This document shows positions 1 through 26,802 of a stretch of DNA of 26,802 bases, one piece after another. Below the pieces are notes generated by a model, which was not told where the DNA came from, did no database searches, and saw only the letters and a program-made list of their open reading frames with translations. The stretch spans positions 9,470 to 36,271 of the forward strand of contig CAZILO010000001.1 of assembly GCA_964540085.1 (NCBI GenBank), read 5' to 3'. How positions within the stretch are numbered: the first letter of the stretch is position 1; the number at the start of each line of letters is the position of its first letter. The position numbers and the translations under genes are program-made. This stretch comes from an uncultured Thermotogae bacterium. GTDB taxonomy: Bacteria > Bipolaricaulota > Bipolaricaulia > UBA7950 > UBA9294.

Positions 1-39
1 GGAAACCACAACGCTACTTTCAGATACATCATTCATCAT
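1..39 (-). CDS. N-terminal 13 codons of a gene that runs off the left edge (MMNDVSESSVVVS...), product unknown
   Basis: ATG at 39 on the minus strand, preceded by a GGAGGAGG SD; the frame is open to position 1. Confidence 0.5.
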   Translation of the reverse strand, partial: MMNDVSESSVVVS

Positions 40-168
40 AGTCGCCTCCTCCTTACGGGCGGATATTGGTTGAAATTCGCTCACACTACGCAATGGAAAC
101 GCAGTTTAACCCGTTACTAACGCCAGTATAACCGACTTACACAGCCAAAACAAATACGGGTCACTGCT

Positions 169-500
169 TCACAGTGCGGGTCGGGTAAAGATAACCGAGT
201 CGCAATAGTCGGAAATTAGCGCGCCGGGAAACGTGTCCTCGTAAAACCCCGTGATAACGAACCCAGCGTCGATTTGACCGCTGACCAAGTCTGGCGGCGT
301 ATGCCCGAATTCGAGCGGAGCGTCATTACCGCAGCGGTGGGCACGCTCCTCCTCACTGATGGTGTTAAGTTCAGAATAGGAGAGGGAGAATTGTACCTCC
401 GGGACGCCGGCCTTCTTCTTGTCCGGGTCGAATAAGTATATAACCGGTTTGTTGAATCCGAAAATGAACGCCCTGCTGTGGCGGATGCAGCAGCAGGGCG
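169..500 (-). pseudogene. C-terminal remnant of a class I SAM-dependent methyltransferase
   Basis: A minus-strand frame not in the ORF track reads [97 protein letters not shown]. This resembles the [27 protein letters not shown] C-terminus of a widespread methyltransferase family. There is no in-frame start; the left boundary (stop at 169) is exact and the right one is approximate. Confidence 0.55.
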
Positions 501-518
501 CAGCCTTACCTACAACTG

Positions 519-1376
519 CTATTTTTTGCCATTATCGTTATCGGAGCCATGATGTTTTTTGCCCTTGTTCGGAGGACAGGGATGCGAGTTGGGACCGGGG
601 TGTTCATTGCCGTTATGGCCTACTTTCCCACAGCTTGACGGTGGATGCTGACCCTTGTCCCCGGTAGCTGCGGCTCCATTTGCCGCCTGCCCGGGGGAGG
701 TCCCCTGTGCAATCGACGTTGTCAGTTCATCAAGCGCAGCGAGGATATCATCCGGTGTCGCACCGGTGCGGATAAGGCTGATCACCGTCCTGAGGGCGAT
801 CCCCGCGGGGACACCAGCCTTTATTACCTCACCCACCTTCGTTTGCACAGCCTGCATGTCGTCTTGGCTGTAACTGAACTTGTCGGCTGTTTGTAAGATC
901 GCGGTTTGAATCCCATACTGGCTCATGCCTGATCGCGCCATGGGGATCTTGGCAATGTCCCCGGTCGTGATCGCTGTCTCAAGGTAAGATTGCGCCGCGT
1001 TGAACCCGATGTGGTTGGTAAGCATAAGATCGAGGACAGAGCTGATCGCCTGAGCGGCGAACTTGGCCTGATGTACGTCGGTAATAGACCCCCACAACGC
1101 GATGTCGAGGAGAGCGTCCACGTCCGCGGGAGTCACCACCCCTGCGTCCACTGCTCCGGTAATCGTGACGACGAGCATGAACTGCGCGTTGGGGGGAAGA
1201 AGCGTGGTTCCCGTAACCCGGGTTAACACGCTGTCCAACGTGTATGAACCAGTCTGCGTGTATGAAGCGGTCTGCACGTCTTCTCCGATGGCGACGACCG
1301 CGCTCAGAGAGAGAATAGCGACCATGAAGAACACGATGGCTAACGATTTTGCTGATCTCGGTAGTCCGGCTGTCAT
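519..1376 (-). CDS. Exported hypothetical protein, predicted helical, with a low-complexity G/H/P/N/K-rich C-terminal tail
   Basis: Hydrophobic signal peptide (LAIVFFMVAILSLSAVVA). AAGGAGG SD at 1382-1388 favours the ATG at 1376 over the ORF-track GTG at 1382. Confidence 0.75.
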   Translation of the reverse strand: MTAGLPRSAKSLAIVFFMVAILSLSAVVAIGEDVQTASYTQTGSYTLDSVLTRVTGTTLLPPNAQFMLVVTITGAVDAGVVTPADVDALLDIALWGSITDVHQAKFAAQAISSVLDLMLTNHIGFNAAQSYLETAITTGDIAKIPMARSGMSQYGIQTAILQTADKFSYSQDDMQAVQTKVGEVIKAGVPAGIALRTVISLIRTGATPDDILAALDELTTSIAQGTSPGQAANGAAATGDKGQHPPSSCGKVGHNGNEHPGPNSHPCPPNKGKKHHGSDNDNGKK

Positions 1377-1436
1377 AGGCACCTCCTTTAGACCCGTGAC
1401 TTTGCGCCCCCGACTTTCGTCGGGTTTGCCCTTTCA
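1358..1436 (-). ncRNA. c-di-GMP-I (GEMM-I) riboswitch aptamer overlapping the SD, start codon and first codons
   Basis: Minus strand reads GGGCAAA-CCCGAC-GAAA-GTCGGG-GGCGCAAA-GTC-A-CGG-GTC...GAC-AG-CCG-GAC-TACCG. It has the GNRA-capped P1b, the G20/C44/A47/C92 equivalents and a complementary P2. P1 is weak. Confidence 0.85.
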
Positions 1437-1446
1437 TATTGTTTTT

Positions 1447-1455
1447 ATTATACCA
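1447..1455 (-). promoter_or_regulatory. Extended -10 promoter element (TGGTATAAT) upstream of the riboswitch-controlled exported protein
   Basis: Exact TGnTATAAT about 10 nt upstream of the aptamer; no convincing -35. Confidence 0.65.
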
Positions 1456-1605
1456 CAAATCGATCGGTCACGGTCACCTGGCGAACAGCGGAAATAATCT
1501 AGACTCCTAGACTGCAGTCAATGGCAGCGCGGCGGTGTGCAGTGCGACCGCGTTGTAACGCCGCGGCATTGGGCCTACCATAAGGTCTCCAGGAGAGTGA
1601 TAGCG

Positions 1606-2874
1606 ATGGAATCGATCAATTGGATCATTAACCACCGCGCATGGTCGTGTGCCCACAGCGAGTGGGCCGAGCGCGTAATCCCCCGTGGGGTGCCGCAAAC
1701 TGTGCGCAAGTTTCACGCCCAGATTCCGGGATACCGCATTAGCCCACTGAAGGGCCTTGACCGTCTCGCAGCGATGCTCGGACTCGGCGGTATTTGGGTC
1801 AAGGATGAGTCGCAGCGTCTCGCCCTCAACTCGTTTAAGGTGTTAGGCGGGTCGTTTGCGATCTACAACGTGCTCCGCGCCAAGCTTGGACTGGCGTCAT
1901 CCGACGTATCATTCGCTGAGCTCACCTCGCCCGAGGCACACGCCAAACTAGGGGTGATCACATTTGCCACCGCCACTGACGGCAACCACGGTCGTGGCGT
2001 AGCGTGGGCGGCGCACAAGCTCGGGCATCGCGCCGTCATCTACGTTCCCAACGGGACAGCACAAGCGCGGATCGACGCGATCAAGGGGTACGGCGCCGAG
2101 GTCGTCGTGATTGATGGCAATTACGATGCCGCCGTCGAGCAGATCAAAAACGACGCCCGTGAGCACGGCTGGCAACTGGTATCCGACACGGCGTGGGAGG
2201 GATACGAGGACATTCCCGTGTGGATAATGCAGGGCTATACCACCATGTTCTCCGAGGCGCAGGAACAACTGGCGGCCCAGGGGATAATCAAGCCAACGCA
2301 CGTCTTTCTCCAAGCGGGCGTGGGATCGCTGTCCGCCGCCGGAGTGGCGTTCTACCGCAACCTGTTTGGCTCCGACGCCCCACTGATTACCATCGTCGAA
2401 CCAACGAACGCTGCCTGTCTGTTCGAATCGGCACGGATTGGAGATGGAAAGCCGTACCAGATCGAAGGCGACTTAAACACGATCATGGCTGGCCTTGCAT
2501 GCGGCCGTCCCAACCCGATTGCGTGGAATGTCCTGTGGGACTGTGCCCATGTGTTTGTGTCTTGCCCCGATTTCGTCGCCGCACGGGGAATGCGGATGTA
2601 CGCGGTGCCGCTCGCCGGTGACCCATTCATCGTGTCCGGAGAATCAGGGGCGGTGACGCTGGGAGTGCTGTCGTTCATCATGCAACGCCCTGAACTGGCG
2701 CCGCTTCGGGACCGGCTGGGACTGGGGCCGGAGTCACAAGTGTTGTTGATAAACAGCGAAGGGAACACCGACCCCGACGACTTTCGCAAAGTTGTGTGGG
2801 AAGGAGCGCACGCGGTGCCGCAGGGATTCAAGGTAACGCAGCTGAATGATGACAAGGGGCAAACGGGGGGATAA
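1606..2874 (+). CDS. dpaL: Diaminopropionate ammonia-lyase (PLP-dependent, fold type II)
   Basis: Motifs KDESQR..LNSFKVLGG (PLP lysine), TATDGNHGRG, THVFLQAGVG, TIMAGLACG, SGESGAV and NSEGNTDP. AGGAG SD at 1591-1595 places the start at ATG 1606 rather than 1537. Confidence 0.9.
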   Translation: MESINWIINHRAWSCAHSEWAERVIPRGVPQTVRKFHAQIPGYRISPLKGLDRLAAMLGLGGIWVKDESQRLALNSFKVLGGSFAIYNVLRAKLGLASSDVSFAELTSPEAHAKLGVITFATATDGNHGRGVAWAAHKLGHRAVIYVPNGTAQARIDAIKGYGAEVVVIDGNYDAAVEQIKNDAREHGWQLVSDTAWEGYEDIPVWIMQGYTTMFSEAQEQLAAQGIIKPTHVFLQAGVGSLSAAGVAFYRNLFGSDAPLITIVEPTNAACLFESARIGDGKPYQIEGDLNTIMAGLACGRPNPIAWNVLWDCAHVFVSCPDFVAARGMRMYAVPLAGDPFIVSGESGAVTLGVLSFIMQRPELAPLRDRLGLGPESQVLLINSEGNTDPDDFRKVVWEGAHAVPQGFKVTQLNDDKGQTGG

Positions 2875-3476
2875 ATGCCGGCCGCTAAGCCGCTAATCGG
2901 AGTGTCGCTAATCTTACGTTTTATCCACTCACACTGAAGCGGTGGGCCGATTTTGAGGCACTGTTCGGTGAACACGGTGCCTACGGCGGTTGCTGGTGCA
3001 TGTGGTGGCGGTTGACACGGCGCCAGTTCAAAGAACAACAAGGGGAAGGGAACCGCCGGGCAATGAAAGCGATCGTCGCAGCGGGAGAGGTTCCGGGAAT
3101 CCTTGCCTATCTGGACGAAATGGCGGTTGGGTGGTGTGCGGTCGCGCCGCGCGAGCGGTACGGAGCACTTGAGCGCTCACCGGTCCTGAAGCGGCTGGAC
3201 GACGTCCCAGTGTGGTCGATCGTCTGCCTGTATGTAGCAAAGCAATACCGCGGGATGGGAATAGGGCAGGAGTTGATTCGCGGCGCGGTGGATTACGTAA
3301 AAGCGCACGGCGGTAAAGTGGTTGAAGCCTACCCGACAATTCCGCGTTCGGACCGTCTTCCTCCCGTGTCAGTCTACATGGGCCTGCCCCGCATGTTCGC
3401 ACGCGCGGGGTTCACAGTACGGGCGCACCCGTCGCAGAGCAAGCTCATCATGCGCTACGAGATCGACCAACGATAA
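2875..3476 (+). pseudogene. GNAT-family N-acetyltransferase, frameshifted near its 5' end by an 8-bp duplication
   Basis: Family-typical LTFYPLT..RWADFEALFG..GAYGGCWCMWWR lies in frame upstream of the ORF-track Met at 3000 but has no start codon. ATG 2875 abuts the dpaL stop and joins that frame if one GCCGCTAA copy is removed. GNAT motif A appears as YRGMGIGQELI. Confidence 0.75.
2881..2896 (+). repeat. Tandem 8-bp duplication GCCGCTAA x2
   Basis: Read directly at 2881-2888 and 2889-2896. Confidence 0.95.
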
Positions 3477-3535
3477 CGCAGCGGGCACCATTGACGTATA
3501 CTAATGACAGACTATAGTGGGGAAGTGATGACAAC

Positions 3536-4069
3536 ATGAAAAGAACGGCGCTGGTATTAATCGTGGTTGTACTGGCTATATCGGCGGTTGTTGTCGCCCA
3601 GCCCGCGTCGCAGCCGGCGAACATTGGGGCGTTAGATCGATACCTGGGAGCTTGGCAATCAAGCGCAGTCATCAATCCCTGTGTATGGGTGCCCAGCGGT
3701 GAACAACAACACACGATCGTCCAAGTCAGTTTGTTCCTTAACAGGAAATTCCTTCAGATGGTGTCTCTCAGCGAACACCAGGAGAGCCTGAGCCTTCTCC
3801 GTTATGATTCGCAAAAAGACATATATCAGATGTGGACGTATGATTCTAACGGCAACACGGGGTACTGGACCGGCGTTTGGGACAAAACTGCGCAAACCAT
3901 GACCTGGAAATATGCGTTGACATCAATAGTGGGAATAACGGGAGTAATAGTGGATCGATTCACCAGCGCGGATGCGTACAACACCGTGATGATAATGACC
4001 GATAGCCGTGGCAACCTGTTGTTGGACGTACAATCAGAGAGCGTCCGCAAAAAGCCATTTCATGGTTAG
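3536..4069 (+). CDS. Exported beta-rich protein, DUF1579-like
   Basis: Signal peptide, then GAW...FL...YDSQKDIYQMWTYDSNG..GYWTGVWD, which resembles DUF1579. Confidence 0.6.
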   Translation: MKRTALVLIVVVLAISAVVVAQPASQPANIGALDRYLGAWQSSAVINPCVWVPSGEQQHTIVQVSLFLNRKFLQMVSLSEHQESLSLLRYDSQKDIYQMWTYDSNGNTGYWTGVWDKTAQTMTWKYALTSIVGITGVIVDRFTSADAYNTVMIMTDSRGNLLLDVQSESVRKKPFHG

Positions 4070-4287
4070 GGGCGCATCTCGCCGCCGTGAGAGTTAAAAA
4101 CCAACGCCCCGAGTGTTGCATGCCGTAATGGCGTAGCTCGTCTGCGCCGGCCGTGTCTGAAGGAAAACCAATGCCGGAGATAAACTCTGCCACAATAAAA
4201 ACAGAATGCATGCCCTGACCTCGTTTGCGGGGTTACGGGGATTTCGGTATCCTTTATATATTCTGGATTTCGATAGGAGTGTAACTA

Positions 4288-6690
4288 ATGGGACGGATTG
4301 ATAAGACGTTCATCGAAGAGGAGATGGAGCAGTCGTACATCAACTACGCGATGAGCGTGATCCGCGGTCGTGCGATCCCCGACGTGCGTGATGGTTTAAA
4401 GCCGGTACAACGCCGGATTTTGTACGGGATGCATGAACTCGGCCTCACTCCGGGCAAGGCGCACAAGAAGTCGGCCCGCATTGTGGGAGAAGTGATGGGG
4501 AAATTCCATCCCCACGGGGACGCGGCGATCTACGACACGATGGTCAACATGGCGCAGCCGTTCTCCTACCGCTACCCGCTCGTCGACGGGCAGGGGAACT
4601 TCGGCTCGATCGACGGGGACGTCCCGGCAGCGATGCGTTATACCGAGGCACGCCTCACCCCAATCGCGACTGAATTCCTCGAGGAGCTCAACGAAGAAAC
4701 GGTCGAGTGGGTACCAAACTTCGACGACTCCCTCAAGGAGCCGGTCGTCCTCCCGGCCAAGGTTCCCAATCTGTTGATGAACGGGGCATGGGGAATATCG
4801 GTCGGGATGACGACCCAGATCCCGCCCCACAACCTGGGCGAGTTGATCGATGGTACTATCCATCTGATGGACCATCCCGAGGCAGCGGTACGTGATCTGA
4901 TGCAGTTTATCCCCGGACCTGACTTTCCCACCGGCGGGATCATTATGGGACGGGCCGGGATTGAAGAGATGTACCGCACTGGAACCGGAAAGATCACCGT
5001 CCGTGGAAAAGCGACGATCGAGGACGATCGAATCATCATCTCCGAGATCCCATACCAAGTGCGAAAATCATCACTGGTGGAGACAATCGCGGCCAAGGTC
5101 CACGCCGGTGAAATCGAGGGAATATCGGACTTACGCGACGAGTCAGACCGCGACGGATTGCGGATCGTCATCGAGTTGAAACGCTCTGCCAACCCCAATG
5201 TCATCCTCAACCGGCTGTACAAGTTCACCCCACTCGAGCGCACGTTTGCTGCGGTGTTTCTCGTCATCCTCGACGGCAATCCCCGTACTCTGTCCCTGAA
5301 GGAGATCCTGAACGCGTTCATTGACTTCCGCCGCGAGGTAGTGCGGCGTCGTACCGAGCATCGGCTGAAGGTGGCACGCGCCCGCGCCCACATCCTCGCC
5401 GGGTACATCAAGGCGCTGACGAACATCGAACGCGTGATCGAACTGCTGCGCGCGGCCAAGGATTCCGCGACTGCCGCTGCCCATCTGAAGGAAGAGCTCG
5501 ACCTCTCCGATGAGCAGACCGACGCCATTCTCAAGATGCGCCTATCACAATTGACTGGTCTGGAACGGGATAAAATCGACACCGAGTACAAGGAAAAGCT
5601 GGAGGAAATTGGGGGATATGAAAAGATCCTCGGGAGCGAGGAGCTCCTCGATGAGACGATCAAGCGTGAGTTGCGCGCGGTGGCGGATAAGCACGCCGAC
5701 GAGCGCCGCACCCTGATCACTGATGATGACGGCGAGGTCGACTTCATCAATCTGATCCCAGATTACGATTTAATGGTGTCCGTCACGCGTCGCGGCTACG
5801 CCAATGCACCGCGGGCCCAGGAATTTCGCAGCCAGGGACGGGGCGGCAAGGGGGTAATCGGCCAGCGCACCAAGGATGACGATTACATTTCCTGCTGTGC
5901 GCTGGCAAACGCACGCGACGAGATCCTCCTGTTCACCGACCGCCGTCGCGTGTACCGCACACAGGGATATCGGTTCCCGTCGGGCAAACGCGATTCGGTG
6001 GGGAAAAATCTGCGCAGTCTGATCGCGCTTGACCAGGATGAGATGGTGCGAGCGATTTTGCCGGTGTCTGACTTTTCCGAGGTGGAAGGGTGGTACTGTC
6101 TGATGGCGACCGAGAACGGAATCGTCAACCGCAATCGCCTCCGCGATTACGCCAACTCGCACGTAAATGGGATCATCGCGTTGAACGCCGACGAGGACGA
6201 TCACCTTGTCGATGTCGCCGCCACCACGGGAGACGGAGAGGTAATCATCGCCACCCATCATGGCAAGACGATCCGGTTCCGCGAGAGCGAGGTGCGCCTG
6301 ACCAAGCGCCCATCACGCGGGGTGATCGGAATCCGGCTCGAAGAGGGGGATCGGGTGATCGGAATGGCTCCGATCGAGCGGGACATCACGATGGACAAGA
6401 AACTCCTGATGGTTACGGAGCGTGGCTACGGAAAACGGGTGTCCCTCGTCGACTTTCCGCTCCAGGGCCGGGGTGGGAAGGGAGTGCTCGGGATCAAGCT
6501 CGACCGCGACTCCGGGCCGCTCGTGTCGATCGGGATCGTCTCCGACCAGGACGAGATTATCATCACCACCGAGCAGAAGGTGATCCGCATCCTCGCCGGC
6601 GACATCAACACCTACGGTCGTTACGCGCGCGGAGTGCGGCTGATCCAGCTCGAGGAGGATGACCGCATCGTGTCGGTCGTGCGCACGTAA
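4288..6690 (+). CDS. gyrA: DNA gyrase subunit A
   Basis: [22 protein letters not shown], catalytic AAMRYTE, GyrA-box-like QGRGGKG and C-terminal beta-pinwheel repeats; AGGAG SD. Confidence 0.97.
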
Positions 6691-6691
6691 C

Positions 6692-7882
6692 ATGAACTAC
6701 GAGAAAGTTGTCGATGAGTTCGCCGCCGGCGCGGCGGATCTGATCCCGCGGGAAGAGTTGGTGGAGAAGCTCCGCCGCTCCGATGAGTCAGGACAACCAC
6801 TCCGGGTGAAGCTCGGGATCGATCCGTCCGCTCCCCATTTGACGTTGGGACACTCGGTCCCACTCCGCAAGATGCGCCAGTTTCAGGACCTCGGCCACAC
6901 TGGCGTCCTCGTTGTCGGCGATTTCACCCGCAGGATCGGTGATCCGTCCGGCCGCGCCTCGACGCGGGCGCTGATGAGCGCTGATGAGATTGCCCGCAAC
7001 ATGGCGACGTACAAGGAGCAAGCGTTCAAGATCCTCGATCCCGATCGTACCGAGGTTCGCTACAACTCGGAATGGCTGGGAAAGCTGACGTTCGCCGATG
7101 TGATCACTCTCACCGCCAAGTACACCGTTGCCCGCATGCTCGAGCGCGATGACTTCGCAAAGCGGTTTGCCGAGAATCGGCCGATCAGCATCCTCGAATT
7201 CCTCTACCCGCTCGCCCAGGCGTACGACTCAGTGGCGATCCACGCTGACATTGAACTTGGTGGCGCCGATCAACTGTTCAACCTCCTCGTCGGTCGCGAG
7301 ATCCAGCGCGAGTACGGGCAGGACCCGCAAGTCGTCCTCACCGTGCCGCTTCTGATCGGGACGGACGGGACGCGGGCGATGAGCCAGTCGGTGGGAAACT
7401 ACGTCGGGATCTCCGAGCCGCCGACGGAGATGTTCGGAAAGCTGATGGCGATCCCCGACGAGCTGATCTCCGATTACTTCTTCTATCTGACCGACGTCCC
7501 CGAGGATGAGTACCGTGATCTTGCGCCCCGCGATGCGAAGCGGAAGCTGGCGTGGGAGATCGTGCGCATGTACCACGGGACGGAGGCGGCCGATGCCGCC
7601 CGGGACGAGTTCGACCGGATTCACATCCGTCACGAGCGCCCAAGTGAGGTCGCGCAGGTGCAGATTGATCGGTCACTGATAAAAGACGACGGTACGATCT
7701 GGATCGTTGACCTTCTCGCTGCCACCGGGCTGGTCAACAGCCGCGGCGAGGCAAAGCGGGTGGTCTCCCAGGGCGGGGTGCGAATTGACGGTGATAAGGT
7801 GACGTCGCTCGATTACGATCTCCCGTTTTCGCCGCCGCACTTGATTCAGGTGGGCAAACGCGCGTTCGTCGAGGTCGTATGA
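6692..7882 (+). CDS. tyrS: Tyrosine--tRNA ligase (with C-terminal S4 domain)
   Basis: VKLGIDPS, GDFT..IGDPSGR, EFLYPLAQAYDSV, DIELGGADQLFN and S4-like SRGEAKRVVSQGGVRIDG. ATG at 6692 lies 1 nt after the gyrA stop. Confidence 0.95.
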   Translation: MNYEKVVDEFAAGAADLIPREELVEKLRRSDESGQPLRVKLGIDPSAPHLTLGHSVPLRKMRQFQDLGHTGVLVVGDFTRRIGDPSGRASTRALMSADEIARNMATYKEQAFKILDPDRTEVRYNSEWLGKLTFADVITLTAKYTVARMLERDDFAKRFAENRPISILEFLYPLAQAYDSVAIHADIELGGADQLFNLLVGREIQREYGQDPQVVLTVPLLIGTDGTRAMSQSVGNYVGISEPPTEMFGKLMAIPDELISDYFFYLTDVPEDEYRDLAPRDAKRKLAWEIVRMYHGTEAADAARDEFDRIHIRHERPSEVAQVQIDRSLIKDDGTIWIVDLLAATGLVNSRGEAKRVVSQGGVRIDGDKVTSLDYDLPFSPPHLIQVGKRAFVEVV

Positions 7883-8259
7883 CTGCCTACCTCCTCATCG
7901 GCGAGGCACCAGCTCCGGAGATAGCAGCACGGGTTGCCGATCAGTACAAGAACTGTCCGTACGTTCACTTCATCGCCGCGTTCGGTACGATGCTCGTGGG
8001 CGTGTTTTACTTTCCTCCCGATCGCGAGTGGTGGATCAAACTCGTCGCCGATGAGCCCACGCTTACGTTGGGGCTACACCGGGCCGCAGTCTACAAGACA
8101 GATCATCCCGCTTACCCCGGAAGCTACTCGTTGCGCATTCCCGAACAGAAGGGCGATGTCGCCCCGTGCGGTTCGAAATGTATCGATTGTGAACGGTTTT
8201 CTACATGCTCCCACTGCCCGGCGACACGATACTATCTATTCGACGATCAGGTTGGGTGA
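7879..8259 (+). CDS. Small protein with a C-terminal Cys cluster (possible Fe-S or Zn binding), function unknown
   Basis: ATGA overlap with the tyrS stop; C-terminal C-x3-C-x2-C-x5-C-x2-CP (CGSKCIDCERFSTCSHCPAT). Confidence 0.7.
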   Translation: MTAYLLIGEAPAPEIAARVADQYKNCPYVHFIAAFGTMLVGVFYFPPDREWWIKLVADEPTLTLGLHRAAVYKTDHPAYPGSYSLRIPEQKGDVAPCGSKCIDCERFSTCSHCPATRYYLFDDQVG

Positions 8260-8628
8260 AAACCGGTCGGTGTCAGCGAGGAGAAACTCAGTGCTCAGCC
8301 CGAGCGCTCCGGTGGGGCAGATGTCCACGCACTGGTGACAGAACGTGCACCGCGCCACGTGGATGCGAATCTTCTTCTCGTCGGGCTTGAACATGATCAC
8401 GTTTGCCGGACAGACCTTGATGCACAGCTGGCAGCCGATGCACTTGTCACGATCGTAGGTGAGCTTGCCGCGGAGGTCGGTCGGCACCGGCACCGGCGGA
8501 TTGATCCGCGCCTCACCGCGCGCCACCCTTCCCAACAACCCGGTGACCGACTTCGGCATGTACTTAACCGGGAATGGGTTGGTAGCCGGCTTGTGCAGCA
8601 GCTGCTTGATGAGTGTCGCGAAGATCAC
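8236..8628 (-). CDS. mbhN: Membrane-bound hydrogenase 2x[4Fe-4S] subunit (NuoI-like)
   Basis: CIGCQLCIKVCP and CTFCHQCVDICP; last gene of the mbh cluster. Confidence 0.88.
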   Translation of the reverse strand: MIFATLIKQLLHKPATNPFPVKYMPKSVTGLLGRVARGEARINPPVPVPTDLRGKLTYDRDKCIGCQLCIKVCPANVIMFKPDEKKIRIHVARCTFCHQCVDICPTGALGLSTEFLLADTDRFSPNLIVE

Positions 8629-8640
8629 AGTTCCCCCTTC

Positions 8641-9636
8641 TCACAGAATCCGATCGAGCGCGAGAAAGATCATGCCCAAAAGCGCCATCGCGGTCATCGG
8701 CAGCCAGAACAGCCGCGCCACCTGATCGACCTTCAACCGGGCAAACCCGACTCGCACCACAATCACCGCGAAGAAGATAACCACGAATATCTTCACGAGG
8801 AAGAATAACGCGTCGATGAACGCCCCCAGTGCGCCGGTGAGTCCGAGCGGAGCGGCGATTCCATACGGGATGAACAGCGCGACGACAAGGGCGGACATCA
8901 CGATCATCTTAACCGCATCAGCGAGGTAGAACATTGCCAGGTTGCGCCCGGAATACTCGGCAAGGAGTCCACCGGCGATTTCGGTCTCCGCTTCCGGAAT
9001 ATCGAACGGGATCTTGGACAACTCGGCCGGCGTGACGACGAGGAGCGAGATCAGAAGAAGCACGAGCCCGATCACTCCGAGCGGTCCCACCATTCCCCAT
9101 AACGGATGTGCGGCGATGACCGCAAGGGAGAACGTGTGCGCTCCGGGCAGGATAGTCGCCAACCGCCACGCGATGCTCACCAACGTTATTGCTAACGGGA
9201 ACTCGTAGCTCATCAACATCACCATTTCACGCTGTGCCCCCACGGTGGCGTACGGCGACCCAGCGGCAAATCCGCCGATCATCATCGCCAGCGCGGGAAC
9301 GGCGAGCAGATACAGCACGAGGATTAGATCCCCGTATCCGGAGAACAGGGGCGCGAACCCACCGAGAGGAAGGTAGAACAGGATGGTCGCCACTGCCGCG
9401 AGGGATACCACCGGCATTCCGTTGAACAGCCACGTGACGGCGTGGTCAGGGACGATGTTCTCCTTGATCATCAGCTTGGTAACATCGTAAAACGGCTGAC
9501 GCAACGGCGGACCGATCCGCCCCTGCATGTGGGCGGCGAGCTTGCGGTCGAATCCCTTGTACACCAATCCGAGCAGCCCGCTTCCGAACAGAACAACGAT
9601 GCCACCCCAAACAGCGGTTGCGATTCCCACAGTCAT
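8641..9636 (-). CDS. mbhM: Membrane-bound hydrogenase membrane anchor subunit (NuoH-like)
   Basis: RKLAAHMQGRIGPP, PFDIPEAETEIAGG..AEYSG and multiple TM helices. Start ATG 9636 overlaps the mbhL stop. Confidence 0.9.
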   Translation of the reverse strand: MTVGIATAVWGGIVVLFGSGLLGLVYKGFDRKLAAHMQGRIGPPLRQPFYDVTKLMIKENIVPDHAVTWLFNGMPVVSLAAVATILFYLPLGGFAPLFSGYGDLILVLYLLAVPALAMMIGGFAAGSPYATVGAQREMVMLMSYEFPLAITLVSIAWRLATILPGAHTFSLAVIAAHPLWGMVGPLGVIGLVLLLISLLVVTPAELSKIPFDIPEAETEIAGGLLAEYSGRNLAMFYLADAVKMIVMSALVVALFIPYGIAAPLGLTGALGAFIDALFFLVKIFVVIFFAVIVVRVGFARLKVDQVARLFWLPMTAMALLGMIFLALDRIL

Positions 9637-10901
9637 CCGCACATCCTCCTTGTTTTTTCTCGCGACAGCTTAACAAGTTCTTCCTTCAGCTTAACCGCCT
9701 CGCCTCCGTCCTGATCGACGAGGGTAGCGCGGTCGAGGCAGCACATGCACGGGTCGATCGACGCCGCGATGATCGGGATGTCGGCAATCTCGTCCCCCAT
9801 GAACTTCGGCACCCACGCCATGAGGTTGGAATAGGTTGGCGCCTTCACCTTCCACGCCACCGGCTCTTCCACTCCTGCTTCCAACCGGATGTAGTGGAAC
9901 ACCTCGCCGCGCGGTGCCTCATGGCGGCCGATCCCCTCTCCGTCCGCCTTCTTCAGGACCGCAAGCAGGGCCGCTACCTTGGGGATCGACGTGAGCTCGC
10001 CTGCAGGCATGTGCTCCAGGCAGTGCTCGATGATCTTGATCGATTGATCGACCTCGAGGAGGCGGACGACGATGTTGTCGAACACGTCCCCCACTGCCGG
10101 CTTGCCGTAATCCTCCGGGGTGATCGCACTGATGTCCATGTCCGCGTACGCGAGGTACGGCATGTCCTGGCGCACGTCCTTTTTCACCCCCGATGCCCGC
10201 GCCGTCGGGCCGACAGCGCACAGGGCGACTGCATCGTCGTAGGTAAGCACCCCGACGTTGCTGGTTCGCATCGCGACCGACTTGTCGTGAAGAAACGCGT
10301 CGATCATGTCCTGCAGTAAATTCTTGTAATAACTGAGCGCCTCATAGGCAAGTCCGGCCTTCTCGTCCGGGATGTCGCGCCGCACCCCACCGTAGATCGG
10401 GATCGCGTAATCGACGCGGTTGCCGGTGAGCTGCTCCAAAAGGTCCATCACCTTCTCCCGCACCTTCCACACGAGGTGAAGCAGGGTGTCGAACCCGAGC
10501 TCGTGCGCCGCGACTCCGGCCCACAGCAAGTGGGAATGGATCCGCTCCAGCTCCCCGATGATCGTGCGGATGTACTGCGCCCGCGGCGGGACCTCGATGC
10601 CGGCGGCGTTCTCCACCGCCTGGGTGAGGGCGAGGGGGTGGGAGATCGAGCAGATTCCGCAGATCCGTTCTGCCAAATACAGAACCTGAATCAGGTTGCG
10701 CTTCATCCCCATGTATTCGATTCCGCGATGGGCATAGCCGGGCTTGATGTCCACCCCGACGATCCGTTCCCCGGACAGGCGGAACGTGAACTGGATCGGC
10801 TCCTTGAGCGCGGGATGCACCGGACCGATCGGGACCGAGTACGTCGTTTGGGTGGTGCACGTCGTACACCCGAGTTCGAGGTTGATCTTGTCGCTATCCA
10901 T
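9633..10901 (-). CDS. mbhL: [NiFe]-hydrogenase large (catalytic) subunit, group 4 / Mbh type
   Basis: Both Ni-binding motifs are intact (ERICGICS and DPCMCCLDR); also PIGPVHPALKEP, ELERIHSH, EAPRGE and a C-terminal extension after DR. Confidence 0.93.
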   Translation of the reverse strand: MDSDKINLELGCTTCTTQTTYSVPIGPVHPALKEPIQFTFRLSGERIVGVDIKPGYAHRGIEYMGMKRNLIQVLYLAERICGICSISHPLALTQAVENAAGIEVPPRAQYIRTIIGELERIHSHLLWAGVAAHELGFDTLLHLVWKVREKVMDLLEQLTGNRVDYAIPIYGGVRRDIPDEKAGLAYEALSYYKNLLQDMIDAFLHDKSVAMRTSNVGVLTYDDAVALCAVGPTARASGVKKDVRQDMPYLAYADMDISAITPEDYGKPAVGDVFDNIVVRLLEVDQSIKIIEHCLEHMPAGELTSIPKVAALLAVLKKADGEGIGRHEAPRGEVFHYIRLEAGVEEPVAWKVKAPTYSNLMAWVPKFMGDEIADIPIIAASIDPCMCCLDRATLVDQDGGEAVKLKEELVKLSREKTRRMCG

Positions 10902-11421
10902 TGCGTTCCTCCCACTTGACGAGGCGCTTCACGGACTTCTGCGTCTCCTCCTCCAGGTCCTTGCGCCACGGGTGGATCGTCGCGCCTTCGGGAAGAAATA
11001 GGTTGCGTCCGTCGGGGATCCCTTCGATCGTGATCCCGTAAAATTCCTGCTTTTCCCGTTCCGAGGTCAGGGCCCCGGGAAGGACGTCGGTAATCGTGGG
11101 AAGGCGAAAATCGTCCTTGGGCACGCGGGTGCGGATCGTGAACGTGATCTCGCCGTAGCGCTCACCCCATCCGGCGGTGAAGTGGTAGTTGAACGCCACC
11201 GCCTCGCCGAGGTCATCTCCGGAGATCACCGACAGATGCGGCGTGAACTGCTCGCACAGGTGCATGACCGCGGTATGCAGTTGGTCACGCGGAACCTCGA
11301 TCCACACGTCGTATACCGGGCGCGCTGCGATTGTGCCCACGTTGCGTTCAACCACGTGGGAGTCCGTGATCACGGCGCCAAATTTCTCGTTGAAGGCGGT
11401 CAGAATCTCATCCGGGGTCAT
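10894..11421 (-). CDS. mbhK: Membrane-bound hydrogenase subunit K (NuoC-like)
   Basis: HLSVISG.D, YHF, LPTITDVLPGA...EREKQEFYG; position in the operon. Confidence 0.88.
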   Translation of the reverse strand: MTPDEILTAFNEKFGAVITDSHVVERNVGTIAARPVYDVWIEVPRDQLHTAVMHLCEQFTPHLSVISGDDLGEAVAFNYHFTAGWGERYGEITFTIRTRVPKDDFRLPTITDVLPGALTSEREKQEFYGITIEGIPDGRNLFLPEGATIHPWRKDLEEETQKSVKRLVKWEERNG

Positions 11422-11849
11422 TTGCTCACCCCCGCTTGTTCCAAGTGGGCCACCGCTTTGACCACCCCATCAATGATCGCCTCGGGCCGCGGCGGGCATC
11501 CCGGCACGTATACCGCAACGGGCACGACCTCGTCCACCGGGCCCTGCACGTTGTACGACTCGTAGAACACCCCGCCGGTCGAGCCGCAGCCGCCCACAAC
11601 GACGACTGCCTTGGGATCGGGGGTCTGATCGTAGATCCGCTTGAGGCGGGACAGCATCGGACGGGTCACCGGTCCGGTAACAAGGAGAACGTCAGCATGG
11701 CGCGGCGTCCCGGTGAGCATGATCCCGAACCGCTCAGTGTCGTAGCGCGGGGTGAGGGCGGCGACGATCTCGATATCGCAGCCGTTGCACGACCCGGTCG
11801 CGACGTGAAATACCCATAACGCTTTCTTGAACGACCGTGGCAGCGCCAT
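11418..11849 (-). CDS. mbhJ: [NiFe]-hydrogenase small subunit (NuoB-like)
   Basis: GSCNGCDIEI, PRHADVLLVTG, GGCGSTGG, VPGCPPRPEAI. Confidence 0.93.
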   Translation of the reverse strand: MALPRSFKKALWVFHVATGSCNGCDIEIVAALTPRYDTERFGIMLTGTPRHADVLLVTGPVTRPMLSRLKRIYDQTPDPKAVVVVGGCGSTGGVFYESYNVQGPVDEVVPVAVYVPGCPPRPEAIIDGVVKAVAHLEQAGVSK

Positions 11850-11855
11850 CTCATC

Positions 11856-12194
11856 TCACCTCAGCAGCCCGATGACGATGAACACCACCGCGAGGACGCC
11901 GATGAACCATGCGAAGTAGTCGGACAAAATCCCAGTGTGCCACGCGCGGATGCGATCGTAATAAGCGCGCAACCCCGCGGTCATCCCCCAATACAGATGG
12001 TCACCGCGCACATGCAGTCGTGCCGGATCCGGTTCTTCGTTTCCCGCAAGGAACGGCTTTGTTTGATCGGAGTTTTTCTTGTAGTCCTTGCGACCAGCGT
12101 TCCAGATCCAGAACCCGATCCCGAGCGCTCCCAGAAACAGAAGCGTCCATACAACCGGACTCCATATGCCGAATCCCGTATTGATCGCGTTCAC
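11856..12194 (-). CDS. mbhI: Membrane-bound hydrogenase subunit I
   Basis: Two TM segments flanking QTKPFLAGNEE and HTGILSDYFAW; GTG start with GGAGG SD; synteny. Confidence 0.8.
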   Translation of the reverse strand: MNAINTGFGIWSPVVWTLLFLGALGIGFWIWNAGRKDYKKNSDQTKPFLAGNEEPDPARLHVRGDHLYWGMTAGLRAYYDRIRAWHTGILSDYFAWFIGVLAVVFIVIGLLR

Positions 12195-12195
12195 G

Positions 12196-13740
12196 TCAAC
12201 CTCCCATCACTGCGCCGATGTACGCGTCCCGGCCCATCCACAACGCTTTCGCCGCCGGCGTCACGATCGTGTGCACAAAGAACCCGGGGAATAGACCGAA
12301 CGCGATCACCACCACGGCCAGCGTGCCCATGGCGGCAAACATCCATCCCGACGGCCGTGCCGCTGGCGCGGCCAACCGCGGCCCGAGAAATGCGGCCTGG
12401 AACACCTTCACGAACACCGCAAGCAGGAGGATGCTCCCGAGGATGGCGATCACCGCCAAAATCGGGCTGTAGCGGAACGTGGACTCATAGATCATCAATT
12501 TGGATGCAAACCCGTTGAACGGTGGAATCCCAGCGAGCGCAAACGACCCGATCATGAAGAACACGGCAGTCCACGGCAGATCATGCCCCAGTCCGCCCAT
12601 TTGATTTAAGTTACGCGTGCCCGCGGCCCGGATCACAGCCCCGGCGGACAGGAACAACAGTCCGACGCAGGCAGCGTCGTTGATCATGTGGAATATTCCT
12701 CCCTGCATCGCCACCAATCCGAACGGCGGCTGCCCGGCGCTTGTCGCCAATCCGACCCCGACTCCGAGGAGCATGTACCCGATCTGGGACACGGCACCGT
12801 AGGCGATCAGTCGCTTGATGTCGCTCTGAATCAACGCCATCGTCACGCCGACGAATATCGTGAGGAGGGCGAGCGTAATCAAAATCCATCCCAGTGCGGT
12901 GACACTGATTGTCAGCCCGTACAGGGTGAACAACACCCGGAACAGGCCGTACAGGCTCGCTTGCGAGTTGGCGACCAACACCGCTGCGATCGGGGCCGGT
13001 GCCTCGCCGTACGCGTCTGGGGCCCACATGTGCATCGGAACCGCACCCGCCTTCATCGCTAACGCGGTGAGCAACAGCCCAAGGGCGACCTTATCGATCA
13101 TGCTACTGCCGATATGCGCCGCCAAATACGCGATGTTCAGCCCATCATACTCGCCGTACAGCAACCCGATCGCCAGGAGAACGAACAGCCCGGATATGGT
13201 GTACAGGGTCATCGTCTTAAACGCCGCCTCCTGCGATCTGCCTTGCCATACGCGGAACCCAATCAGCCCGCACGCAGCGATCGACGTGATCTCCAGGAAC
13301 ACGAAAAAGTTGAACATATCACCGGTTAATTCCATCCCGAAGATTCCTGCCCCCAGCAGAAGGAGTAACGCCTCGTACATATTGCCGCCGGAGCGCCGCC
13401 GCCAGTACGGAAAGCTATAGAAAATCGCGGTGACGAGGACAAGCGCTGTCAAAATCACCATGAACGCGCTCATTCCGTCCACTTCGAGAATGATCCTAAT
13501 CGGGAAGTGCATCCCCGACGGCAGTGTCGCCGTTCCCCCGAGCACGTAGGTAATCGGGGCGGCAGCGGTGAACACGTGCGCCGCCACCAACCCGGCGCAC
13601 GCTGTCGTCAGAAGCGCAATCAACCCGGTGAATATGCGGCGTAACGGCACGCTAATCCGTCCGATCAACGGGACGGCGAATGCGCCCACCAGTGGAATCG
13701 CGATCAACAGCACCGGAGCGTTGAAAATGAGTGCATTCAT
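12196..13740 (-). CDS. mbhH: Membrane-bound hydrogenase antiporter-like subunit H (MrpD/NuoN-like)
   Basis: GDMFNFFVFLEI, KAGAVPMHMWAPDAY, KRLIAYGAVSQIGY, LAGIPPFNGFASK. Confidence 0.9.
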   Translation of the reverse strand: MNALIFNAPVLLIAIPLVGAFAVPLIGRISVPLRRIFTGLIALLTTACAGLVAAHVFTAAAPITYVLGGTATLPSGMHFPIRIILEVDGMSAFMVILTALVLVTAIFYSFPYWRRRSGGNMYEALLLLLGAGIFGMELTGDMFNFFVFLEITSIAACGLIGFRVWQGRSQEAAFKTMTLYTISGLFVLLAIGLLYGEYDGLNIAYLAAHIGSSMIDKVALGLLLTALAMKAGAVPMHMWAPDAYGEAPAPIAAVLVANSQASLYGLFRVLFTLYGLTISVTALGWILITLALLTIFVGVTMALIQSDIKRLIAYGAVSQIGYMLLGVGVGLATSAGQPPFGLVAMQGGIFHMINDAACVGLLFLSAGAVIRAAGTRNLNQMGGLGHDLPWTAVFFMIGSFALAGIPPFNGFASKLMIYESTFRYSPILAVIAILGSILLLAVFVKVFQAAFLGPRLAAPAARPSGWMFAAMGTLAVVVIAFGLFPGFFVHTIVTPAAKALWMGRDAYIGAVMGG

Positions 13741-14084
13741 CCGCGAAGCTCCTTTATTTTGTTTACGTCCAGAGTTTTATAATGGCGATAAATAAAGATA
13801 GCAAATGACAGCAATAGCGCCGTCGTTGCTAATCCAATCACGATGCTTGTCAGTGTCAGCGCCTGTGGGGTGGGGAGCACCATTGGCTTTGCCTTGGGAG
13901 CGTACGTGTAGATTGGGGCGATCCCCCCCTGCCGATACCCCAGTGTGACTAAGAACAGATTTACCCCGGTTTCCACAAGGTCAATCCCGATCACGATCTT
14001 GATCAAGTTACGCTTGAACAACAAGACGTAAATCCCGAGGATTACAAGCAGGATCGCGACGATGTACGGGAAGTTTCCGATCAT
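13737..14084 (-). CDS. mbhG: Subunit G (MrpC-like)
   Basis: NLIKIVIG, GVNLFLV, PTPQALTLTSIVIG. Start ATG 14084 overlaps the upstream stop; the ORF-track N-terminal extension is spurious. Confidence 0.88.
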   Translation of the reverse strand: MIGNFPYIVAILLVILGIYVLLFKRNLIKIVIGIDLVETGVNLFLVTLGYRQGGIAPIYTYAPKAKPMVLPTPQALTLTSIVIGLATTALLLSFAIFIYRHYKTLDVNKIKELRG

Positions 14085-14554
14085 CGTTTTTCCTCCTCGC
14101 CACGCGCACCAACAAGCATTACCAACACCACGCTCGCTAGACCGGTCATAACTTTTAATCCCACCGCCCAGTTCATCCATGGAAGCGTGCCACCGGTGTT
14201 CAGGATTCCCGCGTTGGGACCGATCGGGGTGTGAGCACCAAAGATCGATCCCGAATTAGCAATGACATTGTAGAAGAACGACGTGCCGATCCCGATAAAC
14301 CCGAGGGCGATAAACGCCAGTGCGCCTAGTTCTTCCAAATTTTGGAGAACGTGTGCGTTTAGCTTTCCCTTGATCCCCGCCACCCCAAACGCCACCACGA
14401 GGAGGGCAAACGCGGTCGCTACCACTGATCCCCCTTGGAATCCACCGCCCGGAGTGAGGTGCCCATGCATGATCACGTAAAAACCAAAAATAACAGTAAG
14501 TCCGTACAGGAACCGCGTTATTGTGCGTACAATCACTGACATCTCGCCGTTCAT
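14081..14554 (-). CDS. mbhF: Subunit F (MrpB C-terminal-like)
   Basis: HGHLTPGGGFQGG motif. Confidence 0.88.
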   Translation of the reverse strand: MNGEMSVIVRTITRFLYGLTVIFGFYVIMHGHLTPGGGFQGGSVVATAFALLVVAFGVAGIKGKLNAHVLQNLEELGALAFIALGFIGIGTSFFYNVIANSGSIFGAHTPIGPNAGILNTGGTLPWMNWAVGLKVMTGLASVVLVMLVGARGEEEKR

Positions 14555-14826
14555 CGTTCATCCTCCCGCAGCTTGCGAAACAGGGCAACAACCCCTACCA
14601 CAGCGGAGAACAACACTGTCGCCTCGCCCAACGTGTCAAAGCCACGGTAATCGAACACAATTGATGTCACAACGTTGTTCGCCGACACCTGCGCCTGGGC
14701 GTGGTTGATGAAGTAATCATCCATCACCGGATTTACCGGTGCCCCGAATGGCCGTAACTGCGCAGCGGCCATCAGAAGAAACGCAGCGGCAAACAGAAAC
14801 ACGGAGAACGCGAGTGCCTTTTTCAT
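14551..14826 (-). CDS. mbhE: Subunit E (MrpB N-terminal-like)
   Basis: NVVTSIVFDYRGFDTLGEATVL motif. Confidence 0.88.
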   Translation of the reverse strand: MKKALAFSVFLFAAAFLLMAAAQLRPFGAPVNPVMDDYFINHAQAQVSANNVVTSIVFDYRGFDTLGEATVLFSAVVGVVALFRKLREDER

Positions 14827-15077
14827 TCTTTCTCCTTCCGGCTTGTGCGGCGCAGGGCAATCACGTAAATCGCGGTGGTGAGCGCCGCCCCGATTCCGGC
14901 TTCGGCAATGGCCACGTCCGGCGCCTGCAGGATGTAAAACTCAAGCGATACGAGCAAGCTCGCGCCAGCAAGGGCGATTACCGCCGCCAGTAGGTCCCGC
15001 AGCCACACCGCAAGGATCCCACCCGAGAGAATCATGACAAGAATAAACACCTGAATAATGGCTTGTAGAACGGTCAT
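14823..15077 (-). CDS. mbhD: Subunit D (DUF4040-like)
   Basis: RDLLAAVI, LQAPDVAIAEAGIGA motif. Confidence 0.88.
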   Translation of the reverse strand: MTVLQAIIQVFILVMILSGGILAVWLRDLLAAVIALAGASLLVSLEFYILQAPDVAIAEAGIGAALTTAIYVIALRRTSRKEKE

Positions 15078-15409
15078 TTCTTCTCCTCCAACTTATCCAC
15101 TACCGCATACTTCGGTTTTACCCCGCTCCGATACGTAGCCCGGGCGATAGCGTGAGCGCCAGTCGGGTTGGTGATGAGAAGCGCGATTAACGCGATGATC
15201 GCATGGATGGCCAACGTGTCGAATGCCGGACCACCGCGGGCAAACCCGTACGCGATCACCGCCGCGGTGGTAAAAATCGATCCGAACGTCGTCGCCTTGG
15301 TGGCACCGTGGAGGCGGGTGTACACGTCGGGAAACCGGAGCAGAGCAATCGAGCCAAGTCCGTTAAACGTAAGCCCGATGCCAAACAATACGTAGATGAG
15401 GATGTTCAT
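15074..15409 (-). CDS. mbhC: Subunit C (MrpG-like)
   Basis: LLRFPDVYTRLHGATKATT and TNPTGAHAIARA motifs. Confidence 0.88.
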   Translation of the reverse strand: MNILIYVLFGIGLTFNGLGSIALLRFPDVYTRLHGATKATTFGSIFTTAAVIAYGFARGGPAFDTLAIHAIIALIALLITNPTGAHAIARATYRSGVKPKYAVVDKLEEKK

Positions 15410-15672
15410 AGTCCGCCCTCCAGATAACGTGCCACATACAACGTGCCCACAAACGATAGCAACGCGTAGATGATTGCCACGTCGACGAAGATCACCTCGC
15501 CGTACGCCGCTGCTAATACGACCATCCCCGATACCACCAGGGTGTTAATCGTATCCAACGCGACAATGCGATCCCCGGTCGTCGGACCGAGTCCGAGCCG
15601 CACCATACTGACAATCATGAATAACAGAAAACACGCGGCAACGATGAAGAACGTGATCGGGTCAACGATCAT
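15406..15672 (-). CDS. mbhB: Subunit B (MrpF-like)
   Basis: GPTTGDRIVALDTINTL and DVAIIYALLSFVGT. Start ATG 15672 overlaps the mbhA stop. Confidence 0.88.
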   Translation of the reverse strand: MIVDPITFFIVAACFLLFMIVSMVRLGLGPTTGDRIVALDTINTLVVSGMVVLAAAYGEVIFVDVAIIYALLSFVGTLYVARYLEGGL

Positions 15673-16193
15673 TCCACGATCCTCCTTGCCCAGTCCGGGA
15701 ACGAACCGCACACCTCGGCGGGCGACGGTTCCGGATTCTTCACATTAATCCAATGCACATACAAATCGCCGTTTTCCTCATCAACGTCCACGGACAGCGT
15801 CCCCGGAGTGAGGGTGATCGAATTGGCAAGCAGGGTAATCCCGAGGTCAGTCTTCAATCCCGGGGAGATCTTGACGATGCCCGGCCGGATCTTTCCGGTT
15901 ATCATCCGATAGGCAACGTCAAAATTGGATTTGGCCATCGCAAAGAAAAACGGGCCGATTAGATATACCAAGAACTTGAGAAACCGCACCGGGTTAAAGA
16001 TGCGAAAGATGTTTGCCTCGCCCGCTCGTTCTTTGGCAAACGCAACGCGAAATGCCACCGCCCCAGCAATCAGAGATAGAACCGCTCCCGCGATCAATTC
16101 GCTGAGGCTCCACAGTCCGAACGGTCCACTAAACATAGTCAGAATGAGATAAAGGACATAAGCCACGAGCGTCGTTGCCAAGAATGCGAGCAT
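15669..16193 (-). CDS. mbhA: Subunit A (MrpE-like)
   Basis: IRPGIVKI, LANSITLTPGTLSVDV, LYVHWI; GGAGG SD. Confidence 0.88.
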   Translation of the reverse strand: MLAFLATTLVAYVLYLILTMFSGPFGLWSLSELIAGAVLSLIAGAVAFRVAFAKERAGEANIFRIFNPVRFLKFLVYLIGPFFFAMAKSNFDVAYRMITGKIRPGIVKISPGLKTDLGITLLANSITLTPGTLSVDVDEENGDLYVHWINVKNPEPSPAEVCGSFPDWARRIVE

Positions 16194-16249
16194 CCAGTCC
16201 CTCCAGTCTTGAGCTGTTCTTGTTTGCTATTATCCCTCGGACTCGCCGT

Positions 16250-16279
16250 ATGTTACAGTGGGCAAGCAGGGATTGTCAA
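16250..16279 (-). promoter_or_regulatory. Sigma70-type promoter of the mbh operon
   Basis: TTGACA (16279-16274), 18-nt spacer, TAACAT (16255-16250), about 55 nt upstream of mbhA. Confidence 0.65.
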
Positions 16280-16321
16280 GTAAATCCGATCCTGTTATTC
16301 AGGTATTCGGCAATGGAACGG

Positions 16322-16942
16322 TCAATCCTTTCTCCCCACGATGATCCCGATCGTTCCATTGAACAGGGAATATCGCGATTCGATCCGGGGAATGCGCGGA
16401 ACTACCGCGTCGATTCCGCCGGCGCGTACGAACGCACGAAAGTTGTGAAAATGATCGCGCCCCGCCATCCGTTCGATCGCGTGAATAAATCCCCATGTGA
16501 AGTTCCAGCGCCGCGGGCGCGAGTACTCAGCGACAATTACAATCCCGCCCGGTCGCACTACCCGCACGGCCTCAGCAACCATCCGTTCACGGTCAGGAGC
16601 GGGATGTTCGTGCAGACATAAACTGAGAATCACCGCCGAGAAACTGCTATCGGGAAACGGCAATGAAAAGCCGGAACCAAGGACATAGTGAATTTCGGGC
16701 GGTCCGAGGCGACGAGCAACGGAAATCATCTCCGGGGACAAGTCGATTCCCGTGGTAACAATCCCAGCGGCATGCAGACTGCGGCACTGGGCACCGGTAG
16801 CACAGGCGATGTCGATGGCATCAGCTATCCGATGTGCCGTGCACAGCGACGTTATCTCGCGGCGAAGTGCGCGCAGAAGCGGATCGATCATGCGCGCGTA
16901 TATACGCGCACTGCCGCTGCCGTAGGTGGATGCTGGGGTCAC
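16322..16942 (-). CDS. Class I SAM-dependent methyltransferase
   Basis: AIDIACATG motif I, GIDLSPEMI, LPFPDSSFSAV, EAVRVVRPGG. GTG start overlaps the upstream stop (GTGA). Confidence 0.85.
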   Translation of the reverse strand: MTPASTYGSGSARIYARMIDPLLRALRREITSLCTAHRIADAIDIACATGAQCRSLHAAGIVTTGIDLSPEMISVARRLGPPEIHYVLGSGFSLPFPDSSFSAVILSLCLHEHPAPDRERMVAEAVRVVRPGGIVIVAEYSRPRRWNFTWGFIHAIERMAGRDHFHNFRAFVRAGGIDAVVPRIPRIESRYSLFNGTIGIIVGRKD

Positions 16943-19848
16943 TTTACCGTGATCGTATCCGTGAGCGAGTCGGTATTACCATCGTTGTCGGTGACGGTCA
17001 ACGTGACCTTGTATGTCCCGGCTGCAGTAAAGGTGTGGGTGACTTTTACTCCGGTGGCGTCCGGCTTGCCATCCCCGTTGAAGTCCCACGCGTACGCCAC
17101 GATCTTGCCGTCAAAGTCGAACGAATTGGACGCGTCGAACATCATGAGCTGACCGGCGGTGGGATGCTGCGGGGCATAGGTAAAGTCGGCGGTTGGCGGC
17201 TGGAACGTGATCACTACCTGCTTCGGCTTGATGTACCCCCCGATTGCAACGTGCGGTGCGGTCTGCGGAGTGATAGTAACCGTCACCTGCTTAGGAGTGG
17301 TGAACGTGAACCGCGGCGGCAGGGTGGTATCGTCGACGGACACCGTGTACTTCCCCGGTGTCAGGTTAGTAAACTCGAACCGGCCGGTGGCGGCGGTATC
17401 GGTATCGGCGGTGCTGCCCGCACCGGACAGGAGAATCCGCACTTGAGCAACCCCACCTTCACCGGGATCGTAGACCCCGTTCTTGTTAGTGTCATCGAAC
17501 AGGATCCCATCGAGATGAGCAATCGGAGCGAGCGGAACGTTGATTCCCGCAGTAATCCCGGGTTTAACGGTCACCTGCGGCGATGACGCTGGCGGCGCGG
17601 TATCGGACGGAAGATGGCTAATGGTAATGGTGTACGTCCCCGGTGCGCACGGCGGGAATCGGTAGTATCCGCTCGCATCGGTGGACACTTCGGTAATGCG
17701 GGTGGACACGATCGCGCCGGCAACCGGGCGATCGCCCGGATCGTAACGACCATTCCCGTTGACATCGATGAACACGCGCCCGCTGATCCTGCCCTTGGTA
17801 ACAAGGAACGGGACGGGCAAATCAAACCTCCATGTAAATGTCGTCCCCCACTGGAACGTGGCCGCACTCGCATCGTTTCTGTCCCATCCGATAGTCCCAG
17901 TCAGCCCGAGGGTGAGGGCATCGAGAAGCTGAACATTGCCAGTTACCGAAACGCTGAATGTGTCCGTACTGTTCGTCAGATTGATCTGGGCGGAGTGAAT
18001 GGAATTTTTCGCGTGAAACCGCAGGGAAACGTTGTCGCTGGTGGACAGGGTCGCCCCGGTGATGAGGTTGAGATTCTTGGTTTGGGCGAGGTTTAAGTAC
18101 AACGAGAATGCATCAGTCGATAACCCAATTCCCTCATTAAACGTCAGCGTCCGGTAGGAGGTAGCAGCGGCATGGTCGAGCTGATCGGACAGCTTACCAG
18201 AAAATGAGTACGGGAATGCGCCGGTCGTGTTTTGCAGTCCAACCGCGAGGAGACGGTCAATCTCGTTCTGTGCGGTGAGATCCGGCGCCCGTTTCCACGT
18301 GAACTCGCACGTACCGGTAATGGTGGGCCCATCTTTAAGCGGGGTGGACTGAAAGTTAAGCCCAAGGTCGTCAGTGATCGTTGTTGGCACGAGCGGGTCA
18401 CCGACGACGTTGTCCCACGTATGACTGAGCGACGCACGCAGGGAGAGATCGGTGGTGGTCAACCGTTGCGACACGGAGATGCCGGCCTGATCAGCACGGT
18501 CACCTGGGAAGTACGTGCCCACTGAGAATACCTCCCCGCTCAGGAAGTACGGAGTGGTATCGATTTTGGTGTTGAAGTACAGCGCGCGACTGGTGCGCCC
18601 ATCGTTGACCCCCAACGCCCCCTCGCCGCGGATCGTCCAGTCGGTGAGCGGTTCTGCCGCTGCCGACAGGCTCCACGCTGCAGCCCGAGTCGCCTGGTCC
18701 CGCTTGTCAAGGTAACCGATCCCGAAGTTGGCCTGCTGGGGACCGATGGATAGCAACCCGCCGAATCGCGTCTGTGCATCCTCACCACCGCCGATGAGAC
18801 GGATTCGATAGTTGTCGGCGTCGATGGTTACGCTTCCGCCGCGGCCGTATACGCTTAACAGGTCGGTGAGGCGAAGAAAGGTATCTCCAACCACGTACGT
18901 GGCCGGCGTCTTCCGGTATGTGAGGGTAAACGAACTCACTGTGACCGCTCCCGGGCCAAACAGCGGCCCGAGGTGCAACGTGGATGAGAAATACCCGGCG
19001 TACACACTGCCAGCGAGGGAAAAATACAAGTCGCTGCTGACGGCGTTGGTAAACAAGTTATGGTTAAATGAAAACTGCACTTGTGCTGACAGCACGTCGA
19101 GCAACGTCCCGCCCACTGCCTCGGGCGGGGGCGGCAGGATGGTGGTGAACCATACCTGCTCATCCTTGACCCCAGAATAGAGGGTGGAGTGGACGGACAC
19201 AGTGAGGAGATCTCGCCCTGGAGCGGCATCGGTGGGGACGGCGACGGTGATCGTTACCGTGCGACTTTCCTGGGGCGTGAGGCTGATTTGATCCGCGGAG
19301 ACGGTCACCGGAAATTGATGTGCCGACTGCGCGCTGATTCGGAGCGTATCCTGCGCATTCCCCTGATTGACGATCGTCACCGCGTACGCCGCTTTACCTC
19401 CGGGAGGAACGCTCTTTCCCTCGGGAGGGATGATCACTACCTTATTGACCGGCTTCACCTTCACTTGTGCGCTCGCACTCTGGTTGATTGCCGGATTGGT
19501 TGCAGACACGGCGTGTACGGTAATCGTGTACGTTTTCGCCGGCGCTCCCGCGGGAACGGTGATCGTGATGAACAGGGTTCCCTCTTCGCCCGGTTTGAGC
19601 GCAATATTTTGGGGGGCACCGAGTAAACTCCATCCGTTCGGGGTGTCGTAACTCAGATTAAACGTATCCGCGGCTGCTTCGCTGTTAGTCACTGCGAACA
19701 CGTGTGTAACAAACTCTCCGGGCGCCACCGTCTTAAGTCCGGACAGGACGTGCACTTCCACGCCAGCGCCAAGGCAGACCAGATTTACCAGAAGGACGAT
19801 GCCTCCCCATATCAATGCGGCTTTCAGCCCGAGCTTAACCGTGTCCAT
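16939..19848 (-). CDS. Large exported multidomain protein: two Ig-like domains, a central beta-strand-rich region (possible barrel/usher-like), two SdrD-B/CnaB-like domains and a C-terminal PKD domain
   Basis: Signal peptide; VTN...ADTFNL and VNQGNAQDTL Ig-like repeats; GRVFIDVNGNGRYDPGD and GILFDDTNKNGVYDPGE SdrD-B-like motifs; PKD (YAWDFNGDG, HTFTAAGTYKVTLTVTDNDG). The barrel assignment is inference. The start could be 19860. Confidence 0.7.
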   Translation of the reverse strand: MDTVKLGLKAALIWGGIVLLVNLVCLGAGVEVHVLSGLKTVAPGEFVTHVFAVTNSEAAADTFNLSYDTPNGWSLLGAPQNIALKPGEEGTLFITITVPAGAPAKTYTITVHAVSATNPAINQSASAQVKVKPVNKVVIIPPEGKSVPPGGKAAYAVTIVNQGNAQDTLRISAQSAHQFPVTVSADQISLTPQESRTVTITVAVPTDAAPGRDLLTVSVHSTLYSGVKDEQVWFTTILPPPPEAVGGTLLDVLSAQVQFSFNHNLFTNAVSSDLYFSLAGSVYAGYFSSTLHLGPLFGPGAVTVSSFTLTYRKTPATYVVGDTFLRLTDLLSVYGRGGSVTIDADNYRIRLIGGGEDAQTRFGGLLSIGPQQANFGIGYLDKRDQATRAAAWSLSAAAEPLTDWTIRGEGALGVNDGRTSRALYFNTKIDTTPYFLSGEVFSVGTYFPGDRADQAGISVSQRLTTTDLSLRASLSHTWDNVVGDPLVPTTITDDLGLNFQSTPLKDGPTITGTCEFTWKRAPDLTAQNEIDRLLAVGLQNTTGAFPYSFSGKLSDQLDHAAATSYRTLTFNEGIGLSTDAFSLYLNLAQTKNLNLITGATLSTSDNVSLRFHAKNSIHSAQINLTNSTDTFSVSVTGNVQLLDALTLGLTGTIGWDRNDASAATFQWGTTFTWRFDLPVPFLVTKGRISGRVFIDVNGNGRYDPGDRPVAGAIVSTRITEVSTDASGYYRFPPCAPGTYTITISHLPSDTAPPASSPQVTVKPGITAGINVPLAPIAHLDGILFDDTNKNGVYDPGEGGVAQVRILLSGAGSTADTDTAATGRFEFTNLTPGKYTVSVDDTTLPPRFTFTTPKQVTVTITPQTAPHVAIGGYIKPKQVVITFQPPTADFTYAPQHPTAGQLMMFDASNSFDFDGKIVAYAWDFNGDGKPDATGVKVTHTFTAAGTYKVTLTVTDNDGNTDSLTDTITVK

Positions 19849-19940
19849 ATCGTACACCACAGTAGACGATACGGACGCACGAAGAAAGGACCAATAAAAG
19901 CGGGCAACTGGACGTTTGTCGCTCCTGAGGGTGATATCCG

Positions 19941-21098
19941 TTACTTCACGCGGAACGCACGTTGTCCGCCGACCTCGGTGGCGCCGCCGTAGTCGATCGC
20001 GGCGCGGGCGAGATAAATCCCAGGCGGCAGCGGCTTACTGGATGTATCCTTCACGGTGACAACAGCGGTTGCGCCGGGCAAAACAGGAAACTGCTCAATC
20101 GGAATCTTCCGCATCGTCTCACCCCGTTGGGAGATGATCGTGATCGACCCCGTCGGTCGCAGTTGGACGTTACCCGTGTTTTCAAACGTAACAGTAAACG
20201 TAAGTGGATCAAGAGCCGCCACGCGCACGTCCGTAACCCGCCCTGATTTGATCTCGGTGCCGGTGATGGTAACGTACACTTTTATTCCGAACTCCTCCTT
20301 CGCTGCAATGACAACCCCATTGTGCTGACCAATTATCCTGGGAAGACCATCGACCATGATTGCAGCCCAGTACATCCCGCTGACGCCGGTACGGGGAACG
20401 TGCACCGTAAACGACACCCGCTGCCGTTTACCAGGATCGATGGTGAATTTCTGCGGGGTGACAGTAATCCAGTCTCCGTCGGAACGGGCAACGGTGGTGA
20501 ACTCCCCTCCGGCGGCGGCCACCGATTCGACCGTGACATGGCGGGAGAACACCTCATCAATGCGCATGCCGGTAACCGCTTTTAGGACATGGACAGTTAG
20601 CTGCACGCGTTGGGCACCGGGAACGGTTGGGGATGGTGTAATCGCACGGGTGATCTCCACCGGGCCCGCCGTGGCGACGGATGCGGTGGAACCGGTCCCC
20701 GCTAGCGTGGACGGACCGGCGATTTTACCGTACGCCGCCGGAGAGCCGGTGACGTAGCTACCAGTAATTGTAACCCCGTTAAACGGCGGCAGCACCCGGT
20801 ACGTAATCGTGAATACATCCCCGGGCGCGAACTGGCGAGGAAACAGCCAATATGCATCGTTCAGCGTGAAGAAGTACGTCTTTCTCTCGGGAGGAAAACG
20901 GACCCAGTCGTTCAGATAGACAGTGATTTCCTGCGCCCGTGACTCATCGTTTATTACCAGAAACGAATAGCTCGACGTGCTGCCCGCAGCGAGATGAAGG
21001 TCAAACTCGAATGGCAAAACCTGCAACGCCGCTGCGGATAAAGAAACGCCGATAATTGCCCCAATAATTAATCCAGTTACGATAGTCGTCCGCTGCAT
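19941..21098 (-). CDS. Exported pilus chaperone-like protein (PapD-like / DUF916-DUF3324 WxL-interacting-like)
   Basis: Signal peptide; WITVTPQKFTIDPGKRQRVSFTVHVP..GMYWAAIMV, FENTGNVQLRPTGSITI and LPPGIYLARAAIDYG. GGAGG SD supports ATG 21098. Confidence 0.65.
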   Translation of the reverse strand: MQRTTIVTGLIIGAIIGVSLSAAALQVLPFEFDLHLAAGSTSSYSFLVINDESRAQEITVYLNDWVRFPPERKTYFFTLNDAYWLFPRQFAPGDVFTITYRVLPPFNGVTITGSYVTGSPAAYGKIAGPSTLAGTGSTASVATAGPVEITRAITPSPTVPGAQRVQLTVHVLKAVTGMRIDEVFSRHVTVESVAAAGGEFTTVARSDGDWITVTPQKFTIDPGKRQRVSFTVHVPRTGVSGMYWAAIMVDGLPRIIGQHNGVVIAAKEEFGIKVYVTITGTEIKSGRVTDVRVAALDPLTFTVTFENTGNVQLRPTGSITIISQRGETMRKIPIEQFPVLPGATAVVTVKDTSSKPLPPGIYLARAAIDYGGATEVGGQRAFRVK

Positions 21099-21133
21099 TG
21101 TCGCCTCCATTCGGGTAGTGGATATACTTAAGT

Positions 21134-22094
21134 CTATCTCGTAGTTACAGTGTATTGCAACGTTATCCCGTACGTGCCCGCTCGATCAGCAATGTCGGGT
21201 TGATAGCGGTATGAAATGCGGTGCGTCTCCCCGCCGGGATCGGTGCGCGATACGAGTGTCACCGGCGTCGTGTTCAATCCGGCCGCCGAGTGAAACGCGC
21301 CATCGTCGACACGCCAGTAGAAGTTAGTGAGGAGATCGCCGCTGAATCCGGGCGGAGTCGTTATTGCTGTTGCCTCCAGTTGCAGCTGCCAACCAGACGG
21401 CGGGTTCCCGATCACAAACACGGGGTTGTCATCGCTCTCCAGCGGGGTAAGTTTCCCGGTACGCACATCGTACAACGGCCCCTGTGACCGTGCCCAGATC
21501 GATTGCTCCGTGAGCGGCAACGACGATCCACGCCTGCACCGTCCAAGTGATAGTGACGTCTTGGCTGACCGTATACAGCAGGTAACCGAAGATCGAAGCC
21601 GCCACCTGATACCGCAACGTGATGGAATACGTACCGGGGAGGTCGGCGGCACTCGGCAAGTAACGATAGTCGATGGTCTCCGCATCCGTTCCGGTGGCAT
21701 TACTCCCGTTAACGACGGTCATCGGCGTTTGCACTCCCGGGAACACGGTATAGCTCGGTTGATCGCCACCGCGCCAGTAAAACCGGGTCAAATCAACTCC
21801 CGGTGAGGTAGCCACGATTTCCACCGTAAGCGTCCAATCCAGGGTTAACCAACCATTACGAGTTACGTTGACCGCGTTGTTGTCCGCCTCAATCGGAACG
21901 AACTGACCGTCACCGGTGGGAGTGGGATCGTGATACACGGATGCGTTAACCGTTCCCAAGTCAACATCGGAATGAACAGTAAGACAAGTATAGTCACCGA
22001 ACCGACCATCGCATGTCGTACCTGCAGCGGCGATAAATACCGCCACGGTAACCGCAATAGTCGCGATAAGCAACATGGAACCGCGTTTTATCAT
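21134..22094 (-). pseudogene. Two-domain pilin/adhesin-like exported protein split by a single-base frameshift
   Basis: ORFs 21429-22097 and 21134-21700 join into one frame (IDLGTVTG|PLYDVRTG) if one G is removed from the minus-strand GGGG at 21479-21482. The joined segment aligns without gaps to paralog VDLGTIDGGLYDPATN. Confidence 0.75.
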
Positions 22095-22096
22095 CA

Positions 22097-22133
22097 AAAG
22101 TAAACTCGAGGGCGGCCGTGACGACCGCCCTCG
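22097..22133 (-). terminator. Probable intrinsic terminator after the 22149-22670 subunit gene
   Basis: Minus-strand stem CGAGGGCGGTCG / CGGCCGCCCTCG followed by AGTTTACTTTT. Confidence 0.6.
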
Positions 22134-22148
22134 CTGAGGCGCAACTAG

Positions 22149-22670
22149 TTACGGTGACGTCAACGTGTACGTCACGGTGACGGCGTAGGCACCGGGAGCA
22201 TCATCCCAGCTTGGGATGTACTCGTACTGGATATCGCTGATGTGAGTGAGTCCCGGCCCGCCGGTGCTCAACGTTTGATCGCTGGCAAGCGGGGTAAATG
22301 AAGACAAAGCGCCTCCCTTCACCTCGAACCGCGACAGATCAGCAGTATTCGTGCCCGTGCTTGCGGCATGCAGAGTGAGCGTATAGTTGGTGTTGCTGAT
22401 TACGTACGCATTTTTGGCCTTCGAGGTAAGCGGCGTCCACGTATTGGTAGCGGGATCGTACAAGCCTCCATCAATCGTTCCAAGGTCAACGCTCATATCA
22501 GCAGTCGGGATGTAGAGCACGATCCAGTTCTGCACACTCCACATTACCACCGGCAACAAACTCCCCGACAGCGGGGTTGCTCCACTGTCCGTTGCCGTAT
22601 CCGCCATCACACCTACTGTAACTAACATCAACCCGCCAATTACAGCGAGCAAGAAGAATAGCCTCTTCAT
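22149..22670 (-). CDS. Exported pilin/WxL-like subunit (candidate major subunit)
   Basis: Signal peptide; MWSVQNWIVL..VDLGTI, SNTNYTLTLHA and C-terminal DDAPGAYAVTVTYTLT shared with neighbours. AGGAGG SD supports ATG 22670. Confidence 0.7.
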   Translation of the reverse strand: MKRLFFLLAVIGGLMLVTVGVMADTATDSGATPLSGSLLPVVMWSVQNWIVLYIPTADMSVDLGTIDGGLYDPATNTWTPLTSKAKNAYVISNTNYTLTLHAASTGTNTADLSRFEVKGGALSSFTPLASDQTLSTGGPGLTHISDIQYEYIPSWDDAPGAYAVTVTYTLTSP

Positions 22671-22675
22671 CAAAA

Positions 22676-22728
22676 GCACCTCCTAATGGTTTAATTTTCG
22701 AGCACCTAGCAGCTCTGCCACCATTAGG
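22676..22728. repeat. 53-bp translation-initiation cassette, near-identical (49/53) to 23511-23563
   Basis: gcacctcctaatggtttaattttcgagcacctagcagctctgccaccattagg versus gcacctcctaatggtttgattttcgagcacctagcgactcggccaccattagg. Confidence 0.9.
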
Positions 22729-22868
22729 TACGCCACGGTAGCCCGACAATCTCACGTGAGATTCGCGGCTTTGCGCCCCAGGATCGCTCCTGGTTTGCCT
22801 TTTTCGTCGTCACCCATAGGCCGTAGCTTTGCGCCCCACCCTTTCGGAATGGTTTGCCCTTCAGTGCT
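22701..22868 (-). ncRNA. Outer c-di-GMP-I aptamer of nested pair B
   Basis: 5' half AGCACTGAAGGGCAAACCATTCC-GAAA-GGGTGGGGCGCAAAGCTACGGCC; 3' half GGTGGCAGAGCTGCTAGGTGCT lies about 100 nt downstream. P1 AGCACT/GGTGCT is slightly out of the canonical register. Confidence 0.7.
22735..22807 (-). ncRNA. Inner, complete c-di-GMP-I aptamer of nested pair B
   Basis: ACG-AAAAA-GGCAAA-CCAGGA-GCGA-TCCTGG-GGCGCAAA-GCCGCG-AATCTC-ACGT-GAGATT-GTCGGGC-TAC-CGT; canonical P1 register with G20. Confidence 0.88.
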
Positions 22869-22950
22869 TATTGAGATGAGGCTGATACCAAACTCAACTT
22901 ATATTGCGGTCTGTTTCTAATAACCACCTCCTTATAATTGTTACAAGGAT

Positions 22951-22979
22951 ATTGTACCGCTTAACTAATTGTTCGTCAA
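22951..22979 (-). promoter_or_regulatory. Sigma70-type promoter for the 22149-22670 gene and downstream operon
   Basis: TTGACG (22979-22974), 17-nt spacer, TACAAT (22956-22951). Confidence 0.75.
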
Positions 22980-23026
22980 GTGGTACAAATCTCCCTTCTG
23001 GTGAACCGAGACGGATAGAATCCGCA

Positions 23027-23052
23027 GGGCCGACAGGAATCCCCGCCGGCCC
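23027..23052 (-). terminator. GC-rich hairpin 3' of the 23074-23505 gene (terminator or mRNA stabiliser)
   Basis: GGGCCGGCGGG-GATT-CCTGTCGGCCC; two G-U pairs work only on the minus strand. The U-tract is poor. Confidence 0.45.
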
Positions 23053-23073
23053 CTTCGCTCTTCATCCGTTAGC

Positions 23074-23505
23074 CTACTTGGTAGTGACGGTGTAAGTAAC
23101 GATCGTGGCATAAGTACCGGGAGCCATCGCCCGCAGGTTAAATAAGGTGTAGTTTACGCCGACCTTAGCATCGTTCTTCCCATTGTACGTGGACAGACCA
23201 ACTTTCAGGTGGTCACTGCCGTTACCGGACAGGGAAACGGTAAGGGACCAACTGGTATTGCTGTACACGAACAGGGTGTTTGCGTTTTCCTTGGCAACTT
23301 CGTCGACACCTGCCGGAATTGCGCCAAAGTCGAATGCGGTGTCTGCGATCTTGAGCTCGACGAACCCTTGGATCGTCCAGCTGATCTTGTCCTCTACGGA
23401 GACAGAATTGCTATGATTATGACCATTGGCGAACCCGGCGAGCCCGATCATCGCCACTGCCAAACCCAGCACCAACAGACCTACGATAAGTTTATTCATC
23501 CTCAT
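23074..23505 (-). CDS. Exported pilin/WxL-like subunit
   Basis: Signal peptide; ISWTIQGFVELKI..FDFGAI, SNTSWSLTVS and C-terminal MAPGTYATIVTYTVTTK. AGGAGG SD supports ATG 23505. Confidence 0.7.
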   Translation of the reverse strand: MRMNKLIVGLLVLGLAVAMIGLAGFANGHNHSNSVSVEDKISWTIQGFVELKIADTAFDFGAIPAGVDEVAKENANTLFVYSNTSWSLTVSLSGNGSDHLKVGLSTYNGKNDAKVGVNYTLFNLRAMAPGTYATIVTYTVTTK

Positions 23506-23535
23506 TGAAAGCACCTCCTAATGGTTTGATTTTCG

Positions 23536-23723
23536 AGCACCTAGCGACTCGGCCACCATTAGGCAAGCTGCGGCAACCCGGCTGTCTGCTGTGAGACCCG
23601 TGGCTTTGCGTCCCGAGGTCACCCTCGGTTTGCCCTTATCACAACACCCCACACGGGGCTTTGCCTAGAAGGTCCGTAGCTTTGCGTCCCGCCCTTTCGA
23701 ACGGTTTGCCTTTTGTAGGTGCT
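23536..23723 (-). ncRNA. Outer c-di-GMP-I aptamer of nested pair C
   Basis: P1 AGCACCTA/TAGGTGCT (8 bp), J1/2 CAAAA then G20, P1b CCGTTC-GAAA-GGGCGG, GACGCAAA, P2 GCT-A-CGG-ACC / GGT-GG-CCG-AGT, then CGC containing the C92 equivalent. Confidence 0.85.
23567..23645 (-). ncRNA. Inner, complete c-di-GMP-I aptamer of nested pair C
   Basis: GTTGTG-ATAAG-GGCAAA-CCGAGG-GTGA-CCTCGG-GACGCAAA-GCCACGGGTCT...AGAC-AG-CCGGGT-TGC-CGCAGC; near-consensus. Confidence 0.92.
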
Positions 23724-23814
23724 TCGCTGAGGACGTAGTGCATTGCAGCAATTGAGCTGCAATCTTTAAAACAATGTGAATTTATACAGAGGGGAACAAG
23801 TAACCGAAAACTTT

Positions 23815-23954
23815 CGGCAGCCCGGCGATCTCCCGTTGATTTAGCATCCGTTATGTCCTTGAGTTAATAACCTCTAAGAACACTTAAGAACACTCGCAAA
23901 TCTGAGAGACCCGTGGCTTTGCGTCCCCTCCTTACGAAGGGTTTGCTTTTTTCG
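23815..23954 (-). ncRNA. GEMM-I aptamer with A at position 20 (candidate c-AMP-GMP variant) and a 73-nt P2 extension
   Basis: CG-AAAAA-A-GCAAA-CCCTTC-GTAA-GGAGGG-GACGCAAA-GCCACGGGTCTC...GAGAT-CG-CCGGGC-TGC-CG; position 20 corresponds to base 23947. Confidence 0.82.
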
Positions 23955-23989
23955 CTGTCTCGGTTCACTTGTCAATGACCATCGCTCTT

Positions 23990-23995
23990 ATTATA
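23990..23995 (-). promoter_or_regulatory. -10 element (TATAAT) at the head of the three-aptamer leader
   Basis: Perfect TATAAT 35 nt upstream of the A20 aptamer; -35 unclear. Confidence 0.55.
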
Positions 23996-24043
23996 CCGCG
24001 TAGCGGATGGTTTTAGACATATTGACCGAGTGAACAAATTTAA

Positions 24044-24697
24044 TCACTTATTTGCCGGAGGAAACAAGTTTTTGGCGAGAAGGCTCTGCAATGAAGAGAG
24101 TTTTTCCAGTGCGGAGGCAATGCGGATGCGATACTGAATTGGAAACGGATCCGGCCGCTTGCTCCTGATCTTGGCCAGGTCTATCTTGGGAGTAGGGTCG
24201 GTGGCACGTTTCTCCGCGCTCAGGGAGACGTAATTAATCGCTTCGCGCGCCTTGAAAATTTCGGTAATTCCCTCCTCAGTAATGTTGACCGCATCGGCAA
24301 GTTCGCTTAGTGTGGGGAGATGGCCGGTTTCCCGAAGTAGGCGCGCCTCGGCCATCTCGAGTTGGCGGTTCAAATCCTGCAAAAACCGGGGAATGTATGC
24401 CTGATGCGCGTGATCGCGGATGTACTGTCGGATCTCGCCGGTGATCAAGTTCTTCGCGTACTCGGAGAATTCCTTACCCCGCGCGAGGTGGATGTTATAC
24501 ACCGCGTTCAATAGCCCGAGATAGCCGGCATGGAACAGCTCATCATGGGTAAATCCACTGTGGGCAAACGCGCTCGCGATTACAGTCTCCACCCACTGCC
24601 TCCCCCGCGCCAGCAGTTCATTGCGGGCGGATTCATCGCCGGCTGTCACCCGGGCGAGGAGCTCGTTGAGAGAAGCATCATCGTTGTTCATAGTCAC
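24044..24697 (-). CDS. Sigma-70 family factor (SigB/SigF/SigG-like) with regions 2 and 3 but lacking the region-4.2 HTH
   Basis: GDESARNEL, DELFHAGYLGLLNAV, FSEYA...ITGEIRQYIRD, IPR, LPTLSELADAVNI and VSL. The protein ends soon after RIASALEKL. The start is GTG 24697 or ATG 24691. Confidence 0.8.
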   Translation of the reverse strand: MTMNNDDASLNELLARVTAGDESARNELLARGRQWVETVIASAFAHSGFTHDELFHAGYLGLLNAVYNIHLARGKEFSEYAKNLITGEIRQYIRDHAHQAYIPRFLQDLNRQLEMAEARLLRETGHLPTLSELADAVNITEEGITEIFKAREAINYVSLSAEKRATDPTPKIDLAKIRSKRPDPFPIQYRIRIASALEKLSSLQSLLAKNLFPPANK

Positions 24698-24699
24698 TG

Positions 24700-25890
24700 T
24701 TAAAATGCTAGTTCAAATCCGAAACTCGCACTGGTAATCCCGGTAAAGTCGAACTGTACCGTTGTGGACAGCGTGATGCCGGAGAATTTAACACGGGCGG
24801 TGATCCGTTCGCCGGTAAATCCGGTCAGATCGAACGACGTGTAGCTGGTGAACGTAACCGGATCAATTGTCGCCTCAATTCCGAACAACTGCTGCGAGAA
24901 CATGAAATTACCGTCGAAGTCGGTCTCGGAGATGGCGGTGAATCCCTTACACACATACGATAACGCGAACCGCTGCCCGGAAAACACGACGGGAATCGGC
25001 AACGGCGGTGTGGGCGCGGAGAAACTGGTCTCGGACGTAAACCGCACCGGATCGATCTGAATATCGAGGATAAAATCAAGCCCACTCAACGAGAATGAAT
25101 GATCAACCGTAACGGAAGTGAGGAACGCGATATTTGGCTCGGTGAATTGGTACCCAAGCTCGGCAATCTCCTGGGCAAATCCGGACGTATCAAGCCACGT
25201 AGTACTGCTCGCCAGCAACCCACATGTATCGACCTCGAACCGCACTAACTCCTGCTCAAAGTAAAATCCGGGAACGATCGTTACCCGCCACACCGGCGGT
25301 GGCCCGGACAGTGATCCAAGCTGATTAAACAGGTACAGCAATTTATCGGTAAATGGCGCGCTTACCCCGCCCAGGGTGTTTACGAGGTCGGTTGCGCCGA
25401 ACCCAGTAACGGAGGTGATAGAAAATCCGCTCACTACACCACTTTTGAGCGTGAGGACCGCTCCCATGCTGTACGTCGGTGTCTGAACGGTTCCGATGTC
25501 CGCGAGGATCAGGTCAAGCCCGAGCTCGACTCCCACGATTTGTCCGGCGACGGAAAAGTCATTCCAATTGAACCGAGGATTGAACAGAATGTCGTTGCCG
25601 ATCGTAAATGCGCCCAGGTTGAGTGAGCAATCAACCCCGAGCGATTGAAATCCCGAAAGGTCAAACGCGGTCTGTGTGCTGACGGAGAATCCGGCAATCT
25701 GGAGTGCGGCAGAGATGTTCGTTGTAAGGTTGTAAGCGGTCGGTGGAATCGGAGCAAACGTAAATTCAACACCTACTTTTCCGGAGAACGTGTCGCTGCC
25801 ACAGTTCGCGCATTCTCCGAACGCAAGTGTTCCTCCAACTAGAAGTAAAACAAAAAGCACCACGATTATTCGATAATTCATCCGTCGCAT
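24700..25890 (-). CDS. Exported beta-strand-rich protein, probable outer-membrane/envelope protein
   Basis: Signal peptide, alternating hydrophobic strands, internal repeats (IDPVRFTSETSF / IDPVTFTSYTSF) and a C-terminal Phe; GGAGGAGG SD. Confidence 0.65.
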   Translation of the reverse strand: MRRMNYRIIVVLFVLLLVGGTLAFGECANCGSDTFSGKVGVEFTFAPIPPTAYNLTTNISAALQIAGFSVSTQTAFDLSGFQSLGVDCSLNLGAFTIGNDILFNPRFNWNDFSVAGQIVGVELGLDLILADIGTVQTPTYSMGAVLTLKSGVVSGFSITSVTGFGATDLVNTLGGVSAPFTDKLLYLFNQLGSLSGPPPVWRVTIVPGFYFEQELVRFEVDTCGLLASSTTWLDTSGFAQEIAELGYQFTEPNIAFLTSVTVDHSFSLSGLDFILDIQIDPVRFTSETSFSAPTPPLPIPVVFSGQRFALSYVCKGFTAISETDFDGNFMFSQQLFGIEATIDPVTFTSYTSFDLTGFTGERITARVKFSGITLSTTVQFDFTGITSASFGFELAF

Positions 25891-26084
25891 CGCGACCTCC
25901 TCCTCCGTTTATTCACTCTAAGGCTACCCAGAGACGCTCCGGTAACAGAGGAAATTAGGGGACGGGCAACCGTTACTTTGTCCACCGTAAAGTGGACAGG
26001 TGTCAGACCACTTGACGCACAGCCGCCGGTAGTGCTCCGGTAGTACTATAGTGGCTGTAGCGAATTTAAGGAGGTGTTTGTAGT

Positions 26085-26802
26085 ATGAAGAAAAAGCTTG
26101 TAGTGGGGTTACTCCTTGTCGGAGTAATGGGGCTCCTTATCGGTGGGGGATTGGTTGCAGCCGCTGACAAGTACATTGTCGGGTCGGATATTCCATGGGA
26201 CCCGTTCGAGATGGTGACCGCCAATGGACAATACTTCGGGTTTGACCTCGATGTAATGCGTGCGATCGCTATCCTGGAAGGGTATCAGATTGAGATCAAG
26301 AACATCGCATTTGATTCCATCATCCCGGCGGTGAAAGCCGGAAAGGTAGATATCGGTGCGTCCGGGTTCACTATCAAGCCGGAGCGTGCCAAGTCGGTTG
26401 ATTTCTCCAATCCGTACTACCTATCCAACCAGGCGGTGGTGATTCGCAAGGAGGAAAAGGACGCTGGAGAGAACCTCGTAACAATCCTCACCGGGAAGGG
26501 CCCGACCAAGGCGATCGGTGCCCAGAACGGTACGACTGGGTTCGACTGGATCAAGGACAACCTGATCGACAAGGGATTCCCGGTCGAGCAGAAGGGGTAC
26601 GAGACCTATCCGATGGCGATTCTTGACCTGGTCAACGGCCGTGTCGATGCGGTAATCCAGGATGAGCCAGCATCGCGTGCTTCCCTTGCTGCTTATCCGA
26701 CGAAGCTCACCATTGCGGGAATCATCAACACCTACGAATACTACGGGTTCCTCGTGGCCAAGGGTGATCCCAATGGGCTTCTTCCCAAGATAAATGATGG
26801 GA
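26085..26802 (+). CDS. Polar amino-acid ABC transporter substrate-binding protein (family 3), truncated by the window edge
   Basis: Not in the ORF track. Manual translation gives MKKKLVVGLLLVG...GSDIPWDPFEM...GFDLDVMRAIA...FDSIIPAVKAGKVDIGASGFTIKPERAKSVDFSNPYY; AGGAGG SD. Confidence 0.9.
   Translation, partial: MKKKLVVGLLLVGVMGLLIGGGLVAAADKYIVGSDIPWDPFEMVTANGQYFGFDLDVMRAIAILEGYQIEIKNIAFDSIIPAVKAGKVDIGASGFTIKPERAKSVDFSNPYYLSNQAVVIRKEEKDAGENLVTILTGKGPTKAIGAQNGTTGFDWIKDNLIDKGFPVEQKGYETYPMAILDLVNGRVDAVIQDEPASRASLAAYPTKLTIAGIINTYEYYGFLVAKGDPNGLLPKINDG

Follow-up and report, generated by a model that had tools for sequence, protein, structure and literature searches.

Results and Discussion

The locus and its gene

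The window analysed here is the whole 26,802-nt stretch of DNA from an uncultured Thermotogae bacterium (GCA_964540085.1, CAZILO010000001.1:9470-36271), and positions are counted from its first letter. On its minus strand, a gene for a secreted protein begins inside an RNA element whose parts overlap the Shine-Dalgarno sequence (SD), the start codon and the first sense codons:

1447..1457, minus strand: extended -10 promoter TGTGGTATAAT, read from the sequence, with the -10 hexamer at 1452-1447
1357..1440, minus strand: complete c-di-GMP-I (GEMM-I) aptamer, from the RF01051 match, fold and covariation
1435..1436, minus strand: 5' strand of the closing helix (P1 of the crystal structure), 2 bp only, U1436.G1359 and G1435-C1360
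1430, minus strand: equivalent of G20, the ligand-contacting G, an invariant alignment column whose role is taken from Vc2 (PMC11705072)
1404..1429, minus strand: GAAA-tetraloop hairpin (tetraloop 1418-1415, C44 equivalent 1406), from alignment to the Rfam consensus
1403, minus strand: equivalent of A47, the first A of GC-AAAG, from two Rfam consensus lines compared with the sequence; invariant in the family alignment
1363..1401, minus strand: tetraloop-receptor hairpin enclosing SD and start codon, from the Rfam alignment and fold; its 3' strand, 1374-1363, is coding
1380..1389, minus strand: Shine-Dalgarno sequence AAAGGAGGUG, from sequence, fold and upper-stem pair counts
1374..1376, minus strand: start codon ATG, aligned to 'uAuG' of RF01051 and used as the start in 29/29 full-length homologs
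1359..1373, minus strand: codons 2-6, ACA GCC GGA CUA CCG (TAGLP), from the Rfam alignment, covariation and codon conservation
519..1376, minus strand: coding sequence of a 285-aa secreted protein, from the open reading frame and its homologs

The reading frame 1376-519 is regarded as a real gene because it has full-length homologs, which share 32-56% identity and are labelled hypothetical by their sources. In the 285-aa product, a signal peptide of some 30 residues precedes an all-alpha body, and the C-terminal tail is disordered and rich in G, N, K and H. No Pfam family was found for it, and its AlphaFold2 model, again all-alpha with a pLDDT of 71, gave no match better than E 0.2 in a Foldseek search against the PDB. 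In a collection of 5.8 billion proteins, all 29 full-length members of the family start with M[TI][AV]GLP. A Chromobacterium candidate (L001) from a protein-only scan of genome contigs was discarded as a homolog, the match being a spurious one of 29 residues.

Identity of the aptamer

The initial annotation had placed a riboswitch aptamer at 1358-1436, and an Rfam cmscan recovers the same element, aligning the full RF01051 (c-di-GMP-I) model, 1-87, to 1440..1357 on the minus strand with 79.8 bits and an E value of 1.9e-14, at a gathering score of 35 bits. Homologous aptamers score between 46.8 and 85.5 bits in Rfam, the lowest value belonging to locus L003. As the two hairpins carry different names in the literature, we call them the GAAA hairpin, which is P1 in PMC1950547 and the initial annotation and P1b in PMC11705072, and the receptor hairpin, which is P2 in PMC1950547 and the initial annotation; the closing helix is the P1 or P1a of PMC11705072.

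Apart from the closing helix, discussed below, the features that define the class are present. Two adjacent hairpins joined by AAA are supported by covariation, and both are reproduced by the ViennaRNA minimum-free-energy fold of the 5' mRNA. The GAAA tetraloop at 1418-1415 faces an 11-nt-type receptor made of CUAAA (1391-1387) and UAUG (1377-1374), and the equivalents of G20, A47 and C92 and of the pair C44/G83, that is G1430, A1403, C1361, C1406 and G1370, are invariant across the family in the alignment. With G and not A at position 20, the expected ligand is c-di-GMP and not cGAMP. The roles of G20, A47 and C92 and of the C44-G83 tertiary pair are known from Vc2 (PMC11705072). The window element is, by its sequence and structure, a c-di-GMP-I aptamer, for which binding of the ligand is predicted.

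Assignment to RF03167 (c-di-GMP-I-GGC) was considered as well, as this is the top-scoring Rfam model for three further aptamers of the window and for several homologous ones. It was rejected: the RF03167 consensus reads GCGAAG, with G as the first base after GC, whereas every aptamer of the window and of the related loci reads GCAAAG, with an A there as in the standard class. The higher RF03167 scores appear to arise from a model that includes the closing helix and does without the upper receptor stem.

A start site inside the receptor hairpin

The apex of the receptor hairpin reads UAAAGGAGGUGCCUAU on the minus strand and holds AAAGGAGGUG, which bears out the proposal that the SD lies within the P2 loop. 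We take this SD to be a 10-nt match to the 3' tail of the standard 16S rRNA, the reference being that standard tail and not the rRNA of the host. Its GGAGG (1386-1382) is separated from the ATG (1376-1374) by a spacer of 5 nt. The annotated AGG/CCT extension of the stem over part of the SD likewise appears in the minimum-free-energy fold, where AGG 1387-1385 pairs with CCU 1379-1377, while AGGUG (1384-1380) forms the unpaired apical loop; the SD is thus half paired.

The start codon itself supplies the A-U-G of this GAAA-tetraloop receptor (11-nt type, CUAAA...UAUG). This motif has also been described in PMC1950547, according to which about half of the GEMM RNAs carry a receptor of the 11-nt type. 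An AUG at this place is therefore a default part of the aptamer, and MTAGLP... or MVAGLL* is likewise the in-frame reading of many non-coding c-di-GMP-I aptamers; in ordinary aptamers of Proteobacteria and Bacillota such reads run into a stop within 6-60 codons. What goes beyond chance at the present locus is not the ATG alone, it is the strong SD together with a long conserved in-frame gene.

The same default AUG could be taken to mean that the true start lies elsewhere, with the aptamer a normal part of the 5' UTR that is readable in frame by accident, given that non-coding members of the class read through in the same frame. A pair of DPBB/RlpA-like genes in Omnitrophota (L004) and Planctomycetia (L033) MAGs lends this some substance, for their putative reading frame contains both an intrinsic terminator and, 19-20 codons downstream, another Met that could be the real start. 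In the family of the window, on the other hand, no other start has an SD: the sole other upstream in-frame start is a GTG at 1382, which lies within the SD and is not conserved, and a start at the next Met, codon 18, would cost the signal peptide its charged N-region. The frame is furthermore open and conserved in every homolog, and the lengths of reading frames counted from the receptor AUG are bimodal, with one group of up to about 130 aa that lacks signal peptides and another of about 130-500 aa that has them. We accordingly hold a start elsewhere to be very improbable.

With the receptor AUG as start, the first codons become aptamer. As had been suggested for the 3' strand of P2, G1374 of the ATG and nucleotides 1373-1362 of the following codons align there in full. 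Codon 2 supplies two pairs of the receptor hairpin and the first bulge base, and codon 3 begins with the bulge base G1370, the G83 equivalent of the AG bulge, followed by two stem pairs; in Vc2, G83 pairs with C44 (PMC11705072). Three stem pairs come from codon 4, and two more from codon 5 along with the unpaired A1362 that precedes the C92 equivalent. Codon 6 provides C1361 as its first base and then the closing-helix bases C1360 and G1359. The ligand-pairing C had been placed within codons 2-6, and C1361 indeed aligns with C92 of Vc2 (Rfam alignment; PMC11705072).

Covariation and dual constraint

Two alignments were used to assess the structure, one of 14 aptamers on which the pairing, including closing helix and SD stem, was preset, and one of 34 aptamers made with a covariance model built from the first. 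Read as measures of consistency and not of formal significance, since the aptamers are related to one another and the alignment of 34 was fitted to the model, the figures are 94.0% of cells paired and 9 pairs changed on both sides for the 14 aptamers, with 0/500 shuffles as high, and 94.8% of cells paired and double-sided changes in 15/24 pairs for the 34. In the larger set, double-sided changes fill 65 cells against an expected 15, the observed values are reached in 0/500 shuffles, and slid controls give at most 47% paired cells. All 6 pairs of the GAAA-hairpin stem show double-sided changes among these 34 aptamers.

Pairs that involve the coding strand covary too. Three of them are found as U-A 22 and C-G 11, as U-A 25 and C-G 8, and as G.U 16, A-U 8 and G-C 8, and the SD stem contains a pair seen as A-U 16, G.U 9 and G-C 4 in the 34 aptamers. 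Single loci illustrate how this works within a gene: in L063 a synonymous change of GGA to GGG is accompanied by a change from U to C in the partner, and in L002 GGA has become AAA (Gly to Lys) with one of the two changes compensated.

The codons behave as this would suggest. Codon 3 is GCC in 29/29 of the embedded-start loci listed, the C92 equivalent is invariant, and the sites that do vary, namely the first bulge base and the base 5' of C92, are those that the RNA leaves unconstrained. Comparison of synonymous sites in homologs had been put forward as a check, and over all pairs of sequences the four-fold degenerate third positions are 86% identical in codons 3-6 vs 57% over its remaining codons; beyond codon 7, conservation collapses at first, second and third positions alike. 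Between unrelated protein families, positions +1 to +21 are 72% identical and +22 to +60 are 29% identical. The postulated dual RNA and protein constraint on the N-terminus is thus upheld by the invariant GCC, by the compensated changes within coding sequence and by the recurrence of MxAGLP(K) in unrelated families.

The closing helix

The least convincing part of the aptamer is its closing helix. Across the whole group it usually measures 2-3 bp, and in L003 the helix is missing. Where present, it is maintained as a pairing: the inner pair is G-C in 30 and C-G in 2 of the 34 aptamers, and the next pair is C-G in 24, U.G in 6 and U-A in 2. In L063 the helix has been exchanged in a compensatory manner, with UUC/GAA instead of CG/CG, at the price of a change of codon 6 from Pro to Arg. 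In Vc2, a shortened closing helix halves folding even with excess ligand (PMC11705072), and the weak helix of the window is the main doubt about the predicted binding of the ligand. The initial annotation had named a weak P1 as a possible cause of failed binding, a concern that is justified if the closing helix is meant.

Taken further, this doubt leads to the view that the window copy is decaying or blind to its ligand, its closing helix being too weak, and that it acts as a constitutive hairpin that tunes translation. A helix of just U.G and G-C in the window, the helix-free L003 at 46.8 bits and the Vc2 results on helix length (PMC11705072) all agree with such a view, as does a natural copy, seen as L060 and L062, that has lost the 5' half of the aptamer and still keeps an intact reading frame. 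Against it, the window copy scores 79.8 bits with all ligand-contact and tertiary-contact bases intact, the synonymous constraint on codons 3-6 persists across clades that share only 33-56% protein identity, and pairing of the G14-C93 type is kept in 32/34 aptamers. We consider a ligand-blind element improbable on balance and prefer to regard the window copy as a working aptamer.

Promoter and surroundings

A TRTGnTAnnnT element, represented in the window by the extended -10 promoter, stands at an equal distance from the aptamer in every intact homologous locus, and in the L010 group a TAGACA -35 is found at 17-nt spacing. The predicted transcription start would fall at about 1441-1439, about 9-10 nt before the G20 equivalent. 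Terminator-like sites were searched for within window positions 400-1700 and none was detected. The initial annotation had denied the locus a separate expression platform, in agreement with this lack of a terminator in 400-1700 and with the lack of conserved RNA downstream. The leaders of the pilin-like genes, for which the initial annotation had proposed the opposite sign of regulation, possess a separate SD-sequestering helix. As for expression data, the runs listed as holding the sequence are DNA metagenomes only, from marine sediment and hydrothermal vent, with no RNA run among them.

Mechanism and sign of regulation

In our judgement the element is probably a functional c-di-GMP-I riboswitch in which the aptamer is itself the expression platform, and which turns translation OFF by direct occlusion. 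Transcription would start a few nucleotides upstream of the aptamer. As long as no ligand is bound, the hairpin would breathe and the long SD would let the 30S subunit invade, so that the secreted protein is made. Initiation requires roughly -15 to +13 to be single-stranded for the 30S subunit, a stretch that here lies entirely within the receptor hairpin. Counting secondary structure alone, opening it is calculated to cost 10.0 kcal/mol in the window at 37 °C, falling to 6.3 kcal/mol at 60 °C, and four homologs range over 7-13 kcal/mol; an SD of 10 nt could plausibly make up for this, and the hairpin may already be strongly inhibitory in its apo form.

In the proposed bound state, c-di-GMP at the junction would pair with C1361, the first base of codon 6, and stack on G1435-C1360, while the GAAA loop would dock on the receptor that contains the AUG. 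These roles of ligand and docking are taken from Vc2, in part from PMC11705072. The AUG and codons 2-6 would then be held in a helix and barred from the mRNA channel of the ribosome, and initiation would be blocked. Direct occlusion with an OFF sign is favoured because pairing, stacking and docking would all serve to hold the AUG and codons 2-6 in that helix; the sign itself is what we infer from the modelled bound state. The internal loop, which reads GGC vs GAC in the Rfam consensus, counts against this binding model. Since half of the SD sits in the exposed apical loop, access to the SD itself may not change on binding, and the ligand may instead control whether the start codon can be accommodated.

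The exposed loop also invites the opposite conclusion, that the same architecture works with reversed sign or at another level of control, through shielding of the 5' end from decay, a standby 30S subunit on the SD loop, or transcript polarity. The 3' half of the SD, AGGUG, is unpaired there, the predicted transcript begins practically with the aptamer, and the genes concerned code for secreted or surface proteins (PKD, BNR, CAP, DPBB) of a class often induced at high c-di-GMP; ON logic has moreover been predicted for many GEMM RNAs (PMC1950547). What speaks against it is that the AUG and codons 2-6 are paired in the very helix that the ligand would stabilise, and that there is no conserved platform downstream. 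An alternative apo structure that sequesters the SD, from which ON logic would follow, was looked for as well; no fold of this kind stronger than the aptamer emerged, the aptamer fold being already the minimum-free-energy one. A reversed sign or another level of control therefore strikes us as unlikely, and repression through the helix that contains the start codon is the reading followed below.

Distribution of the embedded start

The layout with an embedded start recurs in at least 28 further loci, and in the family of the window it amounts to at least 21 loci, the window included. Protein homology led to 15 family loci, again with the window counted, and 13 of them show it, among these the two closest homologs, L002 and L003. 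The two exceptions, L060 and L062, are one rearranged copy from two samples, in which promoter and aptamer 5' half have been replaced and the SD is GGACG; its reading frame is intact. Many further members of the window family come from Bipolaricaulota MAGs and from MAGs labelled 'Thermotogae'.

At least 15 more loci with the layout were found by DNA pattern scanning and confirmed by Rfam at 64-85 bits. Besides further members of the window family, their genes encode PKD-domain proteins (L083 and L108, both Ca. Fraserbacteria), a BNR/sialidase-like protein (L068, Ca. Acetothermia), a CAP-domain protein (L146, an Acidimicrobiaceae MAG) and two unclassified proteins (L084, L094), and the DPBB/RlpA-like pair mentioned above is possibly a further case. 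A first scan by DNA pattern had returned 48 loci, with long reading frames only in L004, L010, L029 and L033; most of these 48 were set aside as chance matches or as ordinary aptamers with GGGG as stem sequence.

Taken together, these observations allow a wider reading that is quite possible and that we put forward tentatively. It sees promoter, aptamer and MxAGLPK codons as a portable translated module that has repeatedly been joined to unrelated secreted-protein genes in Bipolaricaulota, Fraserbacteria and other uncultured lineages. The peptide would serve as the N-region of the signal peptide, and the switch would lie in the accommodation of a receptor-held start codon and not in access to the SD. 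If this reading holds, both the riboswitch mechanism and the form of RNA/protein dual coding would be ones not described before.

The usual picture of a riboswitch aptamer is that of a non-coding domain in the 5' UTR from which the signal passes to a separate platform, and here a large and well-studied aptamer is partly translated. If confirmed, the arrangement would be a clean natural overlap of RNA-structure and coding constraint, in which selection on the RNA explains a conserved N-terminal peptide. It would also offer a compact c-di-GMP-responsive translation module for engineering, of about 85 nt and without a platform. For genome annotation, confirmation would mean that gene callers and riboswitch annotators working on the assumption that an aptamer ends before the start will put starts in the wrong place, as in P0002, or overlook the regulatory connection in these phyla.

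Comparison with known systems

Vc2 (V. cholerae tfoY), Cd1 (C. difficile) and Bc1 (B. thuringiensis) contain the same aptamer as the window, with hairpins joined by AAA, tetraloop and receptor, the contact bases and a short closing helix that is weak in the window. In the literature searched, the known c-di-GMP-I examples lie in 5' UTRs and act on a separate platform, either a terminator that overlaps the receptor hairpin or a long platform (PMC1950547, PMC11218506, PMC9262584). In the window, by contrast, the aptamer itself holds the SD, the AUG and codons 2-6, with no platform behind it. A c-di-GMP-I aptamer that contains its own start codon was not reported in the literature searched. Judged from the genomic evidence, the locus combines a known aptamer with an architecture that lacks a platform, is partly translated, occurs widely in uncultured phyla and is undescribed in that literature.

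Coding nucleotides do take part in other riboswitches. In the add adenine riboswitch of V. vulnificus, nucleotides of the start and early coding region also belong to the regulatory RNA structure. The same is true of the E. coli btuB cobalamin riboswitch, in which start and early coding nucleotides are part of the expression platform. In add and btuB, however, these nucleotides form the sequestering hairpin and not the aptamer, and there is no N-terminal peptide shared across unrelated proteins.

Direct occlusion is established for SAM-II/V, SAM-III (S-MK box), SAM-SAH, preQ1-I and preQ1-II, and c-di-GMP-I is not among these classes (PMC10907184), which it would join if the present reading is confirmed. 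The layout found here is the one expected of direct occlusion, with the SD (1389-1380) and the AUG inside the hairpin and no separate platform, and it resembles the SAM and preQ1 classes in that the ribosome-binding site lies within the ligand-binding fold (PMC10907184). Those classes are small H-type pseudoknots that bury the SD, whereas here the start codon and five sense codons are buried, and one of these sense codons is predicted to base-pair with the ligand.

Natural variants of the aptamer and its surroundings

A natural truncation of the c-di-GMP-I aptamer that encloses the SD and start codon in the window protein family was encountered in two samples.

L060:1400-1520, truncated aptamer copy; the identical sequence is present in L062, from a second sample

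In this copy, unrelated DNA takes the place of the promoter and the 5' aptamer half, with the breakpoint falling inside the first (GAAA) hairpin, and the SD reads GGACG. Despite the truncation the ORF is intact, encoding 311 aa that still start with MIAGLP, and it is almost identical to that of L061, a locus from the same sample as L060.

Upstream of the promoter of the main aptamer, a short stretch is shared between the window and two homologous loci.

Window 1470-1497 (-); L002:128-147; L003:157-179, 19-nt stretch CCGCTGTTCGCC(C)AG(G)TGAC

It forms the 3' end of the upstream ORF in L002 and L003, while the window retains the stretch and has lost the ORF that it ends there; an opposite-strand PLP-dependent enzyme gene begins close by.

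The aptamers of two DPBB/RlpA-like genes likewise enclose AGGAGG and AUG.

L004:3520-3600 (-), aptamer region of a DPBB/RlpA-like gene
L033:6212-6300 (+), aptamer region of a DPBB/RlpA-like gene

Approximately 25 nt 3' of each aptamer, within the putative ORF, lies a perfect intrinsic terminator of 8–9 bp followed by a U-run, the 3' arm of which contains an internal AUG. These genes may thus be under dual transcriptional and translational control, or else the true start may be the downstream Met.

SD-like loops (CAGGAGGAAUCC) combined with an AUG in the tetraloop receptor of the second hairpin were also seen in aptamers from 'Thermotogae'-labelled and Bipolaricaulota MAGs (L087, L089, L098, L112, L118, L136, L141-L143, L147 and L161). 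The ORFs that follow, of 13–127 codons and with sequences such as MVARLPKV... or ...LPKDP..., lack signal peptides. These could be leaders of the ordinary kind or else short leader peptides that are translated.

Several MAGs, among them those of L010, L070, L125 and L170, were deposited as 'uncultured Thermotogae bacterium'. Their genes and aptamers are nearly identical to those in Bipolaricaulota MAGs, with 90 % protein identity between L010 and L052, and the 'Thermotogae' label of such third-party (TPA) assemblies is doubtful.

Further aptamers and genes in the window

Two small signal-peptide ORFs are preceded by composite leaders.

22690-22880 and 23510-23730 (-), leaders
22149-22679 and about 23074-23505, small signal-peptide ORFs 3' of the two leaders
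23812-23956 (-), third full aptamer
16939-19860 (-), surface protein of 973 aa that carries PKD, SdrD-B and Ig-like domains
8641-16193 (-), gene cluster for an Mrp/Mbh-type membrane-bound hydrogenase or NADH-dehydrogenase-like complex

Each leader holds a 5' half-aptamer, made up of the GAAA hairpin and the receptor hairpin's 5' strand, and about 25 nt further 3' a full aptamer; one of the half-aptamers is an Rfam match of 38 bits at 23720-23672. Two 5' halves might contest one 3' strand. Next comes a conserved helix formed between CCUAAUGGU and, in the SD region, ACCAUUAGG.

A sigma-70-family gene (24044-24697) lies directly upstream of the third full aptamer, whose receptor hairpin is extended at the apex by some 65 inserted nt. 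This aptamer is followed by a GCCGAAAGUUUUCGGU hairpin without a clear U-tract. The surface protein gene lies downstream of the small ORFs with predicted riboswitch control.

Mature termini of the window protein family

Directly after the predicted signal-peptide cleavage site, the mature N-termini of the window protein family have the motif [ED][VIM]QT[PD]S in common, and the C-termini are low-complexity tails rich in N/G/K/H that end in GKK. Together, N-terminal motif and C-terminal tails suggest a sorting or anchoring signal common to the family.

Follow-up and report, generated by a model that had tools for sequence, protein, structure and literature searches.

Bipolaricaulota are diderms whose outer membrane is toga-like; pili were observed in the first isolate of the phylum, and pilus genes were not found in an earlier genome study. 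A locus in a Candidatus Bipolaricaulota MAG raises the question of whether three genes for small exported proteins, with the two genes that follow them, specify a surface filament, and by which pathway it would be built. A preliminary description, made from the letters alone, had placed here a hybrid or divergent pilus pathway of a little-studied lineage under cyclic-dinucleotide control, and the lineage, identified as the phylum Bipolaricaulota, is indeed little studied. The cluster seems to be related both to chaperone-usher pili and to the WxL surface system of Gram-positive bacteria, and to be of a kind not yet described.

The gene cluster and its leaders

In the window (the whole stretch of DNA analysed, 26,802 nucleotides), the three subunit genes with their four related domains, the 389-aa gene, and the 969-aa gene were confirmed at 16939-23505 on the minus strand. 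They are listed below with their neighbours; the signal peptides of the subunits, the helper, and the large protein were assigned by eye.

24700..25890, minus strand: secreted beta-rich protein of 396 aa (p396), ending ...FGFELAF, from its open reading frame and translation
24044..24697, minus strand: SigB/F/G-type sigma factor, 217 aa (Pfam Sigma70_r2 and r3; NCBIfam TIGR02980, E 4e-29)
23505..23074, minus strand: gene 1, subunit 1, 143 aa counted from its ATG; signal peptide, N-terminal strand K-I-S-W-T-I-Q, Ig-like sandwich
22670..22149, minus strand: gene 2, subunit 2, 173 aa; signal peptide, N-terminal strand V-M-W-S-V-Q; related to subunit 1 and to both gene-3 domains
22133..22107, minus strand: terminator-like hairpin 3' of gene 2, 12-bp stem (pattern match only)
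22094..21134, minus strand: gene 3, two-domain subunit, two overlapping open reading frames in the window
21110..19941, minus strand: helper gene, 389 aa; signal peptide, two Ig-like domains, about 125 aa inserted in domain 1
19848..16939, minus strand: large-protein gene, 969 aa, its orthologues starting at the same ATG
16942..16322, minus strand: class I SAM methyltransferase (Pfam Methyltransf_11, E 2.9e-21), overlapping the end of the large-protein gene

The p396 gene is co-transcribed with the sigma-factor gene, which it overlaps by 4 nt. Its product, possibly an outer-membrane protein, gave no Pfam, NCBIfam, or PDB match; in L001 and L004-L006 an orthologue precedes the cluster, and in L075 one precedes an alpha-2-macroglobulin (A2M)-barrel pair. 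The sigma factor covers positions 2-180 of the 227 in TIGR02980, its C-terminal part being without match, and the position of its gene is conserved across related loci. The methyltransferase gene is kept downstream in L001, L004-L006, and L027.

The leaders of genes 1 and 2 contain the following elements.

23812..23956, minus strand: first full GEMM-I aptamer of the gene-1 leader, with a long P2 insertion (RF03167, 63.8 bits; gathering score 59)
23674..23719, minus strand: short aptamer module of the gene-1 leader (RF01051, 38.2 bits; RF03167, 38.1 bits)
23568..23643, minus strand: full GEMM-I aptamer adjoining the gene-1 expression platform (RF03167, 69.6 bits)
23517..23563, minus strand: Shine-Dalgarno-sequestering hairpin of gene 1, in the minimum-free-energy fold
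22951..22979, minus strand: sigma-70-like promoter match ahead of the gene-2 leader, TTGACG-17-TACAAT, 10/12 positions (consensus scan, pattern only)
22818..22867, minus strand: short P1-only module of the gene-2 leader (RF03167, 23.6 bits, E 0.0078, under the gathering score)
22733..22808, minus strand: full GEMM-I aptamer of the gene-2 leader (RF03167, 63.4 bits)
22682..22728, minus strand: Shine-Dalgarno-sequestering hairpin of gene 2

Five aptamers had been placed upstream of the cluster. Three of these are full and exceed the Rfam gathering score, but the other two are short P1-only modules; three precede gene 1 and two sit between genes 1 and 2, so that each of these genes has its own leader. 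The short module of gene 1 consists of a P1 hairpin with a GAAA loop, lacks P2, and has a full aptamer directly downstream; in that of gene 2 the core motif is conserved. Related loci repeat this combination of short module and full aptamer. The proposed link between aptamers and subunit genes proved to be deeply conserved: in 12 related loci nearly every subunit gene has a GEMM-I aptamer upstream, and the helper and barrel genes never do. The expression platform looks translational. The arms of the gene-1 hairpin are CCUAAUGGU (23563-23555) and ACCAUUAGG (23525-23517), the second overlapping AGGAGG, and the gene-2 copy (arms 22728-22720 and 22690-22682) is almost identical.

The large protein and its genomic partners

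The 969-aa protein is predicted with high confidence to be a large outer-membrane beta-barrel with Ig-like domains on either side. Its AF2 model (mean pLDDT 89.8; above 94 in the barrel region) shows these parts after the signal peptide.

residues 30-132 and 137-237: Ig domains
residues 250-683: 26-strand beta region
residues 686-775, 777-873, and 885-969: C-terminal beta-sandwich domains

The 26 strands are consecutive, each of 10-20 residues, and in most of them hydrophobic and polar residues alternate. Pfam recognizes two NEW3/FixG_C-type Ig domains, two SdrD_B domains, and one PKD domain, with no match in the 434-aa beta region; the Ig, beta-rich, SdrD-B-like, and PKD parts read earlier from the sequence were thus recovered by domain search and AF2. 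Of the barrel with plug that had been expected, the barrel is predicted, but no plug insert was seen in the AF2 model. The architecture is shared by 77 representatives of the family, across which Pfam Usher has zero matches; the number of C-terminal PKD repeats varies, and total length ranges from 855 to about 1600 aa.

The top PDB matches of the whole protein in Foldseek are the FimD and PapC ushers (E 5e-15 to 2e-11, 730-800 aligned columns), these E-values being inflated because of the Ig arrays (Hydin also reaches 1e-13). It could be supposed that the barrel serves as a channel for nutrients or solutes, that the small secreted proteins are binding proteins with no connection to it, and that the usher likeness is generic to large barrels; with the barrel alone, the E-values for ushers (2.6e-7 and 3.8e-6) are indeed comparable to those obtained for TonB-dependent receptors. 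We regard this reading as very improbable. The TM-scores of the barrel alone are 0.51 for the FimD pore and 0.46 for the PapC pore, compared with 0.31-0.35 for TonB-dependent barrels; a plug or TonB-box region is absent, Ig-like domains lie on either side of the barrel as in ushers, and linkage to the helper gene is recurrent.

Helper and barrel genes occur together in at least 12 loci, either adjacent, with one gene between them (L015, L016), or about 2-3 kb apart (about 2.8 kb in L057), at barrel identities from 93% to about 25%. The conserved co-occurrence expected for the cluster is recurrent but not obligatory. Among 50 loci in a metagenome survey of barrel homologues, at least 27 have an A2M gene directly 5' of the barrel gene and neither helper nor subunit gene beside it; most of the 50 lack the helper and subunits. 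In L019 the barrel gene stands alone, and in L008 subunits and helper are found with no barrel gene within 5.7 kb. These loci suit another explanation, namely that the lineage keeps the 969-aa protein as a resident outer-membrane platform of general use, not dedicated to these subunits, and that the subunits and helper act alone or with another exporter. Adjacency would then reflect a chromosomal slot, p396, sigma factor, X, barrel, Mrp, where X is either A2M or the subunit-helper module. The order in L075 is p396, sigma factor, an approximately 2000-aa A2M-like open reading frame (grouped by BLAST with the L059 protein, which was tested against Pfam), and barrel; Mrp (MnhG) lies downstream of the barrel gene in L059, the one A2M locus checked for this, and Mrp genes follow the barrel gene of the window too. 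Nevertheless, we consider this explanation rather unlikely. In L017, L018, and L056 the helper gene is immediately 5' of the barrel gene (gaps of 8-90 nt), in unrelated contexts and at about 25-30% barrel identity, and such recurrent adjacency is hard to account for without a functional link. The N-terminal Ig pair of the barrel protein moreover resembles the helper (hhalign E 8.8e-5).

The helper, the subunits, and a proposed pathway

By profile comparison, the helper family is distantly related to the DUF916/DUF3324 WxLIP proteins, as the preliminary description had suspected. In hhalign it matches Firmicute WxLIP over both domains (Prob 88.5, E 2.7e-6, 206 columns; reversed control 0.11), and its alignment with the solved EfmWxLIP1 is collinear. 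Eleven of 12 family members weakly match WxLIP_PGBD (best E 1.2e-6); PapD_N is weakly matched by a single one of the 12, a compact one (E 1e-3), and comparison with FimC gives E 0.12. The C-terminal membrane helix is absent from the helper. Some homologues end in a dockerin, which is an unusual feature for a soluble chaperone. WxLIP itself is a predicted strand donor to WxL (PMC10599100). The helper is a candidate periplasmic chaperone.

The four subunit domains are related, far above chance level, as had been proposed (BLASTP: gene-3 domain 1 with domain 2, E 7.5e-19; subunit 2 with gene-3 domain 2, 3.5e-14, and with domain 1, 1.5e-10; subunit 1 with subunit 2, 3e-6). The shared motifs were found in part: D[LF]G and the C-terminal G-x-Y...Y-T-V occur in all four, but W-x-[VI]-Q in three, gene-3 domain 1 being without it. 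Subunit 1, a candidate major subunit, has 31 homologues, and no Pfam domain was found in any of them; W46 is invariant. In the one confident AF2 model of five, pLDDT exceeds 87 over residues 48-146 and is under 50 over residues 1-47, leaving the conserved N-terminal strand of the monomer unfolded. The top Foldseek matches are subunits of donor-strand filaments (TLP-1a, CfaB, FimA, Caf1, Sulfolobus thread, CanA), all marginal and none at E 1e-3 or better (E at least 1.4e-3). Orthologues of subunit 2 were found in all related loci. Gene 3 is frameshifted in the window by a 1-nt insertion in a GGGG run (21482-21479), as compared with the intact, 84%-identical gene of L004, and is a single intact open reading frame in L004 and L008-L010. 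Its domain 1 has a C-x9-C pair, and the linker has I-T-W-T-V-Q ahead of domain 2; the strand is missing from domain 1 and present in the linker in three orthologues. The gene-3 product is a candidate tip or initiator subunit. Compared with WxL domains in hhalign, the subunits give weak, collinear matches (E 1e-4 to 8e-4; controls 0.09-0.7), and they give no signal to classical or E. coli pilins; Pfam WxL has zero matches among the subunits, as have Fimbrial and SCPU among all the cluster proteins.

The helper is nearer to WxLIP than to FimC, and the subunits, less markedly, are nearer to WxL than to Fim pilins; this favours a WxL-type surface or periplasmic complex that forms no filament. In it, the helper would keep WxL-like binding modules on the envelope, and the 969-aa protein, as a scaffold or adhesin anchored in the outer membrane, would organise the complex through its Ig, SdrD_B, and PKD domains. 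Tethered complexes are suggested by the dockerin tails of helper homologues and by dockerin- or PKD-bearing neighbours, and the variable PKD number and length of the large protein are stalk-like rather than usher-like, ushers having fixed C-terminal domains. Such a complex is an unlikely but serious alternative. A 26-strand barrel far exceeds the needs of an anchor and resembles translocation pores; the membrane-anchored WxLIP and LPXTG protein typical of WxL clusters are both missing; and the conserved N-terminal strand left unfolded in the monomer, together with the two-domain fusion, is better fitted by polymerisation.

On balance, we think it somewhat probable that the cluster encodes a chaperone-usher-like pathway. 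It would carry small WxL-like beta-sandwich subunits over the toga-type outer membrane and build from them a surface structure, probably a thin fibre. In this pathway, the three subunits, the helper, and the large barrel protein would all be exported by the Sec system. The helper, a remote relative of WxLIP, may bind and cap newly exported subunits in the periplasm, and the Ig-like domains flanking the barrel would take helper-subunit complexes and hand subunits outward through the outer membrane. The N-terminal W-x-[IV]-Q strand of each subunit would complete the fold of the preceding one, and the gene-3 product, with a strand in its linker and none in domain 1, would occupy the distal tip. 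The tandem GEMM-I aptamers may control whether subunits 1 and 2 are translated, by way of the Shine-Dalgarno-sequestering hairpin; fibre production would therefore track the level of a cyclic dinucleotide, most likely c-di-GMP. The hybrid or divergent pilus pathway first proposed thus retains its usher-like barrel, WxLIP-like helper, and WxL-like subunits, but not a match to the Usher, PapD (weak in the one member), Fimbrial, SCPU, or WxL models. Firmicute WxL proteins are not known to form filaments.

Comparison with known systems

Chaperone-usher pili (FimA/FimC/FimD and PapA/PapD/PapC; archaic Csu and CupE) likewise have genes for several small secreted Ig-like subunits, followed by a two-Ig helper and then a large outer-membrane barrel with a beta-sandwich domain or domains at either end, and their ushers FimD and PapC are the best structural matches of the large protein. 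Their subunits also have a conserved N-terminal strand and a C-terminal G-x-Y...Y strand, and FimH and PapG are two-domain subunits without a donor strand, like the gene-3 product. However, no Usher, PapC_N/C, PapD_N/C (apart from the one weak PapD_N match), Fimbrial, or SCPU model matches here, 26 strands are predicted instead of 24, with no inserted plug, and the barrel is flanked by domains of the NEW3/FixG_C, SdrD_B, and PKD types. Further differences are the 389-aa size of the helper with its large insertion, a barrel gene that is often found with neither helper nor subunits, and a host that is a Terrabacteria diderm with a toga-like outer membrane.

With the Firmicute WxL/WxLIP clusters (Lactiplantibacillus Csc; Enterococcus faecium WxL loci), the system shares a helper aligning with WxLIP over both domains, the motif order D/F-x-G, W-x-L-x-V, and C-terminal G-x-Y...[WY]-x-[LV] in the subunits, and small and larger subunit genes adjoining that of the helper, an arrangement also seen in the plasmid WxL loci L021, L022, and L024-L026. 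It differs in having no Pfam WxL match in the subunits, no C-terminal membrane helix in the helper, and no LPXTG protein, in its outer-membrane barrel partner and diderm host, and in its aptamers, riboswitch control not being found in the six Firmicute loci scanned.

Donor-strand filaments can be assembled without an usher, from Ig-like subunits linked via an N-terminal donor strand (PMC11494351). Such filaments (Bacillus TasA, Sulfolobus threads, Pyrodictium cannulae, environmental TLP-1 fibrils) are among the best, marginal matches of subunit 1; they have neither an outer-membrane platform nor a WxLIP-like helper, and the likeness is one of fold only. There are also pilin and adhesin genes under the control of c-di-GMP riboswitches, for example the type IV pilin gene pilA1 of Clostridioides difficile; in them, too, a cyclic-di-GMP-class aptamer lies in the leader of an appendage subunit gene. 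In contrast to these, tandem short and full GEMM-I units are repeated here before several subunit genes, and the platform looks translational.

The gene cluster and its large, predicted barrel protein

Read along the minus strand of the window, the cluster and its neighbours are arranged as follows.

25890..24700, minus: p396, a secreted beta-rich protein of 396 aa ending in FGFELAF
24697..24044, minus: SigB/F/G-type sigma factor with no recognisable region 4
between the sigma factor and subunit 1, minus: aptamer leader of gene 1
23505..23074, minus: subunit 1
between subunits 1 and 2, minus: second aptamer leader
22670..22149, minus: subunit 2
22094..21134, minus: gene 3
21110..19941, minus: helper, 389 aa
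19848..16939, minus: large protein, 969 aa
16322-16942, minus: UbiE-type SAM methyltransferase, with a 4-nt overlap at the large gene's stop codon

Mrp antiporter genes come after the methyltransferase, which is itself kept downstream in five of the compared loci (L001, L004-L006, L027). The p396 and sigma factor pair (24044-25890, minus) lies upstream of the subunit cluster and, in metagenome locus L075 (556-2563), upstream of a pair formed by an alpha-2-macroglobulin (A2M)-like gene and a barrel gene. The nearest public sequences are metagenome-assembled genomes labelled Candidatus Bipolaricaulota or Acetothermia, with subunit 1 94% identical in L004. Pfam scans of the cluster proteins (also scanned with NCBIfam), 18 subunits, 12 helpers and 45 barrel proteins returned generic Ig-type matches only, and PDB sequence and profile searches gave no significant match for p396.

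The large protein had been described as having Ig, beta-rich, SdrD-B-like and PKD parts, and Pfam bears this out with NEW3/FixG_C-type Ig domains, two SdrD_B domains and one PKD domain, leaving residues 239-686 free of annotation. An exhaustive profile search with this region retrieved 77 representatives, most of them of 850-1000 aa with the region likewise placed, whereas a word-indexed search found only seven partial proteins. The same flanking domains were found by Pfam throughout the 45 family members scanned, and the source names of the family include Bipolaricaulia and Fraserbacteria. The usher models (Usher PF00577, PapC_N and PapC_C) have no match at E <=0.1 in the window protein and none at E <=1e-3 in the 45 members, and a profile search of PDB sequences with the barrel found nothing.

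The AF2 model, built on an alignment of 53 sequences, has a mean pLDDT of 89.8 (above 94 in the middle) and consists of a signal-peptide helix, two Ig domains, 26 consecutive strands and three beta-sandwich domains. According to DSSP, the 26 strands, of 10-20 residues each, run contiguously from 250 to 683 and are connected as hairpins, with loops of at most 11 residues; most of them alternate hydrophobic and polar faces. In a Foldseek comparison with the PDB, FimD and PapC come top (E 5e-15 to 2e-11 over 730-800 columns), although E-values taken over the whole chain are inflated here by the Ig arrays, as Hydin, too, reaches about 1e-13. With the barrel only, TM-scores are 0.51 for FimD (3ohn) and 0.46 for PapC (2vqi), against 0.31-0.35 for TonB-dependent receptors. 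A barrel with a plug had been expected; the model shows the barrel, but its contiguous strands hold no inserted domain and no plug is visible. From the model and its Foldseek and TM matches to usher pores, the large protein is predicted with confidence to be a barrel of usher-like architecture with sandwich domains both N- and C-terminal, and it would presumably be located in the outer membrane. The family, whose 77 representatives carry only generic Ig annotation, is a testable candidate for a new outer-membrane translocon. If this is true, usher-type assembly extends to proteins that no current sequence model recognises.

Subunits, helper and the WxL/WxLIP pair

The four domains of the three small exported proteins (subunits 1 and 2 and the two domains of gene 3) are related to each other, as had been proposed, with BLASTP E-values of 3e-6 to 7.5e-19. 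The motifs ascribed to all of them hold in part: D[LF]G and the C-terminal G-x-Y...Y-T-V are common to the four, but the N-terminal W-x-[VI]-Q is absent from domain 1 of gene 3. In three orthologues this domain also lacks the strand, which is found in the inter-domain linker instead. Gene 3, whose product may take a tip position, is interrupted in the window, where a GGGG run (21482-21479) contains one base too many and two overlapping ORFs result; the window reads ACAGGGGCCG against ACAGGAG-CG in L004 (window 21476-21485, minus). Intact, single two-domain orthologues are present in L004 (84% identical DNA) and L008-L010, and the insertion may mark a genuine pseudogene, an assembly error in the homopolymer or a site of phase variation. 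An extra divergent subunit gene lies on the opposite strand in L009 and L010.

Subunit 1 has 31 close homologues, and a profile of 18 diverse subunits retrieves 65 proteins; neither set contains a Pfam domain or an informative name. In the AF2 monomer, residues 48-146 form an Ig-like sandwich with pLDDT above 87, confident in one of five models, and residues 1-47, including the K-I-S-W-T-I-Q strand with its invariant Trp, are unfolded. This modelled free strand is consistent with donor-strand exchange, by which the subunits might polymerise. Among PDB structures, the best matches of subunit 1 are donor-strand filament subunits and PapD/MSP-type folds, none of which reaches E 1e-3; sequence and profile searches of the PDB with the subunits gave nothing significant. 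A donor-strand-exchange fibril is exemplified by TLP-1 (PMC11494351). Matches of subunit 1 to SAKe were rejected, as they are confined to the hydrophobic N-terminal signal-peptide region and no aligned stretch passes alone. This region (VGLLVLGLAV...; residues 1-27, 23505-23425) varies least of the whole protein and is unchanged among homologues of only 50-60% overall identity, which is unusual for a Sec signal; a dedicated peptidase may be the reason, or a constraint on the RNA beside the expression platform.

The helper family consists of a signal peptide and two Ig-like domains, the Bipolaricaulia members having about 125 inserted residues in domain 1, and it resembles the large protein's own N-terminal Ig pair (E 8.8e-5). 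Eleven of 12 members match the Pfam WxLIP_PGBD model (DUF916) below threshold, with a best E of 1.2e-6; the seven members listed score 16.8-19.1 bits, all under the 27.3-bit cut-off. PapD_N is matched by one of the 12 (E 1e-3, below cut-off), and sequence and profile searches of the PDB gave nothing significant. Compared by hhalign with WxLIPs of plasmids, the family aligns over 206 columns covering both domains (Prob 88.5, E 2.7e-6; reversed control 0.11), and its profile is collinear with the solved EfmWxLIP1 (PDB 9i25, 9i1y). The DUF916/DUF3324-like partner proposed in the preliminary description is therefore found as a domain pair, in the form of remote homology only, and this homology is predicted with confidence. 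A chaperone role of the helper would fit the proposed pathway.

For the subunits, WxL clusters carried on plasmids of Lactiplantibacillus, Bacillus thuringiensis and Melissococcus served for comparison. The Pfam WxL model has no match in the subunits. By hhalign, four WxL sequences gave E 1.5e-4, collinear over 112 columns, and nine gave 1.2e-4 to 8e-4 with a global alignment of 142 columns, so that the larger set brought no stronger signal; reversed controls lie at 0.09-0.4. In the second W-x-L motif, Y or F replaces W. The subunits on their own are suggestive of WxL kinship; taken together with the adjacent WxLIP-like gene, the sequence signal makes remote kinship with the WxL/WxLIP pair likely. 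If so, the poorly understood WxL/WxLIP proteins of lactobacilli, enterococci and Listeria gain a mechanistic and evolutionary frame, that of a subunit and a strand-donating helper.

It is proposed, with slightly better than even confidence, that the locus encodes WxL-like subunits together with a chaperone-usher-like pathway that handles them, and that a cyclic dinucleotide gates this pathway. The same WxL and WxLIP matches would suit a non-filamentous WxL-type complex on an outer-membrane scaffold; set beside the free N-terminal strand of subunit 1 and the usher-like barrel, we regard that explanation as unlikely.

Several helper variants were also observed. Distant homologues carry a C-terminal type I dockerin in L015 (4652-5698), L016 (2913-4379) and L018 (6387-7424), and L015 and L016 have one more gene between those for helper and barrel, its product bearing a dockerin or PKD domain; cohesin-like domains, suspected in the neighbours of these two loci, gave no Pfam Cohesin match and are not claimed. 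L009 (3376-4479) and L010 (10731-11801) contain a further, shorter helper copy, which corresponds to the C-terminal half only and is flanked by the paralogues of subunit 1 and an insert of 6 kb. An unannotated stretch of CP069367.1 (H1; labelled as a Klebsiella pneumoniae plasmid), 101758-102277, shows 94% protein identity to Enterococcus faecium WxLIP1, which suggests a mislabelled or chimeric record.

Aptamers in the leaders of the subunit genes

Five aptamers had been described upstream. Three are full, scoring 63.4-69.6 bits on RF03167 (c-di-GMP-I-GGC; gathering score 59), but the other two are short P1-only modules, one of which reaches 38.2 bits on RF01051 (c-di-GMP-I; gathering score 35), and the five are spread over two separate leaders. 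Related loci hold 48 further GEMM-I matches in Rfam. In L001, L004-L011, L013, L015 and L018, GEMM-I aptamers (RF03167 or RF01051) stand ahead of nearly every subunit gene and never ahead of helper or barrel genes. The unit usually comprises a short P1 module with a GAAA loop (49-70 nt, P2 sometimes missing), followed after 5-25 nt by a full aptamer whose loop is GYGA (GCGA or GUGA). Such composites occupy 22733-22867 and 23568-23719 in the window and recur in L001, L004-L011, L015 and L018. Because the composite is kept across distant loci, the half aptamers are probably functional and not decayed.

All 59 P1 modules (59/59) carry CGCAAA, as in the RF01051 consensus, where that of RF03167 has G (ACGC-A/G-AAG); the window aptamers score best on RF03167 despite this canonical c-di-GMP-I A. 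We take this A to be the adenine that, in the Vc2 structures, intercalates between the bases of the ligand, which would make c-di-GMP the likely ligand. The literature yielded nothing usable on what the c-di-GMP-I-GGC variant binds. The two leaders close with almost the same hairpin, in which the Shine-Dalgarno sequence is hidden and by which the ligand might switch expression in either direction. The predicted fold of the gene-1 leader contains this sequestering hairpin, but the fold has a z-score of -0.43 and shows no evident anti-sequestrator. There is a promoter-like site ahead of the gene-2 leader and a hairpin resembling a terminator after gene 2, and a GGDEF gene flanks the L015 cluster. 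A canonical c-di-GMP-I aptamer (79.8 bits; 1357-1440, minus) was also seen elsewhere in the window, ahead of an ORF (519-1382, minus) whose secreted product, about 280 aa long, has a high content of Ala, Thr and Gly and a tail rich in His, Pro and Lys, and matches no Pfam model. A deep-branching phylum would in this way have a surface appendage tied to cyclic-dinucleotide riboswitches that recur from one gene to the next.

A regulatory theme shared with Firmicute WxL loci was considered and rejected, as an Rfam scan of six such loci found no riboswitches. As a separate observation, the LPXTG-WxL-WxLIP cluster on a Bacillus thuringiensis plasmid has, immediately before it, a gene of the HD-GYP (c-di-GMP phosphodiesterase) type (L022 1746-2852), with no riboswitch at this locus.

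Recurrence of the cluster and comparison with known systems

The helper comes after the subunit genes wherever the contig permits. A barrel gene follows the helper in the window and in L001, L004-L006, L012, L015-L018, L027, L056 and L057, either directly, after one gene or with 2-3 kb between, and these loci span barrel identities from 93% to about 25% in unrelated surroundings. The conserved co-occurrence proposed earlier thus holds as a recurrent linkage of helper and barrel, but it is not obligatory. A survey of 50 metagenome loci found three barrel genes with a helper upstream, L019 has the barrel gene alone, and L008 has the subunit-helper module with no barrel gene within 5.7 kb; that the two always go together was rejected on the survey and L008. 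In at least 27 loci of the survey (L028-L075), the barrel gene is directly preceded by an ORF of one BLAST family. Pfam assignment was made on one member, in L059 (2029-8571, about 2180 aa), whose Big_5, MG2, A2M, TED and bMG10 domains mark a bacterial A2M, the others sharing its BLAST family; Mrp (MnhG) lies downstream in L059. In L075 the order is p396, sigma factor, A2M-like gene and barrel, so that the subunit-helper module takes the slot that A2M holds elsewhere. These A2M loci would suit a general-purpose platform only loosely tied to the subunits, an explanation that we consider improbable beside linkage recurring down to about 25% identity.

The chaperone-usher-like reading can be extended, speculatively and with considerable doubt about the whole, to a single joint one. 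The locus would be the diderm counterpart of Firmicute WxL clusters, and WxL/WxLIP would be homologues of a subunit-chaperone pair that once worked with an usher-like outer-membrane pore and was kept by monoderm Firmicutes after outer-membrane loss. In Bipolaricaulota and related lineages, the barrel family would form a new class of usher-like translocons that lack a plug and accept different Ig-rich cargo modules, WxL-like fibres in some of these lineages and A2M in others. The pili that the first cultured Bipolaricaulota strain bears at its toga ends, so far unexplained, would be these fibres. Cells of this phylum are diderm, their outer membrane resembling a toga. Its genomes had yielded neither pilus nor adhesin genes (PMC6092417), with no pilus genes in an earlier closed genome, yet the first isolate was seen to carry pili (bioRxiv 10.1101/2025.11.21.689855). 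The cluster is a concrete candidate for these pili.

With regard to known systems, classical chaperone-usher membership by sequence was rejected, as hhalign comparisons were not significant for the helper with FimC (E 0.12) or for the subunits with E. coli FimA/I/F/G (E 0.4-0.7), and neither Fimbrial PF00419 nor SCPU PF05229 has a match in the 18 diverse subunits. The cluster also differs from WxL clusters: these have a small LPXTG protein, whereas no such gene lies between 16939 and 25890, and Firmicute WxLIPs (L021-L023) end in a C-terminal hydrophobic helix, whereas the helper family stops after domain 2 or in a dockerin. The WxL host is a monoderm Firmicute, in contrast to the Bipolaricaulota host here, which is reported to be diderm. 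In the literature no paper was found that joins WxL systems with ushers or donor strands, the nearest being the proposal, made from AlphaFold models, of a DUF916 strand inserted into WxL (PMC10599100).

Follow-up and report, generated by a model that had tools for sequence, protein, structure and literature searches.

A nested pair of c-di-GMP-I aptamers, probably a double riboswitch with a single translational platform, upstream of a predicted fibre gene of Bipolaricaulota

Introduction

The minus strand of the window, by which the whole analysed stretch of 26,802 nucleotides is meant, carries two genes, here called B and C, whose products of 143 and 173 aa both begin with a signal peptide. 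They are distant paralogues (27% identity, E 8e-7), and searches of Pfam and NCBIfam yielded no match for either product. The family of protein C comprises 22 homologue clusters, all of them hypothetical proteins, with three named by source, as Acetothermia/Bipolaricaulota or unassigned. For C, AlphaFold predicts a beta-sandwich (pLDDT 77), and the best PDB matches of this model as found by Foldseek, donor-strand-exchange pilins and archaeal bundling pili, are weak (E ~1e-3, TM ~0.4). The neighbourhood includes a SigB/F/G-like sigma factor, a 389-aa protein with weak matches to cell-surface repeats and a 973-aa surface protein of the SdrD/PKD type. From the structural model gene C is predicted to encode a secreted fibre or pilin-like subunit, a protein function that remains inferred. 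Cyclic di-GMP (c-di-GMP) commonly switches on adhesin and fibre genes, and a surface-fibre gene switched on by c-di-GMP fits this general knowledge of the messenger.

Rfam finds c-di-GMP-I-type aptamers at four places in the window, all on the minus strand (Table 1). An earlier note on this DNA had proposed that in the leader of gene C, as in that of gene B, one such aptamer is enclosed by the split halves of another, and that this nesting was selected and is no accident of insertion. Tandem c-di-GMP-I riboswitches standing side by side are known, for instance Bc3-5 of Bacillus thuringiensis (PMC9481103, PMC4759541), and 347 doublet as well as 12 triplet c-di-GMP-I arrangements were recorded by Sherlock et al. 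(2022), filed under multiple expression platforms (PMC9481103, PMC4759541). In this 2022 survey of tandem riboswitches the words 'nested' and 'inserted' are absent, while 'embedded' is used once (Sherlock et al., 2022; PMC9481103, PMC4759541).

Methods

Relatives were collected with a pattern scan for an aptamer core that is followed too closely by a second aptamer. The scan yielded 77 loci from one-genome-per-species contigs and 89 stretches from metagenomes, which after filtering left 99 distinct nested units. Matches outside Bipolaricaulota-type loci were rejected as chance matches in coding DNA or as single aptamers with a fortuitous CGCAAAGC upstream. All sequences of Bipolaricaulota/Acetothermia used here are metagenome-assembled genomes or contigs.

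Ten relatives, with the window left out, served to build a covariance model that spans the entire nest (171 positions, 50 pairs), and an alignment of 125 distinct rows, fitted to this model, was used for the analysis of covariation. Because the alignment was fitted to the model, an alignment-free duplex test was added, for which the rank of the cognate strand among all partners proved uninformative, as GC-rich strands pair with everything, and a permutation sum was used in its place. Phylogeny is not taken into account by the shuffle and permutation controls. The pocket columns, given in Vc2 numbering, are our own reading of the Rfam consensus.

Results

Structure of the nested unit

Both units and the helix that links them were read at 22701-22868 on the minus strand, with a c-di-GMP-I aptamer lying inside the distal P3 of an outer aptamer, and the two ends of this stretch coincide with the strands of the outer P1 (Table 1). 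The inner aptamer, which had been placed at 22735-22807, coincides with an Rfam match to RF03167 at 22733-22808, whose 63.4 bits exceed the gathering score of 59. For the enclosing helix the earlier note had given UGGGU(G)ACG / CGUACCUA, and this pairing was found again with GGU(G)ACG / CGUACC as its core, extendable by a U-A and a G.U pair; its six base pairs join the outer distal P3 to the inner P1. The pairing formerly named outer P2 is present too, but it is the outer P3 (AGCU-A-CG-GCC / GGU-GG-C(A)G-AGCU). The outer P1 is formed by AGCACU (22868-22863) and AGGUGCU (22707-22701) with six base pairs, one of them U.G. The outer and the inner unit of copy C, as the nest before gene C is called here, alike possess the pocket nucleotides G, A and C.

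Table 1. Features of the nested unit, its leader and further c-di-GMP-I-type matches in the window
Feature	Position	Strand	Basis or remark
Gene C	22149-22670	-	173 aa, signal peptide, beta-sandwich (AlphaFold model)
Promoter-like site TTGACG, 17 nt, TACAAT	22951-22979	-	consensus match only
Outer P1, 5' strand AGCACU	22868-22863	-	pairs with AGGUGCU; covariation, all 6 pairs double-changed, e.g. UA:71/CG:27
Outer junction G, position-20 equivalent	22858	-	column mapping and conservation
Outer P2 hairpin, GAAA tetraloop	22857-22831	-	partial Rfam match; covariation
Outer A47-equivalent	22830	-	pocket conservation
Outer P3, 5' strand AGCU-A-CG-GCC	22828-22819	-	sequence reading, covariation
Internal loop UAU and enclosing helix 5' strand (UG)GGU(G)ACG	22808-22818	-	covariation, swap test
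Enclosing helix proper, GGU(G)ACG / CGUACC	22814-22808 / 22732-22727	-	runs directly into inner P1
Inner complete c-di-GMP-I aptamer	22733-22808	-	RF03167, 63.4 bits; covariation
Inner P1, ACG / CGU	22807-22805 / 22737-22735	-	inner P2 with GCGA loop; P3 present
Enclosing helix 3' strand CGUACC, then internal loop UAAU	22732-22727, 22726-22723	-	
Outer P3, 3' strand GGU-GG-C(A)G-AGCU, next G, then C92-equivalent	22722-22711, 22709 (C92-equivalent)	-	
Outer P1, 3' strand UAGGUGCU	22701-22708	-	near copy of SD region (SD mimic)
Helix Y, 5' strand CCUAAUGGU	22720-22728	-	alternative partner ACCAUUAGG 22690-22682, reaching into AGGAGG
Helix Z, AAGCACU / GGUGCUU	22869-22863 / 22680-22674	-	complementarity; outer P1 5' strand = anti-SD strand
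Helix W, AGCCUCAUCUCAA / UUGAUGAAGAGGCU	22883-22871 / 22673-22660	-	covers spacer, AUG, codons 2-4
Expression platform	22660-22690	-	pre-SD ACCAUUAGG 22690-22682, SD AGGAGG 22684-22679, AUG 22670-22668
Copy B, first nested unit	23536-23725	-	leader of paralogous gene B (23074-23505); Rfam, covariance model 106 bits
Aptamer	23568-23643	-	Rfam 69.6 bits
Partial aptamer match, 5' half only (P2 and CGCAAAG core)	23672-23720	-	Rfam 38 bits
Aptamer	23812-23956	-	Rfam 63.8 bits; ~70-nt insertion in P3 loop
Aptamer	1357-1440	-	Rfam 79.8 bits

As one hit the outer unit stays below the Rfam gathering score, and only its 5' half (P2 and the CGCAAAG core) gives a partial match, at 22818-22867 with 23.6 bits and E 0.0078; a full Rfam alignment is precluded by the interruption of ~90 nt. 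Scored with the covariance model of the whole nest, copy C (22701-22870) reached 160.6 bits (E 6e-41) and copy B 106 bits. The nested architecture in the window is far above chance.

Copies B and C share this topology with diverged sequences, as had been noticed before, and align at 83% column identity. The compensatory changes that had been claimed for the enclosing helix amount to two pairs in which both partners differ (C-G to U-A, A-U to C-G), next to one pair with a change in a single strand (A-U to G.U) and an additional bulged G. In copy C the outer P3 contains a bulged A and has one base pair fewer than in copy B, and in copy B an additional hairpin separates the enclosing helix from the inner P1.

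Conservation and covariation in relatives

Nearly all nested units of genomic origin came from assemblies of Candidatus Bipolaricaulota/Acetothermia, with few bins labelled otherwise; one locus (L048, WFSM01000177.1) is near-identical to the window. Run over all 171 loci and the window, the covariance model matched 140 times over 150 nt or more, with some duplicates owing to overlapping records. The aptamer-in-aptamer design is conserved in more than 100 related leaders.

In the alignment of 125 rows and 50 pairs, standard pairs occupy 93.9% of the cells as opposed to 83.3% after shuffling, and the covariation score of 0.311 (shuffled 0.148) was reached by none of 500 shuffles. When the partners were slid by one to three columns as a control, pairing fell to 30-41% and no score exceeded 0.068. 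Two-sided changes occur at 43 of the 50 pairs and in every helix, namely at 6/6 pairs of the outer P1, 8/8 of the outer P2, 5/9 of the outer P3, 6/6 of the enclosing helix and 18/21 of the inner P1, P2 and P3 taken together. With 97.6-100% pairing in the outer P2 and 89-96% in the outer P3, the three-way junction of the outer P1, P2 and P3 is thus backed by covariation.

The three proximal pairs of the enclosing helix are formed in 96.9% of the 125 distinct sequences and alternate between GC (85) and AU (22) at one position and between CG (63), UA (28) and AU (6) at another, while its distal half is paired in 70% only, since it varies in length and is aligned poorly by the model. The helix is realised in more than ten unrelated sequences, such as GGUAUG/CGUACC, UAGAC/GUCUA, GGCUGCGA/UUGCAGCC and CUAAGAG/CUCUUAG. 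In the alignment-free swap test cognate enclosing strands averaged -9.2 kcal/mol, compared with -6.8 kcal/mol for swapped partners, and did better in all of 5000 permutations. RNAalifold run on a plain MAFFT alignment was of no use for this helix: it returned another pairing, helix X, and no enclosing helix, the region of variable length being misaligned. Missing covariation in the enclosing helix would have refuted the proposal of a selected nest; the helix does covary, as judged by shuffles and permutations in which phylogeny is ignored.

Variable loss of the outer 5' half in relatives that keep the inner aptamer would have counted against the proposal as well, and it was not seen, with 81 of 82 homologous leaders retaining the full nest. 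A full-length nest lies immediately upstream of all 53 homologues of protein B at the collected loci, and the same holds for 28 of the 29 homologues of protein C for which a leader and sufficient sequence before it are available; six distant paralogues lack a leader and stand further down in operons. Five contigs which had been retrieved purely by protein identity to the most distant members of the family (42-46%) all carry a full nest upstream. Only L151 (gene at 3848) departs from this: its c-di-GMP-I aptamer (Rfam 55.2 bits) is a singlet with an enclosing-like helix, GGGAGA/UCUCC, after which come CCUAAUGGU and ACCAUUAGGAGG, and an outer aptamer is lacking. As these elements persist there beside the inner aptamer, the 3' strand of the enclosing helix is taken to be the switching strand. 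Together, the covariation of the enclosing helix and the retention of the outer half support the inference that nesting was selected and did not arise as an accident of insertion.

Conservation of the two binding units

Across the relatives position 20 of the pocket is G in 96 and A in 17 outer units (G in 122 and A in 3 inner units), position 47 is A in 115 of 115 (inner 125 of 125) and position 92 is C in 110 of 113 (inner 122 of 124), which for the outer pocket means a conservation of 85-100%. The loop of the outer P2 is GAAA in 105 of 111 units and that of the inner P2 is GCGA, GUGA, GCAA or GUAA in 109 of 111, and the two sets of loops are almost never shared; distinct tetraloops would keep the tertiary contacts of the two units from crossing. 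Where the 5' strand of the outer P3 shows a deletion of one nucleotide (CGGACC to CGGCC), GGCCG opposite is replaced by GGCAG or GGACG in 33 of 33 cases. The internal loop of the outer P3 is conserved on its 3' side (UAAU/UGAU) and variable on its 5' side.

It could be supposed that the inner aptamer is the sole sensor of c-di-GMP and that the outer unit descends from an aptamer but has degenerated and is kept merely as a scaffold, an elaborate extension of P1 or clamp that couples the inner one to the Shine-Dalgarno sequence (SD). L151 demonstrates that inner aptamer, enclosing helix and CCUAAUGGU platform can exist without an outer aptamer, the outer unit scores below the Rfam threshold, and its P3 is irregular in copy C and closed by an A.C mismatch instead of A-U in B-type relatives. 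Furthermore, no 11-nt tetraloop receptor is recognisable in the outer unit, the canonical form is not conserved in the outer P3 of relatives, and docking of the outer P2 loop is unverified. A pure scaffold, however, would have no need of the pocket, which is kept in the ~113 sequences covering it, nor of the GAAA loop, nor of a P2 that plays no role in the platform pairings and yet covaries at all six of its stem pairs, and we regard inner-only sensing as unlikely. As far as conservation alone can tell, pockets, loops and the co-occurring indels of the outer P3 argue against a dead scaffold. The suspicion of the earlier note that the less canonical outer P1 marks a weak outer unit or a mere relay found no support either: each of the six P1 pairs is double-changed, and the conserved pocket and the outer unit's own GAAA loop likewise speak against it.

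Expression platform

Each nest is followed by a single platform (R2-type), and neither a terminator-like site nor an SD lies between the two aptamers; between the nest and the AUG, too, no terminator-like site was found. The promoter-like site puts the start of the transcript ~75 nt upstream of the nest, and similar TTGACA/TATAAT sites occur at the same place in the loci L078-L082.

Three alternative helices, Y, Z and W, connect the nest and its 5' flank with the region around the start codon (Table 1). The 5' strand of helix Y overlaps the 3' strand of the enclosing helix, the internal loop and the distal P3. The single-sequence minimum-free-energy fold of the leader is the state with Y, Z and W formed and not the nest. 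If a translational platform is recognised by conserved alternative pairing of aptamer strands with the SD or start region in the absence of a terminator, this criterion of SD sequestration is fulfilled.

On the MAFFT alignment helix Y is paired in 91.0% against 88.8% after shuffling, with a score of 0.205 against 0.176 that was reached in 0 of 500 shuffles, and among 112 platforms aligned by means of a model the figure for pairing is 94.1%, one pair varying as AU:63/GC:8/UA:4/CG:1. Its covariation is modest, with double changes at only two of nine pairs; by eye, subtypes switch jointly, as in CCUAUUGGUGG / CCACCAAUAGG and CUUAGUGGUG / CAUCACUAGG. Helix W covaries across subtypes (AUCCUCA/UGAGGAU, CUCAUGGGA/UUCCAUGAG, UUUCUUCAUGGAA/UUUUAUGAAGAAA), its cognate duplexes averaging -12.9 kcal/mol as against -9.85 kcal/mol for non-cognate ones, a value as low as which was obtained in none of 5000 permutations.

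Discussion

Region 22701-22868 is in our view probably a nested double c-di-GMP-I riboswitch with a single translational ON platform, which controls a predicted pilin-like fibre subunit; the binding of two ligands, the direction of the switch and the coupling of the units are inferred. The mechanism is well motivated, and no binding or expression data are at hand.

Without ligand, the 3' strand CCUAAUGGU of the nest would pair with ACCAUUAGG upstream of and into the SD (helix Y), and helices Z and W would hold the outer P1 5' strand together with its 5' flank against GGUGCUU, the spacer, the AUG and the codons right after it, so that the ribosome-binding site would be buried. With c-di-GMP present, the inner aptamer, which is transcribed first and predicted to be cheap to fold, would have its P1 locked by the ligand and hence also the enclosing helix. 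The locked enclosing helix would favour closure of the outer P3 and P1, which a second ligand would stabilise; both anti-SD strands would then be withdrawn and gene C, the predicted secreted fibre or pilin-like subunit, translated. A translational ON switch is the best reading inasmuch as folding of the nest uses up exactly those strands that bury the SD.

In a nearest-neighbour ensemble model the cost of pre-organisation is 4.6 kcal/mol for the inner and 17-19 kcal/mol for the outer unit, and both together are 3.6 kcal/mol cheaper than their sum (coupling -3.6 kcal/mol). Such a coupling energy fits a presumed relay in which the inner unit, transcribed first, is also the first to bind, the barrier for the outer one being lowered as a result. 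The same model, an equilibrium one with two sites, gave a Hill coefficient of ~1, and given this value and the poor opening of the SD in the full-length leader no digital cooperativity is claimed. Modelled accessibility of the SD rose on folding of the nest from 0.19 to 0.36 only, and not at all in a construct from the putative transcription start, and helix W may persist beside the folded nest. With a Hill coefficient of ~1 and an outer cost of 17-19 kcal/mol, the switch may be a kinetic one, or the simple equilibrium model may be inadequate.

An allosteric relay, in which ligand binding by the inner unit is passed on along the enclosing helix and controls whether the outer unit folds and binds, with two ligands acting on one ribosome-binding site, is put forward with reserve, as a proposal that might well fail. 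The same scaffold may also serve as a gate. An A at pocket position 20 is a signature associated with the sensing of c-AMP-GMP (cGAMP), and in 15 relatives the outer position 20 is A while the inner unit keeps its G, which makes a nested gate with two inputs (cGAMP AND c-di-GMP) possible.

The direction of the response could be the reverse, with the ligand switching the gene off, or the main output could lie elsewhere than in translation initiation, e.g. in mRNA stability or in the folding of the upstream leader. Helix W, the strongest covarying long-range element, buries the AUG and could coexist with a folded nest, the accessibility of the SD in the full-length leader hardly shifts in the model, and an SD-like AGGAGGUGG is found further upstream in the leader. 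Against these points stands that CCUAAUGGU and AGCACU, the strands consumed by the nest, are complementary to the pre-SD and the SD, whence folding of the nest must free the SD; in addition, a terminator is absent and adhesin and fibre genes are, as general knowledge has it, commonly switched on by c-di-GMP. Repression by the ligand or an output of another kind is for these reasons held to be improbable. Most improbable of all is an exchange of partners between the halves, i.e. a multi-state switch without any nest that is built on a hybrid aptamer formed by the outer 5' and the inner 3' strand or on helix X, GCUACGG / CCGUGGC, in which the outer P3 5' strand pairs with the inner P1 3' strand after the inner aptamer: helix X appears in RNAalifold on the MAFFT alignment and in the single-sequence minimum-free-energy fold and extends to 12 bp in one subtype (GCAAAGCUACGG / CCGUAGCUUUGC), and the hybrid pairing is possible in 87%, but helix X lacks covariation (75.7% paired, equal to the shuffle mean, with a score reached by 140 of 500 shuffles) and has a central mismatch in B-type units, and the hybrid was rejected as it scores below every shuffle, changes in the inner strand being uncompensated in the outer one. 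Helix X may nonetheless be a trap of the OFF state in C-type units.

The nested ON switch shares with c-di-GMP-I riboswitches (GEMM-I, RF01051 / RF03167) the three-helix junction, the GGCAAACC...CGCAAAG core, the G/A/C pocket and a GNRA loop on P2, all of these in both units. It departs from them in that the outer distal P3, instead of ending in a loop, leads by way of the enclosing helix into P1 of a further full aptamer. This divides the outer unit into two halves, ~60 nt on the 5' side and ~30 nt on the 3' side, which lie ~90 nt apart, and the Rfam model does not recognise the outer unit as a single hit. Like tandem c-di-GMP-I arrays, the leader contains several aptamers for the same messenger, often upstream of genes for adhesins or surface proteins, and as in those arrays a sharper or shifted response is to be expected. 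The arrays are, however, consecutive, whereas in the nest one aptamer lies topologically inside the other and both share one platform; the tandem criterion of an independent platform, be it a terminator or an SD-sequestering element, for each aptamer is not met.

Two homologous aptamers for one ligand with a single platform, between which communication is expected, are also found in the tandem glycine riboswitch. Glycine aptamers are adjacent and linked by tertiary contacts, while the units of the nest are coupled through a shared coaxial helix made up of outer P3, enclosing helix and inner P1, and the criterion of a side-by-side arrangement is not met by the nested topology. The allosteric combination of a c-di-GMP-II aptamer with a group I ribozyme in Clostridioides difficile is similar in that a ligand in one module stabilises a helix of the second. 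Engineered aptamer-in-aptamer sensors exist as well, for example GEMM-I fused into a stem of Spinach, and the enclosing helix is the counterpart of what is termed the 'transducer stem' in such sensors. Unlike in the C. difficile ribozyme and the engineered sensors, both modules of the nest are natural copies of one aptamer class, and the output is release of the SD. By analogy, the tandem glycine riboswitch with its one platform and the engineered aptamer-in-stem sensors would be functionally closest.

In the literature on nested or embedded natural aptamers no description of such an arrangement was found, a 2025 survey of contiguous riboswitches included, most subscription journals not being covered, and under the same incomplete coverage no riboswitch study of Acetothermia/Bipolaricaulota came to light. 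The parts, c-di-GMP-I aptamers and an SD-sequestering platform, are known and the topology is out of the ordinary, and a prior description cannot be excluded.

Conclusions

Multi-aptamer riboswitches as described so far stand side by side, and the nest would give RNA a new way of merging two binding events into a single output. It would be a natural counterpart of the engineered 'transducer-stem' sensors and offers more than 100 sequence variants with built-in covariation for the study of allosteric communication along a helix. As split outer aptamers seem to be missed by homology searches, counts of c-di-GMP-I riboswitches and of 'tandem' arrangements are perhaps incomplete. For Bipolaricaulota/Acetothermia, the finding would link c-di-GMP to the production of a family of secreted fibre-like proteins.

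Organisation of the locus

The order singlet aptamer, nested unit (a complete inner c-di-GMP-I aptamer built into P3 of an outer one), gene B, nested unit and gene C was found to be conserved between the window (16939-25890 (-)) and six related loci from other genomes or metagenomes (L018, L073, L048, L004, L026, L142). A SigB/F/G-like sigma factor lies upstream in this conserved locus, more paralogues and large surface proteins follow 3' of gene C, and some relatives display three consecutive units of nested riboswitch and gene. The window also carries a separate canonical singlet riboswitch (Table).

Coordinates of features in the window and in related loci (L-numbers, own coordinates)
Feature	Position	Strand	Remark
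Singlet c-di-GMP-I riboswitch	window 1357-1440	(-)	79.8 bits; distant from nested units
Helix W, long-range	window 22871-22883 with 22660-22673	(-)	leader just 5' of outer P1 with start-codon region
SD-like AGGAGGUGG element	window about 22919-22927	(-)	leader C, ~50 nt upstream of nest
Terminator-like hairpin	window 23818-23803	(-)	overlaps P1 3' strand of aptamer A
Aptamer A	window 23812-23956	(-)	third aptamer; upstream of nested copy B, same leader
Un-nested singlet c-di-GMP-I aptamer	L151:3680-3860	(+)	relative
Outer-A/inner-G nested units	L004:2667-2857, L026:5455-5697, L043:1345-1595, L046:4546-4726		plus 11 others

Leader of gene C

Helix W shows strong covariation across subtypes. As judged from sequence, the SD-like element further upstream could pair with CCUC just upstream of P1. 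Elements of the form GGAGGUG, which resemble it, were seen in the leaders of relatives (L078-L082).

Un-nested relative

The singlet of L151 possesses a helix resembling the enclosing one and shares the CCUAAUGGU / ACCAUUAGGAGG platform with the nested units; the gene downstream of it is a paralogue of gene C (51% identical). It may represent the ancestral state of the nest or a reduced version of it.

Aptamer A and pocket nucleotides

Together with nested copy B, aptamer A brings the number of aptamers in the gene B leader to three. It has ~70 nt inserted in its P3 loop, and its pocket position 20 (Vc2 numbering, by our own column mapping) is A, not G (AAAAAGCAAACC), a substitution linked to variants that sense c-AMP-GMP. 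In many relatives (L009, L026, L030, L043, L067, L069, L097, L100) the inner aptamers likewise hold P3-loop insertions, of 60-100 nt and composed of GGGUUCAU/GAGUUGAAC-like repeats, which may fold into a long, irregular hairpin or serve as a binding site; in flavour they are similar to the insertion of aptamer A. Fifteen nested units combine A at position 20 of the outer aptamer with G in the inner one and, on sequence grounds alone, may constitute nested two-ligand gates.

Follow-up and report, generated by a model that had tools for sequence, protein, structure and literature searches.

An A20 cyclic-dinucleotide aptamer ahead of a nested G20 pair in a Bipolaricaulota leader: a possible relaxed-specificity sensor with a predicted two-fold switch

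The window analysed in this study is a stretch of 26,802 nucleotides of DNA from an uncultured member of the Bipolaricaulota. On its minus strand a gene for a small secreted protein is preceded by a long leader with three aptamers of the GEMM-I type, the last two of which are nested one inside the other. The features of the leader, the gene and its 3' flank are listed below in the direction of transcription.

23990..23995, minus strand: -10-like box TATAAT at a conserved spacing, likely promoter of the whole leader
23959..23980, minus strand: invariant 5' element GGTCATTGACAAGTGAACCGAG, 22 nt; provides the P0 5' strand and may fold into a 5' hairpin
23812..23956, minus strand: aptamer 1, a GEMM-I-type cyclic-dinucleotide aptamer; Rfam RF03167 match over the full model
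23835..23904, minus strand: AT-rich insertion of ~70 nt in the P1b loop, extending the P1b helix in the minimum-free-energy fold
23803..23818, minus strand: small hairpin T, GCCGAA-AGTT-TTCGGT; uses G74, C92 and the P1 3' strand
23796..23809, minus strand: P0 3' strand TTTCGGTTACTTGT, pairing with 23971..23958 (duplex -15.9 kcal/mol)
23787..23799, minus strand: CU-rich tract TTGTTCCCCTCTG, an anti-aptamer strand overlapping the end of P0 and complementary to the P1a 3' strand (AGGAGGGGAC)
23741..23764, minus strand: conserved hairpin GATTGCAGC...GCTGCAATG in the segment that separates aptamer 1 from the nested pair, with compensatory changes
23672..23722, minus strand: 5' half of the outer aptamer (P1 strand GCACCTA, G20 at 23710, P1a, P1b 5' strand); partial Rfam match, 38 bits
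23568..23643, minus strand: inner aptamer, complete, G20 at 23634, nested in the outer P1b loop; Rfam 69.6 bits, E 9e-15
23536..23563, minus strand: anti-SD strand CCTAATGGT at 23563..23555 and, in partial overlap, the outer aptamer's 3' half GGTGGCCGAGTCGCTAGGTGC at 23556..23536; the anti-SD strand is paired by RNAalifold
23503..23525, minus strand: SD region ACCATTAGGAGGTGCTTTCAATG, with the SD at 23518..23514 and the ATG at 23505..23503; sequestered in the consensus fold
23074..23505, minus strand: regulated gene; its secreted product has 143 aa, a signal peptide and a predicted Ig-like beta-sandwich (AlphaFold pLDDT 80)
23001..23010, minus strand: 3' element CTCGGTTCAC, exact complement of GTGAACCGAG in the 5' element; found in most related loci

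No family for the 143-aa protein was found in Pfam or NCBIfam (of its 49 homologues, 0 carry a Pfam domain), and a fold search of the PDB gave no significant match, the weak ones being the TasA-like TLP-1a and donor-strand pilins with E at least 2.6e-3. We describe the protein as a putative small, secreted, fibre-subunit-like product. The 3' element lies 17 nt past a GC-rich hairpin downstream of the gene, an arrangement common to most related loci; the pair that flanks the complementarity between the 5' and 3' elements is A-U in most loci, G-C in L041 and G.U in L049 and L052. The inverted 10-12-nt repeat formed by these elements was also considered as a pair of recombination or inversion sites or transposon ends, which we reject because all >50 loci have it in one orientation with a conserved promoter-side flank, and as a DNA site linked to the promoter that follows, which we reject because its spacing to that -35 ranges from 5 to 27 nt.

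The first-pass annotation had proposed that aptamer 1 and the nested pair belong to one leader of roughly 480 nt. The length agrees with the distance from TATAAT (23995..23990) to ATG (23505), with a start expected near 23984, and the single leader is well supported by comparison with relatives. In ~40 related leaders a -10 box (TATAAT, TATATT, CATAAT or CATACT) stands at a fixed distance, ~21 nt, upstream of the 5' element, which is identical in nearly all of them, with aptamer 1 present or absent, and for which RNAalifold predicts the 5' hairpin. A sigma-70 consensus scan called only the promoter of the second unit and missed the TATAAT promoter; the assignment of the latter rests on conservation, because its -35 is too poor for such a scan. 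The hairpin at 23741..23764 is likewise kept in leaders with and without aptamer 1, and since it shows compensatory changes (CG<->UA, GC<->AU) the segment between the aptamers appears to be transcribed as RNA. The segment from aptamer 1 to the nested pair was searched for promoters, with no conserved one and no fitting -35 found; TATAAA (23792..23787) and TGCAAT were rejected as internal promoters, being unconserved even in L002, where TATAAA reads TATCAA. That one transcript carries aptamer 1 and the nested pair is thus well supported at the level of sequence, by the fixed -10 spacing, by leaders without aptamer 1 that keep this 5' element and hairpin, and by the want of a conserved promoter between the two.

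For the nested pair, the P1 partner of the outer aptamer, TAGGTGC, is found downstream, and this P1 covaries with type-I leaders (GCAUCUA/UAGAUGC); the inner aptamer has covariation in P1a (RNAalifold). RNAalifold pairs CCUAAUGGU and GAAGCACCU with ACCAUUAGG-AGGUGCUUU, with covariation, and the CCUAAUGGU-ACCAUUAGG pairing is invariant in 11/11 sequences. In the consensus fold two strands thereby mask the SD region, and columns 276-502 show covariation. The predicted pairing and its covariation support the earlier suggestion that the G20 pair would act on translation, through the Shine-Dalgarno sequence.

Aptamer 1 matches RF03167, a model of the GEMM-I clan, with 63.8 bits (gathering score 59, E 4e-13, model positions 1-80/80). 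Its P1a occupies 23941..23926 and is closed by a GUAA loop; the key positions are A20 at 23947, A47 at 23920 and the C92 equivalent at 23817. In the Rfam alignment the consensus G immediately 5' of the P1a-opening GC pair is replaced by A at 23947 (...GCGAAAAAA-GCAAACC), and the 26 nt between this A and the A at 23920, after the closing GC, reproduce the G20-A47 spacing of Vc2. A regex census places G at position 20 in the remaining five aptamers of the window (23710, 23634, 22858, 22799 and 1430) and A47 in 6/6, so that the reported division into a first aptamer with A20 and five others with G20 is confirmed. The pocket C92 is found in GCC at 23818..23816, aligned with G74-C75 of the model. 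Aptamer 1 therefore bears the GEMM-Ib mark, A20 with C92 retained, and, with A at 23947, lacks the G20 that marks c-di-GMP-selective GEMM-I aptamers.

Across 11 orthologous leaders RNAalifold detects covariation in P1b (columns 72-170 GC<->AU three times, 76-167 CG<->AU, 83-158 CG<->UA three times) and only one-sided changes in P1a. The parts that would serve tertiary docking comprise the GUAA loop on P1a; no CCUAAG/UAUGG-type 11-nt receptor is seen in P1b, where docking may use a helical receptor. The window aptamer at 1440..1357, unlike aptamer 1, carries a receptor-like CUAAAG...CCUAUG. The P1b insertion contains a 10-nt tandem duplication (AGTGTTCTTA twice) that L002 does not have; the insertion itself is missing in L004, L007, L010, L011, L044, L046 and L052, and is found in the A20 clade and, in a diverged version, in the G20 orthologue L033. 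RF03167 is the model of the c-di-GMP-I-GGC variant, whose defining change is a G at position 47, and is the best Rfam model for four of the window aptamers, which have the short P1b and P1 pairs in common with it. We reject the assignment of these aptamers to the GGC variant and regard the match as a likeness of scaffold only, since A47 is present in all 93 distinct cores of the aptamer family.

The A at position 20 is, from comparison of the orthologues, a recent, derived G-to-A change, because nine more distant orthologous aptamer-1 leaders have G (L004, L007, L010, L011, L033, L044, L046 with two, and L052) and fixation of A is confined to a shallow clade with three distinct sequences (window/L001, L002/L003 and L009). 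The MAGs with A20 leaders include GCA_027076805.1 and WFSM01 (isolate S016_54); GCA_054042905.1 is an example with G20 only. Conservation of A20 among orthologues, as expected of GEMM-Ib aptamers, is thus not observed for aptamer 1. Within the A20 clade the core of aptamer 1 has diverged by 0-9%, vs 13-25% for the P1b insertion, and resembles in this respect the adjoining G20 aptamers. The core therefore appears to have been under constraint after the G20A change, a suggestion based on few substitutions in a shallow clade. In L009 one change in P1b, G.U to A-U, is compatible with the structure; another, G to A, removes hairpin T together with one P1 pair, and could represent early decay.

A20 also occurs elsewhere in the family, in nine distinct outer aptamers of nested pairs from relatives, among them JALTFO01, JAGGSM01 and JAGGXO01. 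These aptamers have eight different compensated P1a helices, are variable at position 19 and constant at position 20, and are always combined with a G20 inner aptamer. Furthermore, paralogous leaders at the same locus differ only by G or A at position 20 (L012, 2797 vs 3780; likewise L013, L016 and L043). Because combinations of A20 and G20 within one leader recur in this way, A20 looks like a maintained state in the group. A second signature co-varying with A20 was sought in the tetraloop, in a CG or AG bulge in P1b and in a U at -4, and none was found, as each occurs with G20 too.

Around the C92 region of aptamer 1 the first-pass annotation had pointed to competing pairings, and both folding and duplex energies bear this out in the models. 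The alternative pairing of AAGTGAACCGAGA (23970..23958) with TTTCGGTTACTT is real: at -15.9 kcal/mol it is much stronger than hairpin T, and the minimum-free-energy fold of 23990..23780 (z = -3.4) includes it. The complementarity of P0 is retained in 12/12 orthologous leaders, with energies from -10 to -18 kcal/mol; owing to the invariant 5' strand, double-compensatory changes are lacking. RNAalifold, run on a MAFFT alignment, picked hairpin T over P0, which it did not recover because the 3' strand is misaligned between clades; the evidence for P0 comes from per-sequence duplex calculations and constrained folding. The duplex of the CU tract with P1a also reaches -15.9 kcal/mol, a value equalled in 3/200 shuffles; the tract is found in 12/12 orthologues, with compensatory changes relative to P1a (GAGAGGGGG/CCCUCUCUU in L046b vs GAGGAGGGG/CCUCUCCUC in L007).

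These pairings suggest a module that would toggle between two nearly isoenergetic folds. In fold A a P0 helix of 12-15 bp, made of the invariant 5' element and the sequence just past the aptamer, would close aptamer 1. In fold B hairpin T would capture the C92/P1 strand, the CU tract downstream would pair with the 3' strand of P1a, and the 5' element, once freed, would form its own 5' hairpin. By calculation, fold A minus fold B comes to +0.7 kcal/mol for the window, and in 9/11 orthologues the difference stays within +/-3.3 kcal/mol; raising the temperature to 60 C in the model gives fold B an advantage of 3.5 kcal/mol. All fold energies are from nearest-neighbour models at 37 C unless another temperature is given, and the balance may differ at the growth temperature of the host. 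Ligand binding should favour fold A, masking the 5' element and freeing the CU tract, although this direction of switching is inferred. Our best guess for the output of aptamer 1 would be an altered fate of the mRNA, or altered folding of the leader, by way of the 5' element and not by termination. The conserved feature is, according to the models, a balanced two-fold switch and not a canonical terminator.

Position 20 is the base that sets the recognition of G or A (PMC6140456, PMC6456294), and A20 is necessary, not sufficient, for cGAMP selectivity (PMC6140456, PMC9481103). Vc2 with a G20A mutation accepts either ligand, and bispecific binding has been seen in many natural A20 aptamers (PMC6140456); in Desulfobacca acetoxidans a paralogue with a natural G-to-A change gained affinity for c-AMP-GMP while its binding of c-di-GMP became slightly weaker (PMC9481103); in Geobacter aptamers A20 alone suffices for >1000-fold cGAMP selectivity (PMC6456294). 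From the precedent of A20 pockets that take both ligands, aptamer 1 is most likely a relaxed-specificity sensor that would accept 3',3'-cGAMP and still bind c-di-GMP; strict cGAMP selectivity may also apply, being compatible with the Geobacter precedent. In a cell with c-di-GMP only, aptamer 1 would add a third sensor, set to another threshold. The best explanation as a whole would be that aptamer 1 is a working GEMM-I-type cyclic-dinucleotide sensor with A20 and relaxed specificity, equipped with a two-fold switch that is not a terminator, upstream of a G20 nested pair that opens the SD. We advance this combination tentatively, with a confidence that falls a little short of even.

The output of aptamer 1 had earlier been given a different mechanism, in which 23818..23803 with its tail is a ligand-controlled intrinsic terminator, blocked by bound aptamer 1, so that a transcriptional gate precedes the translational one. 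Hairpin T is indeed present, followed by TACTTGTT, and includes the C92 equivalent; it passes a simple terminator scan, competes with P1/C92 and, for UCGG, with P0, and a 4-6-bp version occurs in 11/12 orthologues and in the RNAalifold consensus. However, its 6 bp amount to just -6.0 kcal/mol at 37 C and -3.2 at 60 C, and the next 8 nt, UACUUGUU, contain 5/8 U; orthologous hairpins have -3.7 to -5.1 kcal/mol and tails, mostly CACUUGCC-like, with 2-5 U of 8, and in L009, which belongs to the A20 clade, the hairpin is gone (-0.4 kcal/mol). Terminator-like sites in the region are no commoner than in shuffles (3 vs 2.2 +/- 1.7), and the 3' ends of genes in these loci use 8-10-bp GC-rich hairpins without U tracts. 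Hairpin T thus lacks the conserved, stable, GC-rich stem with a direct U tract of transcription-terminating riboswitches, and we find ligand-gated termination very unlikely. A different view would make aptamer 1 a decaying relic: a third aptamer would have become redundant, G20A and the loop insertion would either be neutral or impair its function, and the nested pair alone would carry the regulation. The derived A20 in a shallow clade, the length-polymorphic and fast-evolving P1b insertion, the additional change in P1 and hairpin T of L009, and the existence of entire lineages without aptamer 1 (e.g. L012-L016, L019) all agree with decay; yet every conserved core nucleotide is intact in a core as slow as the adjoining G20 aptamers, the insertion must be tolerated since a large one is also found in the G20 orthologue L033, the balance of folds A and B and the CU tract are retained, and A20 is maintained in other aptamers of the family. 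Decay is, in our judgement, improbable.

A true two-messenger logic, with aptamer 1 selective for 3',3'-cGAMP and the nested pair for c-di-GMP, and with expression that needs or integrates both, would imply in this lineage a Hypr GGDEF, with Ser at the Asp-344/348 position plus GGDEF, or a CD-NTase of the DncV type. A20 stands here with A47 and C92 intact, and the identity of position 20 alone flips selectivity in Geobacter (PMC6456294); the nine diverged outer aptamers that keep A20 beside a G20 inner aptamer, and the paralogous leaders that differ solely at this base, point the same way, as does the two-state platform that aptamer 1 is predicted to have of its own. For a two-input gate, one transcript is supported and separate platforms are predicted for aptamer 1 and the nested pair. 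Such a gate would be new, in that a pairing of c-di-GMP-I and c-AMP-GMP aptamers is absent among known tandem gates (PMC9481103). Against it, A20 is recent and orthologues of the same architecture carry G. We know of no cGAMP synthase in Bipolaricaulota. Genomes of the phylum have only 1-4 GGDEF proteins reported (PMC10086821), and a search for the motif GG[DE][DE]F found none in the window or in ~57 related loci, which are small parts of genomes and uninformative on the genomes as such. Moreover, the A20 variants tested outside Geobacter are bispecific (PMC6140456, PMC9481103). We therefore consider two-messenger logic possible and rather unlikely.

The relaxed-specificity sensor that we favour can be set beside known systems. 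With Vc2 of Vibrio cholerae (c-di-GMP-I, GEMM-I; RF01051, clan CL00126) aptamer 1 has in common the core GCAAAC...GACGCAAAG, the GNRA-capped (GUAA) P1a, the A-bulged P1b, A47, C92 and a short P1; it differs in having A and not G at position 20, no 11-nt tetraloop receptor in P1b, a P1b extension of ~70 nt and an extra long helix, P0, on an invariant 5' element of the mRNA, and in being one of three aptamers per leader. The Geobacter GEMM-Ib aptamers Gs1761 and Gm0970 also have A20, C92 and A47, whereas aptamer 1 comes from Bipolaricaulota, has no link to exoelectrogenesis genes and no clear terminator platform, and has orthologues with G20. To our knowledge, validated riboswitches for cGAMP come only from Geobacter and a small number of relatives. 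The closest precedent is the cluster-3 aptamer of Desulfobacca acetoxidans, a natural G-to-A change among near-identical c-di-GMP-I paralogues at one locus (PMC9481103); it has a terminator of its own and an AdoCbl riboswitch as its partner, while aptamer 1 is paired with two G20 aptamers and has no canonical terminator. 5' UTRs in which three GEMM-I aptamers precede a surface or adhesion-type gene, as here, are known from the triple-tandem Bc3-5 of Bacillus thuringiensis (PMC4759541) and from 12 triplets (PMC9481103). The aptamers there are serial, have a platform each and are reported as c-di-GMP riboswitches, whereas in the window leader A20 marks the first aptamer and the other two form a nested pair with a common translational platform. 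Literature searches turned up no nested c-di-GMP riboswitch and no riboswitch from Bipolaricaulota or Acetothermia.

No catalogued natural gate joins c-di-GMP and cGAMP aptamers in one leader. On the widest reading, which we think doubtful, the Bipolaricaulota, a deep-branching and uncultured phylum, would use both c-di-GMP and 3',3'-cGAMP and read them with G20 and A20 versions of one aptamer in single leaders, wired in series here and nested (A20 outer, G20 inner) in relatives, with position 20 flipping repeatedly. If true, these would be natural two-messenger RNA logic gates on genes for extracellular fibre subunits, and the flips at position 20 would rewire the messenger for each gene copy. 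If A20 merely tunes the affinity for c-di-GMP, the leaders would offer a natural case of threshold-setting with several aptamers. The family supplies matched natural pairs that differ at the base of G or A recognition, namely the G20 and A20 orthologues of aptamer 1 and the A20 and G20 paralogues of the outer aptamers, and these pairs bear on the use of cGAMP in a deep-branching phylum and on the pace at which riboswitch specificity is rewired.

Five GEMM-I-clan matches above the Rfam threshold and a weaker sixth were found in the window; all features of interest here are on the minus strand. Three matches lie in the 540-nt gap between the sigma-factor-like gene (24697..24044) and the gene of the 143-aa protein (23505..23074), with the following features.

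GEMM-I features of the leader upstream of the 143-aa protein gene
23956..23812, minus strand: aptamer 1 (Rfam full model, 63.8 bits, E 4e-13)
23720..23672, minus strand: partial GEMM-I match, 5' half of the outer aptamer (Rfam)
23643..23568, minus strand: inner aptamer, complete (Rfam)
23556..23536, minus strand: 3' strands of outer aptamer P1b and P1, GGTGGCCGAGTCGC-TAGGTGC (sequence, consensus fold)

Since the outer P1b and P1 3' strands lie downstream of a complete inner aptamer, the two aptamers are nested. As the first-pass annotation had claimed, the base directly 5' of the GC pair opening P1a (position 20, a ligand contact) is A in aptamer 1 (23947) but G in the five remaining aptamers and in the consensus, according to both the Rfam alignment and a census of all six. 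The best-scoring Rfam model for aptamer 1 is the 'GGC' variant, and Rfam assigns 22733-22808, 23568-23643 and 23812-23956 (minus strand) to c-di-GMP-I-GGC (RF03167), which we take to be defined by G at position 47. This base, which follows the closing GC, is A in all three and in 6/6 window aptamers, so the GGC name should be disregarded here; automated annotation would wrongly label the three as an orphan variant. The sixth aptamer of the census (1357-1440, minus strand; 79.8 bits) is a G20 aptamer of the classical type with GAAA loop and CUAAAG/CCUAUG receptor; it precedes a family-less ORF and bears no relation to the leaders of the fibre-gene type.

The 143-aa protein has no family match. 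Its model shows an Ig-like sandwich after a disordered N-terminal stretch (pLDDT 80). In a fold search it matched TasA-like and donor-strand-exchange fibre subunits only weakly (best E 2.6e-3); that it is a subunit of a fibre or matrix is plausible but no more than a guess. Further along, the operon encodes more small secreted proteins as well as a 970-aa surface protein that carries SdrD-B, PKD and Ig-like domains. The same 143-aa protein is found on a metagenome contig of hot-spring type, and MAGs labelled Candidatus Bipolaricaulota, in a few cases Thermotogae or Neomarinimicrobiota, contain close syntenic loci. The sigma-factor-like gene (24044-24697, minus strand) is kept in the syntenic loci beside the gene of a 396-aa family-less protein; SigB/F/G-type models match its product at profile positions 2-180 of 227 only. 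It apparently lacks the -35-recognising region 4, and the leader promoters have a conserved -10 and a poor -35.

An invariant 22-nt element, GGTCATTGACAAGTGAACCGAG (window 23959-23980, minus strand), opens every leader of this type (52/56 loci), with a -10-like box about 21 nt upstream in some 40 distinct leaders. In leaders without aptamer 1, this promoter and 5' element are followed by a spacer, by a covarying hairpin found in both kinds of leader (GATTGCAGC...GCTGCAA) and then by the nested pair, so aptamer 1 is an insert in an established 5' UTR. No conserved promoter-like sequence was found between aptamer 1 and the outer aptamer when related leaders were compared; the single transcript proposed at first pass is thus supported, and a separate start before the nested pair finds no backing in the sequence. 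In most loci an exact 10-12-nt complement of the 5' element, CTCGGTTCAC (window 23001-23010, minus strand), lies downstream of the last such gene, 8-19 nt beyond a GC-rich hairpin, and the pair flanking the complementarity is mostly A-U, with G-C in L041 and G.U in both L049 and L052. Pairing between 5' and 3' UTR, a role in mRNA stability or a protein-binding site would be possible explanations.

Both pairings noted at first pass are confirmed, the hairpin GCCGAA-AGTT-TTCGGT (23818..23803) and the competing duplex between 23970..23958 and TTTCGGTTACTT, but the hairpin is not supported as a terminator. It folds with -6.0 kcal/mol at 37 C and with -3.2 at 60 C, and has U at 5/8 tail positions; among orthologues the energies run from -3.7 to -5.1 kcal/mol and the tails hold 2-5 U, a G-to-A change in L009, itself of the A20 clade, leaves -0.4 kcal/mol, and in our scan terminator-like sites occur at the chance rate. 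The post-aptamer strand UCGGU[U/C]ACUUG instead forms with the invariant 5' element a helix, P0 (-10 to -18 kcal/mol in 12/12 leaders), which closes aptamer 1 in the MFE fold. Just 3' of this strand, a CU-rich tract has its complement in the purine-rich 3' strand of P1a (GAGGAGGGG), a strand conserved to an unusual degree, with compensatory changes between paralogues (GAGAGGGGG/CCCUCUCUU vs GAGGAGGGG/CCUCUCCUC). Two states would then compete: fold A, with P0 and aptamer 1, would mask the 5' element and free the CU tract, and fold B, with a 5' hairpin, the hairpin at 23818..23803 and the CU tract paired with P1a, would do the reverse. Under constrained folding they are nearly isoenergetic in most orthologues (+0.7 kcal/mol in the window, within +/-3.3 in 9/11), a balance that looks like that of a ligand-tipped switch. 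In these models a three-element switch replaces the terminator as the platform of aptamer 1; the competing pairings described earlier had captured two of its elements and missed the third. Hairpins of 8-10 bp, GC-rich and without U tract, follow stop codons (window 23030-23062 and 22105-22135, minus strand; L004-L052), reflecting either a lineage without canonical intrinsic termination or stabilising 3' structures.

In the consensus fold of the nested pair, two strands, CCUAAUGGU and GAAGCACCU, sequester the SD-containing ACCAUUAGG-AGGUGCUUU; the outer aptamer also needs both of them for its P1b and P1. Covariation is present, with outer P1 changing between GCACCUA/UAGGUGC and GCAUCUA/UAGAUGC. 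Folding of the pair upon ligand binding should open up the SD, which makes gating of translation by c-di-GMP a reasonable reading. A complete GEMM-I aptamer and a small covarying hairpin inside the P1b loop of another, with one shared SD-sequestering platform, occur at window 23536-23722 and 22700-22867 (minus strand) and in L002-L052, and are conserved in more than 30 distinct leaders.

Tabulating every aptamer core in 56 related loci gave 93 distinct cores, with A47 in 93/93, G20 in 80 and A20 in 13. Leaders are of four types: two aptamers with A20 or with G20 in the outer one, three aptamers all G20, and three aptamers with A20 in aptamer 1. This last arrangement is confined to the window and its near-identical counterpart L001, to L002/L003 and to L009, where the encoded proteins share 92-94% identity with that of the window; nine other three-aptamer leaders (L004, L007, L010, L011, L033, L044, two in L046, L052; proteins 51-76% identical) have G20. 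With the same layout in these nine and A20 confined to close relatives, A20 in aptamer 1 must have arisen recently from G. The P1b insertion of roughly 70 nt is independent of this change, as G20 L033 has a comparable one. After the change the core has diverged by 0-9%, conserved like its G20 neighbours, and the insertion by 13-25%. A perfect 10-nt tandem duplication in the insertion (AGTGTTCTTA AGTGTTCTTA; window 23872-23891, minus strand) is present as one copy in L002 and L003, and is a recent length polymorphism within the distal helix.

In more distant genomes A20 is a stable state in nine distinct outer aptamers, which have eight different compensated P1a helices, the context ...CTACTAA[A/G]-A-GCAAACC, a variable position 19 with constant position 20, and in each case a G20 inner aptamer.

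A20 outer aptamers of nested pairs (related locus and position)
L012 2797, L013 2737, L014 1343, L015 1782 and 2795
L016 1672, L034 2243, L035 288, L036 2235, L045 1632

A G20-outer paralogue often lies one gene downstream (L012, L013, L016, L043). At L022 position 64, A20 occurs in an inner-type aptamer at a contig start, its outer partner cut off, and is a third independent context. The G-to-A change has thus occurred at least three times in this family of leaders and has been retained, which argues against pure noise. An inner aptamer of L044 (2372) has the P1a sequence of aptamer 1 (CCCTTCGTGAGGAGGGG), which suggests that aptamers were duplicated or swapped between positions.

What A20 means for the ligand can be gauged from characterized aptamers. 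G20 contacts one guanine of c-di-GMP; the corresponding A of the GEMM-Ib aptamers in Geobacter pairs with the cGAMP adenine, and A20G flips the selectivity of Gmet_0970 (PMC6140456, PMC6456294). Vc2 G20A, however, binds both ligands, many natural A20 aptamers are bispecific, since A20 becomes protonated when it binds G (PMC6140456), and a natural G-to-A paralogue of Desulfobacca acetoxidans gained c-AMP-GMP affinity with only a slight loss of c-di-GMP binding (PMC9481103). No second sequence signature tied to A20 was found across the collected cores, and 1-4 GGDEF proteins are reported in Bipolaricaulota genomes without mention of a Hypr signature (PMC10086821). Relaxed specificity is the sequence-based expectation for aptamer 1, and strict cGAMP selectivity would be possible. 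We tentatively regard aptamer 1 as a relaxed-specificity or threshold sensor, a reading with somewhat less than an even chance; the selective two-messenger logic proposed at first pass, with c-AMP-GMP and c-di-GMP both gating the leader, seems unlikely. Whether the whole leader would perform an AND computation depends on the output of aptamer 1.

A catalogue of tandem riboswitches contains 347 doublets and 12 triplets of c-di-GMP-I; a c-di-GMP-I and c-AMP-GMP pairing is absent from it, as is the word 'nested' (PMC9481103); our literature search found no riboswitches in Bipolaricaulota. Overall, aptamer 1 is a real and somewhat unusual variant of GEMM-I, new in both its phylum and its architecture, and the nested pairs with A20 outer and G20 inner aptamers offer a cleaner two-messenger test bed than the window itself.
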